From: Candidatus Woesearchaeota archaeon
GTDB lineage: Archaea > Nanobdellota > Nanobdellia > Pacearchaeales > UBA284
Length of the DNA: 64,000 bases
Assembly (NCBI GenBank): GCA_964481435.1
Contig: CAYZTH010000001.1
Coordinates: 7,992-71,991, forward strand
Reading direction: 5' to 3'
In this document: one piece after another, positions 1-64,000 of the stretch
How the letters are laid out: every line of letters begins with the position of its first letter
Position numbering within the stretch: position 1 is the stretch's first letter
Position numbers and translations under genes: made by a program
The notes under the pieces: generated by a model
The model's database searches: none
Told to the model about the DNA's origin: nothing
Seen by the model: the letters and a program-made list of their open reading frames with translations, nothing else

Positions 1-402
1 GATGCGCAGGGTGCAGTAGTAGGCCGGCTTGCTAGTTTTGCAGCAAAGAAAGCACTGCAAGGAAACAAGATCATAGTTGTTAATGCAGAAAAAGCAAGGA
101 TTATCGGAAGAAAGAGCGTTATCCTAGATGATTATATTAAAAAAAGAGCTCTTGGAAAAGGTGTTCAAAAAGGTCCCCACTTTCCTTATAGGTCGGACAT
201 GATCCTAAGAAGAATGATTCGAGGTATGTTGCCATGGAAGAGAACAACGGGCAGAGAGAAGTTCAGAGAGATAAAATGTTTTATAAGCATCCCAGTCGAA
301 TATCAGAATAAGATGAAAGATGCAGTAAAGTTTGAGATAAAAAATGCTTTAAACTATCTTACGCTTGAAGAGCTATCAAAATTAATAAGATATAACGGGT
401 AA
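1..402 (+). CDS. rpl13: 50S ribosomal protein L13 (uL13), 5'-truncated at the window edge
   Basis: Frame 1 is open from nt 1; the C-terminal region RMIRGMLPWKRTTGREKF is typical of uL13, and the gene lies just upstream of S9 as in the archaeal L13-S9-RpoN cluster. Confidence 0.8.
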   Translation, partial: DAQGAVVGRLASFAAKKALQGNKIIVVNAEKARIIGRKSVILDDYIKKRALGKGVQKGPHFPYRSDMILRRMIRGMLPWKRTTGREKFREIKCFISIPVEYQNKMKDAVKFEIKNALNYLTLEELSKLIRYNG

Positions 403-513
403 AGGTATAATTAAATAAAATCAACTTTATAATAAATTAAAAACAAAATAAGGATTTTGGTGCCTAAGCACAAAGCATTGCAAAATCCAGTTACATAAAA
501 ACAATATATTAAC

Positions 514-957
514 ATGTCAAAAAAAACATCAAAGTTCATAGATAAAAAACAGAAGATTATCACCCTCTCCGGAAAAAGAAAAACCGCGATTGCTAAGGCA
601 ACAATTCAGGAAGGCGATGGAAAAATAACCATAAACAAAAAACTTATCACCTCCTTTAATTCATTTCAACAGCTTTCATTGAGAGAGCCCTTGGTTCTTG
701 CCGAAGAAATTCTCGGAGATTCCTTGAAATCAGTCAAAATAGAGGTAATTGTTCATGGCGGCGGTTCTGAGAGTCAGATTGAGGCAGCAAGATTAGCTTT
801 GGCTAGAGCCTTAGTCGCATGGTTCAAGGAAGCCAGTCTGAAAAACAAGTTCTTGAAATATGATAGGATGTTGCTTGTTGCAGATACTCGAAGAAAAGAG
901 ATGCGAAAGCCAAACGATTCCAAAGCACGAGCAGCTAGACAGAAATCATATAGGTAA
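514..957 (+). CDS. rps9: 30S ribosomal protein S9 (uS9)
   Basis: 147 aa; GKRKTAIA N-terminal motif and basic C-terminus ending RQKSYR, characteristic of uS9; conserved position after L13. Confidence 0.9.
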   Translation: MSKKTSKFIDKKQKIITLSGKRKTAIAKATIQEGDGKITINKKLITSFNSFQQLSLREPLVLAEEILGDSLKSVKIEVIVHGGGSESQIEAARLALARALVAWFKEASLKNKFLKYDRMLLVADTRRKEMRKPNDSKARAARQKSYR

Positions 958-1003
958 GATTCTTTTGAGTTAAATTTATATTTCTCAATTATCTTTATTT
1001 TCT

Positions 1004-1342
1004 ATGAAACCAAGGATAATTCATTCTTCAGATGTAAATGAAAAAGATTTAGGAAGAAAGAAGGTCAGAGATATTATCAACCAAAAAGACTGGCCATTCA
1101 GTATAGCGATTGTCAAGAAAACAGATAAGACAAAAATAGGATATGATAAAGAAAGCAACCTTGTTTACTATGTCCTTAAAGGAAAGGGTACAAGCATAAT
1201 TAATGGGCATAAATATAATGTCAAAGAAGGAGATTTTATTATTTCTCCAAAAGGAACAAAATACAAGAATTCTAAAGGCCTGACCTTGTTAGCAATTTCT
1301 TATCCAAGATTTGACCGAAAGAAAAGAGTATATGTAGATTAA
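1004..1342 (+). CDS. cupin-domain protein (function unknown)
   Basis: 112 aa; beta-rich cupin-like pattern (YYVLKGKG...GDFIISPKG); paralogous to the convergent ORF 1388-1675. Confidence 0.4.
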   Translation: MKPRIIHSSDVNEKDLGRKKVRDIINQKDWPFSIAIVKKTDKTKIGYDKESNLVYYVLKGKGTSIINGHKYNVKEGDFIISPKGTKYKNSKGLTLLAISYPRFDRKKRVYVD

Positions 1343-1387
1343 TCAAGAACCTTTGTTTCATCAAACTTGGGATCAAATGCGGGTACG

Positions 1388-1675
1388 TTAACTATGATGG
1401 CCTTGAAATTCATACTCCGTATTTTCAGATATGAAAACAACATCTCCTTTTTCAGCGACTATATCCCTATCTCCGTTTTTAATCTTCATCTTTCCTTTTA
1501 AAAGGTAATAGACTCGGTCGTTGTTCTTGCCCCGGGTTATTTCATGATGTTTCTTAGCATGCCCCTCAACCAAGCTTACATTCGGGGACAATTCTTTTGT
1601 CAGGAGATTATATACAGAATAATTTTTGGCGACCTGTCTTTTTATTGCCTCTTTATTCTTGATTAATTTTATCAT
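1388..1675 (-). CDS. cupin-domain protein (function unknown)
   Basis: 95 aa; YYLLKGKMKIKNGD...GDVVFISENTEYEF resembles the neighbouring cupin. Confidence 0.4.
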   Translation of the reverse strand: MIKLIKNKEAIKRQVAKNYSVYNLLTKELSPNVSLVEGHAKKHHEITRGKNNDRVYYLLKGKMKIKNGDRDIVAEKGDVVFISENTEYEFQGHHS

Positions 1676-1704
1676 CTGTCAAAAGAAGATTTAAACTTAT
1701 AAAT

Positions 1705-2928
1705 TTATTCATATCTCAGTGCATCAACTGGCTTTAGTTTAGATGCCTGAAGGGCCGGTAAGGCTCCTGAAGCGCATCCTACGCCGAATGAGAACACTAA
1801 GGCCCCAACAATGAGATACCAGGGGAAGTAAGCTTTCAAGAGATTAGTTCCCAGTGCCTGTCCTGCGAAGAATGAAGCACCTAGACCGAGTAAAACTCCT
1901 AGAACGACCCCAATTACTCCTCCAATTAGGCCAAGTACGCCCGATTCAATCAAAAATAAAGTCAAAATATTTGCGTTTCTGGCACCGACCGCTTTCATAA
2001 TTCCTATCTCCCTAGTCCTCTCTAAAACCGCAGTATACATGGTATTCATTATACCAATCCCTCCGACAACCAAAGAGATAGCGGCAATGCCAATGAAAAC
2101 GGCCTGAATAATCCCAAATATGCTATTGAAGCTCTGCAATAACTGTTCAGAAGTCTGGACTCTGAAATCCTCTTCACCTTCTTTTAATCCTCGGTCTTTT
2201 CTTAATCTTGTTTTGATTTCTTCGGCGACTTTGTTGACATCTTCCCCCTCTTTTATTTGAATAGTGAGCATATCATATTGGTTGTTTATTCCCAATATCT
2301 CTTGAGCAGTTTCCAAGGGCAAAATGACTGTGCCATCGTCATAGGGATTTCCTATTTTTTCCAGAATTCCGACAATAATTACCTCGGTTTGATTCTTCCC
2401 AATCTTTATTTTATCTCCAACTTTAAGCGGTCTTTTAAAATCTTTTAAATTTGCAAGCCCCACACCAATAACGGCCTTGTATTTATCGCCCTGCTTTAAA
2501 TTTCTTCCAACAGCTATTTTATAGTTTTGCGCTTCATCTATTAGGTCTTGAGTTTCAAAAGAAAAACCAGTGACATACTGATATGTCAAGACATCACCAT
2601 TTTTCACTTGATCGATTTTGAAAATAGCGCCTCCCACTCTTTTAACCCCATTAACGCCTTGAATAATTTTTATATCATGATCCGTCAGTTTAGAAGTTCC
2701 AGAACTTGTTCCAGGAGCTCCCATCGCAACAGCCCCTGGCTGGATGAATATTTTATCCTTTCCAAGCTGCGAGAACTGTTGGGTTACAGCGACCTGCAAT
2801 CCCTGCCCAATTGATATAAGGGCAACAACGGCGGCAATTCCTATGAATATACCGAGCATGGTGAGCCAGCTCCTCATTCTCCTCCTTTTTATATTCTTAA
2901 ATCCTAATTTGAAATAATCTAGAATCAT
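1705..2928 (-). CDS. ABC transporter permease, MacB/FtsX-like
   Basis: 407 aa; N-terminal TM, large extracytoplasmic domain, then 3 C-terminal TM helices; typical FtsX/MacB permease architecture; in operon with the ATPase at 4266-4937. Confidence 0.75.
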   Translation of the reverse strand: MILDYFKLGFKNIKRRRMRSWLTMLGIFIGIAAVVALISIGQGLQVAVTQQFSQLGKDKIFIQPGAVAMGAPGTSSGTSKLTDHDIKIIQGVNGVKRVGGAIFKIDQVKNGDVLTYQYVTGFSFETQDLIDEAQNYKIAVGRNLKQGDKYKAVIGVGLANLKDFKRPLKVGDKIKIGKNQTEVIIVGILEKIGNPYDDGTVILPLETAQEILGINNQYDMLTIQIKEGEDVNKVAEEIKTRLRKDRGLKEGEEDFRVQTSEQLLQSFNSIFGIIQAVFIGIAAISLVVGGIGIMNTMYTAVLERTREIGIMKAVGARNANILTLFLIESGVLGLIGGVIGVVLGVLLGLGASFFAGQALGTNLLKAYFPWYLIVGALVFSFGVGCASGALPALQASKLKPVDALRYE

Positions 2929-2929
2929 T

Positions 2930-4123
2930 TTATCCTTGTTGTAGCAACTTTTTCTTCTTATTTTTTCTTCTCACTATGAAGAAAACAATAACTGCAATTA
3001 TAACAAGGATAATTATCACCCAGAGCCAAGGGAACGTTGGAATCAGACCGAGTCTTTGGGCTTCCTGAACGCTATGCGCTTGGACATTTAGGGTCTTAAC
3101 TTCGGAATATTTTTTATTATTTGAATCTCTGTACTCTAAGCTGACTTGGATAAAGGTATTTTTTTGTTTTGGGACAATTGTGAACTCAATAGAGCCATAA
3201 TCATCTGATTCGATGGTCCCGATATAGCCTGAATTTGACGTCTCTATAGTATACTCTCCGGGCAAGAGTTTTGCCTCAACAAAACTGACTTTTCCAAGCC
3301 CCTTATTTAGAACCTTGATATCGAGTTTGCTCGGCATGTTCATTATTAGAGTATCTTTGTCAACTGCAATGTCCAGGATTGGTTTTTCATAAATCTCAAT
3401 TGATACAAAATCCTGCCTGCTGTACTCTTTTCCGAAAGTGTCAAAATAAGTTATCTGAACTGGAACTTTGTATACGCTGATTGTGGCACTTGATAAGGCA
3501 ATCAAATTGAATTGCACATTCTGCGTGTCTCTATTGCTTAAAGAAGTAATTGCTTGTTCTGTAACGCTTTCTGGAGCAAAAGGCGAGTTGCTAAGGTCCA
3601 GTCTAACAGTTATCTCTCGTATTTCAGATCCGGCATTATTTTGTAGGGTCATTATTAGATTTATTCTTTCACCCGGGGCAACACTGCCGGGGTTGCTCTT
3701 GACATCGCTGATTTCTAGATAAACTTGGTTAGGGGCAATTTGAATATCAAAATCTTCAGAATATGAATTTCCATTTATTTTATAGTCGAGGGTGATTTCT
3801 TCTTTTCCAGCTTCTGCATCATCTTGAACATAAACATTATAACTTAGTGTTTTGGTCTCTCCTGCTTGCAAAGAGATAGTCTTTTCAGCAGCAGATCTAA
3901 GATCTAAGGGGTCGTTCACATCCAAGGTGAATTTGATATCGGTAAGATTCGTGTTTCCGTTATTAGAAACATAAAAATTTAGGGTGACTTGTTCACCAGA
4001 ATGAATTGGAAAAGGATTTTGAGCGAAAGTGATATCTAGGGGAGTTGCCGAGGTAAATCCCAGAGCCAAGATACTGAATAAGGCAAATAAAAATACTGAA
4101 ATTATTAATGTTTTGTTTTTCAT
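2930..4123 (-). CDS. secreted, C-terminally membrane-anchored surface protein, sequon-rich; embedded in the ABC operon
   Basis: 397 aa; N-terminal signal peptide, C-terminal TM plus RRKNKKKK tail, many N-x-S/T sequons; start abuts the permease stop (2928/2930). Confidence 0.4.
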   Translation of the reverse strand: MKNKTLIISVFLFALFSILALGFTSATPLDITFAQNPFPIHSGEQVTLNFYVSNNGNTNLTDIKFTLDVNDPLDLRSAAEKTISLQAGETKTLSYNVYVQDDAEAGKEEITLDYKINGNSYSEDFDIQIAPNQVYLEISDVKSNPGSVAPGERINLIMTLQNNAGSEIREITVRLDLSNSPFAPESVTEQAITSLSNRDTQNVQFNLIALSSATISVYKVPVQITYFDTFGKEYSRQDFVSIEIYEKPILDIAVDKDTLIMNMPSKLDIKVLNKGLGKVSFVEAKLLPGEYTIETSNSGYIGTIESDDYGSIEFTIVPKQKNTFIQVSLEYRDSNNKKYSEVKTLNVQAHSVQEAQRLGLIPTFPWLWVIIILVIIAVIVFFIVRRKNKKKKLLQQG

Positions 4124-4265
4124 TTTTGTAACTATTATATAATGACTTTCTTATCTTTTAAAGGTTTCTGTTGTGGCTAGCTGCGCCTGTACCCCTTATA
4201 AGCAGCCCCCGGACAAATGTCCGCAGTAATTACTGTCGCAGCAGTTTTTTCTAGTTTATTGAGCG

Positions 4266-4937
4266 TCATTTTATTTTTCCATCAACGATATGGATAATCT
4301 TCTTTGCGTGCTTTGCTACATGCATATCATGGGTGACCATAATAATGGTTTTTCCTTTTTTATTTAAATCCTTTAGCAGATTGATTATATCTTCACCAGT
4401 ATGGCTATCTAAGTTTCCCGTAGGTTCGTCTGCCAAGATGACATCTGGATCATTAGCTAGTGCTCGGGCAATAGCGACTCTTTGCTGCTGTCCGCCAGAA
4501 AGTTCTCCGGGCTTGTGATCCACCCTATCACCCAAGCCCATTTGGGTCAAGAGTTCAACAGCTCTCTTTTCTCTTTGTTCTGCAGAAGTATCCTGGAACA
4601 TCATGGGCAGCATCACATTTTCTTTAGCATTTAGTGTTCCTATTAAATTGAATTGTTGGAATATGAAACCAATCTTCTTTCCACGAATCTGAGCTAAATC
4701 AGATTCAGAAAGATGTGCAATATTCCTGTGCTCTAAAAAGATATCTCCTTCGTTTGGAATATCCAATACTCCAACAAGGTTCATCAGGGTTGATTTTCCC
4801 GAACCAGATGGCCCCATTATTGCGATGAAGTCCCCTTTATTTATGTTTAAAGATGCATGGCAGACTGCGCTGACTTTTTCTTCTCCAAGTTTATAAGTTT
4901 TGCAGACATTATTCAATGTCAATATTTTTTCGGTCAT
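4266..4937 (-). CDS. ABC transporter ATP-binding protein (MacB/LolD-like)
   Basis: Walker A GPSGSGKST, ABC signature LSGGQQQRVAIARAL, Walker B ILADEPTGNLD, H-loop VTHD. Confidence 0.9.
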   Translation of the reverse strand: MTEKILTLNNVCKTYKLGEEKVSAVCHASLNINKGDFIAIMGPSGSGKSTLMNLVGVLDIPNEGDIFLEHRNIAHLSESDLAQIRGKKIGFIFQQFNLIGTLNAKENVMLPMMFQDTSAEQREKRAVELLTQMGLGDRVDHKPGELSGGQQQRVAIARALANDPDVILADEPTGNLDSHTGEDIINLLKDLNKKGKTIIMVTHDMHVAKHAKKIIHIVDGKIK

Positions 4938-5069
4938 TTTTATTAATTCTCTTGTTATTAAACGAATCTTTAATTAAACTTTATCCCAGAACAAGGCTCT
5001 GAGGTACCAACACCTCTTTTATTTTAAGATTCCTCCTTTAAAAAACTTATCTATTCTAATCTTCTTGGT

Positions 5070-5669
5070 TTATTGTGTAGAATGGTCAATTAATATATCA
5101 AATTGCTGTTCTTTGTCAAGGGTTATGCAGCAAGCACATCCCTTATCATCAAAACTATTGCAATAAAAGTCATTGTTTTCCTTTGAATCCTTGGCAAAAA
5201 TACTATATGTGCCCGGTTCTAGGATGATTTTATAGTATCCATTAATATCGTCTGCATTTGAAACAGCCATCTTGATTGGCCCAATGACTGGCCTATAGTA
5301 ATTATTAATGACTTGATTGATATTTGTTTTTGGGAAAACAGCTATTTGTGTGATAATTCTGCTTTTAGTGCACATGCTTATATTAACCGGGGGCATGCAA
5401 TTTCCTTCTTTCATATCAACATAGCCCTGGAGCAGGTACTGTATCTGGTCTGTTTTTTTGCAACAAACGCCCATCCCGCAGCCAAGGTCGACTTCAGCAT
5501 AACCTGCCGAGCAGGAATCATGGCAGGAGTAGTTATTCAGTATGCAGGGGCTTTCTTCATTTATTTTCTTTAAAGAATTATTTGTAAAAGCAAATATAAG
5601 GATTATAATTGCGATAACTATCAAGAAAACAACTCCTGCCCAAATCCAAGACTTCTTTTTGTTATCCAT
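5070..5669 (-). CDS. Cys-rich membrane-anchored hypothetical protein
   Basis: 199 aa; single N-terminal TM (IWAGVVFLIVIAIIILIFAF), 17 Cys, several sequons. Confidence 0.3.
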   Translation of the reverse strand: MDNKKKSWIWAGVVFLIVIAIIILIFAFTNNSLKKINEESPCILNNYSCHDSCSAGYAEVDLGCGMGVCCKKTDQIQYLLQGYVDMKEGNCMPPVNISMCTKSRIITQIAVFPKTNINQVINNYYRPVIGPIKMAVSNADDINGYYKIILEPGTYSIFAKDSKENNDFYCNSFDDKGCACCITLDKEQQFDILIDHSTQ

Positions 5670-5766
5670 TTTTATACTCTTTTATTAATGATAAATAATC
5701 GGATTCAAATCTTAAAAATCTTTACATTATGCAAAGGTTTAAAAACATACACTGAAAAAGATTATT

Positions 5767-5964
5767 ATGATCATACCAATTCGTTGTCTATCCTGCGGTA
5801 AGCCAATAGCTCACCTCTGGGAAAAATACAAAGCAAAAGTAGCTAAGGGAGAAGATCCAAAGAAAGTTCTAGATGAGCTAGGTGTTCAGAGATACTGCTG
5901 CAGATCCATATTCCTTGGCCATGTTGACCTATTGGAGATGACAAGCAAGTTCAAGAAATTCTAG
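5767..5964 (+). CDS. rpoN: DNA-directed RNA polymerase subunit N (Rpo10/Rpb10 homolog)
   Basis: 65 aa; MIIPIRCLSCGKPI...RYCCR zinc-binding pattern diagnostic of RpoN/Rpb10. Confidence 0.85.
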   Translation: MIIPIRCLSCGKPIAHLWEKYKAKVAKGEDPKKVLDELGVQRYCCRSIFLGHVDLLEMTSKFKKF

Positions 5965-6143
5965 ATATTATTTTTTATTTATGGTTTTGTATTTAGATTA
6001 TACTCTAAGATTTTTTTAATAATAAGTTATCAAGAAAAAAACACGAAGACAACTTATATGTTTCCCAACAATAGCCAGTACAGCATATAACGCCAGGCGC
6101 TTAACTTCTGTGATCTGACGGGAACAGGTGTTTCCACCTAGCT

Positions 6144-7031
6144 ATGGTCGTCTTCATTATCAAGTGGTTTTATTCATTTTTAAACCTTACGATTTGGAAT
6201 AAAAAACTTTTTAAACCAGAGTTTTCTACTTATAGAATGGGTGGGACTAAAGGCAAAGAAAAAATTGCGGAACTCTGCGGGGCAGTAATGGGTGACGGAT
6301 GGATTGAGGAAAGAGAAAGGGGATTTTTTATAGCGGGAGATCCTTCAGAAGATGGAGAATATTATGACCGGCATTTCTTAAAATTGATAAATGGAGTTTT
6401 AGGAATAAATGCAAAAACAAAAAATTTTCCATATTGGCGCGTTTATGGAATTGCGCTGTATAAAAAAGAATTAATCAGGAAATTGTTAGGTTTTGGGTTA
6501 ACTAAAGGAAAAAAGGTTAAGTCTGCATACGTCCCAGAATGGATATTTAATTCAGATAAAAAAATTGCTTTCTCATTTCTTCGGGGCCTCTTTGATACAG
6601 ATGGTTGTATTTTTTGTCAGAAAGATTATACTAAATATGCCGATGAATTTAACTCAAAATATCATACTAAAATTAGGATAAGAATAGGCTGTATTTCTTC
6701 AAAACTAATAGATCAGATATTTATTTTATGCAAAAAATATGGGTTTAAAGCAGTAAGAAGAACAGTTAAAAGAGGATTTAGTTATCATAGGAATCGTTGT
6801 GACACCCACATTTTAGAAATAAATGAAATTAAAAGCATCGGTAATTGGTTTGATAATCTTAAACCTTCAAACCCCAAGCATGTAACAAAATATTTAATAT
6901 GGAAGAAATTTGGTTTTTGTCCTCCAAAAACCACCCTTAAACAAAGAAAGGATATACTTAAAAATACACTCAACCCCTATAAATTATACGCGGGAGTGTC
7001 GGAGCGGTCAAACGAGAAGCGCTCAAGCTAA
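6144..7031 (+). CDS. LAGLIDADG-family endonuclease, double-motif single chain; 3' end overlaps the tRNA-Leu 5' exon
   Basis: Two LAGLIDADG-like motifs, LCGAVMGDGWI and LRGLFDTDGCI, about 100 aa apart; C-terminal KPSNPKH tail shared with the paralog at 11149-12024. The true start may be the internal ATG near 6235. The TAA stop lies inside the tRNA intron. Confidence 0.6.
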   Translation: MVVFIIKWFYSFLNLTIWNKKLFKPEFSTYRMGGTKGKEKIAELCGAVMGDGWIEERERGFFIAGDPSEDGEYYDRHFLKLINGVLGINAKTKNFPYWRVYGIALYKKELIRKLLGFGLTKGKKVKSAYVPEWIFNSDKKIAFSFLRGLFDTDGCIFCQKDYTKYADEFNSKYHTKIRIRIGCISSKLIDQIFILCKKYGFKAVRRTVKRGFSYHRNRCDTHILEINEIKSIGNWFDNLKPSNPKHVTKYLIWKKFGFCPPKTTLKQRKDILKNTLNPYKLYAGVSERSNEKRSS

Positions 7032-7101
7032 GAGTTTTAAAAATTTTTACGAGAGACGCTTTGGCTTAGTGCCTGCGGAGGTTCGAATCCTCTCTCCCGC
7101 A
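6990..7101 (+). tRNA. tRNA-Leu(CAA), class II with long variable arm, ~28-nt intron after position 37
   Basis: Hand-folded: acceptor GCGGGAG/CTCCCGC, D-arm TCG...CGA, anticodon stem AAGCG/CGCTT, loop CUCAAG|A giving anticodon CAA, variable arm GGCTTAGTGCC, T-arm GGAGG-TTCGAAT-CCTCT, discriminator A, CCA not encoded. Confidence 0.8.
7028..7055 (+). other. tRNA-Leu intron (canonical 37/38 position, bulge-helix-bulge type presumed)
   Basis: 28 nt (CTAAGAGTTTTAAAAATTTTTACGAGAG) interrupts the anticodon loop between G37 and A38; exact boundaries may shift by 1-2 nt. Confidence 0.6.
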
Positions 7102-7114
7102 TTTTATTATTAAA

Positions 7115-7705
7115 ATGAAAATCACAAAAGAACAGTTCAAGAAAATAAAGGCATTTGCAAAGAAGCATCTTTCTAAAAATGATGATTGGCACAACCTTTT
7201 TCATGTAGAGCAAACAGTAAGACTTTCCATTTTTCTTGCAAAGAAAGAAAAAGCAGATGTTGACAAATGCGCAATTATTGCCTGGCTCCATGATATTAAG
7301 AAAAGAGCCAAAGAGGATGGAAGGGATCATGCAAAAGAAGGGGCAGAAAGAGCAAGGATTTTCCTTACCAAAATAGGTCTGTACAATGAAGATATAGATG
7401 ATATCTGTTATGCAGTATATGTTCATAATAAGGGAGTTAAAAAAAAGACAAAAGAAGCCCAGATAATTTATGATGCAGATAAACTTCAAGCAATTGGCCC
7501 CTATGGCATTTTAAGGGCGTACGGTCATTCAGTTATAAGGAAAAACAGCCAAGCACGCGCATATAGGGAATTTCAAAATGGACAAAAAATGTATATGAGG
7601 GGAATAAGCACAAAAACCGCTAAAAGGATCGCGAGAGAAAAATTTCAACTTATGAAAAAATTCAATAAGCACTATGAAGATATTCTGAATATAGGTAAAA
7701 AATGA
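7115..7705 (+). CDS. HD-domain phosphohydrolase
   Basis: H...HD...D metal-binding pattern (WHNLFHVEQT, AWLHDIKK, YDADKL); paralog at 59683-60345. Confidence 0.7.
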   Translation: MKITKEQFKKIKAFAKKHLSKNDDWHNLFHVEQTVRLSIFLAKKEKADVDKCAIIAWLHDIKKRAKEDGRDHAKEGAERARIFLTKIGLYNEDIDDICYAVYVHNKGVKKKTKEAQIIYDADKLQAIGPYGILRAYGHSVIRKNSQARAYREFQNGQKMYMRGISTKTAKRIAREKFQLMKKFNKHYEDILNIGKK

Positions 7706-8202
7706 AAAGACCCGATAGACAAGCAACACTCTGTGTTGTGATAGACCGGAATAAGAATAAGATTCTCCTTGCCATGAAGAAAAGAGGATTTGGTGTTGGC
7801 AAATATAATGGATTTGGCGGCAAGATCAAAGAGGGAGAAACAATTGAACAAGCCGCAGTCAGGGAATTTCAAGAGGAATCTGAATTAAAGACAGAATTAA
7901 AATATTTAAAAAAAGTTGCCGAAATGGATTTCTTTTTTCCGCATGAACCCCAATTTGACCAGACAATGCATGCTTTTCTTGTTGAAAAATGGGCCGGAGA
8001 GCCTCGAGAGACCGAAGAGATGGCGTTCAAGTGGTTTGACTTGGATAAAATTCCCTATACAGAGATGTGGGACGATGATAAATACTGGTTGCCAAGAGTT
8101 ATTGATGGAAAGATATTAAAGGCAAAGTTTGTTTTCAGATTAGAAGGAAACGAGCATATTAATGACCAGCAAGAAATAAAAGAGGTAGAATGTTTTGATT
8201 AA
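7702..8202 (+). CDS. NUDIX hydrolase (MutT/MTH1-like)
   Basis: Nudix box GGKIKEGETIEQAAVREFQEESEL (GX5EX7REUXEEXGU); 4-bp ATGA overlap with the HD gene. Confidence 0.8.
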   Translation: MKRPDRQATLCVVIDRNKNKILLAMKKRGFGVGKYNGFGGKIKEGETIEQAAVREFQEESELKTELKYLKKVAEMDFFFPHEPQFDQTMHAFLVEKWAGEPRETEEMAFKWFDLDKIPYTEMWDDDKYWLPRVIDGKILKAKFVFRLEGNEHINDQQEIKEVECFD

Positions 8203-8203
8203 A

Positions 8204-8704
8204 ATGAATAAACCTAGAAAAGTAAGGAGAGTAACGTCTCAAGAGCCGGGAACTGGGGCACAAAAATATCTTGTTGACACTTCGGTGATAGCGCAGAAAA
8301 AATTATACCCCCTTTTCAAAGATAAGATTAAAGGGGAGCTTCTGATTCCAAATGCGGTTATTGCTGAGCTTGAAAATTTAGCTAATCGCGGCCAGGATAT
8401 TGGTTTTGATGGATTAGAGGATATAGCCAAACTTCATCATCTTAAATCAAGAGTCAAGATAAGATTTCTTGGCGATAGGCCGACAGGACATCAGATTAAA
8501 TTTGCTAAGTCTGGCGAGATAGACGCTTTAATAAGAAATTTAGCAGTTCAAGAAAAAGCAGTCTTAATTACTGCCGATAAAGTCCAAGCAAAATCCGCCC
8601 AGGCATATGGCCTTAAAGTTTTCTTCATAAAAACAATCTTCAAGGAAGAAAAGAAAAAATTCTCCCTTTTTGGATTTAAGAAAAATAACAAAAAAAAGAA
8701 ATAA
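8204..8704 (+). CDS. PIN-domain protein (predicted nuclease)
   Basis: YLVDTSVIA N-terminal acidic motif and overall PIN-like pattern; the ORF track starts at TTG 8195, a likelier ATG is at 8204; Lys-rich tail. Confidence 0.4.
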   Translation: MNKPRKVRRVTSQEPGTGAQKYLVDTSVIAQKKLYPLFKDKIKGELLIPNAVIAELENLANRGQDIGFDGLEDIAKLHHLKSRVKIRFLGDRPTGHQIKFAKSGEIDALIRNLAVQEKAVLITADKVQAKSAQAYGLKVFFIKTIFKEEKKKFSLFGFKKNNKKKK

Positions 8705-8773
8705 GTTTATAAATCATTATTTAATTATCTCGTTATAAATTAATTTTTCAATTTATATTTGAAAAGAAGAGAA

Positions 8774-9400
8774 ATGATACCAAAAAAGATATTTTTTACT
8801 AAAGGCGTAGGAAGAGATAAAGAGAAATTAAAGTCTTTTGAGCTAGCTTTGAGAGATGCTGGAATCCAGCATTTTAATTTAGTAAATGTTTCAAGTATTA
8901 TGCCCCCTGGATGCAAGATAGTTCCAAGATCCCAGGGCTTGCAGGAGTTACATGCCGGGGAAATTGTTTTCTGCGTTATGGCTCGAAACGAAACAAATGA
9001 GCCAAATAGGCTTATTTCAGCCGCAATAGGTTGTGCAGTTCCTTCTGATCCAAACGCTTATGGTTATCTATCTGAGCACCACGACTTTGGTATGACGGAT
9101 TCTAATGCAGAGGATTATTCTGAAGACTTGGCAGCAACCATGCTTGCCTCTACTCTCGGAGTTGAATTTAATCCAGATGCGAGCTACGATGAAAGAAAAG
9201 AAGTTTGGAAGATCTCAGACAAATTTGTCAAGACAACAGCAATAGCACAATCAGCAGTGGGGGATAAAAATGGTCTATGGACTACGGTTGTTGCCGCAGT
9301 TATCTTTGTTCCTCCACAAGTTGAACCAAAAGGAGAATCGCTTCCTCCTATGCAAACAGAAATCACAACTGGAACCGCAAAAGATTCGGCCCAATCTTAA
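8774..9400 (+). CDS. pdaD: pyruvoyl-dependent arginine decarboxylase (PdaD) with ~40-aa C-terminal extension
   Basis: MIPKKIFFTKGVG start and the self-cleavage motif NLVNVSSIMPP (Ser-Ser pyruvoyl site); ATG at 8774 is preferred over the TTG at 8759 used by the ORF track. Confidence 0.75.
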   Translation: MIPKKIFFTKGVGRDKEKLKSFELALRDAGIQHFNLVNVSSIMPPGCKIVPRSQGLQELHAGEIVFCVMARNETNEPNRLISAAIGCAVPSDPNAYGYLSEHHDFGMTDSNAEDYSEDLAATMLASTLGVEFNPDASYDERKEVWKISDKFVKTTAIAQSAVGDKNGLWTTVVAAVIFVPPQVEPKGESLPPMQTEITTGTAKDSAQS

Positions 9401-9430
9401 GCTTTAAATATTCTCAGTTATTTAATAATT

Positions 9431-10348
9431 ATGGCAAATGAAATTTATGACCTGGCGATAGTTGGTGCAGGGGCAGCAGGATGTACTGCCGCAATATATT
9501 CTGCGAGAAGAAACTTGAAAACCCTCCTCCTAGATTCAAAAGCCATGGGGGGCTTATACACTGAAGCAACAATCATCGAAAACTATCCGGGTTTTGATAA
9601 AATTTCAGGCATAGAGCTGGCCCAGAAATTCCATAAGCAAGTTCAAGCACTCCCCATAAAGTTTATTCAAAAGGCTGTTGAAGACATAAAGAGTAAAAAA
9701 GATTTATTTGAAATCAAGACCGACAAAGAGACATTCGTAAGTAAAGCAATTATTATAACTTCTGGGCTTCAACCAAGAAATCTGGGTCTTGATACAGAGA
9801 AGAAATTTGTTGGTAAAGGAATAAGTTACTGTGCAACGTGTGACGCCCCTTTATTCCAGGGCAAGGATGTTGCAGTTGTTGGGGGAGGAAATTCTGCATT
9901 TTACTATGCTCTTCATCTTTCAGAGATATGCAATAAAGTCTATCTGATAAATATCAAAAAAGAATTCAGCGCAGACGATGTCGTTATATCAAAGGTCAAG
10001 TCCCAAAAAAATGTTGAATTCAAAGCCCCTTTTTCAGTATCAGAACTTAAGGGAAAGAATTTTTTAGAATCTATAAAAATAAAGCAAGATGGAAAAGAGC
10101 AAGTCCTTAATGTTTCAGGCTTGTTCATAGCAATAGGGCAAGAACCCAAGCTAGATTTCTTAAAAGACTTAAAACCCGCCCTTGGGGAAAAACACACTCT
10201 AAAAGTTGATGAAAATCTAAAAACATCGATAACAGGCATGTTCGCCGCAGGCGATGTCACCGGAACAGCGGGCCAAATAATAATTGCATGTGGCCAGGGA
10301 GCCAAGGCTGCCCTTAATGCGACCCAGTATCTTAAAGAAAAAGATTAA
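9431..10348 (+). CDS. trxB: thioredoxin-disulfide reductase
   Basis: FAD motif IVGAGAAG, redox-active CATCD, NADPH motif VVGGGNSA, C-terminal GDV...AAG FAD motif. Confidence 0.85.
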   Translation: MANEIYDLAIVGAGAAGCTAAIYSARRNLKTLLLDSKAMGGLYTEATIIENYPGFDKISGIELAQKFHKQVQALPIKFIQKAVEDIKSKKDLFEIKTDKETFVSKAIIITSGLQPRNLGLDTEKKFVGKGISYCATCDAPLFQGKDVAVVGGGNSAFYYALHLSEICNKVYLINIKKEFSADDVVISKVKSQKNVEFKAPFSVSELKGKNFLESIKIKQDGKEQVLNVSGLFIAIGQEPKLDFLKDLKPALGEKHTLKVDENLKTSITGMFAAGDVTGTAGQIIIACGQGAKAALNATQYLKEKD

Positions 10349-10363
10349 TAAAATTAATATAAA

Positions 10364-10948
10364 ATGGCAGAAGTGAAAGTTTTAATTGAAGGTTATGCAA
10401 AAAAAGATAAAAATGGCTGGTTAGCTTCTCCCGCAACAGTTCTAATCAAAGATAACGGTTTGAATATAATTGCAGATCCTGGTTCAAACAAAAAGCTTCT
10501 ACTTAAAAAACTAGCAGAAGAGAAGCTTAAACCCGAAGATATAAATCTTATATTTGTTACGCACTATCACCTAGACCATACTCTAAACATCAGACTTTTT
10601 CCAGATTGTGACGTATTAGATGGGACTGAAATAAATAGGGATGATAAAATCATAAGTTATTCTGATAAGATTCCTGGGACAAGTATTCAAGTAATTCAAA
10701 CTCCCGGACATGCTCACGAACATGCTTCATTGATTGTCAATACAAACAAAGGTAAGATCCTTATTGCAGGGGATTTATTCTGGTGGAGAACTGATGAAAA
10801 ACAGGCAACGGATTATGAAAGCTTGATAAAAAAACAAGACCCTTATGTCAAAGATGAGGAAGAGATTGAAGAAAGTAGAAAGATGGCTTTAGCCTTAGCA
10901 GACTGGGTTATTCCCGGTCATGGCAAGATGTTCAAGGTCAAAAAGTAA
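10364..10948 (+). CDS. MBL-fold metallo-hydrolase
   Basis: VTHYHLDH (HxHxDH) metal-binding motif; ~190-aa beta-lactamase fold. Confidence 0.7.
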   Translation: MAEVKVLIEGYAKKDKNGWLASPATVLIKDNGLNIIADPGSNKKLLLKKLAEEKLKPEDINLIFVTHYHLDHTLNIRLFPDCDVLDGTEINRDDKIISYSDKIPGTSIQVIQTPGHAHEHASLIVNTNKGKILIAGDLFWWRTDEKQATDYESLIKKQDPYVKDEEEIEESRKMALALADWVIPGHGKMFKVKK

Positions 10949-10950
10949 AA

Positions 10951-11024
10951 CGCACCCGAGAGGAGTTGAACCCCCAACCTAAGGCTTAGGATGCCTTCGC
11001 TCTATCCAGTTGAGCTACGGGTGC
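10951..11024 (-). tRNA. tRNA-Arg(CCT)
   Basis: Reverse complement folds as GCACCCG-TA-GCTC-AACTGGATA-GAGC-G-AAGGC-AUCCUAA-GCCTT-AGGTT-GGGGG-TTCAACT-CCTCT-CGGGTGC-G; anticodon CCT; T-stem has two G-U pairs. Confidence 0.75.
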
Positions 11025-11074
11025 TTGATATCTTTATCGATTATATATTTAAATAACTTCTTTAAGAAGAAGCA

Positions 11075-11146
11075 TGCGCCGGCCGGGGGTCGAACCCGGG
11101 TATATTGCTTGGAAGGCAATAGTCTTGACCACTGGACCACCAGCGC
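11075..11146 (-). tRNA. tRNA-Gly(TCC)
   Basis: Reverse complement: acceptor GCGCTGG/CCGGCGC (one G-U), D-arm GTC...GAC, anticodon stem ATTGC/GCAAT, loop CUUCCAA (anticodon TCC), T-arm CCGGG-TTCGACC-CCCGG, discriminator A. Confidence 0.7.
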
Positions 11147-11148
11147 GC

Positions 11149-12024
11149 TTAATTAAAGTATAAATTGAACTTTTTTAAATGTTTAGGATTAGCAGGTTTT
11201 ATTACTTCAAAAAACCTCTTGATATCCTCTTTTTTATACAAATAAACATTTTTCTTCCTTATGCCAAATTCAAAATCTATAAACTTTAGGCCACCTTTTA
11301 TTTGTTCTAAATAAACAGGGTCCCCACTGGATATTTCAACAACAGGGTCTTTTTTTCTTCTTATATAAAATGTTCCATCTGTATCAAATAGGCCCCTAAA
11401 ATAGTTAGCAAGGAGATTTTTATCAGAAAAAATTTCTTTAGGGATACCTAGTTTCCCCATTTTCCTTCCTTTTGGTAACTCAAATTCTTTTGTTAAAAAA
11501 TCAATTAATTCTTTGGAATATCCCCTTAACTTCAAATAATGATTAAATTTTTCAATATTGAACTTCATTTTAAAGAGTTCTTCAAATTTTTTCTTTAGAT
11601 ACAAGAAATAATTCGTATCACCCAAATTCCCTGTAACAGAAACTTCATGATTTATTTTGCTTAAATGCCCGTCTCCATTAAGAACGCCCAAAACTTCAGC
11701 AAGGTTCTGGTCTAAAATAGGTTTATTTATGCACTTTTTCAAATATTTTTCCATCACAATTATATCAAATTTTTTTGGATTAAATGAAGATATTTTTACC
11801 AATTTATCAAAAGTGATTTGAGGAATTAAGCAATCTCCTCTTTTGTATTTGAAAATCATATCTCTAGTAACCCCTAATTCCTTTGATAAATGGGGATAGG
11901 TAGAAACTTTTTCTTTAGCTTTTTTAAAGAGATTATTTCTTTCTAACGCATTAATCTTTATGAAATTAGCCATAATCCTTAGAAGAATTTCATATTTATA
12001 AATCTTATTATTTCTACTAACCAC
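11149..12024 (-). CDS. LAGLIDADG-family endonuclease, double-motif; stop codon 3 nt before the tRNA-Gly 5' end
   Basis: Motifs LAEVLGVLNGDGHL and FRGLFDTDGTFYI; C-terminal IKPANPKH tail matching the paralog at 6144-7031. Confidence 0.6.
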   Translation of the reverse strand: MVSRNNKIYKYEILLRIMANFIKINALERNNLFKKAKEKVSTYPHLSKELGVTRDMIFKYKRGDCLIPQITFDKLVKISSFNPKKFDIIVMEKYLKKCINKPILDQNLAEVLGVLNGDGHLSKINHEVSVTGNLGDTNYFLYLKKKFEELFKMKFNIEKFNHYLKLRGYSKELIDFLTKEFELPKGRKMGKLGIPKEIFSDKNLLANYFRGLFDTDGTFYIRRKKDPVVEISSGDPVYLEQIKGGLKFIDFEFGIRKKNVYLYKKEDIKRFFEVIKPANPKHLKKFNLYFN

Positions 12025-12062
12025 TATACTACCAACGCATGATTTTATCAGATATGCTCAAT

Positions 12063-12098
12063 TTAAAAACCTTTTTCACAGAAATGAAAGGTTTTTAA
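12063..12098. promoter_or_regulatory. perfect 12-bp inverted repeat (TTAAAAACCTTT-N12-AAAGGTTTTTAA) in the divergent intergenic region
   Basis: Read directly; sits between the LAGLIDADG start (12024) and the secF start (12121); candidate operator or hairpin. Confidence 0.35.
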
Positions 12099-12120
12099 AC
12101 ACCCCCCGCTAATCATAAAA

Positions 12121-13143
12121 ATGGAACCAGAAGACAATATTGCTAAGGCAGATGGTGTTTCTGAGAATAAGGTCGAAGAATTAAAAGAAGAAAAGACCGA
12201 AGTAAAAGAGATAAAACCTGAAAAAGTAAAAGAAAAAGGGCCCAAAAAACCATTTAGACTTATTCCGACTTCTGCATGGTATGATAAACACTATAAGAAA
12301 CTTCTGATCATATGGATAATTATCTCCATTTTGATTATTGCTCAGCTCGTTTTTATGGTAGCAACAACTGGCGATATAATGCGCAAGGATGTCTCACTTA
12401 CAGGAGGAACTTCTATAAGTGTCTACACAAACGCTACGATGAACACGAAAGAATTAGCTGCTTCTTTAAAAGCCAGTCTGAATCAAGAGGTTTCTGTTCG
12501 AACACTGACTGAGATCTCTTCAGGAAAACAGATTGCCTTTATTGTTGAAACCAAGGCGGACGCAAATCAGACACAGACCGCGCTTGAAGAAAGATTGGGC
12601 TATACTTTGGACTCAGGCAATTCCACAATAGAGACGTCTGGTTCAAATCTAAGCAAGTCTTTCTATAGGCAATTGATAATCGCCTTGATACTGGCATTCA
12701 TTTTCATGGGAATAACTGTTTTCATAATATTCAGGGTACCAATCCCAAGCCTGGCAATAATCCAGTGCGGAGTTTTTGATACTATTGGTGCTTTAGCCAT
12801 AGCAAATTTATTCGGAATACAGATGTCCACGGCGGGTATAGCTGCCTTGCTTATGCTTGTCGGGTACTCAGTAGATACTGACACGCTTCTGACAACGAAA
12901 GTCATCAAAAGAAAAAGCGAAGGCAATACAAATTCAAGAATCAAATCTTCATTCAAAACAGGGATAATAATGACCCTGACCTCCTTAGTAGCAGTAATAA
13001 CTGGATACTTCATTGTAACCTCTCCTGTCTTAAAACAAATATTCTTTGTTTTATCAGCAGGACTGGTAATTGACCTATTTGGGACATGGTTTGGCAACGC
13101 AGCAATACTTAAATGGTACTGTAAGAAGAAGGGAATAAACTAA
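12121..13143 (+). CDS. secF: protein-export membrane protein SecF, with charged N-terminal extension
   Basis: TM1, periplasmic domain and 5 TMs; LVGYSVDTDTLLTTKVIKRK matches the SecF motif region; adjacent to secD. Confidence 0.7.
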   Translation: MEPEDNIAKADGVSENKVEELKEEKTEVKEIKPEKVKEKGPKKPFRLIPTSAWYDKHYKKLLIIWIIISILIIAQLVFMVATTGDIMRKDVSLTGGTSISVYTNATMNTKELAASLKASLNQEVSVRTLTEISSGKQIAFIVETKADANQTQTALEERLGYTLDSGNSTIETSGSNLSKSFYRQLIIALILAFIFMGITVFIIFRVPIPSLAIIQCGVFDTIGALAIANLFGIQMSTAGIAALLMLVGYSVDTDTLLTTKVIKRKSEGNTNSRIKSSFKTGIIMTLTSLVAVITGYFIVTSPVLKQIFFVLSAGLVIDLFGTWFGNAAILKWYCKKKGIN

Positions 13144-13177
13144 ATATAATTAACAAAATAAATAAAACTTATAAAAA

Positions 13178-14908
13178 ATGGCAAAAGTATCTTGGAAAAT
13201 ATGGCTCTTGGTTATTGCGTTGATTATAGCTCTTGCTTTGATAATTAATTTTAAAGCTTTTTCCGGAGGTGTGGAAATCAATGATATAAATACAAATTCT
13301 TCTGCATTTAATGCCGGAATTGCAAGAGGAGAGATACTAAAAGAAATAAATGGAGTTAAAATCAATTCTATTCCGGAGTTTTATAATGAAATTTCCAAAA
13401 TACAGATTGTTCCAAGAACGCTGACTATCCAGACCGAAGATAAACTCATTACATATCAGACTTCCCAGATAGACTTCAGCATAGATAACCGGACTGTTTC
13501 TTTCGTTTCCGGAGATTCTGAAAAAGCCGGCCTAAAAGTTGGCATGATTGTAGAATCCATAGATAATTATTCCCTCGCGAGTTTTTCTTTTTCAGACATT
13601 AGAAAAGAAATCGAACCATCTGTAAAAATTGAGATTCTGACCGACGTGAATGATTATATCTTTTTGACTACAAAAGACCCGGGCATAACTGTAACAAAAC
13701 TTTCTAAGTGGAATGTAAAAACAGGGCTGGATATACAAGGAGGTTCAAGAGCATTGATATCCCCTGAAAAGAAACTTGATGCCCAAGAGATGATTAATTT
13801 TAAATCAGTTATAGAACAGAGACTTAATACTTATGGAATTAAAGACGTAGTTATTCGTGATGCAAGCAATCCTTTTACAAGTGAGCAGTACCTTATTATT
13901 GAGATTGCGGGCGCAACACCAAAGGAACTTCAAGAGCTTATATCCCAACAGGGAAAATTTGAAGCCAAAATCGGCAACAGTACCGTCTTTGTCGGAGGAA
14001 TGGGGGACATTAAGCATGTTTGCCAAGGAGATGGTTCATGCGAATTTGTTGAACCTGCCCAATTATCGGGAAGTTCATACTTTGCTAAGTTCAGTTTCAC
14101 CATAGATTTATCTCCAAAAGCTGCTCAGAGACAAGCCCAGGCAACATCAAGACTTTCTGAAAATTTAAGTCAGGGAAAAGGATATCTCAATGAAACAATT
14201 GACTTATATCTAGATGATACTTTATTAGACAAACTTCTTATTTCATCTGATCTAAAAGGAAAAGAAGTGACAACAGTAACAATTTCGGGTTCTGGAGTCG
14301 GCAATTCCAAAGCAGATGCTGTTAAAGATTCTCAAAACAGTATGAAAAAATTACAGACTATCCTCATTACAGGAAGCCTGCCTTTCAAGATAAGGATAGA
14401 TAAGATAGACACCATTTCTCCAACCGTTGGCCAAGAATTCAATCAAAACATAATCTTCGCAATAATTGCCATTTTCATTGTAGTCTGCTTGATTATATAT
14501 TTAAGATTCAGAAAGCTGAAGATTGTCCTTCCAGTGATAATAACACTAGCTTCAGAAGTTATTTTGACACTAGGTATCGCTGCCCTGATTAAATGGAATT
14601 TAGATCTTCCTAGTATTGCAGGTATAATTGCGGCCATTGGTACAGGGGTTGATGATCAGATTGTCATGATTGATGAGTCTGAAACCTCCAAGGAGTATGG
14701 GATAAAAGAGAGAATCAAAAGAGCTTTTTTCATAATCTTTGCAGCCTATGCCACAGTTATGGTTTCTTTAGTTCCTCTCTGGTTTGCAGGAGCAGGCCTA
14801 TTGAAAGGTTTTGCACTGACAACAGCAATAGGAATAACTGTTGGAGTCTTCATAACAAGGCCTGCATTTGCGGAATTCCTCAAAATCATTAAAAAAGATA
14901 AAGACTGA
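13178..14908 (+). CDS. secD: protein-export membrane protein SecD
   Basis: 576 aa; GLDIQGGSRALIS (SecD GLDLxGG motif), large periplasmic domain, C-terminal 6-TM bundle with GIIAAIGTGVDDQIVMIDE. Confidence 0.8.
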   Translation: MAKVSWKIWLLVIALIIALALIINFKAFSGGVEINDINTNSSAFNAGIARGEILKEINGVKINSIPEFYNEISKIQIVPRTLTIQTEDKLITYQTSQIDFSIDNRTVSFVSGDSEKAGLKVGMIVESIDNYSLASFSFSDIRKEIEPSVKIEILTDVNDYIFLTTKDPGITVTKLSKWNVKTGLDIQGGSRALISPEKKLDAQEMINFKSVIEQRLNTYGIKDVVIRDASNPFTSEQYLIIEIAGATPKELQELISQQGKFEAKIGNSTVFVGGMGDIKHVCQGDGSCEFVEPAQLSGSSYFAKFSFTIDLSPKAAQRQAQATSRLSENLSQGKGYLNETIDLYLDDTLLDKLLISSDLKGKEVTTVTISGSGVGNSKADAVKDSQNSMKKLQTILITGSLPFKIRIDKIDTISPTVGQEFNQNIIFAIIAIFIVVCLIIYLRFRKLKIVLPVIITLASEVILTLGIAALIKWNLDLPSIAGIIAAIGTGVDDQIVMIDESETSKEYGIKERIKRAFFIIFAAYATVMVSLVPLWFAGAGLLKGFALTTAIGITVGVFITRPAFAEFLKIIKKDKD

Positions 14909-14919
14909 AAAGCCCAGAT

Positions 14920-15339
14920 ATGCTTCCCCACATACATGTGATTATCTCGCTAATAGCCTCACTAATCCTCTATGCTCTGAAAATAAATCCTCTTTTTATT
15001 TTATTATTCTTCTTAGCTTCGATTTTGATAGATTTCGATCACTATCTGTTATATGTTTTCAGAAAAAAGAAGTTCAACCTCTTCAAAGCATATAGTTACT
15101 GTCGAAATGATTCTGAAAGAGAATTCTTAAAAGAAGGGAAGAAAAGAGTCTTATTCGTTTTTCATAATGTTGAGATTTTTTTGATTCTGTTTATTCTTTC
15201 TTTTTTCATAAGTTTCTTTGTGCCTATTGTTTTAGGATATGTATTTCATTCGATAATTGATATTATAACTGAAATGCCCGAGAAAGTTAAAAAAGATTGG
15301 TCAATTATCCATTACTGTACTGGAATCATCAAAAATTAG
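14920..15339 (+). CDS. hypothetical membrane protein
   Basis: 139 aa; 3-4 predicted TM helices; no recognisable motif. Confidence 0.3.
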   Translation: MLPHIHVIISLIASLILYALKINPLFILLFFLASILIDFDHYLLYVFRKKKFNLFKAYSYCRNDSEREFLKEGKKRVLFVFHNVEIFLILFILSFFISFFVPIVLGYVFHSIIDIITEMPEKVKKDWSIIHYCTGIIKN

Positions 15340-15439
15340 AAACTCTTTGGTGCCCAGAAAACTTCTTTGGCATACCAAAAATTGAATAATTTTTTAGCAT
15401 GCGAGATATCCTACTCATACCAAAAAAGTGGTCGTATTC

Positions 15440-16615
15440 TTAATTTCTGTTTTCCAATAATCCCCTGATGGTGTTTATCTCTTTTTTGCTTAAGTCAGGA
15501 TTATTGGGAATATAAAAGCCGAAATTATGGATTATTTCGGCATTTTTCATCGCGTGTTTTTTATCTTTAAAGAAAGGCTGATTGACTATACAGCCAGCAA
15601 CAATTGGTCGAATCTCTACTTTTTTATCAAATTTATTTTTATAGTGTTCAAAAGTTTCCTTATTTTTGCATATAACCGGATAAGCAAAATTTGAGATAAA
15701 ATCCATGTGCCTTAAATTTAATCTTAAAAAATCCGGATTTTTTCTAGCAGAAAGATCATATCGTATAAAAGTGCTCATTCTTTTTCTTATAGTTTCAGGA
15801 AGATATTTCAGTTGCTCACATCCAAGAAAACCAGTAATCTCCGTGGGCCTAAGATTATATCCACTTATGTAAAAGCAGTATTTCTCATAAAAATCATCAA
15901 TTTGATGTTTATTCTTAAGTTCAGCCCTTTTTGTTGGATTAAGATTTCTGCCCCATCCATGGGCTCTTACCATGATCAGCATATTGTATAAATCTTCGTC
16001 ATCAGTGCAGACCATTCCGCCCTCAATAGTTGAGAGATGATGCCCGACATAGAATGAAAAAGTGCTTGCCAAACCAAAATTTCCCAATTTTTGATTCTTT
16101 ATTGTGCTTCCAAGGGATTCGCAATTATCCTCGATAAGGATAATTCCTTTTTTATTGCAAATCTCTTTTATCTTATCTAGATCTCCACAAAAACCAAGCA
16201 AGTTTGTTACAAAAAGAGCACTTATCTTCTTTTTATTCAGGCTCTCTAAAAGATTTTCTGAAGTGATATTAAGATTCTCTAAAGAGACGTCAATAGGTAC
16301 TGGATTCATATTTAATTGGGTTATTGGCATGACATTTGTTGCCCAGGTCACGGCAGAAAAACCCACATTTTTTCCCTCTTTAAGAAGACCAAGGTTAACC
16401 AGGGAGTGTATTAGAACAAGATTTGCAGAACTTCCGCTGTTGAACAGAACCGCGTATTTTCTGCCCTGATCGCGAGCAAACCTAGTTTCAAATTCCTTGC
16501 ATTTTTTGCCCATGCTTAGTTTCTTTGACTTCCAGATGAAATTATTTAATAAGAATTTTGTTTTAAATTCTTTATAGAACGTTTTTTTCATCAATAAGAT
16601 TATCTTTTTTTTCAT
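15440..16615 (-). CDS. PLP/PMP-dependent nucleotide-sugar 3-dehydratase of the DegT fold, ColD/E1-like (GDP-4-keto-6-deoxymannose 3-dehydratase candidate)
   Basis: DegT/DnrJ/EryC1-type sequence (NSGSSANL, IEDNCESLGS) but the Schiff-base Lys position reads FSFYVGHHLSTIEGG. His-His replaces Lys, as in ColD/E1 3-dehydrases rather than aminotransferases. Confidence 0.6.
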   Translation of the reverse strand: MKKKIILLMKKTFYKEFKTKFLLNNFIWKSKKLSMGKKCKEFETRFARDQGRKYAVLFNSGSSANLVLIHSLVNLGLLKEGKNVGFSAVTWATNVMPITQLNMNPVPIDVSLENLNITSENLLESLNKKKISALFVTNLLGFCGDLDKIKEICNKKGIILIEDNCESLGSTIKNQKLGNFGLASTFSFYVGHHLSTIEGGMVCTDDEDLYNMLIMVRAHGWGRNLNPTKRAELKNKHQIDDFYEKYCFYISGYNLRPTEITGFLGCEQLKYLPETIRKRMSTFIRYDLSARKNPDFLRLNLRHMDFISNFAYPVICKNKETFEHYKNKFDKKVEIRPIVAGCIVNQPFFKDKKHAMKNAEIIHNFGFYIPNNPDLSKKEINTIRGLLENRN

Positions 16616-16785
16616 TTTTCAGATTTTTAAAAGGATTCTTTTCTAGTTAAAAATGATTTAAAAAGTTTGTCTTCTCCGAAGAGAATAGCACTATCACTCA
16701 GTCGCAAAAAAAGTATATCCTACGGCCCTTTTATGAGCTTATTATTTTGACAAAGTTTATAAACCAAAAGATGCGTTCTTAAAAC

Positions 16786-17730
16786 ATGGAAAAAACAGAC
16801 AGGATCTTGGTCACCGGTTCTAATGGCTTTTTAGGAAAGGCCCTACTCTCCAAATTAAGAGGGCGCGGCTATACCAATCTAGTATTATTTACTAAAGAAG
16901 AATATGATATAGTTAAAGAGGCAGAAGTTGATAGGCTTTTCAAGGAAAAAGGGCCTTTTGATGTAGTTATACATCTTGCGGCAGTTATCGGTGGCATAGG
17001 ATTCAATAAAAGAAATCCAGGGTTATCTTTCTATGGCAATCTGATGATGAATACCCTAATGCAAGAATACTCAAGGATAAATAAAGTTAAAAAATTTGTA
17101 GGTATCGGGAGTGTTTGTGAATATCCTAAATTTACAGAAGTCCCATTTAAAGAAAAGAATCTCTGGGACGGTTATCCAGAAGAGACAAATGCGCCCTATG
17201 GGCTCTCAAAGAAGATGATGCTTGTACAATCACAGGCATACAGGGAGCAGTATGGATTTAATGGAATACATCTTTTACAAGTTAATCTCTATGGCCCCTG
17301 GGATAATTTTAGCCTTAATGATTCTCATGTAATTGCCGCTCTAATTCTAAAATTCCACAATGCAAAAGAAAAGAATCTCAATGAAGTTACTCTCTGGGGC
17401 ACAGGAAGTGCTTCAAGGGAATTTTTATATGTTGAAGATGCTGCAGAAGCGATAGTTTTGGCAATGGAGAGATATGATAAATCCGAGCCAGTGAACATAG
17501 GGGCAAGCAGGGAATTAACAATTAAAGAAGTTGCAGAGATAATCTCTAAGAACATTGGTTTCAAAGGGAAGATAATCTGGGACACATCAAAGCCAGATGG
17601 GCAGCCAAGAAGATGTCTTGACACAAGCAAAGCAAAAGAAGAATTTGGTTTTACCGCTAAGACTAGTTTTGAAGAAGGCATCAAGAAGACGGTAGAATGG
17701 TATGAATCGCAGAAGAAAAAAGGTCTTTGA
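16786..17730 (+). CDS. fcl: GDP-L-fucose synthase-like epimerase/reductase (Fcl/GMER; could function as ColC)
   Basis: SDR Rossmann start ILVTGSNGFLG; catalytic YGLSKKMMLVQSQAYREQYG (YxxxK) and NLYGPWDNF, both typical of Fcl. Confidence 0.75.
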   Translation: MEKTDRILVTGSNGFLGKALLSKLRGRGYTNLVLFTKEEYDIVKEAEVDRLFKEKGPFDVVIHLAAVIGGIGFNKRNPGLSFYGNLMMNTLMQEYSRINKVKKFVGIGSVCEYPKFTEVPFKEKNLWDGYPEETNAPYGLSKKMMLVQSQAYREQYGFNGIHLLQVNLYGPWDNFSLNDSHVIAALILKFHNAKEKNLNEVTLWGTGSASREFLYVEDAAEAIVLAMERYDKSEPVNIGASRELTIKEVAEIISKNIGFKGKIIWDTSKPDGQPRRCLDTSKAKEEFGFTAKTSFEEGIKKTVEWYESQKKKGL

Positions 17731-17794
17731 ATTAATATTTTTCTTATAGGCCGTATATAACAAAGAATATAAATCTAGTTTATTCTAATCTGTT

Positions 17795-19336
17795 ATGTAT
17801 CAATCTATAAAGAAAGTGATTAAATCTCTCTTTGACAAAGAGAATCAATCTCTCACTAAGCAGACAATAGAGAACTCTGCCTATAGTTTCGGAATAAATA
17901 TTGTTTCAAAACTGGGGGGAATAATTTTCTCTATCTTGCTGGCCAGGATTCTTTTGCCAGATCTTTACGGATTGTACAGCCTAGTTTTTTCTGTTGTTGT
18001 CACAATATCTGCTTTTACAGACTTGGGAGTTAATTCCGCTCTTTCAAGATATCTTGCAGAGTCCCTGTCGAAAGGAAAAAAATTTGAGGATGAGGCTCGT
18101 TCAAGAGTTCGTTTTCTTTTTAATTTGAAAGTCATTCTTTCATTTGGGATATCACTAATTCTCTTTTTGTTATCAACTGTAATTGCCACAGCCATATTCC
18201 ATAAACCAGAGATGGCCCTCCCACTGAGAATGGGTTCAATTTATTTACTTGTCTTGTCCATACAAGGCTTTTTCGCCATGATATTCTATCCATTGAAGAA
18301 GCTTAAGTATGGGTTATTCGCGGAAGTTATATTTCAAGTGGCGAAAATAGGGTTGTTCTTATTATTTATCAAGATGTATCTATCGGTTTCAAATGTTTTT
18401 TTAGCTATGGCCCTAGCCTTCTTTATATCTGCAGCATTCTATTTTCTTATTATCTTATTTAAACATAAGAAATTATTTTTTGGAAAACTAGTCAAGATAG
18501 AAAAGAGGAAAATTACAATCTTTTTAGGGTGGATTACCCTATTTACTGCATTTTCTTCACTTTATTCAACAATCAATACCCTTGTTCTTGGATTTTTCGT
18601 AGATAATAACTTTGTGGCTTACTACAGCGCAATTCTGTCTATAGTCCTTCCATTGAGCGTAGTCATAAATTTAGGGGGCATTGTTCTGCCAATTTTTACA
18701 GAAATTACTGGAAAAAGATTGAAAAGAGGATTTAAGAAAATAGTAAAATACTCTGCAATTGTGTCAATCCCTTCAAGTGTAGGTCTCGCATTTATCTTGA
18801 TTCCAGTCCTAAGAGTAATATACGGTCCAAGTTATGTCCCGCCAGAATTCTATAATGTAATCCTAATCTCCACGATTTTGCTTTCAATGTTGGTATTTGA
18901 AGAGTTGTTTATCTCCTTGTACCTTTCTTTATTTGCAGCAAAAGAGAAGTTCAATCGACCAACAATCAGTTTTATCCTTATGACGGTATTGAATATAGTC
19001 CTTGATTACATCTTGATTAAACTGTTACTGCCTTACGGACAGATCTGGGCGGTTTTAGCGGTTTCAATCGCAACACTTGTAACTAGATACTTGAATCTTC
19101 TTATTTTAGGGGCTCTAGCCAAAAAAGAATTCAGGCTAGGATTGAATAAAAGAACAATTTTATCTCCTCTACTTGCCTCATTGATTATGCTTGGTTTTCT
19201 ATTCCTATTTAACTGGATATTTAATCCAAATCTGATTCTTACAATAATCATGGTCGGACTTGCGATAATCCTCTATTTTATCTTCTTATTTTTGATAGAG
19301 AACTTCGGGGATAAAAAAGCAAAAGAGGGAGATTAA
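17795..19336 (+). CDS. oligosaccharide flippase, Wzx-like (MOP superfamily)
   Basis: 513 aa, ~14 TM helices, polysaccharide-biosynthesis-protein pattern. Confidence 0.65.
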   Translation: MYQSIKKVIKSLFDKENQSLTKQTIENSAYSFGINIVSKLGGIIFSILLARILLPDLYGLYSLVFSVVVTISAFTDLGVNSALSRYLAESLSKGKKFEDEARSRVRFLFNLKVILSFGISLILFLLSTVIATAIFHKPEMALPLRMGSIYLLVLSIQGFFAMIFYPLKKLKYGLFAEVIFQVAKIGLFLLFIKMYLSVSNVFLAMALAFFISAAFYFLIILFKHKKLFFGKLVKIEKRKITIFLGWITLFTAFSSLYSTINTLVLGFFVDNNFVAYYSAILSIVLPLSVVINLGGIVLPIFTEITGKRLKRGFKKIVKYSAIVSIPSSVGLAFILIPVLRVIYGPSYVPPEFYNVILISTILLSMLVFEELFISLYLSLFAAKEKFNRPTISFILMTVLNIVLDYILIKLLLPYGQIWAVLAVSIATLVTRYLNLLILGALAKKEFRLGLNKRTILSPLLASLIMLGFLFLFNWIFNPNLILTIIMVGLAIILYFIFLFLIENFGDKKAKEGD

Positions 19337-19368
19337 TATGCCTGTTACGTCCTTTTTTTATTTATTTT

Positions 19369-20349
19369 TTAGAACCAATTTCCCTTTTTGAGGATTTTTG
19401 TGGCAATGAATATTTTGAGTGTTAAAAGAATATTGCGGTCCATCCTGCTTTTTTTGGCTTCAAATTCTCTCTTATAGTTTTCGTCAATTACTGGGATAAC
19501 CGGGGCCTTGCAGCTTCCAAGCCACCAAGCTAATTCTGTGAAGGTGCTCAAATATGTCCCAAGGATTTTTTTTGTCTTTGAAAGCAGGATAAGATCTACC
19601 AATCCTTCTTGTGTCACGCTAACATTTTCTCTGTCTCGATTATTTTTAGGATAAACAATTACCTTTTCCTTTAATTTAGATTTGAAAAGATTTTCAGTTT
19701 CTTCGCAATCTGTGCATAAGAAGAACATTTGTTCTGGATTTTCTTTTAATATCTTGTCAATCTCTTCGAAAAAACGCTCATTTGAAGAGACTTTTCCAAG
19801 ACCTTCCTTTCCAAGAAGAAAATCCCCTCGTCTTGCATGAATTCCGACGAAATCAGTCAGGTCATTTTTTTTCAAGAATTTTTCGACTTCTTCCCTAACA
19901 AAACTAATTGGGACAAGTCTTTTAAGATATTCAAGTATGTCTTTTCTTATATTCATAGGGATTCCTTCAAATTCATGGTCTATATCATTTCCTTTTTTTG
20001 TAGAGAATAAACTGGGGAATATCTGTTTTTCTTCTCTTTCACCAGGAAAAAGGATCCATCGCGCATTATCTGTTGCAAGATATTCGTGAGCAGACTCTGG
20101 AATTTCATTTACGTCTGCACGATAGACTTTCAGGTTTTTCTTGTCAATTTTTTTCAAATCCTCTTTTTTTAGTTCAGGGAACTGGTTTTCAAATAGGTCG
20201 TTGAATTTTCCCCTTAGGGTATGGTTTGAAGGCCAGTACAAGAGAAGTTCTCGGCCATATTTATCTCCAAGCCTCCACATAGAAATAAGGCATTTAATCC
20301 TGTTTGATATCCCCCCCGGGTTGGCAGCAATTATTTTCCTATTTTCCAT
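19369..20349 (-). CDS. glycosyltransferase family 11-like (alpha-1,2-fucosyl/colitosyl-transferase type)
   Basis: N-terminal PGGISNRIKCL (GGLGNQ-like motif I), GIHARRGDF (GT11 HVRRGDY motif) and C-terminal YLSTFTELAWWL (SxFSxWaAwL-like). Confidence 0.55.
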   Translation of the reverse strand: MENRKIIAANPGGISNRIKCLISMWRLGDKYGRELLLYWPSNHTLRGKFNDLFENQFPELKKEDLKKIDKKNLKVYRADVNEIPESAHEYLATDNARWILFPGEREEKQIFPSLFSTKKGNDIDHEFEGIPMNIRKDILEYLKRLVPISFVREEVEKFLKKNDLTDFVGIHARRGDFLLGKEGLGKVSSNERFFEEIDKILKENPEQMFFLCTDCEETENLFKSKLKEKVIVYPKNNRDRENVSVTQEGLVDLILLSKTKKILGTYLSTFTELAWWLGSCKAPVIPVIDENYKREFEAKKSRMDRNILLTLKIFIATKILKKGNWF

Positions 20350-20404
20350 TTTTTATAGTTTAAAAGATCATTTAGAAATTTTTTAGATATAGACTCGTTG
20401 AATA

Positions 20405-21508
20405 TTAAACACATGAATTAAATAAGTTTTTTCCTAGTTCTTTAGCCTTTTCTAAGATGTATTCCTCGGTAAATTTTTCAGGAGGATTAATCGGGATGAT
20501 TCCCATTTTTTCAAATTTTTCTCTTAAATCTGAAATTAGCATCATCCTGGCTAATTCTTTGAATTTCACTTTTGGGTTCCAACCAAAGGTTTTCCTTGCC
20601 TTACTAGCATCTCCTAGCAAATAAGGAACCTCTGCAGGTCTTTTATATCGCTCATTTATGCCTAAGAATTTATTATAATCAAGGCCTATTAATTTGAAGC
20701 ATTCATCTAAAAATTCTCTAACCGTATGAGATTCTCCAGTAGCTATGACAAAATCATCTGGCTTGTCCTGTTGTAAAATCTGCCACATTGCCTCAACATA
20801 TTCTTCAGAGTAGCCCCAGTCTCTCTTAGCATCTAGATTTCCTAGGGTGACGTTCTTCCTCTCTCCAACAAGAATCTCTGCTATTTCCCTTGTTATCTTT
20901 CTTGTTACAAAATTTAATCCCCGTCTTGGTGATTCATGATTGAATAGGATTCCATTTGAGGCAAATAATCCATAAGCGTCTCTATAGAGTTTGGTTAGAT
21001 GAAAGGCCGCAACTTTCGAAATACCATATGGGCTCTGTGGATTTAATGGAGTATCCTCATTCTGAGGGGGTGCAGAAGTTCCAAACATTTCTGAACTAGA
21101 TGCCTGATAGAACTTTCCCTTATAGTCCATTTTCTTCAAGGTATCAAGGATTCGATATACTCCAAGCAAGTCGATGTTTATTGTGGACATGCCATTGTCA
21201 AAACTTATTCCGACATGACTCTGCGCAGCAAGATTATAAATTTCATCTGGTTGGACTTGTTCAATTATGTTTCTTAAGCTAGATGTATCTGTAAGATCAG
21301 CATACTTAACAACGAAAGGGCAGTCTGGATCTGAGTAGTCTTCTTCATATTTCTTAATAAGATGGTCTATTCTTTGAGTATTCGGATAACTTGCTCTTCG
21401 GACTATTCCCCTAACAAGATATCCCTTTTTGAGAAGGAGTTCTGCTAGGTAAGAGCCATCCTGTCCCCCAATCCCGGTAATGAACGCTACCTTTTTTCCG
21501 TTTATCAT
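20405..21508 (-). CDS. gmd: GDP-mannose 4,6-dehydratase
   Basis: AFITGIGGQDGSYLAELLL, NLAAQSHVGISFD, and YxxxK region; full-length Gmd-like (367 aa). Confidence 0.9.
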   Translation of the reverse strand: MINGKKVAFITGIGGQDGSYLAELLLKKGYLVRGIVRRASYPNTQRIDHLIKKYEEDYSDPDCPFVVKYADLTDTSSLRNIIEQVQPDEIYNLAAQSHVGISFDNGMSTINIDLLGVYRILDTLKKMDYKGKFYQASSSEMFGTSAPPQNEDTPLNPQSPYGISKVAAFHLTKLYRDAYGLFASNGILFNHESPRRGLNFVTRKITREIAEILVGERKNVTLGNLDAKRDWGYSEEYVEAMWQILQQDKPDDFVIATGESHTVREFLDECFKLIGLDYNKFLGINERYKRPAEVPYLLGDASKARKTFGWNPKVKFKELARMMLISDLREKFEKMGIIPINPPEKFTEEYILEKAKELGKNLFNSCV

Positions 21509-21689
21509 AATAAATGTTTAATCAGCCCCCTTTTTAAAATTATCTGATATAAAATAGATATAGCGAGAAGTTGTTTCTAGTCGGTGAAAATATTTCAAAT
21601 AACCTCAAATAAAAAACATTTTTTTTTCGCCAAAAACATTTAAAAAGAATTAAAAGTTGTTTATGCTTAGAAATTAAAGTAGATTCAAA

Positions 21690-22691
21690 ATGGATAAAAA
21701 AGAAATAAAGATAAATTTCCGGTATTTTGACCCAAATTTTAATTCAGAAGATAATTTATTTACGGATCTTTTGAGAAGGAGGTACCATGTTGTGATAAGT
21801 GACAATCCAGATTATGTCTTTTATTCGGTTTATCCAGAAAATGCCGGTAAAGGTCTAGGGGGAATGGGCAGAGTTATCAAAAAGATCTCTCCGGATCTTT
21901 ACATATTCTCCAGAAAAATCGTTTCAAAAGTTTTATCTGTTTTCAAAAAGAAGAACAAAGTAGAGGGGAAATTTGTCAAGATCTTTTTTGGTGCAGAACA
22001 CACCAAACCAAATATGAAAGAGTGTGATTGGGCATTTTCTTCACACTTTGAAGAGGAAATCAATCATCCAAAGTATATGAGAATAGCTTCCTACCGAGTT
22101 ACTGACTTTAAACTAGAGAACGCAGGTAAGCCCCCGATAAAAAAAGACCTAGACCTGGAGCAGATAAAGAAGGAAAAGACAAAATTCTGCAATTTTATTT
22201 ATTCCCAGGATATCAAGGAAAGAAATGAATTTTTCAAGATATTGAATGAGTATAAGCCAGTAGATTCGCCAGGAAGATGCATGAATAATATGCCGGCAAT
22301 TAGTGTAAATGACCCAAAGAAATCAAGAGAAGCAGTAAATTGGGCAGAGGAAAAGTTGAAGTTCATCAGGCCCTATAAGTTTACAATAGCTTTTGAGAAC
22401 TTCTCTAGTCCTGGCTGGGTCACAGAAAAACTGACTCATCCCATGTTGGTTAATAGTGTCCCAATTTATTTTGGACATGGGGCAGTTAAAGAAGACTTCA
22501 ATACAAAGAGTTTCATAAATTTCCACGATTTTAAAGATATGAAGGAGTTCGTTGAGCATATCATAAAAGTTGACAACGATGATTCACTTTATGAAGAGTA
22601 CTTGAGACAGCCTTTTTATGAGAATAATATCCCTTCAGAGTATGTTGACGATGAGCGGATATTGAAAAGATTTGAAGAAATATTTGGATAA
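21690..22691 (+). CDS. glycosyltransferase family 10-like (alpha-1,3/4-fucosyltransferase type)
   Basis: KFTIAFENFSSPGWVTEKLTHPMLVNSVPIYFG matches the FxxxFENS...YxTEK fucosyltransferase motif. Confidence 0.6.
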   Translation: MDKKEIKINFRYFDPNFNSEDNLFTDLLRRRYHVVISDNPDYVFYSVYPENAGKGLGGMGRVIKKISPDLYIFSRKIVSKVLSVFKKKNKVEGKFVKIFFGAEHTKPNMKECDWAFSSHFEEEINHPKYMRIASYRVTDFKLENAGKPPIKKDLDLEQIKKEKTKFCNFIYSQDIKERNEFFKILNEYKPVDSPGRCMNNMPAISVNDPKKSREAVNWAEEKLKFIRPYKFTIAFENFSSPGWVTEKLTHPMLVNSVPIYFGHGAVKEDFNTKSFINFHDFKDMKEFVEHIIKVDNDDSLYEEYLRQPFYENNIPSEYVDDERILKRFEEIFG

Positions 22692-22701
22692 TTTCATTGA
22701 A

Positions 22702-23688
22702 TTATTTTTTATATCCGTCTGGATGATTCTTTAACCAGTTAAATGCGGTCCTTATTATGGTGTCTATAGAACTATACTCTGGGTTCCACCCAAGTTCCTT
22801 CTTTATTTTTTTCGAGCTTGCTATAAGGACATCAGGGTCCCCAGGCCTTCTTGCCTTTTCGATAGCGGTTATTTTCATTCCAGTAACCTTTCTTGCTGTA
22901 TCAATTATTTCCTTCACAGAGAAACCCTTTTCACTCCCCAGGTTATATCTCTCTGTCTTCCCGCCACTATCGAGGTACCTTAGAGCCAAGATGTGGGCCT
23001 TTGCAAGGTCAGTTACATGGATGTAATCCCTGACACCAGTACCATCCCTTGTTTTATAATCGGTCCCAAAAATATCTAAATGGTCAATTTTTCCTAGGGC
23101 AGCAAGCAAAACTCTTGGAATAAGGTGGTGTTCTGGTTTATGGAATTCTCCTAACTGACCCTCTGGGTCTGCTCCTGCAGCGCAGAAGTATCTCAAAGAA
23201 ACGGATTTTATGCCATAAGCATGATCATAATACCCTAGTATTCTCTCAAAGACTAGTTTTGTATAACCATAGGGGTTACTTGGTTTCTTAAGGTCCTCCT
23301 CTTGTATGGGAACCCTCTTAGGTATGCCATAGACTGCCGCAGAAGATGAAAAAACAATTTTTTTCACATTATATTTTCTCATAGCCTCTAGAAGGTTCAG
23401 GCCGTTGGAAATGTTGTTCATAAAATATTTTTCAGGGTTTGAAACAGATTCTGGAACATCTGCATAAGCTGCAAAATGAACAACAGAATCTATCTTTTCT
23501 TTTTTGAATAGGGCATCAAGTCTGTTCCTATCAGCCAAGTCTCCTTTGATGAATTTTCCACCAACAATGGCTTCCCTATATCCATTTTCAAGGCTGTCAA
23601 AGATGATAACTTCATTGCCCTGTTTAAGCAATTCCTTTACAGTATGGCTGCCTATATAGCCCGCACCCCCCGTAACCATAATTTTCAT
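22702..23688 (-). CDS. galE: UDP-glucose 4-epimerase
   Basis: MKIMVTGGAGYIGSHTV, YxxxK (YGYTKLVFERIL); 328 aa, GalE-like throughout. Confidence 0.85.
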   Translation of the reverse strand: MKIMVTGGAGYIGSHTVKELLKQGNEVIIFDSLENGYREAIVGGKFIKGDLADRNRLDALFKKEKIDSVVHFAAYADVPESVSNPEKYFMNNISNGLNLLEAMRKYNVKKIVFSSSAAVYGIPKRVPIQEEDLKKPSNPYGYTKLVFERILGYYDHAYGIKSVSLRYFCAAGADPEGQLGEFHKPEHHLIPRVLLAALGKIDHLDIFGTDYKTRDGTGVRDYIHVTDLAKAHILALRYLDSGGKTERYNLGSEKGFSVKEIIDTARKVTGMKITAIEKARRPGDPDVLIASSKKIKKELGWNPEYSSIDTIIRTAFNWLKNHPDGYKK

Positions 23689-23812
23689 AAATTGAATAGG
23701 CCGGGGGGAATATTTAAAGTTAATTATAATAGAAGATAATATAAAGAATTTACAACGCTACAACACAATATAAGACAACAATCTTTATAAATAATATCTG
23801 GGATAATTTAGT

Positions 23813-24757
23813 ATGGAAGATAAAAATCCAAAGGTGTCTATAATCCTGCCGGTTTATAATGCAGAAAAATTTCTAGATGAGAATCTGCTCTCTATCTTAA
23901 ATCAAAGTTTTGAAGATTTTGAGTTTATCATAATTAACGATGAATCAAAAGACAAATCTGCAGAGATAATACAAAGATATGCGGAAAAAGATAAAAGAAT
24001 AATCTTTTTGAATAATGAAAAAAATATGGGATGTGTGAAAACCAGAAACAAGGGATTAAAGCTAGCAAGAGGAGAATATATTGCGGTAATGGACCCAGAT
24101 GATGTTTGTCTTACAGACCGATTTAAAATTCAGGTAGACTATTTAGACAGGCATCCAGAAATTTTCTTAATCGGCGGTTCTGCGATTGTAATTGATGAAG
24201 AAGGGAATAGGATGGGGATTTTATTAAAAGAGGATAATCCCGAGAAAATTGCAAAAAAGATGGTAAACGCAAACTGCATGATTCACCCCTCAGTTATGCA
24301 TAGAAACACACAAGAATTCTTTTATCGAGAGAAATTTATTATTTCTGATGATTATGACTTTCTTCTAATGGTATTATCTACAAATAAGAAAATGTCAAAT
24401 GTTCCGGAATTTATTGTAAAATATCGGATTAACAAGGGTTCAGCCACAAATACTAAGAAGAATCCAGAATTTTTCTTTAAAATAGCAAAAGAATTTTATA
24501 GGCAGCGAGTAGAAACCGGTAAGGATGATTATGATCAATTGGACTTAGACAAGGTACAGCCCAAAATGGTAGATTTCAATAAGTTAAATTCAAAGACCAA
24601 GATTGTTGTTGGATTTCAGGACAATCAAATGAAAAATGTCAGAAAAGAGATAAAAGATTATATCAAGACTTATAATTTTGAAAAACAACTCGCGGCCTAT
24701 TATCTGCTCAGTTTTTTACCAATAGGGTTCACTAAACTTTTAAGGAAGAAATTATAG
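23813..24757 (+). CDS. glycosyltransferase family 2
   Basis: SIILPVYNAEKFL, DxD-type motif (AVMDPDD), GT-A fold. Confidence 0.75.
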   Translation: MEDKNPKVSIILPVYNAEKFLDENLLSILNQSFEDFEFIIINDESKDKSAEIIQRYAEKDKRIIFLNNEKNMGCVKTRNKGLKLARGEYIAVMDPDDVCLTDRFKIQVDYLDRHPEIFLIGGSAIVIDEEGNRMGILLKEDNPEKIAKKMVNANCMIHPSVMHRNTQEFFYREKFIISDDYDFLLMVLSTNKKMSNVPEFIVKYRINKGSATNTKKNPEFFFKIAKEFYRQRVETGKDDYDQLDLDKVQPKMVDFNKLNSKTKIVVGFQDNQMKNVRKEIKDYIKTYNFEKQLAAYYLLSFLPIGFTKLLRKKL

Positions 24758-25858
24758 GCCGAATCTCTGATCATATTTTATCTTCTCAAATAGATTAAGT
24801 GCCTCTTCCACACACTGGTCTATATTGATATACTTATACTTGCCCAATCGTCCAAGAAAATGGATATTTTTTTCATTTCCTGATTCCTTTACATATTTTT
24901 GTAAAGAGTCCATATTTTTCTTATTATAAACCGGATAAATTGGTTCTTTTCCCCAGGTGAAAAACTCTTTACAAATAATTGTCTTTTTTGATTTTATTTT
25001 ATAGAACTTTTTAAATTCCGTTATTCTCGTGAATTTGAATTTTTCTTGAGGAAAATTAACCACCGAGTTGGGGAGAAAACTTTTTATTTTTAATTTCTCA
25101 AAAAGAAAGTCGATGCTTCTATAGTCCAGTGTTCCGAACTTATAATTGAAATATTCATCAATTTTACCTGTCCAGATGATCTCTTTAGCAACATTTTTTA
25201 ATATTTCTTGGTAGGGAGTATTTAATTTTATAAAAATATTCTTATTTGAAAGCATTTTTTTGAACATATCTGTAAATCCTTTTTTTGGCATTCCTTGGAA
25301 AGGACTATCAAAATAGAAATTATTTCGGTTATATCTTATAGGGAGACGTTCCAAAACAGATCTGTCTAATTCAGAAGGATACAAATCCCATTGCTTTTTT
25401 GTATAACTCTTGACAAATGCCTCATATAACTCTCTCCCAAACTTAGAAAGCACGACATCCTCCGAATTTTTTATTATTTTTGTTACAACGGCCTTATCTT
25501 TAAGGAAATTCTTTAATTCTTCTTCATTTTTTAAGTTTATATTAAAGAATTTATTTACAGTATTGAGGTTTATGGGAATTGGGAAAAACCGCCCTTCGTA
25601 GTAAGATAATACCCTGTGCTTATAGTCATTAAATTTTGTAAATCTTCTTAGATAGTCAAACACTCTTTTACTCTTCGTATTAAATATATGCGGCCCATAT
25701 TTTTGCACTAAAATTCCCTCGCATTTATAGTCGTAACAAGCGCCCCCTATATGGTCTTTTTTATCAATAATCAAGATTTTCTTGCCAATAGAAGCTAATC
25801 TCTCTGCAAGCACAATTCCCGATATGCCACTTCCCACAATAAGATAGTCGTATTTCAT
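24752..25858 (-). CDS. glf: UDP-galactopyranose mutase
   Basis: MKYDYLIVGSGISG FAD motif, DHIGGACYD, KYGPHIFNT; collinear with E. coli Glf. Confidence 0.85.
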   Translation of the reverse strand: MKYDYLIVGSGISGIVLAERLASIGKKILIIDKKDHIGGACYDYKCEGILVQKYGPHIFNTKSKRVFDYLRRFTKFNDYKHRVLSYYEGRFFPIPINLNTVNKFFNINLKNEEELKNFLKDKAVVTKIIKNSEDVVLSKFGRELYEAFVKSYTKKQWDLYPSELDRSVLERLPIRYNRNNFYFDSPFQGMPKKGFTDMFKKMLSNKNIFIKLNTPYQEILKNVAKEIIWTGKIDEYFNYKFGTLDYRSIDFLFEKLKIKSFLPNSVVNFPQEKFKFTRITEFKKFYKIKSKKTIICKEFFTWGKEPIYPVYNKKNMDSLQKYVKESGNEKNIHFLGRLGKYKYINIDQCVEEALNLFEKIKYDQRFGL

Positions 25859-25913
25859 TTTTTATTTGATGAAAGATAGAAAAAAACTTTAAAAAGCTTT
25901 ATAATTCTTTGCA

Positions 25914-26726
25914 GTGCAGCAGGAATTATTCGCACGCCTCAGGGACAACAGCCATAAAGATTTAAATACCCTCTCAATTACTCAGGTTATGACAAATTCA
26001 ACAAGAATCGCAATCGCAACAATGACCTATGATAAAAAAGGCGATGCAGAGTTAATGAGAGAAACTCTGCGTTTTTTAGCAAGCAAAGGTCATCAGGCTT
26101 ATATTGCAGATGGCGGAAGTTCTACGAGATTTCTTGATGACCTTAGACTAATGGGCCATGAAGTTGTGCAGGTACCAGGTGGTTTAACCTGTCAGCACAT
26201 AAATTCTATTCAAAGAGCAGCAGGAAATGCAAAAACAGTCCTCTATATGGAGCCTGACAAGTTTAAATGGGTCTCTGAACATCTGGAAGAAGCAATAGAT
26301 AAATATTTTAGTATGCGCGAAGGGCCAGATATTTTTGCCGTCGTTAGTAGAACTTCCGATCAGATGAACACCTTTCCACCTCATCAGCGAACATGCGAAG
26401 GATTGATGAATGATCTAATTCATAAGAAAACTGGGTTCAAAGGTGACTCTATCTATGGCCCAAAGGTTTTCTCATCAAAGCTTGCCGCACACTTGAATGA
26501 ACTTAGTGGAAAAGACCTAGGTTGGGCAGGTCTTATGTTCTCAGTTGGTAGGGCTTACAATTTAGGAATGCCCCTAAGGTCAATAGAAGCAGCTTCTGAA
26601 TGTCCTAGTAGTCAAACATCAGAAGATAAAAACGCAGCAGCCTATAGGGAAAGGCAATTTAAACAGAATGCATTAGGACTATACCTTGGATTAGGAGAAA
26701 CAGTACCTGCAGAGTTCTTAGCCTAG
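25914..26726 (+). CDS. hypothetical protein, compositionally atypical (GC-richer, Lys-poor)
   Basis: 270 aa from a GTG start (alternative in-frame ATG at 25989); visibly higher G+C and few Lys codons compared with neighbours; no motif recognised confidently. Confidence 0.4.
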   Translation: MQQELFARLRDNSHKDLNTLSITQVMTNSTRIAIATMTYDKKGDAELMRETLRFLASKGHQAYIADGGSSTRFLDDLRLMGHEVVQVPGGLTCQHINSIQRAAGNAKTVLYMEPDKFKWVSEHLEEAIDKYFSMREGPDIFAVVSRTSDQMNTFPPHQRTCEGLMNDLIHKKTGFKGDSIYGPKVFSSKLAAHLNELSGKDLGWAGLMFSVGRAYNLGMPLRSIEAASECPSSQTSEDKNAAAYRERQFKQNALGLYLGLGETVPAEFLA

Positions 26727-28192
26727 TTCTTTTTATTAATTCTAAAAATACTCTTTATTTTTCTTGCCGAGTAATTAACAAGGGCCTTTCTTTTTGTCCA
26801 AAAAACATACTTGAGAGTATAGGGAAGCAGAGGAAACTGTAGAATAAAACCCCTCAGGGTCAGCATCCTGAACAAAGAAAGATTATCTAGGAACTCTTCT
26901 TTTAGTTCATATAATTTCTCTAAACTATTCTCCGCAGTATATGCCGGAGTAGGCTTGTCAGACATCCAAAAATCATCCGTCATCATTCCTTTTTGTTTAG
27001 CAAGTTCATAGACCTGTGTTCCAGGATAGACTGTAAGTATGGCCCCGTCAGTATACGGGTGGTACTTTATTCTTTGCAGTTTCTTTATCAGATTAATTGT
27101 GTTTTTTATTGTTTTTTCATTTTCTCCAGGAAGCCCTATGATTATGAAGGGTTTGATATTTATTTTAGACTTCGCGAACATTTTGAATGCATTGATTATA
27201 TCCTCTTGATTTATCCCTTTATTTGCCATCCTCAAAATATCGTTGTCCCCGCTTTCAACGCCCAAAAGAACTCTCTTGAAATTAGCCCTTTCTAAGAATC
27301 TGATCATTCTCTCACTTAGTGGTTTTATCCTGCCACTAGCAATAAAATCTTTCTTTATACCTCTTCGGAGTATTTCTTTGCATATTTCAATTACTCTCTC
27401 ATTATCTACAAAAAGAGAGTCATCATGGAACCAGATTTCTTTTATTTGTGGAAATCTCTTGACCAAATATTCAATCTCGTCAACAACATTTTTTGGGCTC
27501 CTGAATCTGACTCTTCTTTTTGTCAGGGGATTTAGGGAACAGAAACTGCATTTGAAAGGACATCCCCTTGAACTTAGAATACATGCAGAATCGCGGGGAG
27601 TATTAAAAAAAAGTTCATGCTTCGGAAAAGGAAGACTATCCAAATCTTCAATAAGTTCTCTTGGCGGAGTCATTATAATTTTTCCTTTCTTAAAAAAAAC
27701 AATTCCTTTTATTTTTTTTGAATCAGCAGTCTTGCTCTTAACTATTTCTGTCAGAGTCAATTCTCCTTCTCCTAAGACAATGATTACATACGGATACTTT
27801 TTCAATAGTTGGTCATACATGACTGTTGCATGGATACCGCCCAAAATTATCTTTATTTTTGGATGGTTTTTGTGGATGTACTCTATTAGCATATAACTGC
27901 TTACCCTATTTGGGGTCAGCATCTGTATTCCAACAAAATCAGGAGAGAAAGAATTTATTTTTTCTATGACCTGGTTCTTACAGGTTTCATAATCAAGGTG
28001 ATTAAAGCATAGGCTCTCAACGGTAATCCCCTGAGATTCCAAATAAGAATGAAGATATGCAATTCCCAGAGCATAATGAGATTCTGCACCTAATTTCACG
28101 CCTTTTTTATTATCTTTTTTTGTAGTCATCAAGGATATTTCCTCAAAACTGCTTGTAACAAATAGGATTTTTTTGCCGGATTTTTTCATCAA
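26723..28192 (-). CDS. cobalamin-binding radical SAM protein (class B rSAM)
   Basis: N-terminal B12-binding Rossmann domain with GGIHAT; radical SAM Cys triad SSRGCPFKCSFCSL; paralog of 28562-30004. Confidence 0.75.
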   Translation of the reverse strand: MMKKSGKKILFVTSSFEEISLMTTKKDNKKGVKLGAESHYALGIAYLHSYLESQGITVESLCFNHLDYETCKNQVIEKINSFSPDFVGIQMLTPNRVSSYMLIEYIHKNHPKIKIILGGIHATVMYDQLLKKYPYVIIVLGEGELTLTEIVKSKTADSKKIKGIVFFKKGKIIMTPPRELIEDLDSLPFPKHELFFNTPRDSACILSSRGCPFKCSFCSLNPLTKRRVRFRSPKNVVDEIEYLVKRFPQIKEIWFHDDSLFVDNERVIEICKEILRRGIKKDFIASGRIKPLSERMIRFLERANFKRVLLGVESGDNDILRMANKGINQEDIINAFKMFAKSKINIKPFIIIGLPGENEKTIKNTINLIKKLQRIKYHPYTDGAILTVYPGTQVYELAKQKGMMTDDFWMSDKPTPAYTAENSLEKLYELKEEFLDNLSLFRMLTLRGFILQFPLLPYTLKYVFWTKRKALVNYSARKIKSIFRINKKN

Positions 28193-28239
28193 TATGGTAA
28201 AAAGGTTGCATTTAAAAGTGTTTTGAAAGGCATAAAATT
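28193..28239 (-). promoter_or_regulatory. duplicated promoter of an rSAM paralog (TTTAAAT TATA-like box ~27 nt upstream of the ATG; probably a leaderless transcript)
   Basis: The ~45-bp block CATTTAAAAGTGTTTTGAAA... is conserved upstream of both rSAM genes (compare 30005-30050). Confidence 0.4.
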
Positions 28240-28518
28240 TTAAAATAGGCTAAAGACTCCCTTTTGGAAGACCAACGCGCCGCCAATCAAGAAGAAAAAT
28301 CCTGGAAGATTGAATACGAATGAGAGCAGGATGATTGCCGCAGCAAAAAAGTCGATTATGCTGGCTATGTTTATTGAAGCAATCGAGAATATGACTGATT
28401 TTATAAGGAGATAGACCGCACCGATGATTAAGACCGATTTCACAACATATGAAAAGAACGCAGAAAACATAAATAAAGAAACAAGTATGTCCAGGATTCC
28501 TAAAATCATTATGACCAT
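28240..28518 (-). CDS. small hydrophobic membrane protein (2-3 TM)
   Basis: 92 aa, almost entirely hydrophobic; sits between the two rSAM paralogs. Confidence 0.3.
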   Translation of the reverse strand: MVIMILGILDILVSLFMFSAFFSYVVKSVLIIGAVYLLIKSVIFSIASINIASIIDFFAAAIILLSFVFNLPGFFFLIGGALVFQKGVFSLF

Positions 28519-28561
28519 GGTATTATGATTATTTTTCTTTTTAATTTTATTAATAGTTAAT

Positions 28562-30004
28562 TTAGAATAATCTGCCTTTTTTTAACAGAGTTTCCACTCT
28601 CCCAAAGAGATATTTCATTAAGTAAGGGAGTGTCTCGAATTGGGCTTTAAATCCTCTTGGAGTTATTATTCTATAAAATGAGAGGTTATCCGCGAGAATT
28701 TCCTCGAACTTTTTTAATTCTGCATAACTGTGTTCTGCAGTATATAGCGGAATCTCCTTATCCGTAAGCCAGAAATCATCATTGATAAATCCCTTGGACT
28801 TTGCAATTTCGTAAACTTCGGTTCCAGGATAAACAAATAGGATATTGAAGCATCTGGGATAAGATACATATTTTATTTTTTGTAACTTTTTTATGAATTT
28901 GGCGCTTTCATTTATTGTATGCAGATTTTCTCCAGGCAGACCAACAATTAGATATGTTTTAAGGTGTATTTTCGACTTTGAAAATAACTTAAATGCCTTA
29001 ATTATGTCCTCTTGATTTATCCCTTTATGGCAGGATCTTAGAAGTTCATTGTCTCCGCTTTCTATACCCAGTGTGACTCTTATGAAATTTGCTTCCTCAA
29101 GTTTTTTAACAACTTCGGCACTCAAGGGTTTAATTCTTCCGCTGCACACAAAATCCAGTTTTATTTTTCTTCTCATTATTTCGTTGCAGATGTCTATCAC
29201 CCGCTGATTATCAACAAAGAAGGAATCATCATTTATTGAGAGTTCTTTCATCTGAGGAAATTTCTTTACCATATACTCTATTTCATCAACGACTTTTATA
29301 GGGTCTCTGAATCTCACCGCCCTTTTAGATTCTGGATTCAAGCAGCAAAAACTGCAGGCAAAAGGGCATCCTCTTGCAGATAAAAGACTCCCGGTCCATC
29401 TTTTGCTACCCTTAAAGAATACTTCGTGTTTTGGAAAAGGCAGGCTATCTAGGTCTTTTATTAATTCCCTAGGTTTTGTTCTTGTTACTTTCTTATTTTT
29501 ATAAAATGCGATTCCATCAATTTTCTTAAGATTAGGTTTTTTCTTGTCTAATTCTTTAATTAATTCAAATAGAGTTATCTCTCCGTCCCCAAGGGCCACT
29601 ATTAAAAAGGGATATTTTTCTATCAGTTGCTTATACATTATTGTAGCATGTATTCCCCCGGCAATTATCTTAATCTTAGGATAATTTTTATGTATCCAGT
29701 CAATAAGATAGTATGTGCTGACTCTATTACAGGTTAACATTTGAAAGCCAACAAAATCTGGAGAGAAACTTTTTATTTTTTCAATTACTTCCCTGTAGCA
29801 GTCTTTATACGGTTTATGATTTAGCCAGAGAGTTTCAACTTCCATGTTCTTTGATTCAAGGTAAGAATGAATGTATGCGAGGCCAAGGGGATAATAAGTT
29901 TGCTCTCCGAAGTCTTCACTGACTTTCCCCTCTGGAACTAACGGAAGATCTTCAAAACTTGTCGTTATTAGCAATACCTTTTTTCTGCCGGATTTTTTCA
30001 TCAA
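28562..30004 (-). CDS. cobalamin-binding radical SAM protein (class B rSAM), paralog
   Basis: Same architecture: GGIHAT B12 motif and SARGCPFACSFCCL; N-terminus MMKKSGRKK nearly identical to the paralog. Confidence 0.75.
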   Translation of the reverse strand: MMKKSGRKKVLLITTSFEDLPLVPEGKVSEDFGEQTYYPLGLAYIHSYLESKNMEVETLWLNHKPYKDCYREVIEKIKSFSPDFVGFQMLTCNRVSTYYLIDWIHKNYPKIKIIAGGIHATIMYKQLIEKYPFLIVALGDGEITLFELIKELDKKKPNLKKIDGIAFYKNKKVTRTKPRELIKDLDSLPFPKHEVFFKGSKRWTGSLLSARGCPFACSFCCLNPESKRAVRFRDPIKVVDEIEYMVKKFPQMKELSINDDSFFVDNQRVIDICNEIMRRKIKLDFVCSGRIKPLSAEVVKKLEEANFIRVTLGIESGDNELLRSCHKGINQEDIIKAFKLFSKSKIHLKTYLIVGLPGENLHTINESAKFIKKLQKIKYVSYPRCFNILFVYPGTEVYEIAKSKGFINDDFWLTDKEIPLYTAEHSYAELKKFEEILADNLSFYRIITPRGFKAQFETLPYLMKYLFGRVETLLKKGRLF

Positions 30005-30050
30005 TATAATAAAAAGAACGCATTTAAAAGTGTTTTGAAAAGTATTAAAC
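30005..30050 (-). promoter_or_regulatory. duplicated promoter of the second rSAM paralog
   Basis: Near-identical copy of the block at 28193-28239 (TCAATATAATAAAAAGAACGCATTTAAAAGTGTTTTGAAAAG). Confidence 0.4.
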
Positions 30051-30142
30051 AGTCATTTTATTGGACTGGGAAAAATTATGTTGGGACATAATTATGAGAG
30101 ATAAGCCCCTAATATTAAGAGGTATTTACAGAATTATCCTAA

Positions 30143-32506
30143 TCAAATGACTTTTACATCTGGAAGAGGAACAATGAAATTTGTTCCTTTTTCAACTAAT
30201 TCTCTTTCTCTCTCCCTGAATCCCTTTACAAAACTGTATGGCAAGGCTAGTAGATAATCTGGTCTTTCGTGCCTTAATTTTGTTTCATCAAAGATGGGAA
30301 TCTCCGAACCAATCATGTACTTCCCGAATTTGAATGGATTTGAATCTGCAGCAGCTTGGACCAAGTTTGGCCCTATTCCGCAGAACTGCATGATGGTATT
30401 TCCTTTTGTAGAAGCACCATATATCCAAGTCTTTTTTCCTTCTCTTTTTATCCTTTCAAGCAAGGCTATCAGCTCTTGTTTTGTTCTGGTGATTCTTGCC
30501 ATGAATTCCGTATACGTTGAAGTATTGAATATGCCCCAATCCAATTCTTCATTAAGATTCTGCTGTAATCTCATGGTCCTTGGATATTTTAGATTTCCTT
30601 TTTTCTTGGCAAAAATCCTGAAACTTCCGCCATAAACATCATTTAACTGAACATCAAACAATTCGAGTCCTGCTTTCTCAAGAATCCACTTCATATTCTG
30701 CGTTCCATAATAGCCAACATGCTCATGAACAATATTGTCATACATATTAGTCTTAATCATTGCAGGAAGATAAGCCATTTGAATTATTACTGCACCATCT
30801 TCGTCTAAAATCTCACTTATGTCTTTACAGAACTTGATTGGGTCATGCTGATGATAGAATGTAGCAACACAAAAGACTAACTTCGCTTTATGATCAGAGA
30901 CGCTCTTAAAGTTTTCTGCACTGAAAAAGTCTTTTACTCTTTTGAATTTACTTGAATGAACCACACTTTCAACATTCTGTGCAGGGTCTATTCCTATTAA
31001 ATTATAATCACTAGCTGAGAAAAAGTCTAGAAGAGCCCCATCATTACAACCAATATCTAAAATTGTGTCATTTGAGTTCAAGTTCTTTAAGATTTTACCT
31101 GAATTTGCAACATCTTCAAGTATCTTTTTCATAGAAGAATTAGAAGTACTTGTGTAAGGATATTGTTTGTACATGTTCAATAAAGAATAATTATATGCTA
31201 ACTGAAGTGTACCACACTCTTTATCGCTTGACTTGACACACTGCATAATTTTAAGTGAAGATTTTTTTAATTTATCTCTATAATCTAAATTATCTGGAAA
31301 GATTGAAGAAAGATACTGCTCTCCTAAGTCTATGCAAGGAATAATGTTTTTATTACCACAGAATCGGCATTCGGTTATTTGTTTCTTAGGTTCTTTTAAT
31401 TTTTGTTTCATAAAGTCTATAACCCCTCTTGCATCAGGGTAGTCTGGTGAATTATTCATTGGTTCTTGAATGTCAACAAAGCCATCAAATGAAATGTCTA
31501 AATCAAGTTCTTTAACCAAATCTTTTAAGACAATAGAGTTCTTTGCACCAACTTCAATAATGCCTTTTCTATCAAGATTCTTAGCAATCCATTCACCAAC
31601 CCATTCAACAGGTGCGAAAGCATACTTGCTTCGACCATCAATATAGACTTTAGAATCATTAAGCATACCGATTAAAACCCCTTTATTCAATCCTTCGCCA
31701 TACATCGCGCTCAATCTCACAATCAAAGATTCACCATTCATAGCAACTATCATTTCGGCTTCAAGTTTATTCCTTCCATAAACAGTATCAAGTTGAGTTC
31801 TTGCCGAAAGTGTGCTGATTTGGATAAACTTCTGGAATTTGACGCCCTCAAAAATGTTCTTGGTCTTTTCAACTGTCTCTTTATAGTCCCACTCTGGATT
31901 TTGTTCTGCTTTAAATCTCGAAGAAGGCATAGCACAATTAATTACATAATCAAAACTCTTTCCAAGCACGCTGTCATAATTTTCTAATGTGACTGGTGTG
32001 ACATTATGTCCTAGCTTATTTAATGCTTTTAGAATTTGAGAACCGACAAAGCCATTTGCACCGAACAATGCTACTGTTTTCTTCAATCTTTGTTTGGTGA
32101 CATTCTCATGTATTATTGGTGGATTGCAAGTGTCCCAGGGTTTTGATAGCATAGCTATGGCCGTAACGGGGGTTATTGCATGAAAAGCATGAGCGACTCC
32201 AGGAGAAGCGAAAGTACATTCTCCCTTACCCATATGTATTACCTGTTCCTTAGCATCTGGGCTCTCTTTAAGGACCATTATCCCAGAACCCTCTACCACC
32301 AAGAAATATTCAGTGAATTCTGGATGCATATGATTTCCCCTGCTTGCGCCAGGAGTAAAATAGAGCATGTTGAACTCTTTAATGTCCGTTTCAGGGGTCC
32401 AGGTAAAGATTCCCCCCCTGCCGTCAATAACTGTATTAATATTACAGTTTGGTTTCAAAAGCCCAAACTTCTTTTTAGGTTCGTCTGTCTTTTTTTTATC
32501 TACCAT
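30143..32506 (-). CDS. trifunctional fusion: FdtA/WxcM-like cupin (sugar ketoisomerase/epimerase) + RmlD-like NAD(P) 4-ketoreductase + TylC3/TcaB9-type NDP-hexose C-methyltransferase
   Basis: aa 1-130 cupin with RGNHMH; aa ~140-375 SDR (VALFGANGFVGSQIL, YGRNK); aa ~380-787 C-methyltransferase with Zn-ribbon CRFCGNK...C...C..C, SAM motif ILDIGCNDG and C-terminal WIYGASTKG...FKFGKY domain. Confidence 0.7.
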   Translation of the reverse strand: MVDKKKTDEPKKKFGLLKPNCNINTVIDGRGGIFTWTPETDIKEFNMLYFTPGASRGNHMHPEFTEYFLVVEGSGIMVLKESPDAKEQVIHMGKGECTFASPGVAHAFHAITPVTAIAMLSKPWDTCNPPIIHENVTKQRLKKTVALFGANGFVGSQILKALNKLGHNVTPVTLENYDSVLGKSFDYVINCAMPSSRFKAEQNPEWDYKETVEKTKNIFEGVKFQKFIQISTLSARTQLDTVYGRNKLEAEMIVAMNGESLIVRLSAMYGEGLNKGVLIGMLNDSKVYIDGRSKYAFAPVEWVGEWIAKNLDRKGIIEVGAKNSIVLKDLVKELDLDISFDGFVDIQEPMNNSPDYPDARGVIDFMKQKLKEPKKQITECRFCGNKNIIPCIDLGEQYLSSIFPDNLDYRDKLKKSSLKIMQCVKSSDKECGTLQLAYNYSLLNMYKQYPYTSTSNSSMKKILEDVANSGKILKNLNSNDTILDIGCNDGALLDFFSASDYNLIGIDPAQNVESVVHSSKFKRVKDFFSAENFKSVSDHKAKLVFCVATFYHQHDPIKFCKDISEILDEDGAVIIQMAYLPAMIKTNMYDNIVHEHVGYYGTQNMKWILEKAGLELFDVQLNDVYGGSFRIFAKKKGNLKYPRTMRLQQNLNEELDWGIFNTSTYTEFMARITRTKQELIALLERIKREGKKTWIYGASTKGNTIMQFCGIGPNLVQAAADSNPFKFGKYMIGSEIPIFDETKLRHERPDYLLALPYSFVKGFRERERELVEKGTNFIVPLPDVKVI

Positions 32507-32580
32507 TTCTTTTTCAGTTTATATCGGTTTTTAAGGTTTTATGTTATCAATTGCAATATTTGAAATTATTCAATAAAAAA

Positions 32581-33726
32581 TCATTTTCCTATAAATTCCT
32601 CAAAAATCTTTTTGCCCCACTTCTCCAAAGATAATTTTTTTACCTCTTTTATGGAATTCAGTATAATCCTTTTCTTTTTTGTTTCATTTTCTAAGAGATT
32701 TACTATTTTATTAGCATCATGTTTGCCAAAAGAATCCAGAATAAGCCCATTTTTTCCATTAGTAATTATCTCCGGTTCTGCACTTTTTGCGCAGACTATC
32801 AGGCATCCTGAAGCCATTGCCTCCGAGACAACCAATGTAGGAGCGCCGCCTTCGTATCTTGACAAGCAAAAAAAGATATTTGAAGCATTGTAATAGTAGG
32901 GAATCTTTTCTCTGGGCACATTCTCCAAAAATAGTATAAATTTTTTGTTAAGCAGATGTCCCACTTTTCTTTTATCTGCACCGATGATGATAAGCCCGAA
33001 ATTTTTATTTAGGTGATGGATTTCCTCTGAGAGGTTGATAGCCCTATCCAATCCTTTTGTCCAAAAACCTCCACGGCCAATATAGAGCCCATAGGTCTTA
33101 TCTTTATCAAGGTCAAGCCGGTCCTTGATAATCTTCGTGTTCCTTATTTTAAATCCCTCTAAATTGACGCCAGTCCTGATAACTTCCATATCCCTATTGA
33201 TCTTATAGAGCGTTCTTAGTTGTTTTTTCACCTTTTCAGAAACACATATTATTTTGTCTGCTTTTTTTATGGGGGGCATCTCCAAATAGTATCCAAAAAG
33301 AAGCAAAGGCAATAAAATTATTCTTTTTATTATCCCGAATCTCATCGTGCTATTTTTCAAAAAATAATACGCACTGCCATGATATGTATGGACAATCTTT
33401 TGGCCAGGCTTCTTTTTGTAGTCCTTTAACCAGTAACCCCAAACTCCATGAGAGTTTATGATGTCAAAAGTATTCTCCCTCAAGTATGATTTTACTTTTC
33501 TGTTGAATATGATATCATTCAGAAAAGGGATTTTTGTCGATTTTATCTCAATATAAGAGATACCTCCTGCAGAATAGCTCTTGTTCTTTTCTCCACCATA
33601 TACCCAGGTTATATCTGTTTCTCTGTTTACTGATTTGAGGTACTCAATTAAATTCTTTTTAAATACCGAAACTCCTCCATTAAAAGAAGGATTTGAACCG
33701 ACAAAACAGATTTTTAATTTTTTCAT
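32581..33726 (-). CDS. glycosyltransferase family 4 (GT-B)
   Basis: SRYEGGAPTLVVSEAMASGCLIV (E-x7-E GT4 motif); start moved to the internal MKKLKICFVG Met to remove a 53-bp overlap (ORF track start 33789). Confidence 0.7.
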   Translation of the reverse strand: MKKLKICFVGSNPSFNGGVSVFKKNLIEYLKSVNRETDITWVYGGEKNKSYSAGGISYIEIKSTKIPFLNDIIFNRKVKSYLRENTFDIINSHGVWGYWLKDYKKKPGQKIVHTYHGSAYYFLKNSTMRFGIIKRIILLPLLLFGYYLEMPPIKKADKIICVSEKVKKQLRTLYKINRDMEVIRTGVNLEGFKIRNTKIIKDRLDLDKDKTYGLYIGRGGFWTKGLDRAINLSEEIHHLNKNFGLIIIGADKRKVGHLLNKKFILFLENVPREKIPYYYNASNIFFCLSRYEGGAPTLVVSEAMASGCLIVCAKSAEPEIITNGKNGLILDSFGKHDANKIVNLLENETKKKRIILNSIKEVKKLSLEKWGKKIFEEFIGK

Positions 33727-33736
33727 GTTTATAATG

Positions 33737-34876
33737 TTATTTTCCTGATAATTTAAGATAGAGTTCTTTTGTCCTTTTTCCAATTTCATCCCAATTATTC
33801 TTTTTCCAGTATTTCTCTGACTGAACTTTCAGATATTTTGTCTTTGATGGGCTGTCCAATAGTTCATTTATTTTTTTTACAAGATCAACAGAATCATCTT
33901 CCTTGAAAGTATCTATACATCCTTCTTCTTTCTTGAGGATTACAAAAGAAGGAATATCTGCAGACAGAGTAGGGACTTGATAAGCCAATTGCATGGCCAT
34001 GGTTGAAGAGAGGAAGTCTCCTCCTCCTTGGGTATGAAGATTTATCCCAACATCTGCAGCATTGAGAAAAAGAGGCATTTGTTCATCAGGAACAAAACCC
34101 AGAAGTTTGACTCGGTCTTTAATTTGCAATTCATCGATTTTCTTTACTATACGGTCATAGACTATTTGGTCTTTTGCCAATTGCACTTTTCCAATAATCA
34201 AAAGTATTGTATTTTGGTCTAATTTTTTTATAGCCTCTAAGACCATATCATAGTTTTTAGAGCCCCGGATATAGCCGAGCAAGATTAGAACCTTCTTTCC
34301 ATGATATCCCAGCTTATCTTTGCACTTCTCTTCATCTAATCTTTTCATATTTGTTGGAAGTCCAAGAGGGAGAGTCACTATCTTATCTTTGTCAATTTTC
34401 CATTCCTCTATATTTATCCTCTCTCCATTCTTTGAGTGCGTGATGAATTGGTCAACAAATAATTTTAAGAATACATAAATGAACTTGTAGTAATAGAAAA
34501 GCAGCTTCTCTTTTTTACCTCCGTCCATAGCATAATACTTTGAAGGAGAATCATGCAGCGCCATGACAATTTTTGCCTTTGTGAGCATTTTTAGCCAAGC
34601 TAGAAAAGGGATTATATAAATGCCAACAAATTTTCCCAAGCATTTACCAAATATCCCTATATGGAATTGGATATGTATTATATCTTCTTTTGAAGTTCCT
34701 TTTGCGGCCTTCCTTGCTATGTTTATGAAGTGAAAGGGGTTTGAGGAGGTTTGGTCTTTTATTTCTATAATCTCGGGTTCAATACCGGCCTTTTTCAGAG
34801 CATCTGCAAGCTGTTTTGCATGTTCTGCAATACCACATCTTGTTGGAGGATATGTTGACACAAGTTTTATTTTCAT
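33737..34876 (-). CDS. glycosyltransferase family 4-like (GT-B)
   Basis: 379 aa; C-terminal GT-B pattern (LGFVPDEQMPLF...STMAMQLAYQVPTL). Confidence 0.6.
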   Translation of the reverse strand: MKIKLVSTYPPTRCGIAEHAKQLADALKKAGIEPEIIEIKDQTSSNPFHFINIARKAAKGTSKEDIIHIQFHIGIFGKCLGKFVGIYIIPFLAWLKMLTKAKIVMALHDSPSKYYAMDGGKKEKLLFYYYKFIYVFLKLFVDQFITHSKNGERINIEEWKIDKDKIVTLPLGLPTNMKRLDEEKCKDKLGYHGKKVLILLGYIRGSKNYDMVLEAIKKLDQNTILLIIGKVQLAKDQIVYDRIVKKIDELQIKDRVKLLGFVPDEQMPLFLNAADVGINLHTQGGGDFLSSTMAMQLAYQVPTLSADIPSFVILKKEEGCIDTFKEDDSVDLVKKINELLDSPSKTKYLKVQSEKYWKKNNWDEIGKRTKELYLKLSGK

Positions 34877-35025
34877 TTCATTTTTTTATGCCAGAGGCAT
34901 CCGCCTATTTATTTTTTTCTTGCAGATTCGTGCCAGAAGACACGGGCAAGATTTAATTTGTTCGATAATAATGCGCTTCTTTTTACATATAAATACTTCA
35001 TTCTTTCTTGTGTGGATTTTATTTT

Positions 35026-35853
35026 CTAATTTAGATAGTATCCTAGCAAGAAAGGCACTGCCCTCAAAGCTCTTAAAAAAAAGCTTTTGAAACTTACGCT
35101 AAATGATCCTGCATGTATGTTCCTCGGCCTATTCTTGCTTTTTATAAGTTCAGTATAATATCCAGACCTTACCAAGATTTTATTATTTTTTCCGTATCTA
35201 TAATTTTTCTTGAATAATTGTATGAGATTTTCCGGTTCCATATGATAAACCGCATGGTCAAGTTTCCCTGTCCTGTTGGAAAGTTTTGAAAATTCATAGA
35301 ATGTTATTGCATGATCTTGTGAGACAACAAAAGGAATGACTTTTTTTGGAATGTTCTTCATAGCTCTGATTAATAAATCTCGTCTATAAAATCTTGGCAG
35401 GATTACTCCTCCAACAGGATTAAGATATTTCTCAGGGTACTTTTGAGTAAGAACCCTGTCTGCATCAAATAAAGAGGGTAAGAATTTTTGTTTGTTGTAT
35501 GCCCTTTCTTCCAACCATAAGGAATCGAAGCTGTTCATCAATCCGACTGCTCTTTCCACAGCAGTCTTATCTAGGATCTGATCCGAATCAAGCAGAAGGA
35601 CAAAATCTCCCTTGCTTGCCGAAGCTCCAAGATATCTTGAACCAAGAAGCAATCCAGGATATTTTATTATCTTGCACCCATAATCTCTTGCGATGTCCAG
35701 GGTTTTATCTTTGCTTCCGCTGTCAATGACTATTATTTCAATCTTGGTATATGATTGGGCTTTTACCGCGTCTAAACATTTCTTCATAGTTCTCTCGCTG
35801 TTAAAAGTGGGGATGTTTACAGAAACTAGGGGCAATTTATTTGTTTTCTTCAT
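35026..35853 (-). CDS. glycosyltransferase family 2
   Basis: VSVNIPTFNSERTM, IIVIDSGSKD, LLLDSDQIL (DxD). Confidence 0.75.
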   Translation of the reverse strand: MKKTNKLPLVSVNIPTFNSERTMKKCLDAVKAQSYTKIEIIVIDSGSKDKTLDIARDYGCKIIKYPGLLLGSRYLGASASKGDFVLLLDSDQILDKTAVERAVGLMNSFDSLWLEERAYNKQKFLPSLFDADRVLTQKYPEKYLNPVGGVILPRFYRRDLLIRAMKNIPKKVIPFVVSQDHAITFYEFSKLSNRTGKLDHAVYHMEPENLIQLFKKNYRYGKNNKILVRSGYYTELIKSKNRPRNIHAGSFSVSFKSFFLRALRAVPFLLGYYLN

Positions 35854-35862
35854 TTTTAATTT

Positions 35863-36930
35863 TTATTTAGATTTATGTTCATTATCTAGTTTAATTTTCA
35901 AAAATAATTTATCGTATTCATCTGCTTTTTTATTCCAATCAAAGTTCTTACTGAAAGAAAGGGCATTTTTTCCCATTTTTTTTCTAAGGGCCCTATTAGC
36001 AATTAAAATTTTGGCCTTCTCCTTGAATTCTTCATAATTATTGACTAAAAATCCGGTTTTATTACCCTGGACAACTTCTGGAATTGAAAAGACATTATAT
36101 CCTATACTCGGTTTTGCACAGGCCCCGGCTTCAATGAATATTAATCCAAAACCCTCCCATTTTGATGCAGAAACAAAAAAACTGCACTCTTGATAGAGTT
36201 TAATCAATTTTTTTCTGCTGATTCTTCCTAGGAATTCTACTTTGTTAGCACCTATCTCTTTTGCATAATTTTCAAGCCTTTTAGTTAGAGGACCATCTCC
36301 CGCTATCTTTAATTTGAAATTCAAGTCTTTGCTTAGTTTTATTACTTCATCGACTCTTTTATGTGGTTCGTGTCTTCCCACAAAGAGCATAAATTCTTTA
36401 TCCTGATAACTGGGTTTGAACTCGCTTGATATTCCATCATAGATAATCTCTATTCTTTTATCACTGACTCCTTTTCTCTTCAATTCCCATTTTATGCTCT
36501 TTGATATAGCAATTATCTTAGGAACAAATCTTAAAAGGAAATTATTTGTTGAAACTGCCCAGGCCCTCATGAATCTTCTAAATCCTTTTTCAGTGTTTCC
36601 ATAAGCAGGGGATCCATTATATGTGACTACTAGGTTTTTTCTCCATAGTGCTAGGTTTAACAGAAAATGATGCAAATTGACAAGGTCATATCCCTCTGTA
36701 GCTTTCTTTAAAGAGGCAAGTTTGTTCAAAAATAAGAAATCTTTCCAGGTCTTGGTGACTAATTTTCTTCCAGAAACAAGTTTTATCTTAAAGTTCTCTT
36801 CTGGGAAATCTGCATCAAAGGTTATTACATCCACCTCATGTTTTTTTCCGATTCTTCTTGCGATTTCGTATAGTGCAGTGTCTGCGCCACGCCCTCTTAA
36901 AAAAGTATCATTTACAAAAGCGATTTTCAT
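35863..36930 (-). CDS. glycosyltransferase family 4 (GT-B)
   Basis: FVGRHEPHKRV...SASKWEGFGLIFIEAGACAKPSI GT4 signature. Confidence 0.75.
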   Translation of the reverse strand: MKIAFVNDTFLRGRGADTALYEIARRIGKKHEVDVITFDADFPEENFKIKLVSGRKLVTKTWKDFLFLNKLASLKKATEGYDLVNLHHFLLNLALWRKNLVVTYNGSPAYGNTEKGFRRFMRAWAVSTNNFLLRFVPKIIAISKSIKWELKRKGVSDKRIEIIYDGISSEFKPSYQDKEFMLFVGRHEPHKRVDEVIKLSKDLNFKLKIAGDGPLTKRLENYAKEIGANKVEFLGRISRKKLIKLYQECSFFVSASKWEGFGLIFIEAGACAKPSIGYNVFSIPEVVQGNKTGFLVNNYEEFKEKAKILIANRALRKKMGKNALSFSKNFDWNKKADEYDKLFLKIKLDNEHKSK

Positions 36931-36984
36931 GAAGAATAAAACCAGATATATTTTATAAATCTATATTTTTGCGTTTTGTTCTGT

Positions 36985-38013
36985 TTATATAAAGCCAAAG
37001 ATTATATTTGCTAGGACCAGGATTCCAAGCAAGGCTTCAATAATTAGAAGCAGTGCAACAACATCTTTTTCATAGACTTTATGAGAGGGTTTCACTTTCT
37101 TAAGAACCCATATTGCTAGATGAGTAAGGCTGTATATCTTTTTGTAGCGAAGTTCTAGACTGTCATCTTTATTTGGAACCCCAAAATTCCATGCTTTAAA
37201 TTTGCTGAATGCTTTTAAGATTCCCTCAATTATGAATGGCAAGAATAAGATGACTGCGGGTTTTTCCATATTTCCAAGTATTGCGAAGCAGCCGATTAAA
37301 GCACCTATGACATAAGTCAGGGTATTTCCAGGAAAGATCCTCGCAGGAATTTTATTTAATAAATAAAATGCAAACAAAGCAAGTACGATGATGCCCGCAA
37401 TTAAAGCTAGCCACTGTTGTCCCGTAGCTAGTGAAACAATTCCTAAAAAGACGAATACAATGCCCCCTAAACCCGCTTCTAGCCCATTATACCCTGCCAA
37501 TAGATTAAACCCATTGGTGGTGCCAACAATAGACAGGGGTATGATAACCAACGGATATATCAGGCCAAGATTAACACTTCCAAAGAAAGGAAGGATTATT
37601 GAGGAGTCGCCAGCATTAATGACCATTAAAGGGATAGCTAGGGGGATTGTCATCAGTATCTTCTTATAACCACTTATGGAAGATTTCTCCCAGCCGAATA
37701 TATCATCTATAAATCCGATAAAACAAGCAAGCAGTAGTGTGATGACCATCGTAAGGATTTCAGTATTGTGCAGTATGGAATTAATGATAAATGTTCTAAA
37801 GAACATATAGACAAAAATAGTCACGACAATGGATATCGCGACAGCTATGCCTCCAACCTTGGGGACAAGTGGCTTTTTGTATTTGTTCATGTCTGGAACA
37901 AGCATGTTCTTGTGGGAGCCGGCAAGTTTGATCCACCATCTTGTTAGAAAAAAGCACAGAAAAAAGGCTAAGGCAAAGATCAAAATTAAAATAGAGAGAT
38001 TTGTCCAAAACAT
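36985..38013 (-). CDS. aglH: dolichyl-phosphate GlcNAc-1-phosphate transferase-like (AglH / GPT-MraY-WecA family)
   Basis: 10-11 TM protein; VPDMNKYKKPLVPKVGGIAV and IGFIDDIFGW (Mg-binding DD motif), typical of archaeal AglH/GPT. Confidence 0.7.
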   Translation of the reverse strand: MFWTNLSILILIFALAFFLCFFLTRWWIKLAGSHKNMLVPDMNKYKKPLVPKVGGIAVAISIVVTIFVYMFFRTFIINSILHNTEILTMVITLLLACFIGFIDDIFGWEKSSISGYKKILMTIPLAIPLMVINAGDSSIILPFFGSVNLGLIYPLVIIPLSIVGTTNGFNLLAGYNGLEAGLGGIVFVFLGIVSLATGQQWLALIAGIIVLALFAFYLLNKIPARIFPGNTLTYVIGALIGCFAILGNMEKPAVILFLPFIIEGILKAFSKFKAWNFGVPNKDDSLELRYKKIYSLTHLAIWVLKKVKPSHKVYEKDVVALLLIIEALLGILVLANIIFGFI

Positions 38014-38079
38014 TTTATTTATTGAGATATTTAGGTATATCCAAAAAATTAAGAAATCTTATAAATCTTTCCTATACCC

Positions 38080-40980
38080 CTAAATTCCCAGATAGTCTAA
38101 TTTTCCAAAAGTGTTCGGATTTGATATATCTACATTCGTCTCCAGATACTCATTATAGTAAGGGGTGTTACTTGGATAATTCACTTTCCAGATCTTAATA
38201 GGTCCCTGGACTCCTCCAGCATAAACAATGTCTCCGATTGTTAGATTATAATTATCCCTAAGCTGTTTCACAAAAGGAGAGGGCTCATTATGCGCCAATA
38301 CAAAGTTTTCTGATTCATCTAGAAGATATAATCTGACCCACTGGGTATTAAGGGCTTTTTCACTTAAGTATAATCCGATTCCAAGATTATTTACTCCTGT
38401 TTGAGAAATGCTTGGAATAATATAAAGCATGGATTCAATCATTTTTTCATTACCTCTTCTCAGGTCATATCTTCTCCCCTGGGCCCATAGATATCTTATT
38501 GGAATACGATACTGTTGGCCATTATAGACCATGACTGCTTCAAGGTTGTTTACTGATTGTGTGTTTTTGTCTATGGTCAATAAAAATAAAGCGATTCCAG
38601 CTCTTTGCATGGGGAATAATTGTCCATTCCAGAGCATATCCTCGTCTATGGCTGTGCCATAATTGCCATTTGCGTAAACATAGATTGTTTCATTCTTTGT
38701 TTCCTGAGTTTGTTTTTGGTCCAGAGAGAAAGTACTTATCCAGCTTAGCCGGTCTAATCCTGTTTTATCAGAGCCGATGCTCGCAAACGCAGAGTACTTG
38801 CCTATATCTGAACTATCAATAAGGACATAGGAAACATTATATGCTTTGCAGACCTGTAGGGCTGTTGATTCATTTTTAGCATCTAGAAGATATCTTGCAG
38901 TGACGTGGTCCCAAAACGCATTCCAGTGACCTCCGTCTGTGACTGTTGGTCTCTGCCCATAGTACTGAACCCAATAACCATAGTCCCACCAGTGCACAAA
39001 TATAGAATCTTTTGGTGTCTCTGTTCTTGTCCACTCCATTGCTTTCTGCCACTGTTCATAATAGGCGCTGTTTACAGTGGCTCTTGCCTCTTGAGTGGCT
39101 GATTGTTCATTATTCAAGAAATTTATTATCAAGAATACTGCAATAAATATCACCACAGCACAGACGAGTATCTTATAAGCGTTCTTCTTTATTGTAAACA
39201 TATATTCAGATAGTTTTACAGGTAAGAATACCGAAGCGATGATTATTGCAGGACTGACGATGAAGAATAATCTGACCGCACCCCTCATGGAGATAATTAT
39301 CCAGAAGAAGAACGATAGTAGAAGAAGGTGTATGAAATTTATTTTTTTTAAGTCTTCATTTAATTTTTCATCTTTTTTTGCATTGGCGTATATGTACATA
39401 AATAGCATTATTGCTACAAAGATAATTATCCCTCCAAAATAGAGGATACTGCTGAAAGCATTTTCTCCATTGAGGATGTCTGAAGCAGAAACCCTTGAAA
39501 AAATGAGATTAAACAATAAGAATGCAAATCCCACATTCAATAGGGAATTCCAATCTTTTTTCTGTATAGAGTGGATTAAAGTGCCTATTGATACGATGAG
39601 ATAAATTCCCAGGAGCATATAGTCCACTGTAGGAGTGAGGTTTGAGAAGATTAATAGCAACCATATCACCAAAGAAATCGCAAGATAAACCGGATAGATA
39701 TATCTTTTCTTGACATCGAAGTGCTTTACAGCTTCATAAAATAAGAGGAAGGTTCCAAAAAGGAATGTCCAGAAGAACCAACTAAAAGACGCCAAGACTT
39801 GCATTACATATGGCGCACTGTTCTCTGCAACAGTTAGGGCTATTCTCCCACCACCAAACGGATTTATTAGTTTTGCAATTATGATATTAAGAGAATCTGA
39901 AAGCAAGCCCCTTTTCAGAATCAGCATAGCGATGATGACTAAAATAACAGAGATTATCAAACTGATTACGCTTTCAGGCAATTTTATCTTGTCTTTGATC
40001 TTCCTTAATTTTGTACTGAAAATAATTTGATCGATTATCAAGACTCCTAAAATAGCAATGCAAAAACCGCTATCTTGCAGAGATAGCAAAGTTCCTCCCA
40101 AACCTACTTTAAACATGGAAAATATCAATGCGGGAATCAGCCACGATGCAAAAATCAAGAGAGTCTTCTTCTTTTCTTTATTGAACAAGAAAGCTATTAG
40201 TGTTGCCAATCCAAAAGCCATAAAAATATATCTGAAACCGCCCCAGCTATAGATCATTATTCCCGTGAATATTCCGGATAAGATTCCAAAAGGAAGCATC
40301 TTCTTGATTTTATCCTGTTTCCATGCTAGAACTATGAACAGAAGAGCTGCCCAGAAGAATACCATTCCCAAGCTCTCAATCTCCGGAATGCCCCCCGTAG
40401 TTCTATGGATTATTTCGGGAGCAACAACATAAAACAAGGTTGCAATCAAAGCGCCAATTGCCGAAAATTTTTTAGGCATCATAAAAGAGAATATTACATA
40501 AAGGAATAAGAAGAATAAAATAAATGCCAGGCCTGAGAAGATGACCGGGGCTATTATTGCAACAAATTCAACACTTTTTTGAGGTCCATGCAGGAAGGGG
40601 CTTAGTATTTTATACAGATAAGCGATTGCCCATGGCATCAGGCTATTTTTAGCATAGCTTGTCGCGCCAAGTGGCGCTGAAGTCATATGGTCTATTGGTT
40701 GATACTGGCCAGAAGAGATATCTTTTGCCAGTCTTAAATATAAAAATGGATCAAGATCCGGACCAAGAGTATAATTTCCATTTGTGACATCTTTTAGATA
40801 AGGAATATTTGTAGTCCTGAGATGGCATCCAAAATAAACAATTACTGCAAGCAAGATAATGACTAGAATGACAAACCAGTACTTTTTGAAGAAAGTTCCA
40901 ATTGATTTGGATGGTGTTTTATCCCCCTTTACCTCCAAATTTTCCTTTTTTTCTGGATTTTCCGTATTCACTTCGTTCAT
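38080..40980 (-). CDS. aglB: oligosaccharyltransferase AglB (STT3 homolog)
   Basis: 966 aa, 13-TM N-terminal domain plus large C-terminal soluble domain; diagnostic WWDYGYW (WWDYG) motif. Confidence 0.9.
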   Translation of the reverse strand: MNEVNTENPEKKENLEVKGDKTPSKSIGTFFKKYWFVILVIILLAVIVYFGCHLRTTNIPYLKDVTNGNYTLGPDLDPFLYLRLAKDISSGQYQPIDHMTSAPLGATSYAKNSLMPWAIAYLYKILSPFLHGPQKSVEFVAIIAPVIFSGLAFILFFLFLYVIFSFMMPKKFSAIGALIATLFYVVAPEIIHRTTGGIPEIESLGMVFFWAALLFIVLAWKQDKIKKMLPFGILSGIFTGIMIYSWGGFRYIFMAFGLATLIAFLFNKEKKKTLLIFASWLIPALIFSMFKVGLGGTLLSLQDSGFCIAILGVLIIDQIIFSTKLRKIKDKIKLPESVISLIISVILVIIAMLILKRGLLSDSLNIIIAKLINPFGGGRIALTVAENSAPYVMQVLASFSWFFWTFLFGTFLLFYEAVKHFDVKKRYIYPVYLAISLVIWLLLIFSNLTPTVDYMLLGIYLIVSIGTLIHSIQKKDWNSLLNVGFAFLLFNLIFSRVSASDILNGENAFSSILYFGGIIIFVAIMLFMYIYANAKKDEKLNEDLKKINFIHLLLLSFFFWIIISMRGAVRLFFIVSPAIIIASVFLPVKLSEYMFTIKKNAYKILVCAVVIFIAVFLIINFLNNEQSATQEARATVNSAYYEQWQKAMEWTRTETPKDSIFVHWWDYGYWVQYYGQRPTVTDGGHWNAFWDHVTARYLLDAKNESTALQVCKAYNVSYVLIDSSDIGKYSAFASIGSDKTGLDRLSWISTFSLDQKQTQETKNETIYVYANGNYGTAIDEDMLWNGQLFPMQRAGIALFLLTIDKNTQSVNNLEAVMVYNGQQYRIPIRYLWAQGRRYDLRRGNEKMIESMLYIIPSISQTGVNNLGIGLYLSEKALNTQWVRLYLLDESENFVLAHNEPSPFVKQLRDNYNLTIGDIVYAGGVQGPIKIWKVNYPSNTPYYNEYLETNVDISNPNTFGKLDYLGI

Positions 40981-42332
40981 TTTTTCTTAAGAAGGAATCG
41001 CTTTTTATACCTTTCCTTTTTCAAATTTTTCTTTTTTGATTCTGGTTTTTGTTCTTTATGGAAGATGTTTATGCTGCCTAAAAGGGCCAGCGGCTCACGT
41101 TCTTTATGCTGCACTAGGCTGACAATAAACATGCTTATCAAAAGAAGGGCATTAAGGATTATCAACACCCAGATGAACTGCATTATACTTTGGTGGAAGA
41201 AGATTAACAGGGCAATTTGCAAGAAAGCAGCGGTCAATAGTATTCTGAAGGTCATTTTTTTATTCTTGTTTGTTACAAGGTTATAATAGACCAGCAGATT
41301 AGCAAAAGAGAATAGGGCCATGGCGAGTATCATGTACTTAAGATATGGTGCAGCAAGCAGATACTTGCTACCCAAGACTATCTTTACGAATTCTTCAGAA
41401 AAGAACAATGAAAGGATAAAAGCTGCACCAAAAAGAGCAGCAATCAACCCGCCTGCTTTTTTAAGAATATTCATACTCTCTTTTTTATGATTTTTTTCAT
41501 GCTCTCCAGCTAAATTCGGAACCATTACTCTCTTTATTCCGGTAGCTATGAAAAATAATGCTTTCCCGATAGTAGATATACCGCCATATACTCCGGCTAT
41601 TCTCGGGGTGAAATAGTACCTCGCGATTATTACGTCCACGCTGTACATCAGAGTAACTAGGCCGAAGATAAGGAGCGTAGCGAGGGAGTATTTTGTTGTT
41701 TTTTCCTCACTTTTTTGTTGTTTTGCCTTTCTTAGGTCTTTAAAATACCAATAACCAAGAATAAATGCTAGGCCCGTGGATATGGGCACAGAAAGCAAGG
41801 CCCCGTAGATTTTCATATTTGCTGGCAGCATGACCACAATGACCATTGCGGCGACTAATTTTGCCACATTGAATATAGAATCATTTATGCCCATCGCTTT
41901 GAACTTCTCAAATCCCTGGAAAATACCCCACATGACCGGCAAAACAAATGCAAAAACCAGAGAGAGTGATGTTGCAACAAGAATGGAAAAGGTTGTATGG
42001 ATCAGCATAGCTATCAAGGGGCTTATTGCTAAGAAGATTACAAATAATACTCCCGAAAGGAGAAACATCCTCTTGAGATAACTGCTCATCAGCCAGTGCA
42101 TCTTGCCTTTCTCATTTTTGATTCTGAATTTTGCGATGAAAACAGACACGACGGTTCTTATTGTTTCTTGAGGAATAGTTAAAATGTACATCAAGGAGTT
42201 TATTGAAGCTAAGAGGCCGTAGTCCTCCACACTTAACATCCTAGCCATGGCAAAGAAATAAAGATAGCTTGCAATTCCCGCAACAGCTGAGAAAAGTAAT
42301 AGGGTCATTGCATCTTTGGTTATTTTGTGCAT
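40977..42332 (-). CDS. oligosaccharide flippase, Wzx-like (MOP superfamily)
   Basis: 451 aa, ~12 TM helices, Lys-rich C-terminal tail; 4-bp overlap with aglB. Confidence 0.6.
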   Translation of the reverse strand: MHKITKDAMTLLLFSAVAGIASYLYFFAMARMLSVEDYGLLASINSLMYILTIPQETIRTVVSVFIAKFRIKNEKGKMHWLMSSYLKRMFLLSGVLFVIFLAISPLIAMLIHTTFSILVATSLSLVFAFVLPVMWGIFQGFEKFKAMGINDSIFNVAKLVAAMVIVVMLPANMKIYGALLSVPISTGLAFILGYWYFKDLRKAKQQKSEEKTTKYSLATLLIFGLVTLMYSVDVIIARYYFTPRIAGVYGGISTIGKALFFIATGIKRVMVPNLAGEHEKNHKKESMNILKKAGGLIAALFGAAFILSLFFSEEFVKIVLGSKYLLAAPYLKYMILAMALFSFANLLVYYNLVTNKNKKMTFRILLTAAFLQIALLIFFHQSIMQFIWVLIILNALLLISMFIVSLVQHKEREPLALLGSINIFHKEQKPESKKKNLKKERYKKRFLLKKK

Positions 42333-42375
42333 TTTTCTTATTAAAGGTTATATTTTCAGGTTTTAAAACTAGTCC

Positions 42376-43245
42376 TTATATCTTAAAAAAAGACATCATC
42401 CAAGGCGTAAAAAAGACTTCAATTATTGCCGCAAGAATTAGTATTATTAGCGCCACTATTATCAGATCTAGAGAATCCTGGACCGTATGCCAGAACGCTT
42501 TCTTTCCAAGCTTGTGTCTTATTATCGATACGCTTATTATTCCTCCGGCTAGGGCAGTCACAAAATATGCCGCAATCTCGGGAATTCCATGAATAAGGTA
42601 TCTCAAAAGAGAAAGAGGCATGTTAGCAAGAGAGCCCTTTGCGAACAGACCCATTGCTACTCCAATGACACTTGCGTTCCATGCAAGGATAAAAATTGCC
42701 CCTGCTCCAAAAACAAAAGAAAATAAGAGTATTGTAAGCATGACAAAGAAATTATTGGATAAGATAGATGAGAATGCATTCAACCTACTTTTAAAATCAA
42801 GTCCAATAGTGTGCCCAGTGATTTGTGCGCAATTCTTCAGATCTCCGGCATTGATAGAACAGTACGAATCAAGCTGTGCTTGGAAATTTGCATGAATCAT
42901 GTCCTGTGGCATCAATATGAAAGCAAGGGAAAAAGCCAGGATATACCCTAAAAATAAGAATAACATTGCAGTTAAGGCCTTTCCATGTTCTTTGATAAGA
43001 ATTTTTTCTTCTTTTATTTTATCCTCTTTCTTCTCTTCTAGTCTGATTAGATAATACATAAAAGGCAAGGAGAGCATTGTTGTAAATGTCACGACGAAAA
43101 CACTGCTGTACGATTCTAGGGCCGCGCTCTTATAGAATAAAAAAGTTGCAAGCAAAACAGAGATTATGGCGTAGAAGAAACCAATCAGCAGCATCTCAAC
43201 GGGTTTTCTTTCAGCTTTTCTAGGCTTTATCAGGAATTCTAGCAT
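42376..43245 (-). CDS. DUF95/SpoIIM-like membrane protein
   Basis: 6 TM helices; HGIPEIAAYFVTALAGG resembles the DUF95 HGxxE...AG motif. Confidence 0.4.
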   Translation of the reverse strand: MLEFLIKPRKAERKPVEMLLIGFFYAIISVLLATFLFYKSAALESYSSVFVVTFTTMLSLPFMYYLIRLEEKKEDKIKEEKILIKEHGKALTAMLFLFLGYILAFSLAFILMPQDMIHANFQAQLDSYCSINAGDLKNCAQITGHTIGLDFKSRLNAFSSILSNNFFVMLTILLFSFVFGAGAIFILAWNASVIGVAMGLFAKGSLANMPLSLLRYLIHGIPEIAAYFVTALAGGIISVSIIRHKLGKKAFWHTVQDSLDLIIVALIILILAAIIEVFFTPWMMSFFKI

Positions 43246-43346
43246 TTTTCTCTCTTTTTTGTCTATTTAAAATATAGCGGCTTCCTCTTTTAAAAGCTTT
43301 CTACCTGTTCAACAATAGATTTTTAATCTCTTTTTTCTTTTAGATT

Positions 43347-44219
43347 ATGTCCAAATTATTACAAAAAGAGGTAAGCATGAAAAAAGAAAGGTTTGAAAAT
43401 ATCTGTCAAGACATAAAGTCCATAAAAATACAGGGAGCAGAGAATATTGCACGCGCTGCCTTGAAAGCCTTGCTCATCAGGCACGATTCTCAGTCAGTTA
43501 AAAAATTGATATCTCTAAGGCCGACCGAGCCTTGCCTAAGAAATTGCATTACTCATGCCCTAAGTTTTCCTGAAATTAAGGAAGGAGTTTCAAGAACACT
43601 GAAAATTATGGACGATTCTAGGAAAAAAATAAGGATAATGGGTTCAAGATTGATAAAAAATAATTCAATAGTATTCACGCACTGTCACAGCTCAACAGTC
43701 ATCTCCATCTTAATTGAAGCTAAAAAACAGGGAAAACACTTCGAAGTATACAACACTGAAACAAGACCTAATTTCCAGGGAAGAAAAACCGCTGTTGAGC
43801 TTTTGAAAGCAGGAATTCCCGTTACCATGTTTATTGATTCTGCTGCCTCAACAGCCATCAGACGTGCAGATTTATTCTTATTTGGGGTAGATGCAATAAC
43901 CACTCGGAGCATAATAAACAAGGTGGGAAATAAAACCATGGCAGAAATTGCCCAAAGATATGATACTCCAAGCTATGCCTGTTCATTCTCTTGGAAGTTC
44001 GATTCAAAAACCGCCATCGGGGACATGGAAAAATTAGAGAAAAGAGATGAAAAAGAAGTATGGTTTGAAAAACCAAGTAAATTGAAAATAAATAACATTG
44101 TTTTTGATGAAATCCCTCTTTCACTTGTGACCGGGATTATCTCTGAGCTAGGGGTCCTCGAACCTGCGACGTTCACAAATGAATTACAAAAGCACTATCC
44201 CAAAGTCTTTAATCTATAA
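43347..44219 (+). CDS. eIF-2B alpha/beta/delta-family protein (ribose-1,5-bisphosphate isomerase-like)
   Basis: IQGAENIARAAL, VFTHCHSSTV, GRKTAVELLKAGIPVT...GVDAIT collinear with the IF-2B/MtnA family. Confidence 0.7.
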   Translation: MSKLLQKEVSMKKERFENICQDIKSIKIQGAENIARAALKALLIRHDSQSVKKLISLRPTEPCLRNCITHALSFPEIKEGVSRTLKIMDDSRKKIRIMGSRLIKNNSIVFTHCHSSTVISILIEAKKQGKHFEVYNTETRPNFQGRKTAVELLKAGIPVTMFIDSAASTAIRRADLFLFGVDAITTRSIINKVGNKTMAEIAQRYDTPSYACSFSWKFDSKTAIGDMEKLEKRDEKEVWFEKPSKLKINNIVFDEIPLSLVTGIISELGVLEPATFTNELQKHYPKVFNL

Positions 44220-44220
44220 G

Positions 44221-44880
44221 ATGAAATCTCCAAGGCCCCTGATTTCTTTTGATCTCGACCAGACACTTGTCAAATCAACAAAAGCACATTCTTTATCATT
44301 TGCACAAGCATTTGGCAAAGAAGGCATAAAGATAAACGAAAAATCTATAAGAAAATTTATTGATGGTAGACATAGCACCGAAGTTATAATTTCTATTAGG
44401 CCGAAATTAGAAGAAGAAAGAATTAAGAACATAAGAAAATGGCATAAGCTCTTCTTAAGAAAGACCATAAGGTTTGCCAAACCCATTCCCGGGGTCTTGC
44501 AAACACTGAAAAGTCTAAAAAAAGATTTTCAGATAGCGTTGGTTACAAACTGTTCAAAGCAAGAAGTTAATTTATTGATGAAAGCCGCAAAGATTTCTCA
44601 AAGCACATTTGATATTATAATTCGGGCCGATGAAGTTAAGCATCCTAAACCCTGGCCAGATGAAATCTTTAAAGCAGAGAAAATTGCAGAAGTAAAATCA
44701 GATATTCACGTCGGAGATTCTGTCTATGATATAATCGCGGCGAAAAGAGCAAGAGCGAAGAGCATTTCGGTTTTGACAGGACAGACATCAAGAAAGAAAC
44801 TTCTAAGATACCATCCAGATTATATTTTAAGATCTGTCGTAGAACTTCCTAAGTTGTTAAAAAGTATTTCTATAAATTGA
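44221..44880 (+). CDS. HAD-superfamily hydrolase
   Basis: ISFDLDQTLV (DxDxT), VTNCSKQ, VGDSVYDIIAAKRA (motif IV); ATG at 44221 preferred over 44179 to avoid overlap with the preceding gene. Confidence 0.7.
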   Translation: MKSPRPLISFDLDQTLVKSTKAHSLSFAQAFGKEGIKINEKSIRKFIDGRHSTEVIISIRPKLEEERIKNIRKWHKLFLRKTIRFAKPIPGVLQTLKSLKKDFQIALVTNCSKQEVNLLMKAAKISQSTFDIIIRADEVKHPKPWPDEIFKAEKIAEVKSDIHVGDSVYDIIAAKRARAKSISVLTGQTSRKKLLRYHPDYILRSVVELPKLLKSISIN

Positions 44881-44891
44881 TTAAATAATTT

Positions 44892-45899
44892 TTAGTTCAG
44901 AAGCCACCAAATTGTTTTTTTATTACATGCTGCGCAGAGAGGGACTTTATCGAACTCTCCAGCGAGATGATTCTCTCTAATTTTCTTTAATCTCTCTCCA
45001 AACCAGATATCTTCTATACTACCCTCTTTTAGATTTCCTAGGACTTCTCTATGGTTCCAGTCATCGCAGCATAGGACAACATCGCCATTCCAATCAACGA
45101 CCATCTTTTGCCATATGAAGCTGCAAGGCCATCTTTTCTGATTTTTAAAATGAAAGCTTTTCTCAGAATCTTTATCCAGGTTTCCTGCCCAGTTTCTCTG
45201 ATTTAATATGTTAAGGCCATCAACAATATTCTTCCACTGTTTATAGAACTTTTTTATCTCTTTCCTGTTCTCATCAAGTTCGACAAGGACAAGTGAAACC
45301 GAGGGCTTTTTCAGGCCCAGTTCATTTCGCATTTTCATGAAGTTGATTATGTTCTCGCTGGTTTCGTCGAACCTTAATCCTACTCTTATCTTTTCGTAAG
45401 TCTCTTTTGAATATGCATCAAAGCTGATGGTTATCCAGTCTAGGCCAGATTCAATAAGCCTTTTTGATATCTCTAGCCCTAATAGAGATGCATTGCTGTA
45501 GAATCCGACAATCAAGTCTTTGCTCTTCGCATACTTTATCTTCTCGATTATTGTCTGGTCAAGCAACGGTTCTCCGAAAAAAGAAAGAACAACACTTTTG
45601 ACGCCAAAACTTGCGCAATTATCAATTATTTTTTTATATAGGTTCATATCCATAAAACCTATTTCTTTCAGCAGATGATGGGGGCACATGACACAATTAG
45701 AATTGCAAGCATTTGTCGTACCTATATCCAGGCTCATCGGCGGCTTGCCCTCTAAATTTTTTATTACTTTCTTGATTTTTTTATCATAGGCCTTTTTATA
45801 AACGGGACTATTGATTATAAGTCGATTTGATAAGAATGCTCTTCCAATATTAAAACCAAGATTATTTGCCCTTATCTTATTTAGAATTTTCATCAGCAA
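44892..45899 (-). CDS. radical SAM protein with SPASM-like C-terminal Cys cluster
   Basis: LDIGTTNACNSNCVMCPHH (CxxxCxxC); C-terminal CSFIWQ...LCCDDWNH auxiliary cluster region. Confidence 0.65.
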   Translation of the reverse strand: MLMKILNKIRANNLGFNIGRAFLSNRLIINSPVYKKAYDKKIKKVIKNLEGKPPMSLDIGTTNACNSNCVMCPHHLLKEIGFMDMNLYKKIIDNCASFGVKSVVLSFFGEPLLDQTIIEKIKYAKSKDLIVGFYSNASLLGLEISKRLIESGLDWITISFDAYSKETYEKIRVGLRFDETSENIINFMKMRNELGLKKPSVSLVLVELDENRKEIKKFYKQWKNIVDGLNILNQRNWAGNLDKDSEKSFHFKNQKRWPCSFIWQKMVVDWNGDVVLCCDDWNHREVLGNLKEGSIEDIWFGERLKKIRENHLAGEFDKVPLCAACNKKTIWWLLN

Positions 45900-45912
45900 A
45901 ACCCTCCGATTT

Positions 45913-46320
45913 TCATTTTGATTGCTCGTCTACTAAACTTGCCTCAATCTTTTGCATCTTATGTACAACTGCTTCCATTTGTTCTGCAACTCTCTCTCTT
46001 AAGGCCATAAAATTCATTGCTTTCTTATCAAGAAGTGCTCGAGCCTCATCAACAGATTTTTTAGCAAAAACCTTTGCCCCTATTTCAACCATTACTTCTT
46101 TGTTATCCTGTAATTTTGATTTGACAAATATTCCCTGTCCAATTGGTGAAAGGGTCTCTTGACTGATGCCTGTTTCTTTTAATTCATTCAGAGACGAGCT
46201 TGTTGTCTGCAGTTCTAATACAAATTTTTCTATTGCTTGAAGTTGTTGTTCCATCTCCTGGAGCTTAGCCCCAAATAGATTGAATTCCATCACTGCCTTT
46301 TCCATTTCTTTATTGTTCAT
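45913..46320 (-). CDS. pfdA: prefoldin subunit alpha
   Basis: 135 aa: coiled coil, two beta hairpins (TLSPIGQGIFVKSKL, EVMVEIGAKVFAKK), coiled coil. Confidence 0.65.
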   Translation of the reverse strand: MNNKEMEKAVMEFNLFGAKLQEMEQQLQAIEKFVLELQTTSSSLNELKETGISQETLSPIGQGIFVKSKLQDNKEVMVEIGAKVFAKKSVDEARALLDKKAMNFMALRERVAEQMEAVVHKMQKIEASLVDEQSK

Positions 46321-46350
46321 TTTTATTAAAACTAGATAAATTTACAGCTT

Positions 46351-46815
46351 TTAAAACTTTAGTATCTTCCTTGCAAGAAGGCTGAAGACAAAACTGAAAA
46401 CTATATAACAGAAGAACCAGCCTCCGCCATCATGAACTATTGGAAGATTTGCTCCCCAGTAAAAAATATTACCAATTTCTGCAGCAGCATACCAACTTCT
46501 CAGAAGACCAAAGATGATTATTACGGGTATGAATGTTATTATCATCGGCTTTAGAGACATCTTAAATGATTGCATGCTTAGCTTCATTATCTCGCTCTGA
46601 AGTTCATTCATCCTTGCAGGGTCTTTGACTGTTTTGATTTCTTTATTCAGTTCTTTCTGCCTTTCTGTTACCTCTTTGTATTTCTTATCTATAGTGAGCT
46701 TGTAGACCCAAGTCAATAAAAAAGAAAGAATCGCAGATACAATAATGATACTTACGAGCCCTTTGGGAAGTCCAATAGGTGCCCATTGAATAAAAGCAGT
46801 GATAAAACTAACCAT
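46351..46815 (-). CDS. DUF106-family membrane protein (archaeal Oxa1/YidC-like insertase)
   Basis: TM1, coiled-coil KELNKEIK...SEIMKLSMQSFKMSLKPMIITFIP, two C-terminal TMs. Confidence 0.5.
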   Translation of the reverse strand: MVSFITAFIQWAPIGLPKGLVSIIIVSAILSFLLTWVYKLTIDKKYKEVTERQKELNKEIKTVKDPARMNELQSEIMKLSMQSFKMSLKPMIITFIPVIIIFGLLRSWYAAAEIGNIFYWGANLPIVHDGGGWFFCYIVFSFVFSLLARKILKF

Positions 46816-46880
46816 CTAAAAGAAAGTCATTTACGGCTTTTAAACCTTATGAAAAGAAAAAAAGAAAAAAATAAAATTAA

Positions 46881-47456
46881 TTAATCCCTTGCGCAACAAT
46901 GATAATGAAATTGACCTGCACAGCATTTTCCATTCTGTGAAAACCAAAACTCATCAAATTTCGCTCCCGGAGTCGTATCTGGAAGCGTCGCATTTGTTAC
47001 AGTTATCAAACATTTACCATCAGAACATCCGTCAGGACAATAAATCAGTGTTCTATTTGCCACATTATTCCAGCAGTAAAATTCTGCAGTTACATTAGAC
47101 ATTGTTACATTTTTACCCTTTTCCCAACAGAAGTCAGTGTAGGTTTTTCCGTTATATCTCACAGTTCCTTTTGTGTAAGGTTTTATTCCACCATCCGTGT
47201 CTGTACAATTTGTTCCGTTACTGGCCGATAACAAAGAACTGGTTGTTGGTGTAAAAAGTGAAGCTCCAGCATACTCGCTATCAGTTGGGGCTGTTGAGAC
47301 TGGAAAAAGTAAGTCTGAGAAGCTTAAACCAATTGCGGCTGCTAATAGAACTGCAACCACCACAAGAACAGCAAAAATTGCCTTGTTATGGCTAGAATTG
47401 TTGTTGTTTTGTATCGCTTTCAAATTATTTTTCATATTAAACCTCCTTTCAATCAA
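46881..47456 (-). CDS. secreted Cys-rich protein, candidate archaeal type IV pilin-like (class III signal peptide?), sequon-rich
   Basis: N-terminus MIERRFNMKNNLKAIQNNNNSSHNK|AIFAVLVVVAVLLAAAIGL has a basic leader then K-A followed by a hydrophobic helix; C-terminal domain has 12 Cys and many N-x-T/S; first 68 aa shared with 47538-48149. Confidence 0.45.
   Translation of the reverse strand: MIERRFNMKNNLKAIQNNNNSSHNKAIFAVLVVVAVLLAAAIGLSFSDLLFPVSTAPTDSEYAGASLFTPTTSSLLSASNGTNCTDTDGGIKPYTKGTVRYNGKTYTDFCWEKGKNVTMSNVTAEFYCWNNVANRTLIYCPDGCSDGKCLITVTNATLPDTTPGAKFDEFWFSQNGKCCAGQFHYHCCARD
47263..47455. repeat. 193-bp direct repeat, copy 1 (5' coding region plus promoter of pilin-like gene A)
   Basis: Matches 47956-48148 with 2 mismatches across 193 bp (read directly). 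Confidence 0.85.
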
Positions 47457-47537
47457 TCTATTTTATTAATTAAAAAGAAGCTAGAATATACTTATATATC
47501 TTTTGAAAAGAAAAAAATAAAAAAAGAAAAAATAAAA

Positions 47538-48149
47538 TTAAACTCCTTGTGGGAAATAGCACGCGTCCCAGCAATAATCTTTGTTATTGTATTTTATCAT
47601 ACATACTTCATAGCAAAGGGATGATGCGACATCCATTTCCGCTCTAGCTTCGCCATAAATTTCATTTGATACATTAAAGCATGCCCCATTACTGCAGCTT
47701 AAATTATATGCCAAGCAGTTATATTCCGTGTAGCGACATTCATCTTTTAAACAGTAGAACTCCCTGAGCCATGATCTGCTCTTACAGAAGTCTGTGCAAA
47801 TCCAAGTTGAATTATAATAAACGCAACCCGTTTTATTTAAATTCATTTTAGGGGCCCGGGTTATACCCTTTAGATAGATGTTTGCACCACCATCAGAATC
47901 TGTGCAATTCGTCTGATTTCCTAAAGTTAGGCTTGTTCCCATTCCGCCTAAACTTGCTCCAGCATACTCGCTATCAGTTGGGGCTGTTGAGACTGGAAAA
48001 AGTAAGTCTGAGAAGCTTAAACCAATTGCGGCTGCTAATAGAACGGCAACCACCACAAGAACAGCAAAAATTGCCTTGTTATGGCTAGAATTGTTGTTGC
48101 TTTGTATCGCTTTCAAATTATTTTTCATATTAAACCTCCTTTCAATCAC
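47538..48149 (-). CDS. secreted Cys-rich protein, paralog with identical N-terminal 68 aa and divergent C-terminal domain
   Basis: Same leader/TM as 46881-47456 (1 aa difference), then unrelated Cys-rich, sequon-rich C-terminus. Confidence 0.45.
   Translation of the reverse strand: MIERRFNMKNNLKAIQSNNNSSHNKAIFAVLVVVAVLLAAAIGLSFSDLLFPVSTAPTDSEYAGASLGGMGTSLTLGNQTNCTDSDGGANIYLKGITRAPKMNLNKTGCVYYNSTWICTDFCKSRSWLREFYCLKDECRYTEYNCLAYNLSCSNGACFNVSNEIYGEARAEMDVASSLCYEVCMIKYNNKDYCWDACYFPQGV
47956..48148. repeat. 193-bp direct repeat, copy 2 (5' coding region plus promoter of pilin-like gene B)
   Basis: Near-identical to 47263-47455. Confidence 0.85.
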
Positions 48150-48208
48150 TTAAAATTATGATAATAGCTAAGTTAGAAGCGGTTTATATATCTTTTTACA
48201 GAATATCT

Positions 48209-49594
48209 TTACTGTGCTGCAACAAACTTTCTAGCCAATGGACTTGAATCCATTGCATGCTGCTGAGCAATATCCTCATACATCTTGTATAAGATCATGA
48301 CTGCAAGCAGGATTCCTGTTCCCCGAACTAATGCCCCAGTTATATCTGCCAGAGCAGCGATTAAACCAACTGCTGCTCCTCCCATGATTGTTAGTGGCAT
48401 GATGTATCTAGATAAGATTGATTCTATTACTCGTGGGTCTCTTCTGAATCCAGCTACTTGTAATCCGCTTGAAGAAATCTGACTAGCCTGATTTGAAGCA
48501 TCCATCCCCGATGTTTTGACCCAGAATACTGCAAATACAATTGAACCAGCTACCATGAACAGGATATAAAATAGTGATTGAGCAAGCATAACTGGTTGTA
48601 AAGATCCCTTGATTATCGGTTCAATTATCCCATTGTTTGGAGGGGATAGCCAAAATGCGAGTCCTGATTGTGCAACGCCGTTGCTGAAATGCCCTAGGAA
48701 AGTGGCTTTCTTTGCAACATTTTCTGCCAGTGTCGCAACAAGTTGCAGATTAGCGTGCAGAGCAGCAGTCAAAATAACGGGGATGTTACTTGTATAGAAA
48801 AATGATAGCGGCCACCGGATATTCATTCCACGGATTCTTCCGAAAGATAGGGGGACCTCGACTTTGATTGATTGCGTATAAACCACAACAAAGAAAACAA
48901 CAACTGTTGCAGCAATAGCTGCAAATGCAACACTAGCAGTTATAATTGATCCTGGACTGCTTGGATTAATTAATGAGTTGATTAAGACCAATACCTTTCC
49001 TGTTGGTTGGATAACTCTTCCAGCCCCTAGGAAGCCGAATGCTTTTGTGAAAAGCTGCCAGGCAACACCACCGACAATGAATAAACTGACTCCCGAACCA
49101 AATCCATATTTAGAGACTACTTCATCCATAAGCAGGACCATTACTCCTCCGATGATTAATTGAAGTATAACCAGCCACTCAAATCCAGGCATTGCTCTGA
49201 TTCCGCCCATAAGGACGTAGATTAGCGCTTCGAAAACAACGAAGAATAAGGATAGTACTTTTTGCAGACCCTCAAAGAGTTTTTTCCCGTTTGGATCCTG
49301 TAAATCAATATTCAATATTTTTGAACCAACTAAAAGTTGCAATACGATAGATGCAGTAACAATCGGCCCGATACCTAGGCTCATCAGGCTGCCGAAGCTT
49401 GCTCCAAAGATGATTGATAAGAATTCGAATTGGCTTAGGGCACTTGCTTCAAGTTTATACAATGGGATATTAGAGAGAATGAAAAAGAAACCAAGTATAA
49501 TTAAAGTCCACTTCAACCTCTTACTGAACTCTAATTTTTTTTCAGCAGGGCCCTCGACTGCAGGCAAGTTCAACAATAAATCCTTTAAGGCCAT
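48209..49594 (-). CDS. secY: preprotein translocase subunit SecY
   Basis: 461 aa, 10 TM; collinear with SecY/Sec61alpha; located after L15 as in the ribosomal protein cluster. Confidence 0.9.
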   Translation of the reverse strand: MALKDLLLNLPAVEGPAEKKLEFSKRLKWTLIILGFFFILSNIPLYKLEASALSQFEFLSIIFGASFGSLMSLGIGPIVTASIVLQLLVGSKILNIDLQDPNGKKLFEGLQKVLSLFFVVFEALIYVLMGGIRAMPGFEWLVILQLIIGGVMVLLMDEVVSKYGFGSGVSLFIVGGVAWQLFTKAFGFLGAGRVIQPTGKVLVLINSLINPSSPGSIITASVAFAAIAATVVVFFVVVYTQSIKVEVPLSFGRIRGMNIRWPLSFFYTSNIPVILTAALHANLQLVATLAENVAKKATFLGHFSNGVAQSGLAFWLSPPNNGIIEPIIKGSLQPVMLAQSLFYILFMVAGSIVFAVFWVKTSGMDASNQASQISSSGLQVAGFRRDPRVIESILSRYIMPLTIMGGAAVGLIAALADITGALVRGTGILLAVMILYKMYEDIAQQHAMDSSPLARKFVAAQ

Positions 49595-49612
49595 TTTTTC
49601 TTTTTTCCTTTA

Positions 49613-50038
49613 TTATATTTTAATAGATCCGCCGGCTTTTGTAATCTTTTCTTCAGCTGCTTTCGAAAAACCAGAAGCCGCAATAAAAAGTTTTTTATTA
49701 ACTTTTCCAGAACTCAAAATCTTGAAACCTTTCATATCAACATCAAAACCGTCGCCTGTTTTTTTGGCTTTTCCTTTTTTAATCAGTACTTCAATTTTAT
49801 CATTGATAAATCCTACATTGACGCCCCTGATTTTTTTATGCCTGCTTGTAAAACCATGTTTTCCAAAATAATCTGGCGCATATTTCAGGACCCAGAGTCT
49901 CTTTTGTCCGGCCCTTTTTCCTGTTCCGGCCATACCCTTTCCTCCGCGATGTCCCTTTCCTCGGTAATTTTGTCTTGAGCCTGTTCCAGCTGTTCTGCTT
50001 CCTCTTAACCTGGATCTTTTAGTTCTTTTTCGGTTCAT
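49613..50038 (-). CDS. rpl15: 50S ribosomal protein L15 (uL15)
   Basis: MNRKRTKRSRLRGSRTAGTGSRQNYRGKGHRGGKG is diagnostic of uL15; the ORF track's N-terminal extension (to 50098) overlaps the L40e gene and is rejected. Confidence 0.8.
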   Translation of the reverse strand: MNRKRTKRSRLRGSRTAGTGSRQNYRGKGHRGGKGMAGTGKRAGQKRLWVLKYAPDYFGKHGFTSRHKKIRGVNVGFINDKIEVLIKKGKAKKTGDGFDVDMKGFKILSSGKVNKKLFIAASGFSKAAEEKITKAGGSIKI

Positions 50039-50040
50039 TT

Positions 50041-50214
50041 TTACTTGACTACCTTCCTGCTTTTTGGCTTGAAAATTTTTGCAAGGCACTTTCTGCATCT
50101 GACTTTTCCTTCAGCAATCTTTCTTGCTTCAACTCTTAGTTTTGCTCCACAGTTCTTACATACAAAGACATTCTTAAAGAGCCTTGCCTGCGCCGCTTCT
50201 ATTTTTCCAGCCAT
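50041..50214 (-). CDS. rpl40e: 50S ribosomal protein L40e (eL40), zinc ribbon; below the ORF-track size cutoff
   Basis: Hand translation MAGKIEAAQARLFKNVFVCKNCGAKLRVEARKIAEGKVRCRKCLAKIFKPKSRKVVK matches L40e (EA..RLF.K..VC..CGA...CRKC...PK). Confidence 0.55.
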   Translation of the reverse strand: MAGKIEAAQARLFKNVFVCKNCGAKLRVEARKIAEGKVRCRKCLAKIFKPKSRKVVK

Positions 50215-50342
50215 TTTTGTTTATATTTTATTATTTAATTATTTCAAGACTGCCGCGGTACTCGGGGTGACTTGTTAGGGGTCGCAACCCATACGAACAC
50301 AATGTGTCTTGGTAATCTTATTTAGTATTATAAATGTTCTTA

Positions 50343-50735
50343 TTATATCAATCTCTTTATTATCCTCTTGCCCTCAACATCCCAGTATTCAACATTCTGG
50401 TTCTCTACTATGTCAGATAATAAGTCACTAGCAACCTTTATTTCCGAACTTTCAAATGTTTCAAGGTCCATTATATTTGCCATGCCGGTCTCTTTGTTGA
50501 CCCCAAGCACTTGTGCTCTCTTTTTTTCAATCATAGGGACTTCAAATCTTTCTGAACCCGGAACTGCTATAATCTTTTTCTTATCATCAATGATGCCGAT
50601 AGCCTCAATTCTGCACTTGCTGGCGCCGTGTTTTCCACTTTTACTTATATCAATGTTTTTTACAGTGCAGGCAACACCATCAATTATGATACTATTTCCA
50701 CACTTGACATTGTTTGCATCAACAAGATTTGCCAT
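50343..50735 (-). CDS. eif5a: translation initiation factor 5A (aIF-5A)
   Basis: Hypusination loop SKSGKHGASK and OB-fold C-terminal domain; 130 aa. Confidence 0.85.
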   Translation of the reverse strand: MANLVDANNVKCGNSIIIDGVACTVKNIDISKSGKHGASKCRIEAIGIIDDKKKIIAVPGSERFEVPMIEKKRAQVLGVNKETGMANIMDLETFESSEIKVASDLLSDIVENQNVEYWDVEGKRIIKRLI

Positions 50736-50785
50736 GAACTACAAGAAAAAATTAATTTTTAAACCTTCGCTTTTCAATAAGAAGT

Positions 50786-51247
50786 TCACGAAGCCTTCGC
50801 TTCGACCTTTTTTGTTCTATTCTTTCTTTGTTCGTCCATATAAACTAAAGTATTATATCTCATCTTAATATGCCGTCCAATCTTTTCGGCAGTGGGCGTA
50901 TCTCTGATTTGGTTATAAGGAATCCAATGCATCGCAGCGTATGTAACAACCACTCCTTGACTTAATTTGCTAGCGTCTGCGGTAATTAGTTCAATGACTG
51001 GTTTTGTTTTTGCAAGAAGTTTATCTAGATAAGTTTTCCATACGTCTTCCCTAATAGCTTCATATGTCTTAAAAGCCGCTTCACTTTTTTGCCTGCTGTC
51101 TTGAACAGACATGTTTCCAGCCATTACAATGTTTAAGAGTCTAGAACACTCGCCAAAATAGGTTTTTGCAGCCTCATCGTTCCTTTTATTAGTTGCCCAT
51201 TCGTGATAAAGACCATCGATTTCTTGTAATTCGGCTACTAGATTCAT
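50786..51247 (-). CDS. hypothetical protein
   Basis: 153 aa, helical, no recognised motif. Confidence 0.25.
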   Translation of the reverse strand: MNLVAELQEIDGLYHEWATNKRNDEAAKTYFGECSRLLNIVMAGNMSVQDSRQKSEAAFKTYEAIREDVWKTYLDKLLAKTKPVIELITADASKLSQGVVVTYAAMHWIPYNQIRDTPTAEKIGRHIKMRYNTLVYMDEQRKNRTKKVEAKAS

Positions 51248-51252
51248 TTTAA

Positions 51253-51684
51253 TCAGAAATTCCTTTTGATATTCTCTTTAATGGCATTCATATCATCTTT
51301 TCTGCCCTTTTTGCCAGTCCTTTTCAATTTTGGAAAGACCATGCTGACTGGTTTTGTTGTTTTTGAGGTCTTTGGTCGTGGAACAGTTATTGGCCTGCCT
51401 CTTGCTATCTCTTTCATGATCTGTTCGACCTCCTCTCTTGCTTGTTTTATCTCCTCTCTTGTCTTAGAGCTCTTTTTAGGAGCAATTTCTTTTAAAACAC
51501 CTTCAAGAAGCTGGATTTTAAGTTCTTGTTCATAGATTTTCCTTGCCATGATTCCCATAGCAGTCCATATCTGGGCATTTGCAGGCTTATTAGAATTTTT
51601 ATATGCTGGAAAGAAAGTAGTTTTTTTGATAAGGTCCTCAACATACTGCCCTATGTCTTTATCGAGTTCTTTTCTCCATTCCAT
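51253..51684 (-). CDS. hypothetical protein (Lys/Glu-rich)
   Basis: 143 aa, highly charged; no motif. Confidence 0.25.
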   Translation of the reverse strand: MEWRKELDKDIGQYVEDLIKKTTFFPAYKNSNKPANAQIWTAMGIMARKIYEQELKIQLLEGVLKEIAPKKSSKTREEIKQAREEVEQIMKEIARGRPITVPRPKTSKTTKPVSMVFPKLKRTGKKGRKDDMNAIKENIKRNF

Positions 51685-51783
51685 TAAATTTTAATCTTTT
51701 TATAATATTTAAGCTTTATTGTGATGTATTAACTAAAAAATGAATAAAAGAAAAGTTTAAAAATAAAAAGGGTATATCAAAAA

Positions 51784-52122
51784 ATGAGTTTTGTCAATAA
51801 TGGTCATGATATTCTTCGCAGGAGAAACAAAGAAAAACTGTTAAAGGTATTGGCTACTGCGGGTTTTAAAATAAAAAAGGGCGGAGAAAATATTCAAATT
51901 CGTGTCCCGGATTTAGCGGGGGTAGTTGCTGAAATAAGCCCATTTTATGCTTTGAATAGGGGGCCGGGCAAGCAAGAGGGATTTGGCACCCACTCAACAG
52001 GGGACTTTTTAATAAATTATCCTGCTCAAGTCCGAAGTCCGGAGTATGCACAAGCCCAGAAAATAATACATCTGCTATACGTAGATAGTGTTTGGACAGA
52101 TACTGGCAGATTAAAAGATTAA
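51784..52122 (+). CDS. hypothetical protein
   Basis: 112 aa; no motif recognised. Confidence 0.25.
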   Translation: MSFVNNGHDILRRRNKEKLLKVLATAGFKIKKGGENIQIRVPDLAGVVAEISPFYALNRGPGKQEGFGTHSTGDFLINYPAQVRSPEYAQAQKIIHLLYVDSVWTDTGRLKD

Positions 52123-52158
52123 GCAATAACTTTAAAACCCTTCTTTTCTAAGAAAATC

Positions 52159-52845
52159 ATGGCAACGAAAAAAAACGATTTTATTGAACTTGATTTCATC
52201 GGTCGAGTAGATACAAAAGACGGTCCTATTTTTGATACTACTAATTTTGAAAAAGCAAAAGAAGCTGAATTGGCTGATGAGAAGACCAAGAGCAAATTTA
52301 AGCCAGTCAAGCTCTGCATAGGTCAGGAGATGGTTCTGAAATCCCTTGATAAAGATTTAGAAGGGAAAGAAGTCGGAAAAACCTTTTATCTCGAAATAAA
52401 AGTCAAGGAAGCCTATGGAAACAGAGATGTAAAATTGATAAGAACCGTTCCCCTTACTTCATTTGAAGAGATGCCCCAGAGAGGAATGTTTGTGAATGTC
52501 AATGGCATGGTCGCCAAAGTCGTCTCTGTAAATGGCGGCAGAGTAATAATAGACATGAATCATCCTCTAGCTGGAAAAGATTTATTTTACGAATATAAAA
52601 TTATAAAAATAATAGAAGACACAAAAGAAAAGGCAAATATTATTCTAGAGATGTTTGGAATAAATGAAAAAAATGTTGACCTAAAAGAGAACAAGTTAAT
52701 CATAAAACAAAAAGTTCAAGACGTGATTCAGCAAGTTGCAAAGAAAAAGATAAAAGAACTCCTAAATCTTGAAATAGAATTCTCAGAGTCTAAGAAGAGT
52801 CTTGAAGAAGAACTTGGAGACAAAGTTAAGAAAGAAGAGAAATAG
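52159..52845 (+). CDS. FKBP-type peptidyl-prolyl cis-trans isomerase (long archaeal type with IF/chaperone insert and C-terminal domain)
   Basis: FKBP core IELDFIGRVDT...NHPLAGKDLFYEYKIIKI with inserted flap domain. Confidence 0.8.
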   Translation: MATKKNDFIELDFIGRVDTKDGPIFDTTNFEKAKEAELADEKTKSKFKPVKLCIGQEMVLKSLDKDLEGKEVGKTFYLEIKVKEAYGNRDVKLIRTVPLTSFEEMPQRGMFVNVNGMVAKVVSVNGGRVIIDMNHPLAGKDLFYEYKIIKIIEDTKEKANIILEMFGINEKNVDLKENKLIIKQKVQDVIQQVAKKKIKELLNLEIEFSESKKSLEEELGDKVKKEEK

Positions 52846-52965
52846 GCCCTAACCTTTTTTAATTATAATTAAAGTTTATTAAGGGAGATATATGTTCTCT
52901 ATCCTAATAAACTTTAAATATCTATAACTCAACACTATAATATAAAAGGGAGAAATATAAAAAAG

Positions 52966-54051
52966 ATGGCTGAACTTTTTAAAGCAAGAGAAGAGACTCA
53001 CGAGATAGATAAAGAACTTGAAGAAATTATCAATAGGCAGAAAGCTTCTATCAGGGTCTTTGGTGTAGGCGGAGGCGGAAATAATACTCTGACAAGAATG
53101 AAAGAAATAGGAATTAAAGGAGCTGAGTGCATAGCTCTGAATACTGATGCCCAAGATCTACTTTATACTTATGCTGATACTAAAATTCTAATAGGAAAAG
53201 AGCTAACCCATGGCCTAGGGGCCGGGTCAAATCCCCAAGTTGGAGAAGATGCTGCAAAAGAATCTGAGCATGAAATAAAGCAAAGATTGCAAGGTGCCGA
53301 CATGTGCTTCATAACCTGTGGCCTAGGAGGAGGAACAGGAACCGGGGCAGCTCCTGTTGTCGCAAACATTGCAAAGAAAATGGGGGCTCTGACAATAGCC
53401 GTAGTTACAATTCCATTTACAATTGAAGGCCAGAAAAGATATGAGAATGCAATGCAAGGCCTAGAAAGAATGGAGGAATCAGTAGATACTTTAATTGTTA
53501 TTCCAAATGATAAACTTTTAGAACTTGCTCCCGACTTGCCGTTGCATACTGCTTTCAAGATAGCAGATGAAATTTTGACAAATGCCGTTAAGGGAATTAC
53601 CGAACTTGTTACAAAAGCAGGCCTAGTCAATCTAGATTTTGCGGATATAAGGGCGGTCATGGTCAATGGAGGGGTTGCAATGATTGGTGTCGGAGAAGCT
53701 GACTCAGGTGACAGAGCAACAGAAGCAGTTGAGAAAGCTATTGAAAATCCTTTATTAGATGTGGACATAACAGACGCAACCGGCGCTCTGATAAATATTA
53801 TAGGTGGTCTTGATCTTTCACTTGAAGAAGCAAAGAAAGTTATTGAGGCAGTTTCAAGAAGAATTTCTCCAAATGCAAAAATGATTTGGGGAGCCCAACT
53901 ATCAGAGGATATGGATAAGACCCTAAGGGTCCTATTGATTGTAACTGGTGTTAGAAGTCCCCAGATCTTGGGTAATAAAGAAACAACAAAGTCCCGTGCA
54001 AGAAAAGAGATGTCTGGAGAATTTGATATCGATTTTGTTGAAGGGGAATAA
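52966..54051 (+). CDS. ftsZ: cell division GTPase FtsZ
   Basis: Tubulin signature GLGGGTGTGAAPVVA and VGGGGNNTLTRM; 361 aa. Confidence 0.95.
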   Translation: MAELFKAREETHEIDKELEEIINRQKASIRVFGVGGGGNNTLTRMKEIGIKGAECIALNTDAQDLLYTYADTKILIGKELTHGLGAGSNPQVGEDAAKESEHEIKQRLQGADMCFITCGLGGGTGTGAAPVVANIAKKMGALTIAVVTIPFTIEGQKRYENAMQGLERMEESVDTLIVIPNDKLLELAPDLPLHTAFKIADEILTNAVKGITELVTKAGLVNLDFADIRAVMVNGGVAMIGVGEADSGDRATEAVEKAIENPLLDVDITDATGALINIIGGLDLSLEEAKKVIEAVSRRISPNAKMIWGAQLSEDMDKTLRVLLIVTGVRSPQILGNKETTKSRARKEMSGEFDIDFVEGE

Positions 54052-54117
54052 GCCTGCCAAAATGTCCTAAAAAGCTCCAAACCAAAGATTTAAAAAACAT
54101 CCAGTTTTCTTGTTTTT

Positions 54118-54300
54118 ATGTCTATCTTAGTTAAAACTAAATCATTCATAGATCAGTGTGTTAGGGTAATGAAGGTAGCTAGAAAACCAACAAAAACCGA
54201 GCTTATGCAGGTTTCAAAGATTTCAGCGATAGGGTTTGCGATTATAGGTTTTCTAGGTTTTTTACTAAGTATAATATTCATATACCTCTTCGGAGTGTAA
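54118..54300 (+). CDS. secE: protein translocase subunit SecE (Sec61 gamma)
   Basis: 60 aa, single C-terminal TM; conserved position upstream of Spt5/NusG. Confidence 0.7.
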   Translation: MSILVKTKSFIDQCVRVMKVARKPTKTELMQVSKISAIGFAIIGFLGFLLSIIFIYLFGV

Positions 54301-54337
54301 AAATAGAAATAAGCAGAAAAAATCAAAAAAATAAAAA

Positions 54338-54799
54338 ATGATATTTGTCGTTAAAGTCATAACAAACAAGGAAGATCAGTCAGCTGAGCTGATTGCATCA
54401 AAAGCAGCTAAGAAAAATCTCGAAGTATATTCTGTGATAAAACCCCATGGTCTTAGGGGTTATATTCTCATAGAAGCCCTCGATTACGATGTTGCTCAGC
54501 AAGCAGCCTTGAATGTCCCCTATGTAAAGGGCGTTATTTTCAAGAGTCTAGAGTATAAAGAGGTTGAAACGATGCTTGAACCTGTAGCAACAACCATCAA
54601 TATAGAGAAAGGAGACATCGTAGAGATGTTGACAGAACCTTTCAAAAGAGAGAAAGCCAAAGTTGTCAGAGTTGATAAAACAAAAGAAGAAGTCATTGTT
54701 GAGCTTCTTGAAGCCGCTGTTCCTATCCCAATAACTGTCAAGTTAGATAACGTTAAAGTTATAAGAAGAACAAAAGAAGAGCTTGAAGAAGAAAAGTAA
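54338..54799 (+). CDS. spt5: transcription elongation factor Spt5 (NusG homolog)
   Basis: NGN domain (IFVVKVITNKE...YILIEA) plus KOW motif (GDIVEMLTEPFKREKAKVVRVD). Confidence 0.85.
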   Translation: MIFVVKVITNKEDQSAELIASKAAKKNLEVYSVIKPHGLRGYILIEALDYDVAQQAALNVPYVKGVIFKSLEYKEVETMLEPVATTINIEKGDIVEMLTEPFKREKAKVVRVDKTKEEVIVELLEAAVPIPITVKLDNVKVIRRTKEELEEEK

Positions 54800-54806
54800 T
54801 TCTAAA

Positions 54807-55286
54807 ATGAAAGAAACAACTTTCAATAAGCTAGAGAATTGGCAGAAAGATTTAATTCTGAAGGCAGAGAGTGTCATGAGAAGATCCTATAATCTTTATT
54901 CACATTTTTGTGTTGGTGCAGCAGTATTATCTAATTCTGGAAAGATTTACCTTGGAACCTTTGCAGAGAACTCCTCGCAGGGAGGGACGATATGCGCAGA
55001 GAGGGCAGCAATTCTTGCAGCAAATACCGATGGTGAGAGATACTACAAAGCGATTGCAGTCATTGGAGCAGGAGAGACATTTGATTGTAAAGAGCCAGTA
55101 ACTCCTTGCGGAGAATGCAGGCAATTTATGAATGATTTTGCCCAGATTGCTCAGCAAGATATAATGTTAATATGTTCAAATACAAAAAAAGATAAGATTT
55201 TCATAACAAGCATAAAAGAACTTCTTCCTGTTCCCTTTGGTCCAGATGATTCTGGTCAGGATGTTTCAAGATTTAGAAAAAAGTAA
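54807..55286 (+). CDS. cdd: cytidine/deoxycytidylate deaminase-family zinc enzyme
   Basis: CAERAAI (H/C-x-E) and PCGECRQFM zinc-ligand motifs; ATG at 54807 preferred over TTG 54783. Confidence 0.7.
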   Translation: MKETTFNKLENWQKDLILKAESVMRRSYNLYSHFCVGAAVLSNSGKIYLGTFAENSSQGGTICAERAAILAANTDGERYYKAIAVIGAGETFDCKEPVTPCGECRQFMNDFAQIAQQDIMLICSNTKKDKIFITSIKELLPVPFGPDDSGQDVSRFRKK

Positions 55287-55305
55287 TTCTAAGAATTTTT
55301 CTAAT

Positions 55306-56019
55306 TTAGCCAAATCCGCCTTGTTCAAACTTTTTATAGTATACAAATACAACAACCGCTGCAATTAATATAGCGAATACGACCAAGGCAAATATGTTTG
55401 CTGAAGATATTAAGAATAGCATCAACAAGCTAATGACCAGCACAAATATTGTCATTATCCTTGATCCATTGAATATCTTGAATCCTATTCCCACCGGTAT
55501 TAAAGATAAGACCGCAAGCCAGACCGGGTAGATAGCCAAAGTTCCAAGTCCAACAATTTTCAAAATTACTGCAAAAATTAATGAAGCAACTGGTCCAGAT
55601 AATCCTATCTTGGCAATATCCCTCTCTTCCATCTCATACCACTTCCTCCGCATTCTGGACTGCATTGGTTCGAAGTCAAAAGTAAGTATTGAAGACCAGA
55701 GGAAATGTCCAAGACTTACGAAAAATGAGATTAAAGGCAGGAATAGCCAAATTGGGAAAGCCCACTTTAATTTGAATCTGTCTTCCCACCAGTATCTTCT
55801 GAAAGAGAGTAGTTTTACTTTAATATTACAATTGTAATAATAGGCAGTTATTTTCATTCCTAAGATGAATAAAAAAACCATCACCAAAGAGAATGCAAGA
55901 AGAAGCCATATTTGTGCTGTTTCAAAATAAAGAAATTTTCCCACTATCTTCATAGACATAAGTAGTCCTAAAAGAACTGATGCAACTATCCACGCAACCA
56001 CCTCATCAAAAGTAAACAT
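55306..56019 (-). CDS. hypothetical polytopic membrane protein
   Basis: 237 aa, ~6 TM; adjacent to the FlaI-like ATPase. Confidence 0.3.
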   Translation of the reverse strand: MFTFDEVVAWIVASVLLGLLMSMKIVGKFLYFETAQIWLLLAFSLVMVFLFILGMKITAYYYNCNIKVKLLSFRRYWWEDRFKLKWAFPIWLFLPLISFFVSLGHFLWSSILTFDFEPMQSRMRRKWYEMEERDIAKIGLSGPVASLIFAVILKIVGLGTLAIYPVWLAVLSLIPVGIGFKIFNGSRIMTIFVLVISLLMLFLISSANIFALVVFAILIAAVVVFVYYKKFEQGGFG

Positions 56020-56049
56020 GTTAATTTAATTGATTTTGTATTTATTTAT

Positions 56050-58338
56050 TTATCTATTTTTTTTCAACTCTTTTTTAATCCATTCTTCCCAGTCTTTGTA
56101 GACCCTCTTTCCCTTTGGAAGCCCTATTTCTCTCTCGACTTTTTCAGAAATATCATGAAAAGCATTATTTGATTTTGTCACCCACTCTGCTTCAAGCAGT
56201 TCAGGCATCTTGGCCTTCACACTCATCTCAACAAGAGATTGTTTTATCTTTGCCCTAAGAAGTATATTATCCCAGACAGCATCCCACGAGCCTGCCCACC
56301 CTTTTACATTTGAAGCGATTTCTTTTAGGACTTCTGACTCACCATTTATAAAATCATCAGTTGCTTTTAGATCATCTTTTATGACATCGTACTTCATCAA
56401 GTCCAAGAATCCTTTTTCAGCCAGGGGATCGGTCTGCCAGTGTTTCCTAACTTCTGTAATTTCTAATAATCTTCTCCACCGGTGCATACCATCTGAACTT
56501 TTTATTGGATTTACAACAGCGATTATATCTGTTGCTTTGAAACTTGTGGTTGGAACTTTCAAATCATTTACAACCCTGTCAAAGACACCATAGGCACTAG
56601 CTCCATGAATTGTACCTGCAACAACATTTGCTAAAGCGCCAACTCTCATTGCTTCATATAATGCCAAGGCTTCCTGACTTCTGACTTCTCCAACTATCAA
56701 GCATGAGTCTCCTAATCTTAGTGAAGTCCTAATACCCTCATCCGCAGCCATCTCCGTAGTCTCTCTTGCAAGAGCTTCTCTGACTTTCATTCTTAGAATA
56801 TCATAATTTAGGCCCCTCATTGCAACAACCGGCAACTCCATTGTTCCTTCAATAACAATGACTCTGTACTTGTTCATAATCTCAATCATACAGGCCCCAA
56901 GTAATGATGTTTTTCCTGAGCTTCGTGTTCCAGCTATCAGTAGGGTTCTCCCTCCATCAATTAAAAAACTTAAGAGTCCGGCGGACATGGCATTAAGCAT
57001 CTTATTCTTGATGAATAAGGGCAGAGTCCATGGTTTCTCCCTATGTCTTCTGAAAGCATATGCTAATCCATACGGGCTTAGGGGTTGTTGGATAATTGCT
57101 ACTCTTGCTCTTGCTGTTCCAATTTCTAACTCTGTGTCAAGAACAGGATTAGCTTCATCTAAAGGTCTGCCTGACATCATTCTGAACTTAGCTGCCCATG
57201 AATCAACATCTTCTTGGCTTGGAACAATATTTGTATCACACTCGTCATACTCCTGATGCCTAACAAACATAGGAACTGCTCCTGCAGGACTATTTACCAT
57301 AATATCCTGTAAATTCTCATCCTGCAATAATACCTCAACTAATCCGAAGCCAATTGTGCTTCTGACTAAGATTGTTGCAAGCTTGTTTATCTGCTTGAAA
57401 CCGAGGTCCATTTTTCTTGAAGTAGCAATCTCTTGTAAAAGGTCCTTTGCGATATTAAAAAAAACTTGTCTGATTCTTGAAGGGTCTGTAAATTCTTCAG
57501 ACCTTGGCTTATGCTCTAAGAGAACATTTCTTGCAACATTTACAAGATTCTGCAAGTCCTCATTTAAACCGAACTCAGGTGAATTCAGATGATAGAGATA
57601 TTTAGTTTGATTTGGAATCTTCAGGATAGTTACTGTGCTTCGGTCATAATCTGCCCCAATTTCATATTCATCAATTATCTCCGCATCAGCAGGAATTGAA
57701 GCAACAAGCCTCGTGAATGTAAAGTTTGGGATTACTTCTGCTCTGAAAAGGTCTTGATATATTTTTCTATCTTTTAGTTTGTAATCCTTCATGCCCTCTG
57801 CGGCATTCTTTATCAGTTTGGTCTTTTGCAGCATCAATATTATCTTTGCCAAAAGTCTAAGAAAATCTTCCTGGCACTTAGAACATTCAGGAACAACATT
57901 CGGGACACTCGCTTTCTCTTGTTGATAGATTCTCTTTGCCTCAACATAGCAGGCAATAGGGTCTTGTTTCAATAGAGTCAGGATAAGATATCTCATTGCA
58001 TCATATCTCTTTGCCAGGCATCTTTTGCATGAAAAAGGTGCGAGGGTCGTAGTTAGGAGAATTCGGTCCTGTTTGATAAGCTTTTCATACATTTGTGCAA
58101 TCTCTAGCAGCATCTCCATTTGCCCATAAGGATAACTGTAGTTTCTCTGTTGGACAAAAACAATCTTGGAAGCTGATGGAACTTCAATAAAATAGTCTAT
58201 TGCTCTTGACATGATAACTGCAGAATCCGCAATATCCGGAACTCCGGCAGCGCCCATATAATTTACATAGATTACGTCCTGTCCCGCCTCTCTCTTTATT
58301 TCATAAGCATAGAGCTTAGTATCATTTTTAAACATCAT
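56050..58338 (-). CDS. type II/IV secretion-system ATPase (FlaI/TadA/VirB11 family) with long N-terminal domain
   Basis: Walker A GTRSSGKTS, VIVIEGTMEL, Asp/His boxes LIVGEVRSQEA and GTIHGASA, collinear with T2SS-E ATPases. Confidence 0.6.
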   Translation of the reverse strand: MMFKNDTKLYAYEIKREAGQDVIYVNYMGAAGVPDIADSAVIMSRAIDYFIEVPSASKIVFVQQRNYSYPYGQMEMLLEIAQMYEKLIKQDRILLTTTLAPFSCKRCLAKRYDAMRYLILTLLKQDPIACYVEAKRIYQQEKASVPNVVPECSKCQEDFLRLLAKIILMLQKTKLIKNAAEGMKDYKLKDRKIYQDLFRAEVIPNFTFTRLVASIPADAEIIDEYEIGADYDRSTVTILKIPNQTKYLYHLNSPEFGLNEDLQNLVNVARNVLLEHKPRSEEFTDPSRIRQVFFNIAKDLLQEIATSRKMDLGFKQINKLATILVRSTIGFGLVEVLLQDENLQDIMVNSPAGAVPMFVRHQEYDECDTNIVPSQEDVDSWAAKFRMMSGRPLDEANPVLDTELEIGTARARVAIIQQPLSPYGLAYAFRRHREKPWTLPLFIKNKMLNAMSAGLLSFLIDGGRTLLIAGTRSSGKTSLLGACMIEIMNKYRVIVIEGTMELPVVAMRGLNYDILRMKVREALARETTEMAADEGIRTSLRLGDSCLIVGEVRSQEALALYEAMRVGALANVVAGTIHGASAYGVFDRVVNDLKVPTTSFKATDIIAVVNPIKSSDGMHRWRRLLEITEVRKHWQTDPLAEKGFLDLMKYDVIKDDLKATDDFINGESEVLKEIASNVKGWAGSWDAVWDNILLRAKIKQSLVEMSVKAKMPELLEAEWVTKSNNAFHDISEKVEREIGLPKGKRVYKDWEEWIKKELKKNR

Positions 58339-58490
58339 TTTTGATTATTCAACTCCAGTTCTATTTTCCAGCCTCTTTTTTATCTAATATAAAAGAAAAT
58401 ACTAATTAAAAAACCTTTGTTTGCAAGATAAATATTTAAATCAACTAAACTTAGAGATAATGAAAAATAGGTAAGGATAAATATACAAAT

Positions 58491-58901
58491 ATGGCAACAG
58501 ACCCAAGACAAGCAGGCATGTTAAGTGCAATGCTCTCTCAATTCAGCACAAGAATAAATGACCTTGAAGAGAAACAGAATACACTCCATGAGAAATTAGC
58601 AGTTCTAGGTCAGACCCTGCTTAGCAATAATCAAAGGCTGACTAAAGAGATGGCGATGCTCTCTGATGACATGTCTTCCTTAAAACAAGATATAGAGAAG
58701 ATAAGAAATACCGCCCAGATTCTATTAGAACAGTCTGCAGACTATGCTCGAAAACAAGAACTTTTGACACTTGATAAATATATGAAGGCATGGGAACCAA
58801 TGCAGTATGCAACTCTAGAAGATGTAAAACAGATGTTAAATGCGGCCTTGAAAAACAAAAAGGCCAGTTCAAAAGATAAAATAATTCCTGTTGAAGAATA
58901 A
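58491..58901 (+). CDS. hypothetical coiled-coil protein
   Basis: 136 aa, heptad-rich. Confidence 0.25.
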   Translation: MATDPRQAGMLSAMLSQFSTRINDLEEKQNTLHEKLAVLGQTLLSNNQRLTKEMAMLSDDMSSLKQDIEKIRNTAQILLEQSADYARKQELLTLDKYMKAWEPMQYATLEDVKQMLNAALKNKKASSKDKIIPVEE

Positions 58902-59036
58902 GATAAATAAAGATAAATCAAACAAAGATTATTAATAATAAGATAAATAAAAGAGTTTGCAACGCCGTGAACTTAATAGTTCACCAAACTCTCTAATAGC
59001 ATTCAATATAAACTTAACTCAAACATATACCAAAAA

Positions 59037-59681
59037 ATGACGCGACCAGTTCCAACAAATATTATACTCGAGATGAATAAACGAGGTTACAAAGACGTTG
59101 ATATCTTAAGATATCTCAAGCAAAAGGGTTACACCCCCACTGAAATGAGCGATGGTTTTAATCAGGCTAAGGTCAAGCTCGAACTTGATAGGAATCAGGC
59201 AGCCCAAGAGCAAGAGAATGAATCTGAACCAGTTATCTCTCATTTTCCAAAAGCTCCTCCTGTGGTCCAGAGGCCTGTAAGTTCGGATTCAAGTATTCAG
59301 ATTCTCCAGGTAAAGATGAGATCTCTAGAAGAAAAGCAGAAACAGCAGCTTGCCTATCTTGAAAATCTTAGAAATCAAATAATTAAGAAAATTCAGGAAG
59401 ATAGTTCAAGAATGAAAGAAGTTTCTGCACAAGTCTCGGCTCTGCAGCAAACTTTTTCAAAAGTTCTCCAGCCTCTTGCCTCAAATGTAAAGGCAAAGTC
59501 CGGCATGTTGAAATTAAGTGAAAGTCGTGATGATGAATCAGATTCAGATGAAGACAAAGTTGTGGTCATAAAGGAAACAACAAAGAGTGTCGAGAAGTCA
59601 AAATCAAGGCCAAGGTCAAAATCAGGTTCATCAAAGAAGAAGAAAGAGAAATCAAGTCTAGATGATCAATTTGGAAAATAG
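59037..59681 (+). CDS. hypothetical coiled-coil protein with Ser/Lys-rich acidic tail
   Basis: 214 aa; no enzymatic motif. Confidence 0.25.
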   Translation: MTRPVPTNIILEMNKRGYKDVDILRYLKQKGYTPTEMSDGFNQAKVKLELDRNQAAQEQENESEPVISHFPKAPPVVQRPVSSDSSIQILQVKMRSLEEKQKQQLAYLENLRNQIIKKIQEDSSRMKEVSAQVSALQQTFSKVLQPLASNVKAKSGMLKLSESRDDESDSDEDKVVVIKETTKSVEKSKSRPRSKSGSSKKKKEKSSLDDQFGK

Positions 59682-59682
59682 T

Positions 59683-60345
59683 TTAATTCTTACCTTCCCA
59701 CTCATTCATAAATTCATTTAGATAGTGTTTCATAAACTTGTGTCTTTTGTTGGCAATCTTCTTTGCAGTTTTTGTATTCATCCTGTCTTTTAAGAGGAAT
59801 AGCTTTTCGTGAAAATGATTTATTGAAGCAGAATCTCCATGTTTTTTGTAATCCTCAAAATTTTCATGCGGTCTGGGCTTTGCAGAAGGATCGTAAATAG
59901 GTCTTCCGACCTTGCCCCCATAAGCAAAAGTTCTAGCTATTCCAATCGCGCCAATTCCATCCAATCTGTCTGCGTCCCGGACAATCATGCCCTCTTTGGT
60001 TTTCATTGGTGTTTTTACACTTGCGCCTTTAAAAGAAGTATCTTCAATAATCTGACACACATGATTAATTGTTTTTTCGTCAACTTGAAGGCCCTCTAGC
60101 CATTTTCTTTCAGGATTCTTATCTTTATTTGTGCATTTGTTGAATTTCCAATCTCCAAGATCGTGCAGAAGAGCAGCGAGTTCGATAATGAATAAATCTG
60201 CTTTTTCTTTTTTTCCGATATAAATCGCCAGTTTACAGACTCGGCAAGCATGCCACCAATCATGTCCCGTGCTTTCTCCAGAAAACTTTTCTTTGATATA
60301 TTCTTTTGTTTTTTCAAGAATTTCTTTTTTATCCATATAATTCAA
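59683..60345 (-). CDS. HD-domain phosphohydrolase (paralog of 7115-7705)
   Basis: WHACRV, ALLHDLGD, VRDADRLDGIGAIG, the HD superfamily metal ligands. Confidence 0.7.
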   Translation of the reverse strand: MNYMDKKEILEKTKEYIKEKFSGESTGHDWWHACRVCKLAIYIGKKEKADLFIIELAALLHDLGDWKFNKCTNKDKNPERKWLEGLQVDEKTINHVCQIIEDTSFKGASVKTPMKTKEGMIVRDADRLDGIGAIGIARTFAYGGKVGRPIYDPSAKPRPHENFEDYKKHGDSASINHFHEKLFLLKDRMNTKTAKKIANKRHKFMKHYLNEFMNEWEGKN

Positions 60346-60376
60346 TTAAATAGAAGAATAAAAATCTTTCTAATTT

Positions 60377-61366
60377 CTAGGGTTCTTCGTCATTTATTCC
60401 AGATTCGTGGATGAAGAAAACAACCTCGCTCTCTGGCAGGTTTGGAGCATCAATCATCTTTGCGATTCTTGAGCCTTTCTTTCCTTTTCTTAGGTAGATT
60501 CTATATGTTGAAGCATGACCAACAATATGCCCGCCGATAGCCCTAGTTGGGTCACCAAACATCATTGCAGGATCAGCCATGACCTGGTTTGTTATGTAAA
60601 CTGCCAGATTATTTGCCTCTGCAAGCCTCATTAAATTATGTAAGTGTTTATTCAATCGCTGTTGTCTGTCTGCTAGTTGCCCTCGTCCAGCGAACTCTGC
60701 TCTAAAGTGTGCTGTCAAAGAATCAACAATTAGCAATCTAATTGGTTCTCCCTTCTTAATTAATTCAGAAACTTTGTCAACTAGTAATATCTGATGATCT
60801 GAATTAAATGCTCTTGCAACAAATATATTTTTCAAGGTTTTTGTGAAATCAAGCCCCAATGTATCGCACATGTTTTTGATTCTTTCTGGTCTGAATGTAC
60901 TTTCAGTATCAATCCAGACTGCCTTGCCATTTGCTCCGCCTTTGTCTAAGGGAAGTTGGACATTTACGGCAAGCTGATGGGCAATTTGAGATTTTCCAGA
61001 ACCAAAAGCACCATAGGCCTCGGTTATTGCTCTAGTTTCAACTCCTCCTCCGAGTAATGAATTTAGATTATTTGAACCAGTGGTTATCTTGATCACTTCC
61101 ATTCTTCTTTTAAGATACTCTGTAGCATCCTCAAACTCTAATTTTAGCATCTTTCTAGCAGCTGCAATTGCTTTTCTAGCAGTAGCCTCTGTTAAGTCAG
61201 CTAGGGCCGATAGGTCAGAAGGAGTCATGACTGCCACACTCATTAAATCGCCATAACCTACCTCTTCAAGCTTAGCCGCAGTTGTTGCACCAATGCCTGG
61301 AAGATCAGTAAGCTTTAGTTCTTCAGTTGTTCCAGTTCCCTCTTCTTTCTCTTTTTCTTTGGCCAT
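60377..61366 (-). CDS. radA: DNA repair and recombination protein RadA
   Basis: N-terminal HhH ([21 protein letters not shown]), Walker [15 protein letters not shown], Walker [13 protein letters not shown]. Confidence 0.95.
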
Positions 61367-61421
61367 GTTCCAATTAATTAATCGGGGTTTATAAGCATTA
61401 TTTTTGTCTAGAATATAGGTT

Positions 61422-61892
61422 CTATAACATAATAAAAGTTAGAACAATGCAAACCAGGGCAAAGAAAGCGAAAAAAATAGCCTCAATCAAGCCACCTGTC
61501 TTGATCTTGCCCTTTATTCTCACTTCAAAAGGCCAAAATAATCCTACTCCGGATTTGGTTGCGCAATCAAGTAAAAGGTGTAATAAATAAAAGAAAGTAG
61601 CAAGTAGAGCATACGCCCAATTCTGGCTTATCAAAAAGGTGATTAGGCCCGCAAGTAAGGCAAAAGCCAGGCTATGGAAAACCTCCCTATGGGCGACAAA
61701 GACATGAAGAAAGTTGCTTAGGGGTTTTGTTTTCTTGCTCATCCACGAGCCCGCAACATCGATATCTGGGAGAAGAGTTGCAATAAAAAATATCAAGAGG
61801 ATTATCCAATTAAAAGAAAAGCCAAAAACCTTTAATTTTAATAGAATCAAGAATATCATCAAGTTGAAGATAAAGTGTGTTCTCGAAAGCAT
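61422..61892 (-). CDS. DUF457-family membrane-bound metal-dependent hydrolase
   Basis: [24 protein letters not shown] motifs, 4 TM. Confidence 0.5.
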
Positions 61893-61897
61893 TTTTT

Positions 61898-62872
61898 CTA
61901 TCCACGTTCTTGAGAAAACTGTTTGATGACCATCTCTGGATTTGTTTTTTCACAGCTTGAGAGTATTATCTCGTCTCTATTGAAAAGAGCATTCTTTTTT
62001 ATCCTGCCTGTGAAAAAGAATTCTGTTCCTAGCATTTCTTCTTTTTTTTCAGTTATGAACAGAGGGTCCTCTAACTTTGAATTATCTTGGAGATTGAAAA
62101 TCTTCAGGATCATATCATTAAAAGCGATTGCCCTCATATTTTCAGAGCCATCGTCGATAATCATATTCATTATTGCTCTTTTTCTAGGCATTACATTTCC
62201 ATGTCTCACACACACAAACTTGTCTCCTTCGGCATTAACCTTCATGTTGCACTCTGGGCAGACATTGAAGAAAGAAAGATTGAACATCTGGAGCATATAT
62301 GCCCTGATACTTGCATTTTCATTGGCTTTGATTTCTTTTATTTTTCTCAGTAAAGGGGCCTCTTTTTGGGTCACTACACTATCAAATTTTACATCACTTA
62401 AAGACAGGTCTGAGCTTGAATTTAGATGCAGGTCTCTGACAGTAGTTCCACGGACATCTGCATTTTTTATGTCAATTACCGCATCTTTTTTTATTGTTCC
62501 ATTTTTGATTAGTTCTATGTCTTTCGTATCCCATAGAACCACCCTGATATTAGAAGTATCATCTGCAATCATGAAGAAAGCGACTTCAGCATCTTGCTGT
62601 TGTCTTTTGAATGTTTTTATGACCGGCGCCTCAATGACCTGGCCAGTAACTGAAATCTTTTTCATCCCTATCATCAAATCATAAATTTTTAATTTCTGCT
62701 TTTCGAAAGAAACTCCAAGTTCAGCAGCCACAATCTGGGCTGCACCCTCATTACTGATAAGTCCAGAGAGCTTCGCCTTTTTAGCCTCGATTCTTCTTGT
62801 GACTTCCTCTTTTTCTAAGCCAGCTAATTTTGATATCTTCTCAATAAGCTGGTCATATGGTGCCTTTATCAT
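61898..62872 (-). CDS. rpa: replication protein A-like ssDNA-binding protein (OB folds plus zinc ribbon)
   Basis: N-terminal ISNEGAAQIVAAELGV, OB-fold IRVVLWD, zinc ribbon CPECN...CVRHG. Confidence 0.7.
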   Translation of the reverse strand: MIKAPYDQLIEKISKLAGLEKEEVTRRIEAKKAKLSGLISNEGAAQIVAAELGVSFEKQKLKIYDLMIGMKKISVTGQVIEAPVIKTFKRQQQDAEVAFFMIADDTSNIRVVLWDTKDIELIKNGTIKKDAVIDIKNADVRGTTVRDLHLNSSSDLSLSDVKFDSVVTQKEAPLLRKIKEIKANENASIRAYMLQMFNLSFFNVCPECNMKVNAEGDKFVCVRHGNVMPRKRAIMNMIIDDGSENMRAIAFNDMILKIFNLQDNSKLEDPLFITEKKEEMLGTEFFFTGRIKKNALFNRDEIILSSCEKTNPEMVIKQFSQERG

Positions 62873-62934
62873 CTTCCTAGAACTCGATTTTTGTTTTTAA
62901 AGTTTTATGTAGTCAAACGCATACATAATTTGAA

Positions 62935-63720
62935 CTATTTCTTCATTGAAAAACTCCAGATTATTGGCCCAGAATCTGCGTCATTTGGATAATCTGCCTT
63001 TGTTTTCAGAGAAAATACCGAGAAATCTCCCTGCTGTTCTAGAGTATCAATCTGCCAAGCCAGAGAGGTAATTGTGCATGGGCTAGAAGGGTCTGATGCA
63101 CAAGTTTTTGCTTGTCCATAAACTTTCTGAATCTCTTCAAGATTATAATTTGTTATATCAATTGAATTTTTTAGTTTAAAGTTGCGTTTTAAAGAATAGC
63201 TGAAGTATGGCCCTGGTTTAGAACTAGTCAATTCAATCTCTTGGCTCTCGCAGACAAGATTACTCCCTTCAATACTGCAAGCTACTTGAATATCTTGATT
63301 AAGATATTTTTTCAGATACTCTTGGATATAATTTGAAGTATCTTGAGAGATTATATAATTTATATAATCTATCTCTGGCTTGCAATTGTCATTCAAAATA
63401 ATTGATGATTCATATAATAAGCACCCCGCATTCTCTTTGTTTATGAAAGAACTTTCCGCAAGAGTCTTTATAGATCGAGATAGGGAGAGCCGCATAGAAT
63501 CCTGAAAATAAAACTTGGGGTTCATATCATTTATTGAATTTGACGAATCTGTTCCAATGCTCTGCCCAACTTTTGGGATTGATACAGTCATTATCCAAAT
63601 AGATAAGCCCAGGAGTACAAGGACGATTATAACCAGCATTCTCCCAAAACCAATGCCCCTTTTATTCTCTATTATTTTATTTGTATTCATTTTTAGTTTT
63701 CTGGATTTATATGCTGCCAT
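62935..63720 (-). CDS. secreted/membrane-anchored hypothetical protein
   Basis: N-terminal TM/signal anchor (MLVIIVLVLLGLSIWIM), several Cys. Confidence 0.3.
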   Translation of the reverse strand: MAAYKSRKLKMNTNKIIENKRGIGFGRMLVIIVLVLLGLSIWIMTVSIPKVGQSIGTDSSNSINDMNPKFYFQDSMRLSLSRSIKTLAESSFINKENAGCLLYESSIILNDNCKPEIDYINYIISQDTSNYIQEYLKKYLNQDIQVACSIEGSNLVCESQEIELTSSKPGPYFSYSLKRNFKLKNSIDITNYNLEEIQKVYGQAKTCASDPSSPCTITSLAWQIDTLEQQGDFSVFSLKTKADYPNDADSGPIIWSFSMKK

Positions 63721-64000
63721 AAAAAGTAATTACCTTGATTAAGATTAATTCTTCTCCGGGAATGTAAAAGCAAACATTTTTTCCAAATTTATCTATTTTT
63801 TTGCATTCATTCACCGCATCGGTGTAGTAGACCTTTGCATCTCCTCCGACATTAACTCTTATTCCGCCTCTCTGATTATATACTTCATATATCTTCCAAA
63901 TTTCCTGATTTAATCTGCTTGTGACAGAAGGATCTCTTTTTCTCACTAAATCTGCGAAAGTTATGCCGTTGACTCTTTCCTGCATCAGTGAATTTAGCAT
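63707..64000 (-). CDS. hypothetical protein, N-terminally truncated by the window edge
   Basis: ORF open to the window end; no motif. Confidence 0.25.
   Translation of the reverse strand: MLNSLMQERVNGITFADLVRKRDPSVTSRLNQEIWKIYEVYNQRGGIRVNVGGDAKVYYTDAVNECKKIDKFGKNVCFYIPGEELILIKVITFYGSI

Follow-up and report, generated by a model that had tools for sequence, protein, structure and literature searches.

LAGLIDADG endonuclease genes docked 5′ of tRNA genes in DPANN archaea, probable tRNA-targeting homing elements

Two open reading frames (ORFs) in a 64-kb stretch of DNA from a tiny DPANN archaeon (hereafter the window, which contains three tRNA genes) probably encode free-standing LAGLIDADG homing endonucleases that target tRNA genes. 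From sequence comparisons, the same probable reading places them in a large DPANN-archaeal superfamily, the members of which would be docked 5′ of particular tRNA genes. Such a widespread tRNA-docking mode of these selfish genes has apparently not been described so far, and in one docking case the tRNA gene is split and the element supplies a replacement front end. The features of the window are listed in Table 1. The comparisons cover about 160 related loci in genomes of the Woesearchaeota/Pacearchaeota type, in which 133 such ORFs were scored.

Table 1. Positions of the endonuclease genes, RNA genes and putative promoter elements in the window
Feature	Position	Strand	Evidence
5S rRNA gene	6044..6155	-	Rfam RF00001, 69.5 bits
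ORF1 TATA box TTTTTAAA	6208..6215	+	Read from sequence
ORF1, single-chain LAGLIDADG endonuclease	6237..7031	+	Pfam, alignment, AF2, Foldseek, dN/dS
TATA-like box TTAAAAAT, in ORF1 codons I-L-K-N	6958..6965	+	Read from sequence
tRNA-Leu(CAA), intron in anticodon loop	6990..7101	+	ARAGORN with introns allowed; Rfam 41.6 bits
tRNA-Arg(CCT)	10951..11024	-	ARAGORN, Rfam
Working tRNA-Gly(UCC)	11075..11146	-	ARAGORN; Rfam 61.7 bits
ORF2, LAGLIDADG endonuclease	11149..11973	-	Pfam, alignment, AF2, Foldseek
TATA box TTTAAAAA, in ORF2 codons H-L-K-K	11172..11179	-	Read from sequence
ORF2 TATA box TTTATAAA (P2)	11995..12002	-	Read from sequence
Orphan tRNA-Gly(UCC) 5′ fragment A (acceptor 5′ strand and D-arm), GCGTTGGTAGTATAGTGGTTAGTAG	12014..12038	-	Read from sequence
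TATA box TTTTTAAA (P1) before fragment A	12062..12069	-	Read from sequence

The initial annotation of this DNA reported ORFs at 6144–7031 (plus strand) and 11149–12024 (minus strand), and both are present as open frames. The long starts are nevertheless artefacts: ATG 6144 overlaps the 5S rRNA gene, and GTG 12024 falls within a tRNA-like fragment. The family alignments, together with a TATA box located 21 nt before each ATG, indicate that the true starts are ATG 6237 for ORF1 (264 aa) and ATG 11973 for ORF2 (274 aa). Both proteins are, as had been proposed, of the single-chain type with two motifs, and their catalytic aspartates are intact. They match the Pfam profile PF14528 (LAGLIDADG_3) above cut-off and are paralogs (26% identity, E = 6e-13), and the KP(S/A)NPKH tail that they share is a motif of the family at the protein level. 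The acidic residues are intact in the alignments of both families (23 sequences each), where GDG and DxDG (ORF1, alignment A2) or GDG and DTDG (ORF2, alignment A1) are invariant. The predicted structures (AF2 pLDDT of 87.9 for ORF1 and 94.3 for ORF2) have as best Foldseek matches I-Tsp061I in the case of ORF1, with PI-SceI and I-DmoI also matched, and intein endonucleases, I-Tsp061I, and I-DmoI in the case of ORF2. Profile matches of the two proteins in the PDB are intein and intron homing endonucleases. The model of ORF2 contains an additional N-terminal helical domain of ~85 aa, whose sequence pattern and predicted helices suggest that it may be HTH-like. There is no other LAGLIDADG ORF in the 64-kb window, and the absence of a group I intron (Rfam) and of an intein host or integrase ORF (ORF list of the window) agrees with what was first noted.

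A co-oriented tRNA gene is found at the stop codon of 86 of the 133 LAGLIDADG ORFs, a frequency that is biased upwards by the gathering of loci via the ORFs themselves. The homologs are in their overwhelming majority linked to tRNA genes. ARAGORN misreads tRNAs having odd introns. Each subfamily corresponds to a single tRNA identity. In the ORF2 family, tRNA-Gly(UCC) lies just downstream in most of the 43 listed loci (which include a few duplicates), and the relatives of ORF1 end at Leu, Arg, Ala, Ser, Gln, Pro, Met, and other tRNAs. More distant free-standing relatives are also tRNA-linked, and beyond those one finds inteins. For three tRNA genes in 64 kb, a simple calculation gives a chance of ~4e-6 that the ends of two given ORFs both fall within ~45 nt of the 5′ end of a co-oriented tRNA.

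ORF2 abuts a co-oriented tRNA-Gly(UCC), as confirmed by ARAGORN and Rfam, although the gap after its stop codon is 2 nt and not 3 nt as first reported. Upstream of ORF2 lies fragment A, which the initial annotation missed, with P1 23 nt further upstream. Fragment A and P1 match the front of the intact tRNA-Gly genes at the SecF-adjacent site of relatives without ORF2. Both the box and the spacing of P1 match those of the intact tRNA-Gly at the empty sites L165, L166, and L172, and P1 is the original promoter of the resident tRNA-Gly gene. This match indicates that ORF2 belongs to a cassette of ~890 nt, composed of P2, the ORF with an embedded tRNA promoter, and a diverged copy of tRNA-Gly nt 1–25, which splits the resident tRNA-Gly(UCC) after nt 24–25. 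The working tRNA-Gly consists of nt 1–25 of the cassette and nt 26–76 of the resident gene, with the resident promoter and nt 1–24/25 left upstream. Its nt 1–25 (GCGCTGGTGGTCCAGTGGTCAAGAC) are a cassette-borne "recoded" 5′ part, and its nt 26–76 resemble the resident gene of the close empty-site relative L172. The replacement 5′ part GGTGGTCCAG..AAGAC is shared by the cassettes found in the window and in L002 and L007, and the 3′ tRNA-Gly parts in these three resemble the local empty alleles. Fragment A is conserved across orthologous loci, with 94% identity between genomes and 95% to the 5′ part of the intact empty-site tRNA-Gly, whereas the working 5′ parts are merely 71% alike. In the closest pair, fragment A is 96% identical versus ~60% for the adjacent neutral spacers (hand count). 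This conservation speaks against the homing reading, since a scar left by insertion alone should have decayed; fragment A seems to be either functional or repeatedly renewed by re-invasion.

The ORF1 site has a different layout, in that the ORF fills the interval from the 5S promoter to tRNA-Leu, with no duplicated sequence. The 5S rRNA gene forms the left edge of this site, and the 5S/tRNA-Leu neighbourhood recurs in relatives. The initial description of the right edge stands: the final 42 nt of ORF1 overlap the co-oriented tRNA-Leu gene, and the stop codon TAA (7029–7031) is made of nt 2–4 of the tRNA intron. The intron is 28 nt long according to ARAGORN and was placed at 7028–7055 by reading the sequence. 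The local fold, with two 3-nt bulges around a helix of 3–4 bp, is compatible with a bulge-helix-bulge motif.

Both ORFs are associated with two sets of TATA boxes. A TATA-like 7-mer at a spacer of 22–29 nt is found for 69% of the 62 ORF-abutted tRNAs, versus 6–10% of control windows, and the tRNA-proximal box lies within the final ~12 codons of each ORF. For these tRNAs, a TATA box of their own within the 3′ end of the ORF is very probable. In the window, the boxes located 24 nt upstream of the +1 of tRNA-Leu and 25 nt upstream of that of tRNA-Gly are putative tRNA promoters of this kind. In the ORF2 family, the codons H-L-K-K that follow the KP(S/A)NPKH tail are CATTTAAAAAAG and presumably double as the tRNA promoter; this sequence is present at a spacer of 22–27 nt in most close ORF2-family loci and is kept in the truncated remnant of L045. 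Since the tRNA box is embedded in the ORF, co-transcription of ORF and tRNA, with RNase P setting the 3′ end of the mRNA, is possible but not required. The second set consists of the boxes before the ORFs, which would drive leaderless mRNAs. A spacing of 20–22 nt between P2, putatively the cassette-borne promoter, and the ORF2 start is found in 18 of 24 orthologous loci, and the same range recurs between box and start in the ORF1-family loci W, L087, L024, L107, and L115.

tRNA loci without the ORF exist for both families. The 5S and tRNA-Leu(CAA) genes are adjacent without ORF1 in L001 and L007, and the site is apparently empty in L168, judged from coordinates alone; the list includes 11 loci, with two duplicates among them, in which no LAGLIDADG ORF precedes tRNA-Leu(CAA). 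Among seven newly fetched loci chosen via SecF, the ORF2 site is empty in five (L165–L168 and L172) and filled in one (L171). When these and the earlier loci are ordered according to their SecF identity with the window, filled and empty sites interleave, and the alignment of filled and empty tRNA-Gly alleles reveals the insertion footprint. In L045 there is a 79-codon C-terminal remnant of ORF2 that still abuts tRNA-Gly. In L133 the 5′ copies match at 26 of 27 nt, which makes it a recent-looking insertion. The earlier suggestion of a mobile family homing to the upstream flank of tRNA genes is thus supported by the tRNA linkage, the empty loci, and the intact catalytic residues, but ORF2 lies inside a split tRNA-Gly and not simply in its upstream flank.

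As homing endonucleases, the enzymes would cut endonuclease-free alleles of their own tRNA gene, ORF2 near nt 25/26 of tRNA-Gly and ORF1 near the leader or 5′ end of tRNA-Leu, and repair would then copy the cassette from the filled allele. The latter would be immune, its site being split or its replacement 5′ part recoded. The architecture of ORF2 could result from an ORF1-type unit that invaded a second tRNA-Gly gene by means of 3′-side homology alone. With its promoter lying within the ORF, the tRNA would fall silent if the ORF were simply deleted, which would favour retention of the element.

Several observations speak against the homing reading. tRNA-Leu is found beside ORF1 in both intron-bearing and intronless forms, which bears on how the filled allele would be immune, and the dN/dS of ORF1 (0.08–0.10, i.e., strong purifying selection) is as low as in ordinary host genes. 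ORF2 diverges partly in step with its neighbours SecD and SecF (Mantel r = 0.49, p = 5e-4), its synteny is stable in 19 genomes, and no genome pair has ORF2 much more similar than these host genes. Its inheritance thus looks largely vertical, with no recent horizontal spread seen over the sampled range. The selection on ORF1 and the parallel divergence and stable synteny of ORF2 would suit domesticated proteins that no longer drive their own spread and instead bind specific DNA sequences to the benefit of the host, for instance to regulate the promoter of the adjacent tRNA or their own, a reading that we regard as unlikely on the whole. In the ORF2 family, the HTH-like N-terminal domain would be the protein part of such a system, and fragment A, which lies 10–12 nt before the TATA box of P2 and is conserved far beyond neutral expectation, would be the operator directly before the ORF2 BRE/TATA. 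There are precedents in WhiA, a LAGLIDADG-derived regulator, and in I-TevI, which represses its own promoter via an operator resembling its homing site. Yet WhiA has lost the catalytic aspartates, whereas in either alignment all 23 sequences retain the two. The patchy presence at the same locus in close relatives and the truncated copy imply that the proteins are dispensable, and the many paralogous subfamilies, each with a different tRNA, are expected of target-specific selfish elements and not of a regulator. Autoregulation via fragment A would in any case fit an active homing endonuclease as well, and the two readings partly overlap. Strong selection on the protein, together with unusually diverged working 5′ parts and a conserved orphan wild-type copy, would also fit a host defence nuclease that recognises the wild-type tRNA gene sequence where integrating viruses and plasmids carry it as attachment site and destroys these invaders, the host copy being protected by splitting or recoding. 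Integration at tRNA gene segments is known for SSV- and pNOB8-type elements. More generally, such segments are attachment sites of archaeal integrative elements (PMC3293823). This role is very improbable given the patchy distribution, and it leaves unaccounted for the retained wild-type fragment, itself a partial target.

Fragment A could instead be a true exon, with ORF2 in a giant tRNA-Gly intron, or a split-tRNA half joined in trans. It has its own tRNA-type promoter with conserved spacing, and in L009 ARAGORN predicts a "tRNA with a 904-nt intron", with comparable predictions in L100 and L133; DPANN archaea have splicing endonucleases of broad specificity, and Nanoarchaeum has split tRNA genes. 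However, splicing is not needed, because a complete 5′ part is attached directly to the tRNA body in every filled locus. This working copy pairs with the tRNA 3′ strand in the loci checked by hand, whereas the acceptor strand of fragment A mismatches it in 5 of 12 loci (hand comparison), without co-variation, and its acceptor part is decayed in several lineages. No consistent bulge-helix-bulge joining fragment A to the tRNA body is found in 13 loci, and the 64-kb window contains no 3′ half other than tRNA-Gly that pairs with fragment A. Hence, we consider an exon or split-tRNA role highly improbable. Mere compaction, by which ordinary genes and tRNAs are tightly packed in small genomes, would suit these compact genomes with their frequent gene overlaps but is practically excluded: 86 of 133 contrasts with an expectation of well under 1% per gene at ~1 tRNA per 20 kb (own estimate), and chance adjacency can yield neither the correspondence between subfamily and tRNA identity nor the insertion footprints.

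The tRNA-Arg(CCT) gene downstream of tRNA-Gly, already noted initially, has its own promoter region and no endonuclease gene before it, and this neighbour is likewise present at the empty site of L166.

The window contains only two LAGLIDADG ORFs and three tRNA genes (see table). Both ORFs claimed by the initial annotation are present, and their products, here ORF1 and ORF2, score above the cut-off of PF14528 (LAGLIDADG_3), as expected from the fold assigned to them. They are indeed paralogs, with 26% identity over ~218 residues (E 6e-13). Family alignments set the true starts at internal ATG codons, each with a TATA box 21 nt ahead. The tRNA genes were also correctly placed. ARAGORN (introns allowed) gives tRNA-Leu(CAA) a 28-nt intron, Rfam agrees, and nt 2-4 of this intron form the stop codon of ORF1. 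On the minus strand, tRNA-Gly(UCC) and then tRNA-Arg(CCT) follow ORF2, whose stop adjoins tRNA-Gly with a gap of 2 nt, not 3 nt as first given. By our own simple estimate, the chance of both ORFs adjoining tRNA genes is ~4e-6. The absence of group I introns and integrases was borne out: there is no Rfam group I match at the gathering threshold or at E <= 10, and no integrase ORF in the ORF2 neighbourhood, where the one ORF of the inserted cassette is the LAGLIDADG protein. Other neighbours in the window are RpoN, SecF/SecD, and a pyruvoyl arginine decarboxylase, with an Rpr2 gene in relatives. Judged by the names of the nearest MAGs, the host is a Woesearchaeota/Pacearchaeota-type DPANN archaeon. 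The neighbourhood of RpoN, 5S, tRNA-Leu, tRNA-Arg, tRNA-Gly, and SecF/SecD is found again in many relatives, with local inversions.

Coordinates of the features discussed, in the window and in related loci (L numbers).
Locus	Feature	Position	Strand	Remarks
Window	5S rRNA gene	6044-6155	-	overlaps long ORF1 start; back-to-back with ORF1
Window	ORF1	6144-7031	+	true start ATG 6237
Window	promoter-like TTTAAAAA	6184-6177	-	21 nt upstream of 5S gene
Window	ORF1 embedded box ACTTAAAAAT	6958-6965	+	codes I-L-K-N; 24 nt before tRNA-Leu
Window	last ORF1 codons TATAAATTATAC	6975-6989		
Window	tRNA-Leu(CAA)	6990-7101	+	28-nt intron
Window	ORF1 stop codon	7029-7031	+	
Window	tRNA-Arg(CCT)	10951-11024	-	
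Window	tRNA-Gly(UCC)	11075-11146	-	
Window	ORF2	11149-12024	-	true start ATG 11973
Window	ORF2 embedded box CATTTAAAAAAG	11179-11172	-	codes H-L-K-K; 25 nt before tRNA-Gly
Window	fragment A GCGTTGGTAGTATAGTGGTTAGTAG	12038-12014	-	acceptor 5' strand and D-arm of a tRNA; seen again in orthologous loci
L001	empty-site tRNA-Leu leader TATAAAAACTAT	7090-7106	-	
L170	ORF1-family ORF (P0122)	141-992		
L045	DUF4405 ORF	5676-5987		small membrane protein
L026	tRNA 5'-like fragments GCGTCGGTAGTACAATGGTTAAT and AGTCTAATGGTTAGG	~5870-6000		tandem, different; upstream of ORF2-family gene
L133	tandem LAGLIDADG ORFs	2915-3604, 3986-4660		second flanked by tRNA 5' copies
L002	tRNA-Gly(UCC) gene with unusually placed intron	4833-4933		
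L007	tRNA-Gly(UCC) gene with unusually placed intron	6830-6925		
L009	tRNA-Gly(UCC) gene with unusually placed intron	6833-6927		
L026-L040	tRNA-Gly(UCC) genes with unusually placed introns			downstream regions
L009	spurious giant-intron tRNA	5935-6927		ARAGORN
L100	spurious giant-intron tRNA	195-1077		ARAGORN
L133	spurious giant-intron tRNA	3809-4780		ARAGORN

Profile matches of both families in the PDB are to homing endonucleases only (Tli and Pho VMA intein endonucleases, PI-PfuI, and I-Tsp061I). The AlphaFold (AF2) models, with pLDDT of 87.9 for ORF1 and 94.3 for ORF2, match I-Tsp061I, I-DmoI, PI-SceI, and the Tli VMA intein endonuclease with a Foldseek probability of 1.00. By Pfam, AF2, and Foldseek alike, both are single-chain, two-domain LAGLIDADG proteins, with two LAGLIDADG helices and α-β-β-α-β-β-α domains. 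The acidic residues singled out by the initial annotation are intact: the Asp ending each LAGLIDADG helix is invariant in 23/23 sequences of either family, within the equally invariant GDG and D(T)DG. The catalytic positions are D20 and D122 in ORF1 and D101 and D199 in ORF2, which from motif position we take to be the equivalents of D21 and E117 of I-DmoI. ORF1 aligns without gaps to orthologs of 94% and 84% identity, with dN/dS of 0.10 and 0.08, respectively; hence, the protein is under strong purifying selection. ORF2 has an extra N-terminal domain of ~85 residues, helical in the model and predicted from its helices and sequence pattern to be HTH-like. Some database sources label ORF2 homologs "WhiA," and ORF2 has weak Pfam and Foldseek matches to WhiA (PF14527, 18.1 bits, below the cut-off of 23.2). 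A 282-aa ORF beside the 5S gene in locus L004 was rejected as a LAGLIDADG protein; it has a CorA-like match, itself weak.

The association with tRNA genes extends to relatives. The ORF2 family has about 120 proteins of 270-290 aa, and tRNA-Gly(UCC) comes next downstream in most of the 43 loci listed (a few of them duplicates). The ORF1 family has 269 matches. In 80 metagenome loci with ORF1 relatives of 25-62% identity, the ORFs end ~-60 to +40 nt from co-oriented tRNAs for Leu (CAA/UAA/AAG/GAG), Arg (UCG), Ala, Ser, Gln, Pro, Met, and others. More distant free-standing relatives are likewise linked to tRNAs, and the next nearest relatives beyond them are intein domains. The variable C-terminal tails of the called ORF2-family proteins are the tRNA 5' end in translation (family alignment A1), and those of the ORF1 family are the translated 5' end of tRNA-Leu (alignment A2). 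As to whether homologs always lie 5' of tRNA genes, over all loci a co-oriented tRNA detectable by ARAGORN lies at the stop of 86/133 LAGLIDADG ORFs. This figure is too low, since non-canonical introns occur in many of these tRNAs, and is also biased upward because the loci were selected through the ORFs.

Each ORF is present at its defined genomic site in some genomes and absent from it in others, a polymorphism characteristic of mobility, and the ORF-free tRNA loci whose existence had been left to be checked are present in each case. At the ORF1 site, 5S and tRNA-Leu(CAA) are separated by 89-164 nt in L001 and L007, which lack the ORF and have a TATA box 24 nt ahead of the tRNA; L168 is apparently empty too, judging from coordinates (about 220 nt between 5S and tRNA-Leu). 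ORF1 fills this space in the window, L169, and L170, and the site is also filled in L024. Among the listed loci, 11 (2 of them duplicates) have a tRNA-Leu(CAA) without a preceding LAGLIDADG ORF. No repeat of a tRNA segment was found around ORF1 at its site, and orphan 5' fragments of tRNA-Leu were mostly not found upstream of ORF1-type genes, the exceptions being L104, L133, L137, and L101. The initial picture of a mobile family at the 5' flank of tRNA genes suits ORF1, which lies ahead of its gene; ORF2 instead splits tRNA-Gly. The predicted fold of the tRNA-Leu intron is consistent with a bulge-helix-bulge motif, and the intron contains nothing of ORF1 beyond its stop codon. Since an ORF1-family ORF in L170 reads through a whole intronless tRNA-Leu, the window intron is not needed for coexistence with ORF1 and merely provides a stop codon. 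A general rule by which this intron shields the filled allele ("collaborative homing") was likewise rejected, as L170 and most ORF1-family loci have an intronless tRNA-Leu. Within 6990-7026, the window tRNA-Leu has T10:A25, shared by L169, for C10:G25 in L001, L007, and L170, a compensatory change in the D-stem.

A less biased sample for the ORF2 site came from a search with the neighbouring SecF protein, followed by inspection of the loci of seven homologs. Five are empty, with tRNA-Gly(UCC) beside SecF and no ORF2 (L165-L168 and L172), and two are filled (L171 and L006, the latter already in the earlier, ORF-selected set). Filled and empty sites interleave when ordered by SecF identity to the window: L171 (84%, filled), L165 (76%, empty), L172 (74%, empty), L006 (73%, filled), L166 (65%, empty), L007 (62%, filled), L167 (61%, empty), L168 (59%, empty), and L001 (55%, filled). 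Upstream of ORF2 lies fragment A, an orphan 5' fragment of tRNA-Gly(UCC), with a TATA box 23 nt ahead of it and the TATA box of ORF2 11 nt after it. Empty-site tRNA-Gly genes share this promoter and its 23-nt spacing, and begin with GCGCTGGTAGTATAGTGGTTAGTAT, which is fragment A. A filled allele thus reads as an empty one with about 890 nt inserted after nt 24-25. The insert comprises a purine-rich stretch, the TATA box of ORF2, ORF2 with its putative embedded promoter for the tRNA, and nt 1-25 over again; this second copy is joined to the tRNA body and is the working 5' part.

The two copies of nt 1-25 flanking ORF2 are only 67-88% alike. Within the clade closest to the window, identity between genomes is 94% for A and only 71% for the working 5' parts; to the empty-site tRNAs it is 95% and 77%, respectively. 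A replacement of the type GGTGGTCCAG..AAGAC is common to the cassettes of the window, L002, and L007, and the 3' parts of tRNA-Gly resemble local empty alleles, that of the window L172 and that of L007 L166. The same split architecture occurs on another tRNA in L133, where the copies match at 26/27 nt and the insertion looks recent; this locus has two tandem LAGLIDADG ORFs, the second being the one between the copies. In L045 only the last 79 codons of ORF2 are left, embedded TATA box included, abutting tRNA-Gly beside SecF, and a DUF4405 ORF stands where the N-terminal two-thirds have been lost. The tandem fragments of L026 may be the trace of successive insertions.

Fragment A could be taken for an exon, with ORF2 in a giant intron, or for half of a split tRNA of the Nanoarchaeum/Caldivirga type. 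The first reading was rejected because every filled locus has a complete 5' part joined to the tRNA body. By hand comparison, the acceptor strand of A mismatches the 3' strand in 5/12 loci, whereas the working copy pairs with it in the loci checked. A scan of 13 loci found no consistent bulge-helix-bulge motif between A and the tRNA body, the sole recurrent match (nt 15/16, three loci) being due to a palindromic GTAC/GTAT present in both copies. The second reading was rejected because the 64 kb contain no pairing partner for A other than the 3' end of tRNA-Gly itself; the two other CCAACGC sites of the window are not tRNA-like. Yet A is 96% conserved, against about 60% for the adjacent spacers, in the closest pair (hand count). 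It may be an operator or half-site for the ORF2 protein, an option suggested by its position, ending 10-12 nt before the TATA box of ORF2; or it may be renewed repeatedly by re-invasion of functional empty alleles.

The spacer from TATA box to ATG is 20-22 nt in 18/24 ORF2-family loci and in several ORF1-family loci, which suggests that the endonuclease mRNAs are leaderless. An unexpected second TATA-like box lies inside the last ~12 codons of the ORFs. Among 62 non-redundant tRNAs abutted by an ORF, 69% have a TATA-like 7-mer at a spacer of 22-29, against 6-10% in control windows, and the positional peak of these embedded boxes is that of ordinary intergenic tRNA promoters at the same loci. 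Given this enrichment and the matching peak, the tRNA promoter very probably lies within the endonuclease ORF; transcription of the tRNA by read-through from the ORF promoter is possible and not required. The last codons of ORF1 resemble the tRNA-Leu leader of an empty site (see table), and the promoter/leader region within the ORF may share ancestry with the original tRNA leader. Most ORF1-family genes take their stop codon from the tRNA itself, e.g., a UAG at tRNA nt 8-10. Cleavage by RNase P at tRNA +1 would therefore strip such mRNAs of their stop codon, a possible built-in brake on expression.

The most economical reading of these comparisons is that ORF1 and ORF2 are free-standing homing endonucleases that target tRNA genes. 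They would dock in two modes that keep the tRNA working, either ahead of the gene (ORF1) or by splitting it and replacing its 5' part (ORF2). We infer that in the second mode an ORF1-type unit invades the resident tRNA-Gly after a cut near nt 25/26, with homology on the 3' side only. We tentatively propose, as a possibility short of an even chance, that the ORF2-type unit is a natural "cleave-and-rescue" element, carrying on one cassette a nuclease and a recoded, resistant version of tRNA-Gly nt 1-25. The nuclease would cut wild-type tRNA-Gly(UCC) near nt 25/26, and the replacement would escape it, with a promoter written in the C-terminal codons of the nuclease. Because of this promoter, loss of the nuclease gene would silence an essential tRNA. 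Promoter-bearing orphan 5' fragments would be left as a by-product, and the conserved one might serve as nuclease operator or homology arm.

Domestication as a DNA-binding regulator is a live rival to homing, since ORF2 identities correlate with those of SecD (Mantel r 0.49, p 5e-4; r 0.83 for SecF vs SecD), no case of recent ORF2 transfer was seen in the comparison with SecD/SecF, and purifying selection on ORF1 is as strong as on host genes. Domestication is argued against by the patchiness of the distribution, the intactness of the active sites, the number of tRNA-specific subfamilies, and the existence of a truncated copy. The domesticated transcription factor WhiA (DUF199) does combine a LAGLIDADG scaffold with an HTH-type domain, as predicted for ORF2. 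WhiA is bacterial, with a C-terminal HTH and no catalytic residues; unlike it, ORF2 retains the two aspartates, bears its extra domain N-terminally, and is patchily rather than universally present.

Parallels exist with other homing systems. One lead, no more than that, is collaborative homing, in which F-CphI, next to the cyanophage psbA intron, is a free-standing enzyme beside its target, and the resident copy is protected by interruption or sequence change. ORF1 resembles F-CphI in being encoded beside its putative target gene, but coexists with an intronless tRNA-Leu and thus requires no intron. As a second lead, the homing endonuclease I-TevI can bind a target-like operator and repress itself, and putative binding of the ORF2 protein to fragment A would be analogous. 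The archaeal enzymes of rRNA introns and inteins (I-Tsp061I, I-DmoI, PI-PfuI, and Tli VMA) are the best structural and sequence matches of ORF1 and ORF2; they share the fold, the two-motif single chain, and the catalytic acidic residues, and they also target conserved RNA or housekeeping genes. Those enzymes are encoded within an element that removes itself (a bulge-helix-bulge or group I intron, or an intein), whereas neither ORF1 nor ORF2 lies in such an element or in an intron removed from the host RNA, and the host gene is spared by placing the ORF in front or by a replacement 5' part. Group I introns in archaea have been reported only in rRNA genes (PMC6125680).

The phage T4 SegB gene is a free-standing homing endonuclease in a tRNA gene cluster, thought to spread by "intronless homing," i.e., by cutting the equivalent region of genomes without the endonuclease gene (PMC2330249). 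ORF1 and ORF2 are similarly stand-alone genes beside a conserved, putative target and are absent from it in relatives, as in phage Seg/Mob systems. The latter enzymes are GIY-YIG or HNH, not LAGLIDADG; SegB, a GIY-YIG enzyme, lies between phage tRNA genes, whereas ORF1 and ORF2 are fused to tRNA 5' ends in an archaeal chromosome, with a putative tRNA promoter within the ORF and, in the ORF2 type, a split tRNA gene. The anatomy of the ORF2 locus recurs in tRNA-Thr(GGU) of Caldiarchaeum subterraneum, which has an orphan 5' fragment, an inserted element, and a complete tRNA, and is also polymorphic among relatives (Sugahara et al. 2012, PMC3293823). That element is 1.8-kb long, encodes a DNA recombinase, and resembles integrating plasmids (PMC3293823), whereas the ~890-nt ORF2 cassette encodes no tyrosine or serine recombinase and its sole gene is the endonuclease. 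In a full-text literature search of incomplete coverage, docking of LAGLIDADG genes on archaeal tRNA genes was nowhere described. Such tRNA-docked endonucleases are real, widespread, and apparently undescribed, with two unusual features, the putative in-ORF tRNA promoter and the conserved orphan fragment.

tRNA genes are the classic landing sites of integrase-type elements, and those of archaea are interrupted, permuted, and split for debated reasons. The present data point to another agent, free-standing LAGLIDADG endonucleases that would have colonised many DPANN tRNA genes. The footprint of the ORF2 insertion (a cut after nt 24-25, a promoter-bearing orphan, and a replacement part) makes one route of fragmentation directly testable, and cleave-and-rescue, if true, would be a concrete endonuclease-driven route to fragmented or split archaeal tRNA genes. 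A protein C-terminus that overlaps the promoter of the next gene would be an unusual dual code and could account for the persistence of the element. If active, these enzymes would form a pool of natural meganucleases with tRNA-gene specificities. Since the ORFs are mostly unannotated or mislabelled "WhiA" and the orphan fragments yield spurious giant-intron tRNAs, the annotation of DPANN genomes would also gain.

The spurious tRNAs arise when ARAGORN joins an orphan 5' fragment to the 3' portion of the genuine tRNA, giving "tRNAs with 800-900-nt introns," and such calls probably recur as annotation artefacts across these genomes. In relatives, tRNA-Gly(UCC) genes have introns in the D-loop, the anticodon loop, and apparently the T-arm, sometimes several per gene, and ARAGORN often misnames the intron-bearing genes as His, SeC, Lys, Trp, or other tRNAs. 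An anticodon-loop intron of ~50 nt is common to the empty-site tRNA-Gly genes of L165, L166, L168, and L172.

Follow-up and report, generated by a model that had tools for sequence, protein, structure and literature searches.

A surface-glycan gene island on an archaeal contig

In the window, that is, the whole stretch of 64,000 nucleotides that was analysed, a group of sugar genes was identified that includes genes for a ColD-like DegT-fold protein, a Gmd and an Fcl-like protein (Table 1). All six open reading frames between 15440 and 22691 were recovered at their stated positions. The ColD-like and Fcl-like genes are adjacent and divergent, with a 170-bp intergenic region in common, and the same island extends through the genes for GalE, GT2 and Glf. 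Judged from the profile matches, the genes from 32581 to 42332 make up a module for glycan assembly and transfer. In profile searches neither ManB nor ManC was found within the window.

Table 1. Genes of the sugar island and of the downstream glycan module
Feature	Position	Strand	Evidence
ColD-type PMP-dependent GDP-4-keto-6-deoxy-D-mannose 3-dehydratase homologue	15440-16615	-	Pfam DegT_DnrJ_EryC1 200 bits
Fcl/GMER-family SDR (GDP-L-fucose synthase type), 314 aa	16786-17730	+	NCBIfam GDPFucSynFcl 281 bits, below cut-off 500
Wzx/MOP-type oligosaccharide flippase	17795-19336	+	Pfam Polysacc_synt 100 bits, Polysacc_synt_3
GT-B fucosyltransferase-superfamily glycosyltransferase	19369-20349	-	HxRRGD motif ('HARRGDF')
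Gmd, GDP-mannose 4,6-dehydratase	20405-21508	-	TIGR01472 434.8 bits, cut-off 415
GT10 alpha-1,3/4-fucosyltransferase homologue	21690-22691	+	Pfam Glyco_transf_10 78 bits, FucT_N 48 bits
GalE	22702-23688	-	TIGR01179 432 bits, cut-off 262
GT2	23813-24757	+	Pfam Glycos_transf_2
UDP-galactopyranose mutase Glf	24752-25858	-	Pfam GLF
Cupin + SDR + sugar 3-C-methyltransferase fusion, 787 aa	30143-32506
GT4-type glycosyltransferases	32581-33789, 33737-34876, 35863-36930	-	Pfam Glycos_transf_1 among the module's hits
GT2-type glycosyltransferase	35026-35853	-	Pfam Glycos_transf_2 among the module's hits
Initiating phosphosugar transferase	36985-38013	-	Pfam Glycos_transf_4
AglB/STT3 oligosaccharyltransferase	38080-40980	-	Pfam STT3, STT3-PglB_core
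Second flippase	40977-42332	-	Pfam Polysacc_synt

The host is archaeal, as the earlier note had supposed. SecDF, tRNAs and 5S rRNA are encoded upstream of the sugar genes, and AglB, an aIF2B-like protein, prefoldin, SecY, aIF5A and RadA downstream, the last with 81-86% identity to Pacearchaeota MAGs; a pyruvoyl arginine decarboxylase is found on the same contig. The ColD homologue lies in a surface-glycan gene island of a small uncultured Pacearchaeota-like archaeon.

The ColD-like protein and its catalytic column

The ColD-like reading frame translates to 391 aa, with FSFYVGHHLSTIEGG at aa 186-200; other gene callers start the gene at Met9, giving 383 aa. It had been claimed that this protein carries His-His in place of the Schiff-base lysine, and indeed His192-His193 occupy the lysine site of sugar aminotransferases. 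When the protein is aligned with PDB chains by HMMER, His192 falls on His188, the catalytic residue of E. coli O55 ColD, and also on His220 of Yersinia E1 ('ypaHH'), the column being anchored by the deposited ColD variants H188N (3b8x, 'fysNh'), H188K (2r0t, 'fysKh') and S187N/H188K (3gr9, 'fyNKh'). After gapping in a MAFFT alignment of 109 sequences, the column holds His in 91 and Lys in all 18 of the aminotransferase-type sequences, such as ArnB (IKN), WecE (TKN) and Per (NKT). His192 is kept in 29/29 close homologues.

The best solved relative in a PDB search was ColD 2gms (E=1.5e-64, 221 bits), followed by E1 (E=1e-35, 125 bits) and by the aminotransferases (1e-28 or weaker, at most 103 bits), with PseC at 1e-28. 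With ColD/WbdK of E. coli O55:H7 (2gms, 2r0t, 3b8x, 3gr9) the protein shares 35-36% identity (353 aa aligned at 36%), the DegT fold, the catalytic His column, an identical EDNCES cofactor motif (aa 162-167), the absence of Fe-S cysteines and genetic linkage with gmd and a member of the fcl family; moreover ColD R219, N248, R250, E329 and R331 are kept as R223, N254, R256, E334 and R336. Unlike ColD, it has Gly191 in the place of Ser187 and is encoded in an archaeon, in a locus with AglB and not in an O-antigen cluster. The residues R250, E329 and P332 of E. coli ColD (R256, E334 and P337 here) are common to ColD and Per and absent from E1, ArnB and WecE, and may constitute a candidate GDP signature.

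In a neighbour-joining tree of the DegT family the protein clusters with E. coli ColD (194/200 bootstraps) and not with 4-aminotransferases; E1, Per, ArnB and WecE fall outside this clade, and all His enzymes come together in 169/200. Within the ColD group, however, the window-type proteins form a subclade separate from E. coli ColD (200/200), of which we know of no characterised member. This subfamily (47-66% identity) is distributed among Woesearchaeota, Pacearchaeota and other DPANN, many CPR bacteria, Bacteroidota and others, so that the signature is not rare but belongs to a family common in uncultured archaea and bacteria. Homologues are named at NCBI generically as 'DegT/DnrJ/EryC1/StrS family aminotransferase', and several at JGI as the E1 enzyme 'CDP-6-deoxy-D-xylo-4-hexulose-3-dehydrase'.

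Fcl-like gene, transferases and gene neighbourhoods

The 314-aa SDR matches GMER 1bsv (E=5.5e-59) and aligns end to end with both E. coli Fcl and ColC, keeping the triad of Ser, Tyr and Lys as well as the Cys and His that serve in epimerisation (Ser109, Cys111, Tyr138, Lys142 and His181, for GMER Ser107, Cys109, Tyr136, Lys140 and His179). At 36% identity and 215 bits it resembles Fcl more than it does ColC (32%, 157 bits), and it falls outside any ColC-specific clade, in a clade separate from both whose members are mostly found beside Gmd alone: about 10 of 25 close metagenomic relatives adjoin Gmd, and none of the 25 stands beside a window-type ColD. The proposal of an Fcl/GMER-like neighbour is thus borne out; as a dedicated ColC the gene does not qualify on its sequence, and it probably encodes an ordinary GDP-fucose synthase with a second role as ColC. 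The greater closeness to Fcl and the company of Gmd, not ColD, among relatives therefore suggest a fucose locus to which ColD was added, in which case one Fcl would be needed for both branches. Since ColD-adjacent Fcl-like proteins are not monophyletic, ColC cannot be defined here by sequence as a family.

The nearby gmd and the GT10 homologue were both correctly recognised in the earlier note. Gmd passes the TIGR01472 equivalog cut-off and scores 401 bits with Pfam GDP_Man_Dehyd, and the GT10 homologue matches H. pylori FucT (2nzw, E=1.3e-16). The transferase between the flippase and Gmd had been called GT11-like, a label that is too narrow: its Pfam GT11 match is weak (21 bits, under the gathering score of 23.9), so that it is not securely a GT11, and it is a member of the GT11/GT23/GT37/GT65-68 fucosyltransferase superfamily. 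Among 40 relatives, NodZ and GT11 were each matched by 28, O-FucT by 17 and FUT8 by 14. The 50 best fold matches listed for its AF2 model (pLDDT 89.8) were all GDP-fucose transferases (FUT8, NodZ, AtFUT1, POFUT2), with TM up to 0.63 for NodZ, and the predicted fold is nearest to NodZ/FUT8. This protein is a candidate fucosyl- or colitosyltransferase.

The four gene kinds of the E. coli O55 colitose O-antigen set (gmd, colD/wbdK, colC/wbdJ and GT11) are also present here within 7 kb. The window differs from that set in its additional GT10, in a transferase that matches the O55 GT11 over a 115-aa segment only (26% identity), and in a presumably dolichol-linked carrier with AglB, in contrast to Wzy/WaaL, as the end point. 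Among 80 window-type ColD loci, gmd lies within 3 kb in 32, an fcl-family gene in 50 (at no more than 150 bp from the ColD gene in 39) and both in 26; GT11 is present in 14, and 24 have neither gmd nor fcl nearby. Tight gmd-colD-fcl operons occur in many of them, including one of Woesearchaeota (L003), and in several loci other SDRs accompany gmd and colD in place of fcl.

A possible colitose pathway and its alternatives

Our preferred reading, to which we give a probability of about 0.6, is that the DegT-fold protein is a ColD-type PMP-dependent 3-dehydratase without need of an iron-sulfur cluster, feeding a four-step pathway of Gmd, ColD, Fcl and transferase. It builds on what was observed of homology, of the pattern of catalytic residues, of clade membership, of the linkage between genes and of the archaeal host, and the output of the locus would probably be GDP-L-colitose alongside GDP-L-fucose. 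The mechanism of ColD and the Gmd/ColD/ColC route have been described (PMC8987622). Gmd would convert GDP-mannose to GDP-4-keto-6-deoxy-D-mannose, which the ColD-like enzyme, with its presumed GDP specificity, would bind as a PMP ketimine; His192 would take the C4' proton and the 3-OH would leave. Hydrolysis would then give GDP-4-keto-3,6-dideoxy-D-mannose, and glutamate would restore PMP without a reductase partner. The Fcl-family enzyme may have a dual role, epimerising and reducing this intermediate to GDP-L-colitose (3-deoxy-L-fucose) and, as a 3,5-epimerase/4-reductase, turning unprocessed Gmd product into GDP-L-fucose. Fucose and colitose would be added to a lipid-linked glycan by the GT10-like and/or the fucosyltransferase-superfamily enzyme, in whichever pairing, and the glycan flipped by the Wzx-like protein. 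Surface proteins would probably be the final acceptors, through the AglB encoded 15 kb downstream and tied to the locus by gene proximity only.

It is also possible, though we consider it rather unlikely, that ColD is genuine and the Fcl-like enzyme does not finish its product to colitose, so that Gmd and Fcl make GDP-L-fucose while another enzyme turns the 4-keto-3,6-dideoxy intermediate into a different, possibly branched, 3,6-dideoxyhexose. One candidate is the fusion protein, which has its own cupin and reductase-like modules and in which the 410 aa at the C-terminus are similar to MtmC, KijD1 and TcaB9, all sugar 3-C-methyltransferases (E=1.7e-46). The Fcl-like clade being chiefly a partner of Gmd without ColD and the loci with substitute SDRs agree with this, as does a relative (P0108) in which ColD is fused to a non-Fcl SDR, from which it follows that some members of the family probably make other 3,6-dideoxyhexoses. 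Nevertheless the fusion gene is 13.5 kb distant, whereas the genes for the ColD-like and Fcl-like proteins stand directly next to each other in divergent orientation, and an fcl-family gene is found no more than 150 bp from the ColD gene in about half of the homologous loci.

That the protein is instead an E1-type 3-dehydratase of CDP-hexoses, as for abequose, paratose, tyvelose and ascarylose, seems very improbable. C3 deoxygenation is PMP-dependent in E1 and ColD-type enzymes alike (PMC8987622). Yersinia pseudotuberculosis E1 (RfbH/DdhC, 3bcx; CDP-6-deoxy-L-threo-D-glycero-4-hexulose 3-dehydratase) has the identical 'HH' motif, E1 appears among the JGI names, and RfbH is the best NCBIfam model; its 200 bits are, however, far under the 423-bit cut-off, ColD leads E1 by about 96 bits in the PDB search, E1, at 28% identity, belongs to another clade, and the gene linkage is to gmd. 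Moreover E1 has a [2Fe-2S] cysteine motif and needs an E3 reductase: the Fe-S cysteines are missing from the ColD-like protein, in which a Cys-free stretch aligns to the E1 insertion 'RDCYCAPGCDNTCKK', and a search of the window for an E3-like reductase, a CDP-glucose 4,6-dehydratase and a cytidylyltransferase found none of the three. A sugar 4-aminotransferase such as GDP-perosamine synthase (Per/RfbE of E. coli O157; Caulobacter 3bn1) would fit the DegT fold, the generic NCBI name, presumably the same substrate, GDP-4-keto-6-deoxymannose, and the positions N254, R256, E334, R336 and P337, which include the candidate GDP-site residues. It is nonetheless highly unlikely, as Per transaminates by means of a Schiff-base Lys that is replaced here by a His invariant in the clade, and identity to Per is a mere 25%. 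Cook et al. reportedly needed, in 2009, both S187N and H188K to turn E. coli ColD into an aminotransferase, and that double mutant, 3gr9, is among the PDB matches. No more credible is a mis-joining of bacterial, e.g. CPR, DNA to an archaeal contig, even though the ColD-like, Fcl-like and fucosyltransferase proteins are roughly as close to their homologues in CPR/Patescibacteria (52-56%) as to those in other DPANN (56-61%). Archaeal markers flank the sugar genes on both sides within a single contig, GC is even along the window (0.32-0.40), and the family is also present in MAGs of Woesearchaeota and Pacearchaeota; the gene order recurs in three independent assemblies (ENA, JGI and Logan), and the locus is therefore not an assembly artefact. 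Mis-assembly is not a likely origin of the sugar genes, and an ancient inter-domain transfer is likely.

The reading of a ColD-type enzyme in a colitose pathway bears on a sugar that, to our knowledge, has never been shown in archaea, in line with the earlier note, whose author was not aware of an archaeal glycan with colitose. The subfamily is widespread, however, and a genome survey of 2020 already implies that colitose pathways are predicted beyond the TACK archaea (PMC7725333). With the gene family being common, the ColD homologue of this archaeon is an ordinary but useful annotation.

Catalytic histidine and relationship to ColD

The DegT/DnrJ/EryC1 (fold-type I aminotransferase-like) domain spans the full length of the ColD-like protein, as does the alignment with the structures of ColD, the GDP-4-keto-6-deoxymannose 3-dehydratase of E. 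coli O55. The top matches of a PDB sequence search were four E. coli O55 ColD entries (E ~1e-64, 221 bits), followed by Yersinia E1 (1e-35), a third 3-dehydratase (9wvy) and then the aminotransferases PseC (1e-28) and Per (1e-24). All six ORFs that the earlier note had named around this gene were found where it had placed them (see table).

Features of the window discussed in the text
Feature	Position	Strand	Remarks
LAGLIDADG_3 ORF	6144-7031	+	free-standing
5S rRNA	6044-6155	-	
tRNA-Gly and tRNA-Arg	10951-11146	-	
LAGLIDADG_3 ORF	11149-12024	-	free-standing
ColD-like DegT protein	15440-16615	-	391 aa; Pfam PF01041 200 bits, aa 27-383
Fcl/GMER-like SDR	16786-17730	+	divergent from the ColD-like gene
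Wzx-type flippase	17795-19336	+	
'GT11-like' protein	19369-20349	-	Pfam GT11 21.0 bits, gathering score 23.9
Gmd	20405-21508	-	TIGR01472 434.8 bits, equivalog cut-off 415
GT10 fucosyltransferase homologue	21690-22691	+	Pfam GT10 C-terminal 78.1 bits, FucT N-terminal 48.3 bits
GalE, GT2 and Glf	22702-25858		
B12-binding radical-SAM protein	26723-28192	-	
B12-binding radical-SAM protein	28562-30004	-	
Cupin-SDR-3-C-methyltransferase fusion	30143-32506	-	787 aa
Glycos_transf_4 initiating transferase	36985-38013		
AglB/STT3	38080-40980		STT3 and STT3-PglB_core domains
T2SSE protein	56050-58338	-	762 aa

A histidine had been proposed at the position of the Schiff-base lysine, and the alignment with ColD and E1 bears this out. 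Residues 186-200 of the translated protein read FSFYVGHHLSTIEGG, and opposite the 'vgHH' of the query the PDB alignments place the ColD variants H188N ('fysNh'), H188K ('fysKh') and S187N/H188K ('fyNKh'). Since these deposited variants fix the register, His192 of the window protein corresponds to His188 of ColD and to the 'paHH' of E1 (His220). The catalytic column of a 109-sequence alignment holds His in 91 sequences and Lys in ArnB (IKN), WecE (TKN), Per (NKT) and 15 other paralogues, and His192 is unchanged across 29 close homologues. As reference proteins we used those annotated in E. coli genomes: ColD, ColC, Fcl, Gmd and GT11 of O55:H7, ArnB and WecE of K-12, and Per of O157:H7. The O55:H7 colitose cluster was located by walking from gatZ; when E. 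coli genomes were searched by blastn with the two window genes, ColD-like and gmd, there was either no match or short gmd matches only.

Three 3-dehydratases have been characterised, E1, ColD and SpnQ, and in all of them His replaces Lys (PMC8987622). Two of them, E1 and SpnQ, depend on a reductase and have a [2Fe-2S] motif of four cysteines, whereas ColD has no such motif, requires no reductase and has its PMP regenerated by glutamate (PMC8987622). With His and not Lys at the Schiff-base column, the window protein was rejected as an aminotransferase. An E1-type enzyme would have the same histidine; this reading was rejected because the [2Fe-2S] cysteines are absent and no E3-like reductase gene was found among the window ORFs. 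The cysteine-rich insertion of E1, 'RDCYCAPGCDNTCKK', pairs with the Cys-free 'GRNLNPTKRAE..LKNK' of the window protein, and none of its nine cysteines are arranged as C-x-C-x7-C. A neighbour-joining tree, a distance method only (44 sequences, 200 bootstraps, capped Kimura distances), is in agreement with the earlier placement of the protein among the 3-dehydratases: it groups the window-type clade, formed by the protein and its closest homologues (200/200), with E. coli ColD (194/200), apart from the aminotransferases and from the E1-like clade (162/200). All His enzymes came together in 169/200 replicates.

In 49 alignment columns the window-type clade is conserved to at least 95% and E. coli ColD has the identical residue; among these columns are the EDNCES motif (Asp159/Glu162), R219, N248, R250, E329 and R331 (ColD numbering). 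Residues R250, E329 and P332 of ColD are common to Per, the other enzyme with GDP-4-keto-6-deoxymannose as its substrate, and differ in E1, ArnB and WecE; their window equivalents R256, E334 and P337 are all present. These residues, which we take to make GDP contacts and to have structural roles in ColD, hint at GDP specificity of the window protein, and the linkage to gmd in 32 of 80 related loci is a further, indirect pointer. The sequence-level tests on domain, catalytic His, cysteines and tree all place the protein in the ColD family, and we regard it as a predicted ColD-type 3-dehydratase that would be mechanistically a ColD.

Gmd, the Fcl-like protein and the transferases

The window gene set mirrors the colitose genes of E. 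coli O55. The presence of gmd close to the ColD-like gene was confirmed, its product scoring above the equivalog cut-off. The neighbouring Fcl/GMER-like gene had been suggested to act as ColC, and this suggestion could be upheld only in part. In its favour, the GMER catalytic residues are kept: Ser109, Cys111, Tyr138, Lys142 and His181 correspond to GMER 107, 109, 136, 140 and 179, that is, to the Ser-Tyr-Lys triad and the Cys/His epimerisation residues. Against it, identity and score are higher with E. coli Fcl (36%, 215 bits) than with E. coli ColC (32%, 157 bits), and the clade of the protein is not specifically linked to ColD. The pairwise comparison was nevertheless dropped as a discriminator, because ColC and Fcl of E. 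coli are themselves 39% identical and the ColD-adjacent Fcl-like proteins are polyphyletic, being spread across both major clades of a neighbour-joining tree and intermingled with true Fcl. A metagenome scan for close relatives found 25 proteins (54-61% identity), about 10 of which adjoin Gmd, while a window-type ColD stood beside none of the 25. Two relatives, on apparently near-duplicate contigs (L089 and L090), adjoin an E. coli-type His-DegT and two further ones lie near a third His-type DegT. The only tests able to tell the two apart argue against a dedicated ColC, and with about 10 of its relatives beside Gmd and the ColD-adjacent proteins scattered over the tree, the Fcl-like protein is best seen as the ordinary GDP-fucose synthase of its lineage.

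L-colitose is 3-deoxy-L-fucose, so that production of GDP-colitose by the Fcl-like enzyme would be chemically plausible: the Fcl reaction, epimerisation beside the 4-keto group and then 4-reduction, would yield GDP-colitose if carried out on the ColD product. The locus could therefore make both GDP-fucose and GDP-colitose with one Fcl finishing both branches, an output which fits the two fucosyltransferase-type enzymes encoded there. This suggests that a dedicated ColC is dispensable where Fcl is present. The situation seems to differ in a Chitinophagaceae MAG (L080), where one locus has two Fcl paralogues (L080:2209 and L080:9069): apparently a dedicated ColC, which adjoins ColD and GT11, and alongside it a separate Fcl, which lies 6.8 kb off and is nearer to E. 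coli Fcl.

The assignment of one of these transferases as a GT10-like alpha-1,3-fucosyltransferase homologue is solid, with both Pfam domains above the gathering score and a match to PDB 2nzw (E=1.3e-16). The second had been described as GT11-like, and its membership of GT11 is not secure: the Pfam score falls below the gathering score, the match to the O55 GT11 is local only (115 aa, 26% identity, centred on HxRRGD) and the nearest fold is that of FUT8/NodZ. Members of its family match the NodZ, GT11, O-FucT and FUT8 models about equally, and its best PDB sequence match is POFUT2 (E=0.012). A Foldseek search with the AlphaFold (AF2) model (pLDDT 89.8) gave fucosyltransferases throughout the 50 best matches listed (E down to 6.5e-11), among them FUT8, NodZ (TM up to 0.63), AtFUT1 and POFUT2. 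The HxRRGD donor-binding motif is present as 'HARRGDF' at aa 171-177; G169 and R173 do not vary within the family, and H171 and D176 hardly do. Judging from the modelled fold, this protein is a predicted GDP-fucose-type GT-B transferase (GT11/23/37/65/68 superfamily) of uncertain CAZy family.

Related loci in other genomes

In a scan of species-representative genomes, 80 loci were identified whose products share 47-61% identity with the ColD-like query and are nearer to it than is E. coli ColD (36%). The archaeal hosts are Woesearchaeota, Pacearchaeota and one unclassified archaeon; the bacterial hosts include very many CPR/Patescibacteria, along with Bacteroidota (Chryseobacterium, Flavobacterium, Mucilaginibacter), Planctomycetes, Streptomyces and others. 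Neighbours within 3 kb of the ColD gene were counted by BLAST of the locus ORFs against the window and E. coli references. Gmd was found in 32 of the 80 loci, an Fcl-family gene in 50 (within 150 bp in 39), both in 26 and GT11 in 14. Tight gmd-colD-fcl or fcl-colD-GT11 operons occur in many of them, for example in a locus of Woesearchaeota (L003). In the 24 loci with neither gmd nor fcl the neighbours are mostly GT4/GT2 glycosyltransferases and methyltransferases, which gives nothing against GDP; alternative 4,6-dehydratases or nucleotidyltransferases pointing to another nucleotide were sought near these 24 and were not the pattern found. From the linkage counts and the neighbours we therefore consider that the window-type subfamily behaves like ColD genomically. 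It seems to have no characterised member, and this large ColD subclade of DPANN, CPR and Bacteroidota is misnamed 'aminotransferase' at NCBI and 'CDP-...-3-dehydrase' at JGI.

One homologue (P0108) is a natural fusion of 666 aa, in which an SDR of about 270 aa, un-Fcl-like as judged by eye, and a ColD-like domain share one chain. The fusion suggests that part of the subfamily works with a simple 4-reductase and makes another 3,6-dideoxyhexose. In addition, two proteins (L084:166-1365 and L093:1187-2368) form a third deep-branching His-type DegT group in the neighbour-joining tree, outside the ColD-like and E1-like groups, which may be another 3-dehydratase lineage; in L084 the genes that follow immediately downstream encode a window-type Fcl and a Gmd-like protein.

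Host, glycan island and biological meaning

A chimeric contig was considered and rejected, given the archaeal markers on the contig, the uniform GC over the window and a gene order of the sugar locus that is identical in three independent assemblies. The archaeal genes of the window encode RadA, prefoldin, aIF5A, an aIF2B-family protein, Spt5-NGN and an EMC3-like insertase, and a pyruvoyl arginine decarboxylase and AglB/STT3 are also encoded; the best named relatives of RadA are Candidatus Pacearchaeota MAGs (81-86% identity). Outside the sugar locus, the two LAGLIDADG_3 ORFs lie directly against RNA genes, one overlapping the end of the 5S rRNA and the other abutting tRNA-Gly and tRNA-Arg, and the T2SSE protein (type II/IV secretion ATPase) is longer than is usual for the ATPases of archaeal pili or archaella.

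The sugar genes stand at the start of a 27-kb glycan island (15.4-42.3 kb) which further contains GalE, Glf, two B12-radical-SAM proteins, a cupin-SDR-3-C-methyltransferase fusion, GT2/GT4 enzymes, a Glycos_transf_4 initiating enzyme, AglB and a second flippase. With AglB/STT3, an initiating transferase, five glycosyltransferases and two flippases in the same island, the gene content is that of an agl locus, as the description of an archaeal glycosylation locus had implied. Proximity makes an N-linked surface glycan the likeliest destination of the predicted fucose and colitose. No mannose-1-phosphate guanylyltransferase (ManC) or phosphomannomutase (ManB) was found among the window ORFs of at least 120 aa, and the supply of GDP-mannose would thus be encoded elsewhere or be host-derived.

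Other genes of the island point to further sugars. The fusion protein joins a cupin, an RmlD/SDR-like part and a complete sugar 3-C-methyltransferase module (residues 375-787), which matches MtmC 4rv9 (E=1.7e-46), KijD1 and TcaB9. From it we predict that this archaeal glycan locus makes a branched-chain (3-C-methyl) deoxysugar, and the substrate of the fusion could be the product of Gmd or of ColD. The paralogous radical-SAM proteins are possible class B methylases with sugars or lipids as substrates, and from the clustering of GalE, GT2 and UDP-galactopyranose mutase (Glf) we predict that the same glycan contains galactofuranose.

In bacteria, 3,6-dideoxyhexoses such as colitose are classic determinants of the O-antigen. 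The earlier note knew of no archaeal glycan with such a sugar, and we found no report of one in the literature searched; a 2024 review of archaeal N-glycosylation has no 3,6-dideoxyhexose among the sugars it lists (PMC11407970). A survey of 2020 assigned a predicted GDP-colitose pathway to 719 of 12,939 genomes and noted that TACK archaea lack it, implying that it was predicted for archaea of other groups; its supplements contain no per-archaeon colitose list (PMC7725333). Our finding is therefore a functional re-annotation, sound as far as sequence comparison goes, together with a testable prediction, and it reveals no new mechanism, enzyme class or kind of system.

Our prediction, to which we give slightly less than an even chance (about 0.45), is that DPANN archaea of the Pacearchaeota/Woesearchaeota type display L-colitose, or a C-methylated derivative, on their surface. 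Colitose would decorate surface glycans, probably N-linked in an AglB-dependent manner, through a minimal two-branch pathway whose genes would be exchanged between DPANN archaea and CPR bacteria of shared habitats. In a more adventurous variant the ColD product would also feed the cupin-reductase-3-C-methyltransferase fusion and give rise to a new branched dideoxy sugar. DPANN archaea live attached to other cells, and their surface chemistry is therefore probably central to host recognition. If the prediction is true, colitose would become the first 3,6-dideoxyhexose known from an archaeal glycan, and DPANN archaea would carry an immunodominant sugar of bacterial type on their surface.

Follow-up and report, generated by a model that had tools for sequence, protein, structure and literature searches.

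We found that two neighbouring genes within an archaeal (DPANN-like) N-glycosylation locus are predicted to encode paralogous class B radical SAM (rSAM) enzymes, which we hold, at about even confidence, to modify a sugar of the cell-surface or N-linked glycan, most probably by C-methylation. The pair is thus likely to modify surface sugars in a chemically unusual way. The genes lie in the 64,000-nucleotide stretch of DNA that was analysed (the window), on either side of a small open reading frame:

26723..28189, minus strand: rSAM-A, B12-binding-domain radical SAM enzyme, 488 aa from ATG (ORF, Pfam domains)
28240..28518, minus strand: 92-aa hydrophobic ORF between rSAM-A and rSAM-B
28562..30001, minus strand: rSAM-B, B12-binding-domain radical SAM enzyme, 479 aa from ATG (ORF, Pfam domains)

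TTG starts adjoin both ATG codons and would extend the ORFs to 26723..28192 and 28562..30004; public gene callers choose ATG. The two proteins share 59% identity over 470 aa. Both exceeded the gathering cut-offs for the B12-binding domain (PF02310: 74.5 bits for rSAM-A and 63.1 bits for rSAM-B, cut-off 32.1) and the Radical_SAM domain (PF04055: 90.7 and 81.0 bits, cut-off 29.5), and both contain GGIHAT in the N-terminal B12-binding domain and RGCPFxCSFC at the CxxxCxxC core. The description in the earlier note of two class B paralogs of approximately 480–489 aa around a 92-aa hydrophobic protein is confirmed, its proposed Pfam search bearing out the two domains. The GG of GGIHAT and an SxL-like QxLT motif are spaced 25 residues apart. 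The cluster cysteines C210, C214 and C217 are invariant across 78 family members and every invariant residue is retained in both paralogs, so that from their sequences both copies look functional. rSAM-A is an orphan, highly diverged paralog, its best match in any database being ~60%. It looks intact, since it departs from the family at only 9 of 132 conserved columns and all of these changes are conservative. Orthologs of rSAM-B (“B1-type”, 76–86% identity) were found on other DPANN-type contigs.

For rSAM-A, the AF2 model (pLDDT 91.9) places five beta strands (residues 7–12, 56–61, 85–89, 113–117 and 135–138, forming the Rossmann domain) together with five helices ahead of the barrel, and its top Foldseek matches were all class-I B12-rSAMs: OxsB, CysS, TokK, TsrM and MgmA (E 1e−19 to 1e−23). 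With both domains, the CxxxCxxC motif and this modelled fold, the pair has the architecture of class B radical SAM enzymes of class I, defined by a five-strand/five-helix Rossmann domain before the barrel and likeness to OxsB, TokK, TsrM and QCMT (PMC12931638). In the HMM alignment, the hydrophobic residue which lies between cobalamin and cluster in TokK (W215, at third cluster Cys +2) corresponds to L219, a Leu in 75 of the 78 members; this methylase-like detail speaks for the proposed methylase, although the criterion is a soft one drawn from seven structures (PMC12931638). The residue under the cobalt in TokK (W76) corresponds to position 93, which is A, S, P or C and is followed by N94 (73/78) and the invariant R95, the alignment of this loop being uncertain; such an A/S/P/C-Asn-Arg arrangement would make the lower face more polar, like that of TsrM or OxsB. 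We infer that the pair would use cobalamin; in AprD4 and ArsL a Rossmann fold alone is insufficient for cobalamin binding (PMC12931638). The small residue at the W76 equivalent and the cobalamin-free Rossmann domain of AprD4 both count against the proposed methylase.

The surrounding locus includes the following genes:

17795..19336, plus strand: Wzx-type flippase (Polysacc_synt)
21690..22691, plus strand: GT10 alpha-1,3-fucosyltransferase-like gene, member of the conserved module
24752..25858, minus strand: Glf, UDP-galactopyranose mutase (TIGR00031, 343 bits against an equivalog-level cut-off of 303.75; PF03275), member of the conserved module
25914..26726, plus strand: 270-aa protein, convergent with rSAM-A, no family assignment
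30143..32506, minus strand: 787-aa fusion protein joining cupin, RmlD-like SDR and TylC3-type NDP-hexose C-methyltransferase parts (PF07883, PF04321, PF08421, PF13489, PF08484)
38080..40980, minus strand: AglB/STT3 oligosaccharyltransferase, marker of the N-glycosylation locus

The presence of AglB identifies the region as an N-glycosylation locus, which also contains flippases, many glycosyltransferases and genes for GDP-fucose and UDP-galactofuranose. As the earlier note had stated, the rSAM genes sit between Glf and the C-methyltransferase fusion, which shares the strand of rSAM-B and lies directly upstream of it. That the locus already has this conventional C-methyltransferase counts against the proposed methylase. 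The GT10 fucosyltransferase-like gene also adjoins the rSAM pair in four related loci (L002, L008, L169 and L172), and in relatives a Wzx-type flippase directly precedes the small ORF and the rSAM pair. The 270-aa protein had no matches in Pfam, NCBIfam or PDB. Its homologs (L002 2838–3521, 55% identity; L092 1930–2592, between two B12-rSAM genes; and P0138) were seen only next to genes of the rSAM-A/rSAM-B family. No lipid-synthesis genes were seen near the rSAM pair, and no cobalamin genes, uptake included, were seen within the 64-kb window.

A family search returned 3840 matches at E ≤ 1e−20, the top 120 of which had 49–60% identity and were all unnamed. The clade is large, widespread, uncharacterised and unnamed; its hosts, many of them uncultured, belong to DPANN archaea, CPR bacteria, Elusimicrobia and Kiritimatiellae. 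At least three glycan-gene matches were found at 13 of 16 close-family loci vs 8 of 90 loci of distant B12-rSAM relatives (Mann–Whitney: p = 3e−9), and all Pfam-annotated contexts looked up for family rSAMs were glycan clusters (Wzx/Wzy, GT2/GT4, SDR epimerases or DegT). Bacterial members also occur in O-antigen-like operons and, in Falkowbacteria, in a pure NDP-sugar operon (epimerase-DegT-epimerase-rSAM-epimerase-GT2). The genes are often tandem or multicopy and often close to fucosyltransferases; some are fused with an FkbM methyltransferase (P0072, P0077 and P0087). Within DPANN a module recurs in the order Glf-GT2-FucT-Wzx-small ORF-rSAM-rSAM-NodZ-like-DegT. A role of the family in glycan modification is well supported, and the earlier note's suggestion of a glycan target is strengthened because the context is conserved across both domains of life.

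The start regions of the two genes share a promoter/5′ block, anchored on the ATG:

28168..28228, minus strand: block of rSAM-A, −39..+22, with TTTAAAT at 28210–28216
29980..30040, minus strand: block of rSAM-B, −39..+22, with TTTAAAT at 30022–30028

These 61-nt blocks are identical at 55 positions (34/39 upstream and 21/22 coding), in contrast with the whole genes, which are saturated at synonymous sites (DNA identity 62%, with just 38% at third codon positions). The 21-mer TTTCAAAACACTTTTAAATGC occurs only at 28208–28228 and 30020–30040, against a chance expectation of 0.03 matches (≤ 3 mismatches). The promoter was copied between the two rSAM genes, and the block represents lineage-specific homogenisation. 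The duplicated 5′ DNA described in the earlier note is therefore real, with the TTTAAAT box at −27..−21 in both copies as claimed, but the shared coding part is about 7 codons rather than about 10. Leaderless transcription of the rSAM genes is suggested by the position of the box. However, a TATA-like box beginning 25–30 nt 5′ of the start codon was found for ~19 of 50 genes in the window, so the leaderless-type layout is a genome-wide habit and nothing peculiar to this pair.

The 92-aa ORF carries no gene call in the ENA copy of the contig. DPANN relatives have a conserved ~46-aa two-helix membrane protein whose translation is coupled to that of the first rSAM gene, its ORF and the rSAM start codon overlapping by 4 nt. 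The 92-aa ORF aligned to the 47-aa protein of L002 with a Smith–Waterman z of 5.9, and its C-terminal half reached a score matched by 5 of 5000 shuffles (z = 4.2) in an HMM without composition correction, where the N-terminal half was marginal; with bias correction the HMM match was not significant. By sequence, it is probably a divergent relative of the two-helix protein through its C-terminal half. A small hydrophobic ORF repeatedly accompanies genes of the enzyme family; this, the orphan divergence of rSAM-A and the homogenised 5′ block go beyond the earlier note.

We propose that SAM bound to the CxxxCxxC [4Fe-4S] cluster would be reductively cleaved and that the resulting 5′-deoxyadenosyl radical would remove hydrogen from the sugar at an unactivated carbon, to which methylcobalamin on the N-terminal domain would most probably give a methyl, yielding a C-methylated sugar. 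The substrate may be a nucleotide-sugar, or a lipid-linked oligosaccharide on the cytoplasmic face of the membrane before flipping, and the enzyme may be kept at the membrane by the small membrane protein whose gene precedes its own. The two enzymes may differ in the position or the sugar on which they act, or may catalyse consecutive steps, and under copies of one promoter they would be co-expressed. No DPANN lineage is among the archaea for which a full cobalamin pathway is listed (PMC11459464), so the remark of the earlier note on cofactor supply is reasonable. That the host is probably unable to make cobalamin, with no uptake gene seen in the window, counts against the proposed methylase. 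More tentatively, the clade may be a cobalamin-dependent radical SAM system devoted to decorating the carbon skeleton of surface and N-linked glycans (C-alkylation or rearrangement), complexed in DPANN with the ~46-aa membrane hairpin and reliant on scavenged B12. If this is true, the clade is concentrated in ultra-small DPANN/CPR organisms unable to make cobalamin, and their surface-glycan chemistry would therefore require B12 that hosts or the community supply.

We compared both proteins with the profiles of characterised families (scores for rSAM-A and rSAM-B), and all scores were below the cut-offs: HpnJ, the best-scoring curated profile (TIGR03471: 167.4 and 143.7 bits, equivalog cut-off 577.6); BchE (TIGR02026: 159.8 and 143.2, equivalog cut-off 481.35); the ladderane-type “lipid biosynthesis B12-binding/radical SAM” family (TIGR04072: 148.6 and 120.0, equivalog cut-off 360); PhpK-family P-methyltransferases (TIGR04479: 144.0 and 131.6, subfamily cut-off 600); the RiPP methylase ApyD (NF050148: 132.0 and 132.6, cut-off 750); the RiPP C-methyltransferase rSAM_ocin_1 (TIGR03975: 99.6 and 100.9, cut-off 281.85); and AprD4 diol dehydratases (NF033070: 75.6 and 81.1, equivalog cut-off 500, radical SAM half only). 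Membership in the HpnJ, BchE, PhpK and AprD4 families was rejected on these scores. The best profile match in the PDB, and also the best structural one, was OxsB (5UL4; 107.6 bits, Foldseek E = 3.5e−23). HpnJ, BchE and OxsB are non-methylating, HpnJ and OxsB rearranging sugar rings, and that they give the best curated and PDB profiles counts against the proposed methylase. The earlier note had named absence of the B12-binding domain or grouping with non-methylating enzymes as grounds against its reading, and the outcome is mixed: the domain is present, and the likeness to these enzymes is there but falls far below the cut-offs.

It is rather unlikely that the same enzymes act on the same glycan substrate through non-methylating radical chemistry, for which cobalamin would be an electron sink or absent; candidates are sugar ring contraction or rearrangement (HpnJ, acting on hopanoid-linked glucosamine; OxsB, acting on a deoxynucleotide), dehydration (AprD4) and oxidation. 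The HpnJ, BchE and OxsB matches point this way, as do the small lower-axial equivalent and the conserved Asn-Arg after it, but these scores are 3–4 fold under the family cut-offs and so imply no membership, and Leu219 fits the hydrophobic stacked residue which OxsB is without. The methyltransferase fusion and the frequent co-occurrence of such genes suit a methylation-rich decoration pathway, without proving one. According to a 2026 review, every functionally characterised B12-rSAM group includes C-methyltransferases, and the non-methylating members sit in the largest group, with no features of sequence or structure to distinguish them from methylases (PMC12931638). C-methylation is the most likely reaction, though sequence cannot tell the two kinds apart.

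Two other substrates were considered. An isoprenoid lipid (membrane lipid or dolichol carrier), as with GrsA/GrsB and Gmm, is improbable: archaeal lipid-modifying B12-rSAMs exist, a few DPANN Gmm homologs have been reported (PMC11214058), a small membrane protein gene adjoins the rSAM genes and TIGR04072 is among the higher scores, yet that score is below its cut-off and DPANN and CPR lipids differ while the family is common to both. The lipid alternative of the earlier note is weakened, since lipid genes are absent nearby and bacterial members of the family occur just as readily in O-antigen-type and NDP-sugar operons. Slightly less probable again is a RiPP-like system in which the hydrophobic protein of the preceding small ORF would be C-methylated. 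For polytheonamides, the B12-rSAM enzymes PoyB and PoyC carry out such C-methylation on a ribosomal peptide, the 4-nt overlap in relatives is a classic precursor-maturase layout and ApyD and rSAM_ocin_1 are among the profile matches, although below their cut-offs. However, conservation of the small proteins runs through the full length, without a leader/variable-core split, one of them (L170) is far from any rSAM gene, and bacterial family members lie between sugar enzymes without a small ORF.

Among known systems, HpnJ acts on a lipid-attached sugar (glucosamine ring contraction) but is hopanoid-associated, and hopanoid genes are absent around the rSAM pair. OxsB modifies a sugar ring and shares the class-I five-strand Rossmann domain and barrel, but has only 20% identity, extra N-terminal and helix-bundle domains and no hydrophobic residue between cobalamin and cluster, where the family has L219. 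CysS and TokK (9N1B, 7KDY), which are iterative class B methylases, share the fold (E ~1e−21 to 1e−22), a YPL...G N-terminal motif and the hydrophobic residue at the third cluster Cys +2; they differ in identity (18–20%), in their lower-axial Trp (VWN), replaced here by a small residue and N-R, in their C-terminal domains and in their carrier-bound antibiotic substrates. AprD4 (6FD2), a 1,2-diol dehydratase on an aminoglycoside sugar, has a Rossmann-like N-terminal domain (fold TM 0.68) but no cobalamin, and aligns in the radical SAM half only, whereas the N-terminal domain of the family gives a good score with the B12-binding profile. GrsA/GrsB and Gmm are likewise archaeal B12-binding radical SAM enzymes with membrane-associated substrates, but they belong to lipid-synthesising archaea and lipid-gene neighbourhoods (tes, gms, grs) with a tetraether-tracking distribution, whereas 13 of 16 loci here are glycan clusters and the family is also bacterial. 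GenK, GenD1 (GntE) and Fms7 resemble the pair by description, combining a B12 domain with radical SAM, acting on unactivated sugar carbons and possibly having more than one paralog per pathway; they differ in acting on pseudo-oligosaccharides in actinomycete secondary-metabolite clusters, rather than in a primary cell-surface/N-glycan locus of DPANN/CPR-type organisms, and by analogy they serve as our working model for the reaction of the rSAM pair.

The two paralogous radical SAM genes of the window, rSAM-A and rSAM-B, belong to an unnamed close family of B12-binding-domain radical SAM (B12-rSAM) proteins and lie in a glycosylation locus at about 15.4 to 42.3 kb. The genes of the set and its neighbours are:

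25914-26726, plus strand: 270-aa protein, convergent with rSAM-A
26723..28189, minus strand: rSAM-A, 488 aa counted from the ATG start of public gene calls
28240..28518, minus strand: 92-aa hydrophobic ORF between the rSAM genes
28562..30001, minus strand: rSAM-B, 479 aa, its start likewise taken at the ATG of public gene calls
30143-32506, minus strand: 787-aa fusion, on the other side of the rSAM set from Glf

The Pfam search proposed in the earlier note placed both domains above their gathering cut-offs in both proteins (PF02310 B12-binding: 74.5 bits in rSAM-A and 63.1 in rSAM-B, cut-off 32.1; PF04055 Radical_SAM: 90.7 and 81.0 bits, cut-off 29.5), and both proteins contain the motifs GGIHAT and RGCPFxCSFC. 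The feature is real and was described correctly by that note: the genes are paralogs with a B12-binding domain, the coordinates place them around the 92-aa ORF and between Glf and the C-methyltransferase fusion, and both the window genes and the neighbourhoods of relatives bear out the glycan setting. The window carries archaeal markers (RadA, SecY with Sec61 plug, FKBP26, pyruvoyl arginine decarboxylase and AglB), and the nearest named relative of the rSAM genes comes from a MAG of the DPANN lineage Ca. Iainarchaeum.

The glycosylation locus encodes AglB/STT3, a GT4-family priming transferase, two Wzx-type flippases, GT1, GT2 and GT10 transferases, a weak GT11/NodZ-like protein, GDP-mannose 4,6-dehydratase, GalE and Glf (all three at equivalog level), a GDP-fucose-synthase-like SDR and a DegT aminotransferase. 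Because of these genes, the glycan would be expected to contain fucose and galactofuranose. In the 787-aa fusion a cupin and an RmlD-like SDR are joined to a TylC3-type NDP-hexose C-methyltransferase that has its zinc-binding and C-terminal domains; this single polypeptide resembles an entire segment of a branched-sugar pathway. A 326-aa ORF (19369-20349, minus strand), weakly similar to GT11 (E = 2e-4) and NodZ, corresponds to a 337-aa gene with faint NodZ similarity 3′ of the rSAM pair in the related loci L169 and L172; it may be a second fucosyltransferase. At the locus edge, an unassigned radical SAM/SPASM protein (44892-45899, minus strand; best NCBIfam score 115 bits, cut-off 380) has homologs inside glycan loci which also carry the B12-rSAM family (L008 2360-3373, L013 and L092). 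The window also contains two free-standing LAGLIDADG_3-domain ORFs: one (6144-7031, plus strand) shares 12 nt with the 5S rRNA gene (6044-6155), and the second (11149-12024, minus strand) abuts tRNA-Gly and tRNA-Arg.

A search of 5.8 billion proteins returned 3840 hits at E ≤ 1e-20, of which the best 120 were 49-60% identical, 445-750 aa long and either without a name or mislabelled. Named sources among the hits include the archaeal Diapherotrites/Iainarchaeum, Micrarchaeota and Pacearchaeota and the bacterial Patescibacteria/Falkowbacteria, Elusimicrobia and Kiritimatiellae. At E ≤ 1e-30, a library of 50%-identity representatives contained 6864 from the B12-rSAM superfamily. About 45 representatives formed the close clade (≥ 40% identity), which graded into the rest. 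Three family members carry a fused FkbM methyltransferase domain. The representatives P0181, P0198, P0200 and P0208 are giants of 1,800-2,331 aa with three or four family-related B12-rSAM-like stretches.

All of the Pfam-annotated neighbourhoods which we examined for family rSAM proteins were glycan clusters. These included an Iainarchaeum locus with four B12-rSAM genes (two of the close clade) alongside Glf, GT2, GT10, Wzx and TylF; an Elusimicrobia locus with two rSAM copies, DegT, epimerases, GT11, WbqC and MBOAT; a Falkowbacteria operon in the order epimerase-DegT-epimerase-rSAM-epimerase-GT2; and a Kiritimatiellae locus with Wzx, Wzy, FkbM and GT11. For further loci, gene labels came from BLAST searches with a set of reference proteins. 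Three or more glycan-gene hits were found in 13 of 16 close-family loci vs 8 of 90 distant B12-rSAM loci (Mann–Whitney: P = 3e-9), and fucosyltransferase hits in 7/16 vs 0/90; both comparisons are partly circular, since some of the references were drawn from close-family loci. For the ten close loci outside the reference set the median was about 2.6 glycan hits per 10 kb, vs 0 in the distant set. The statistics cover 16 loci because scans of metagenomes and genomes gave few close relatives (at least 5 and at least 7, respectively) among the matches listed. A gene order recurs in DPANN loci (L002, L169 and L172): Glf-GT2-FucT-Wzx-[small ORF]-rSAM-rSAM-NodZ-like-DegT-epimerases-SecDF, and the window contains a rearranged form of this module. 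This strong comparative evidence makes it well supported that the clade modifies surface or N-glycans. It should also be noted that four CPR and DPANN glycan loci (L010, L012, L013 and L092) hold three or four B12-rSAM genes within about 20 kb, which belong to different subfamilies with 23-31% mutual identity.

rSAM-A and rSAM-B are 59% identical across 470 residues. Orthologs of rSAM-B share 76-86% identity with it, and its tandem partner in relatives belongs to another type, with 66-70% identity to rSAM-B. Nothing above about 60% identity to rSAM-A was found in any search. rSAM-A departs from 9 of 132 family-conserved columns, by conservative changes throughout and inside the family range, and so reads as a fast-diverged yet intact copy, a divergence consistent with altered specificity.

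The near-identical 5′ DNA and TTTAAAT box described previously were recovered: from -39 to +22 relative to the ATG, 55 of 61 positions are identical between the two genes, with the box at -27..-21 of both. The whole genes share 62% DNA identity and just 38% at third codon positions, so that synonymous sites are saturated. The 21-mer TTTCAAAACACTTTTAAATGC occurs within the window exclusively at the two block sites (0.03 chance matches expected), and the block was not found in any of 171 other related loci. It encodes the N-terminal MKKSG of the window proteins, which is absent from rSAM-B orthologs and from the other family members compared; the block is therefore a lineage-specific copy. It was copied by gene conversion or segment duplication, much more recently than the rSAM genes themselves were duplicated, and likely co-regulates rSAM-A and rSAM-B. 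In about 19 of 50 window genes a TATA-like box begins 25-30 nt 5′ of the start codon, so a leaderless-type layout is the norm for this genome; we infer the transcription start of the rSAM genes, including a leaderless start.

In the window the copied block replaces a junction at which relatives couple a small ORF to the rSAM gene. This strongly conserved two-helix protein of ~46 aa (13 members found; consensus MADILCTIMGIxDIIAGILIL..FG.N..GIIFG..MI.KGG.SFI) stops 4 nt into the first rSAM gene in L002, L008, L169 and L172 and adjoins an rSAM gene in L171; one member (L170) is located elsewhere. The C-terminal half of the 92-aa ORF, and this half only, is probably akin to the ~46-aa family (Smith–Waterman z = 5.9; HMM score reached by 5 of 5000 shuffles; the bias-corrected HMM was not significant against the ORF), the N-terminal match being marginal. 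An internal duplication was rejected, as comparing one half with the other gave no match (z = 0.4). Its close coupling to the rSAM gene in relatives points to the small protein as a physical partner of the enzyme, such as a membrane anchor; that it is the substrate is less likely. The GC3 of the 92-aa ORF (0.47) is above that of all neighbouring genes (0.32-0.38), and the contig as deposited in ENA (L001) has no gene call for it. A collapsed small-ORF remnant (ATGGCAGAT ... GGAGGATTTAGTTTTATATAA = MAD...GGFSFI-stop) lies at 9930-10000 of the Iainarchaeum locus L002, 5′ of the second tandem rSAM gene, so the unit duplicated there was small ORF plus rSAM.

The 270-aa protein had no match in Pfam (E ≤ 10), NCBIfam or a PDB sequence search, and its homologs were found only beside family B12-rSAM genes (L002 2838-3521; L092 1930-2592, flanked by two rSAM genes; and P0138). 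It is possibly a divergent GT-A-like enzyme with the conserved motifs ADGGSS, YxEPDK, YGPK and SECP; a predicted structure from two input sequences was unusable for its fold (pLDDT 43.6). The GC of its gene is 0.415 and its GC3 is typical for the genome.

To assign a reaction, we scored the proteins against NCBIfam profiles, each with its own cut-off, and none was reached: HpnJ (167 bits, cut-off 578), BchE (160, 481), ladderane-type lipid rSAM (149, 360), PhpK (144, 600) and AprD4 (76, 500; radical SAM half only). The predicted structure (pLDDT 91.9) has a class-I layout and matches OxsB, CysS, TokK, TsrM, MgmA and AprD4. OxsB ranked first among PDB matches of the family profile; all matches are 17-20% identical and their order varies between sequence, profile and Foldseek searches, so the nearest characterised enzyme was rejected as a guide to reaction. 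His-on cobalamin ligation through the SHYPLG motif was also rejected: its His is offset by one residue from the DxHxxG register, rSAM-B and its orthologs have Tyr in its place, and the His-off CysS also has YPL-G.

C-methylation is the leading hypothesis for the clade, with rearrangement, oxidation or dehydration of a sugar as a serious rival. By HMM alignment and published criteria (PMC12931638), a conserved Leu aligns with TokK W215, a methylase-like trait that would favour C-methylation, and the residue aligned with the lower-axial W76 is ambiguous, being small and variable and followed by a conserved Asn and an invariant Arg. Non-methylating members are not separable from methylases (PMC12931638), and AprD4 and ArsL lack cobalamin (PMC12931638). 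The window contains no cobalamin synthesis, uptake or remodelling gene, and a survey of 2,978 archaeal genomes names no DPANN among the lineages listed with a complete pathway (PMC11459464). As the family is concentrated in DPANN and CPR, scavenging is implied if cobalamin is used.

The clade is a new, uncharacterised member group within an established class of enzymes. Class B members of the radical SAM enzymes have been described in pathways for antibiotics, cofactors, lipids and peptides; the 2026 review which describes them (PMC12931638) lists none acting on cell-surface polysaccharides or protein N-glycans and nowhere mentions glycans, polysaccharides or sugars, and in the open-access full-text literature we found no description of a B12-rSAM in an O-antigen, polysaccharide, AglB or nucleotide-sugar setting. 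If the clade does modify glycans, this enzyme class would gain a new class of substrate, unusual branched or rearranged sugars would be predicted on DPANN and CPR surfaces, the interface with their hosts, and surface-sugar chemistry would be tied to a vitamin supplied from outside. Because the family is large and sharply context-specific, a single biochemical characterisation would annotate thousands of genes.
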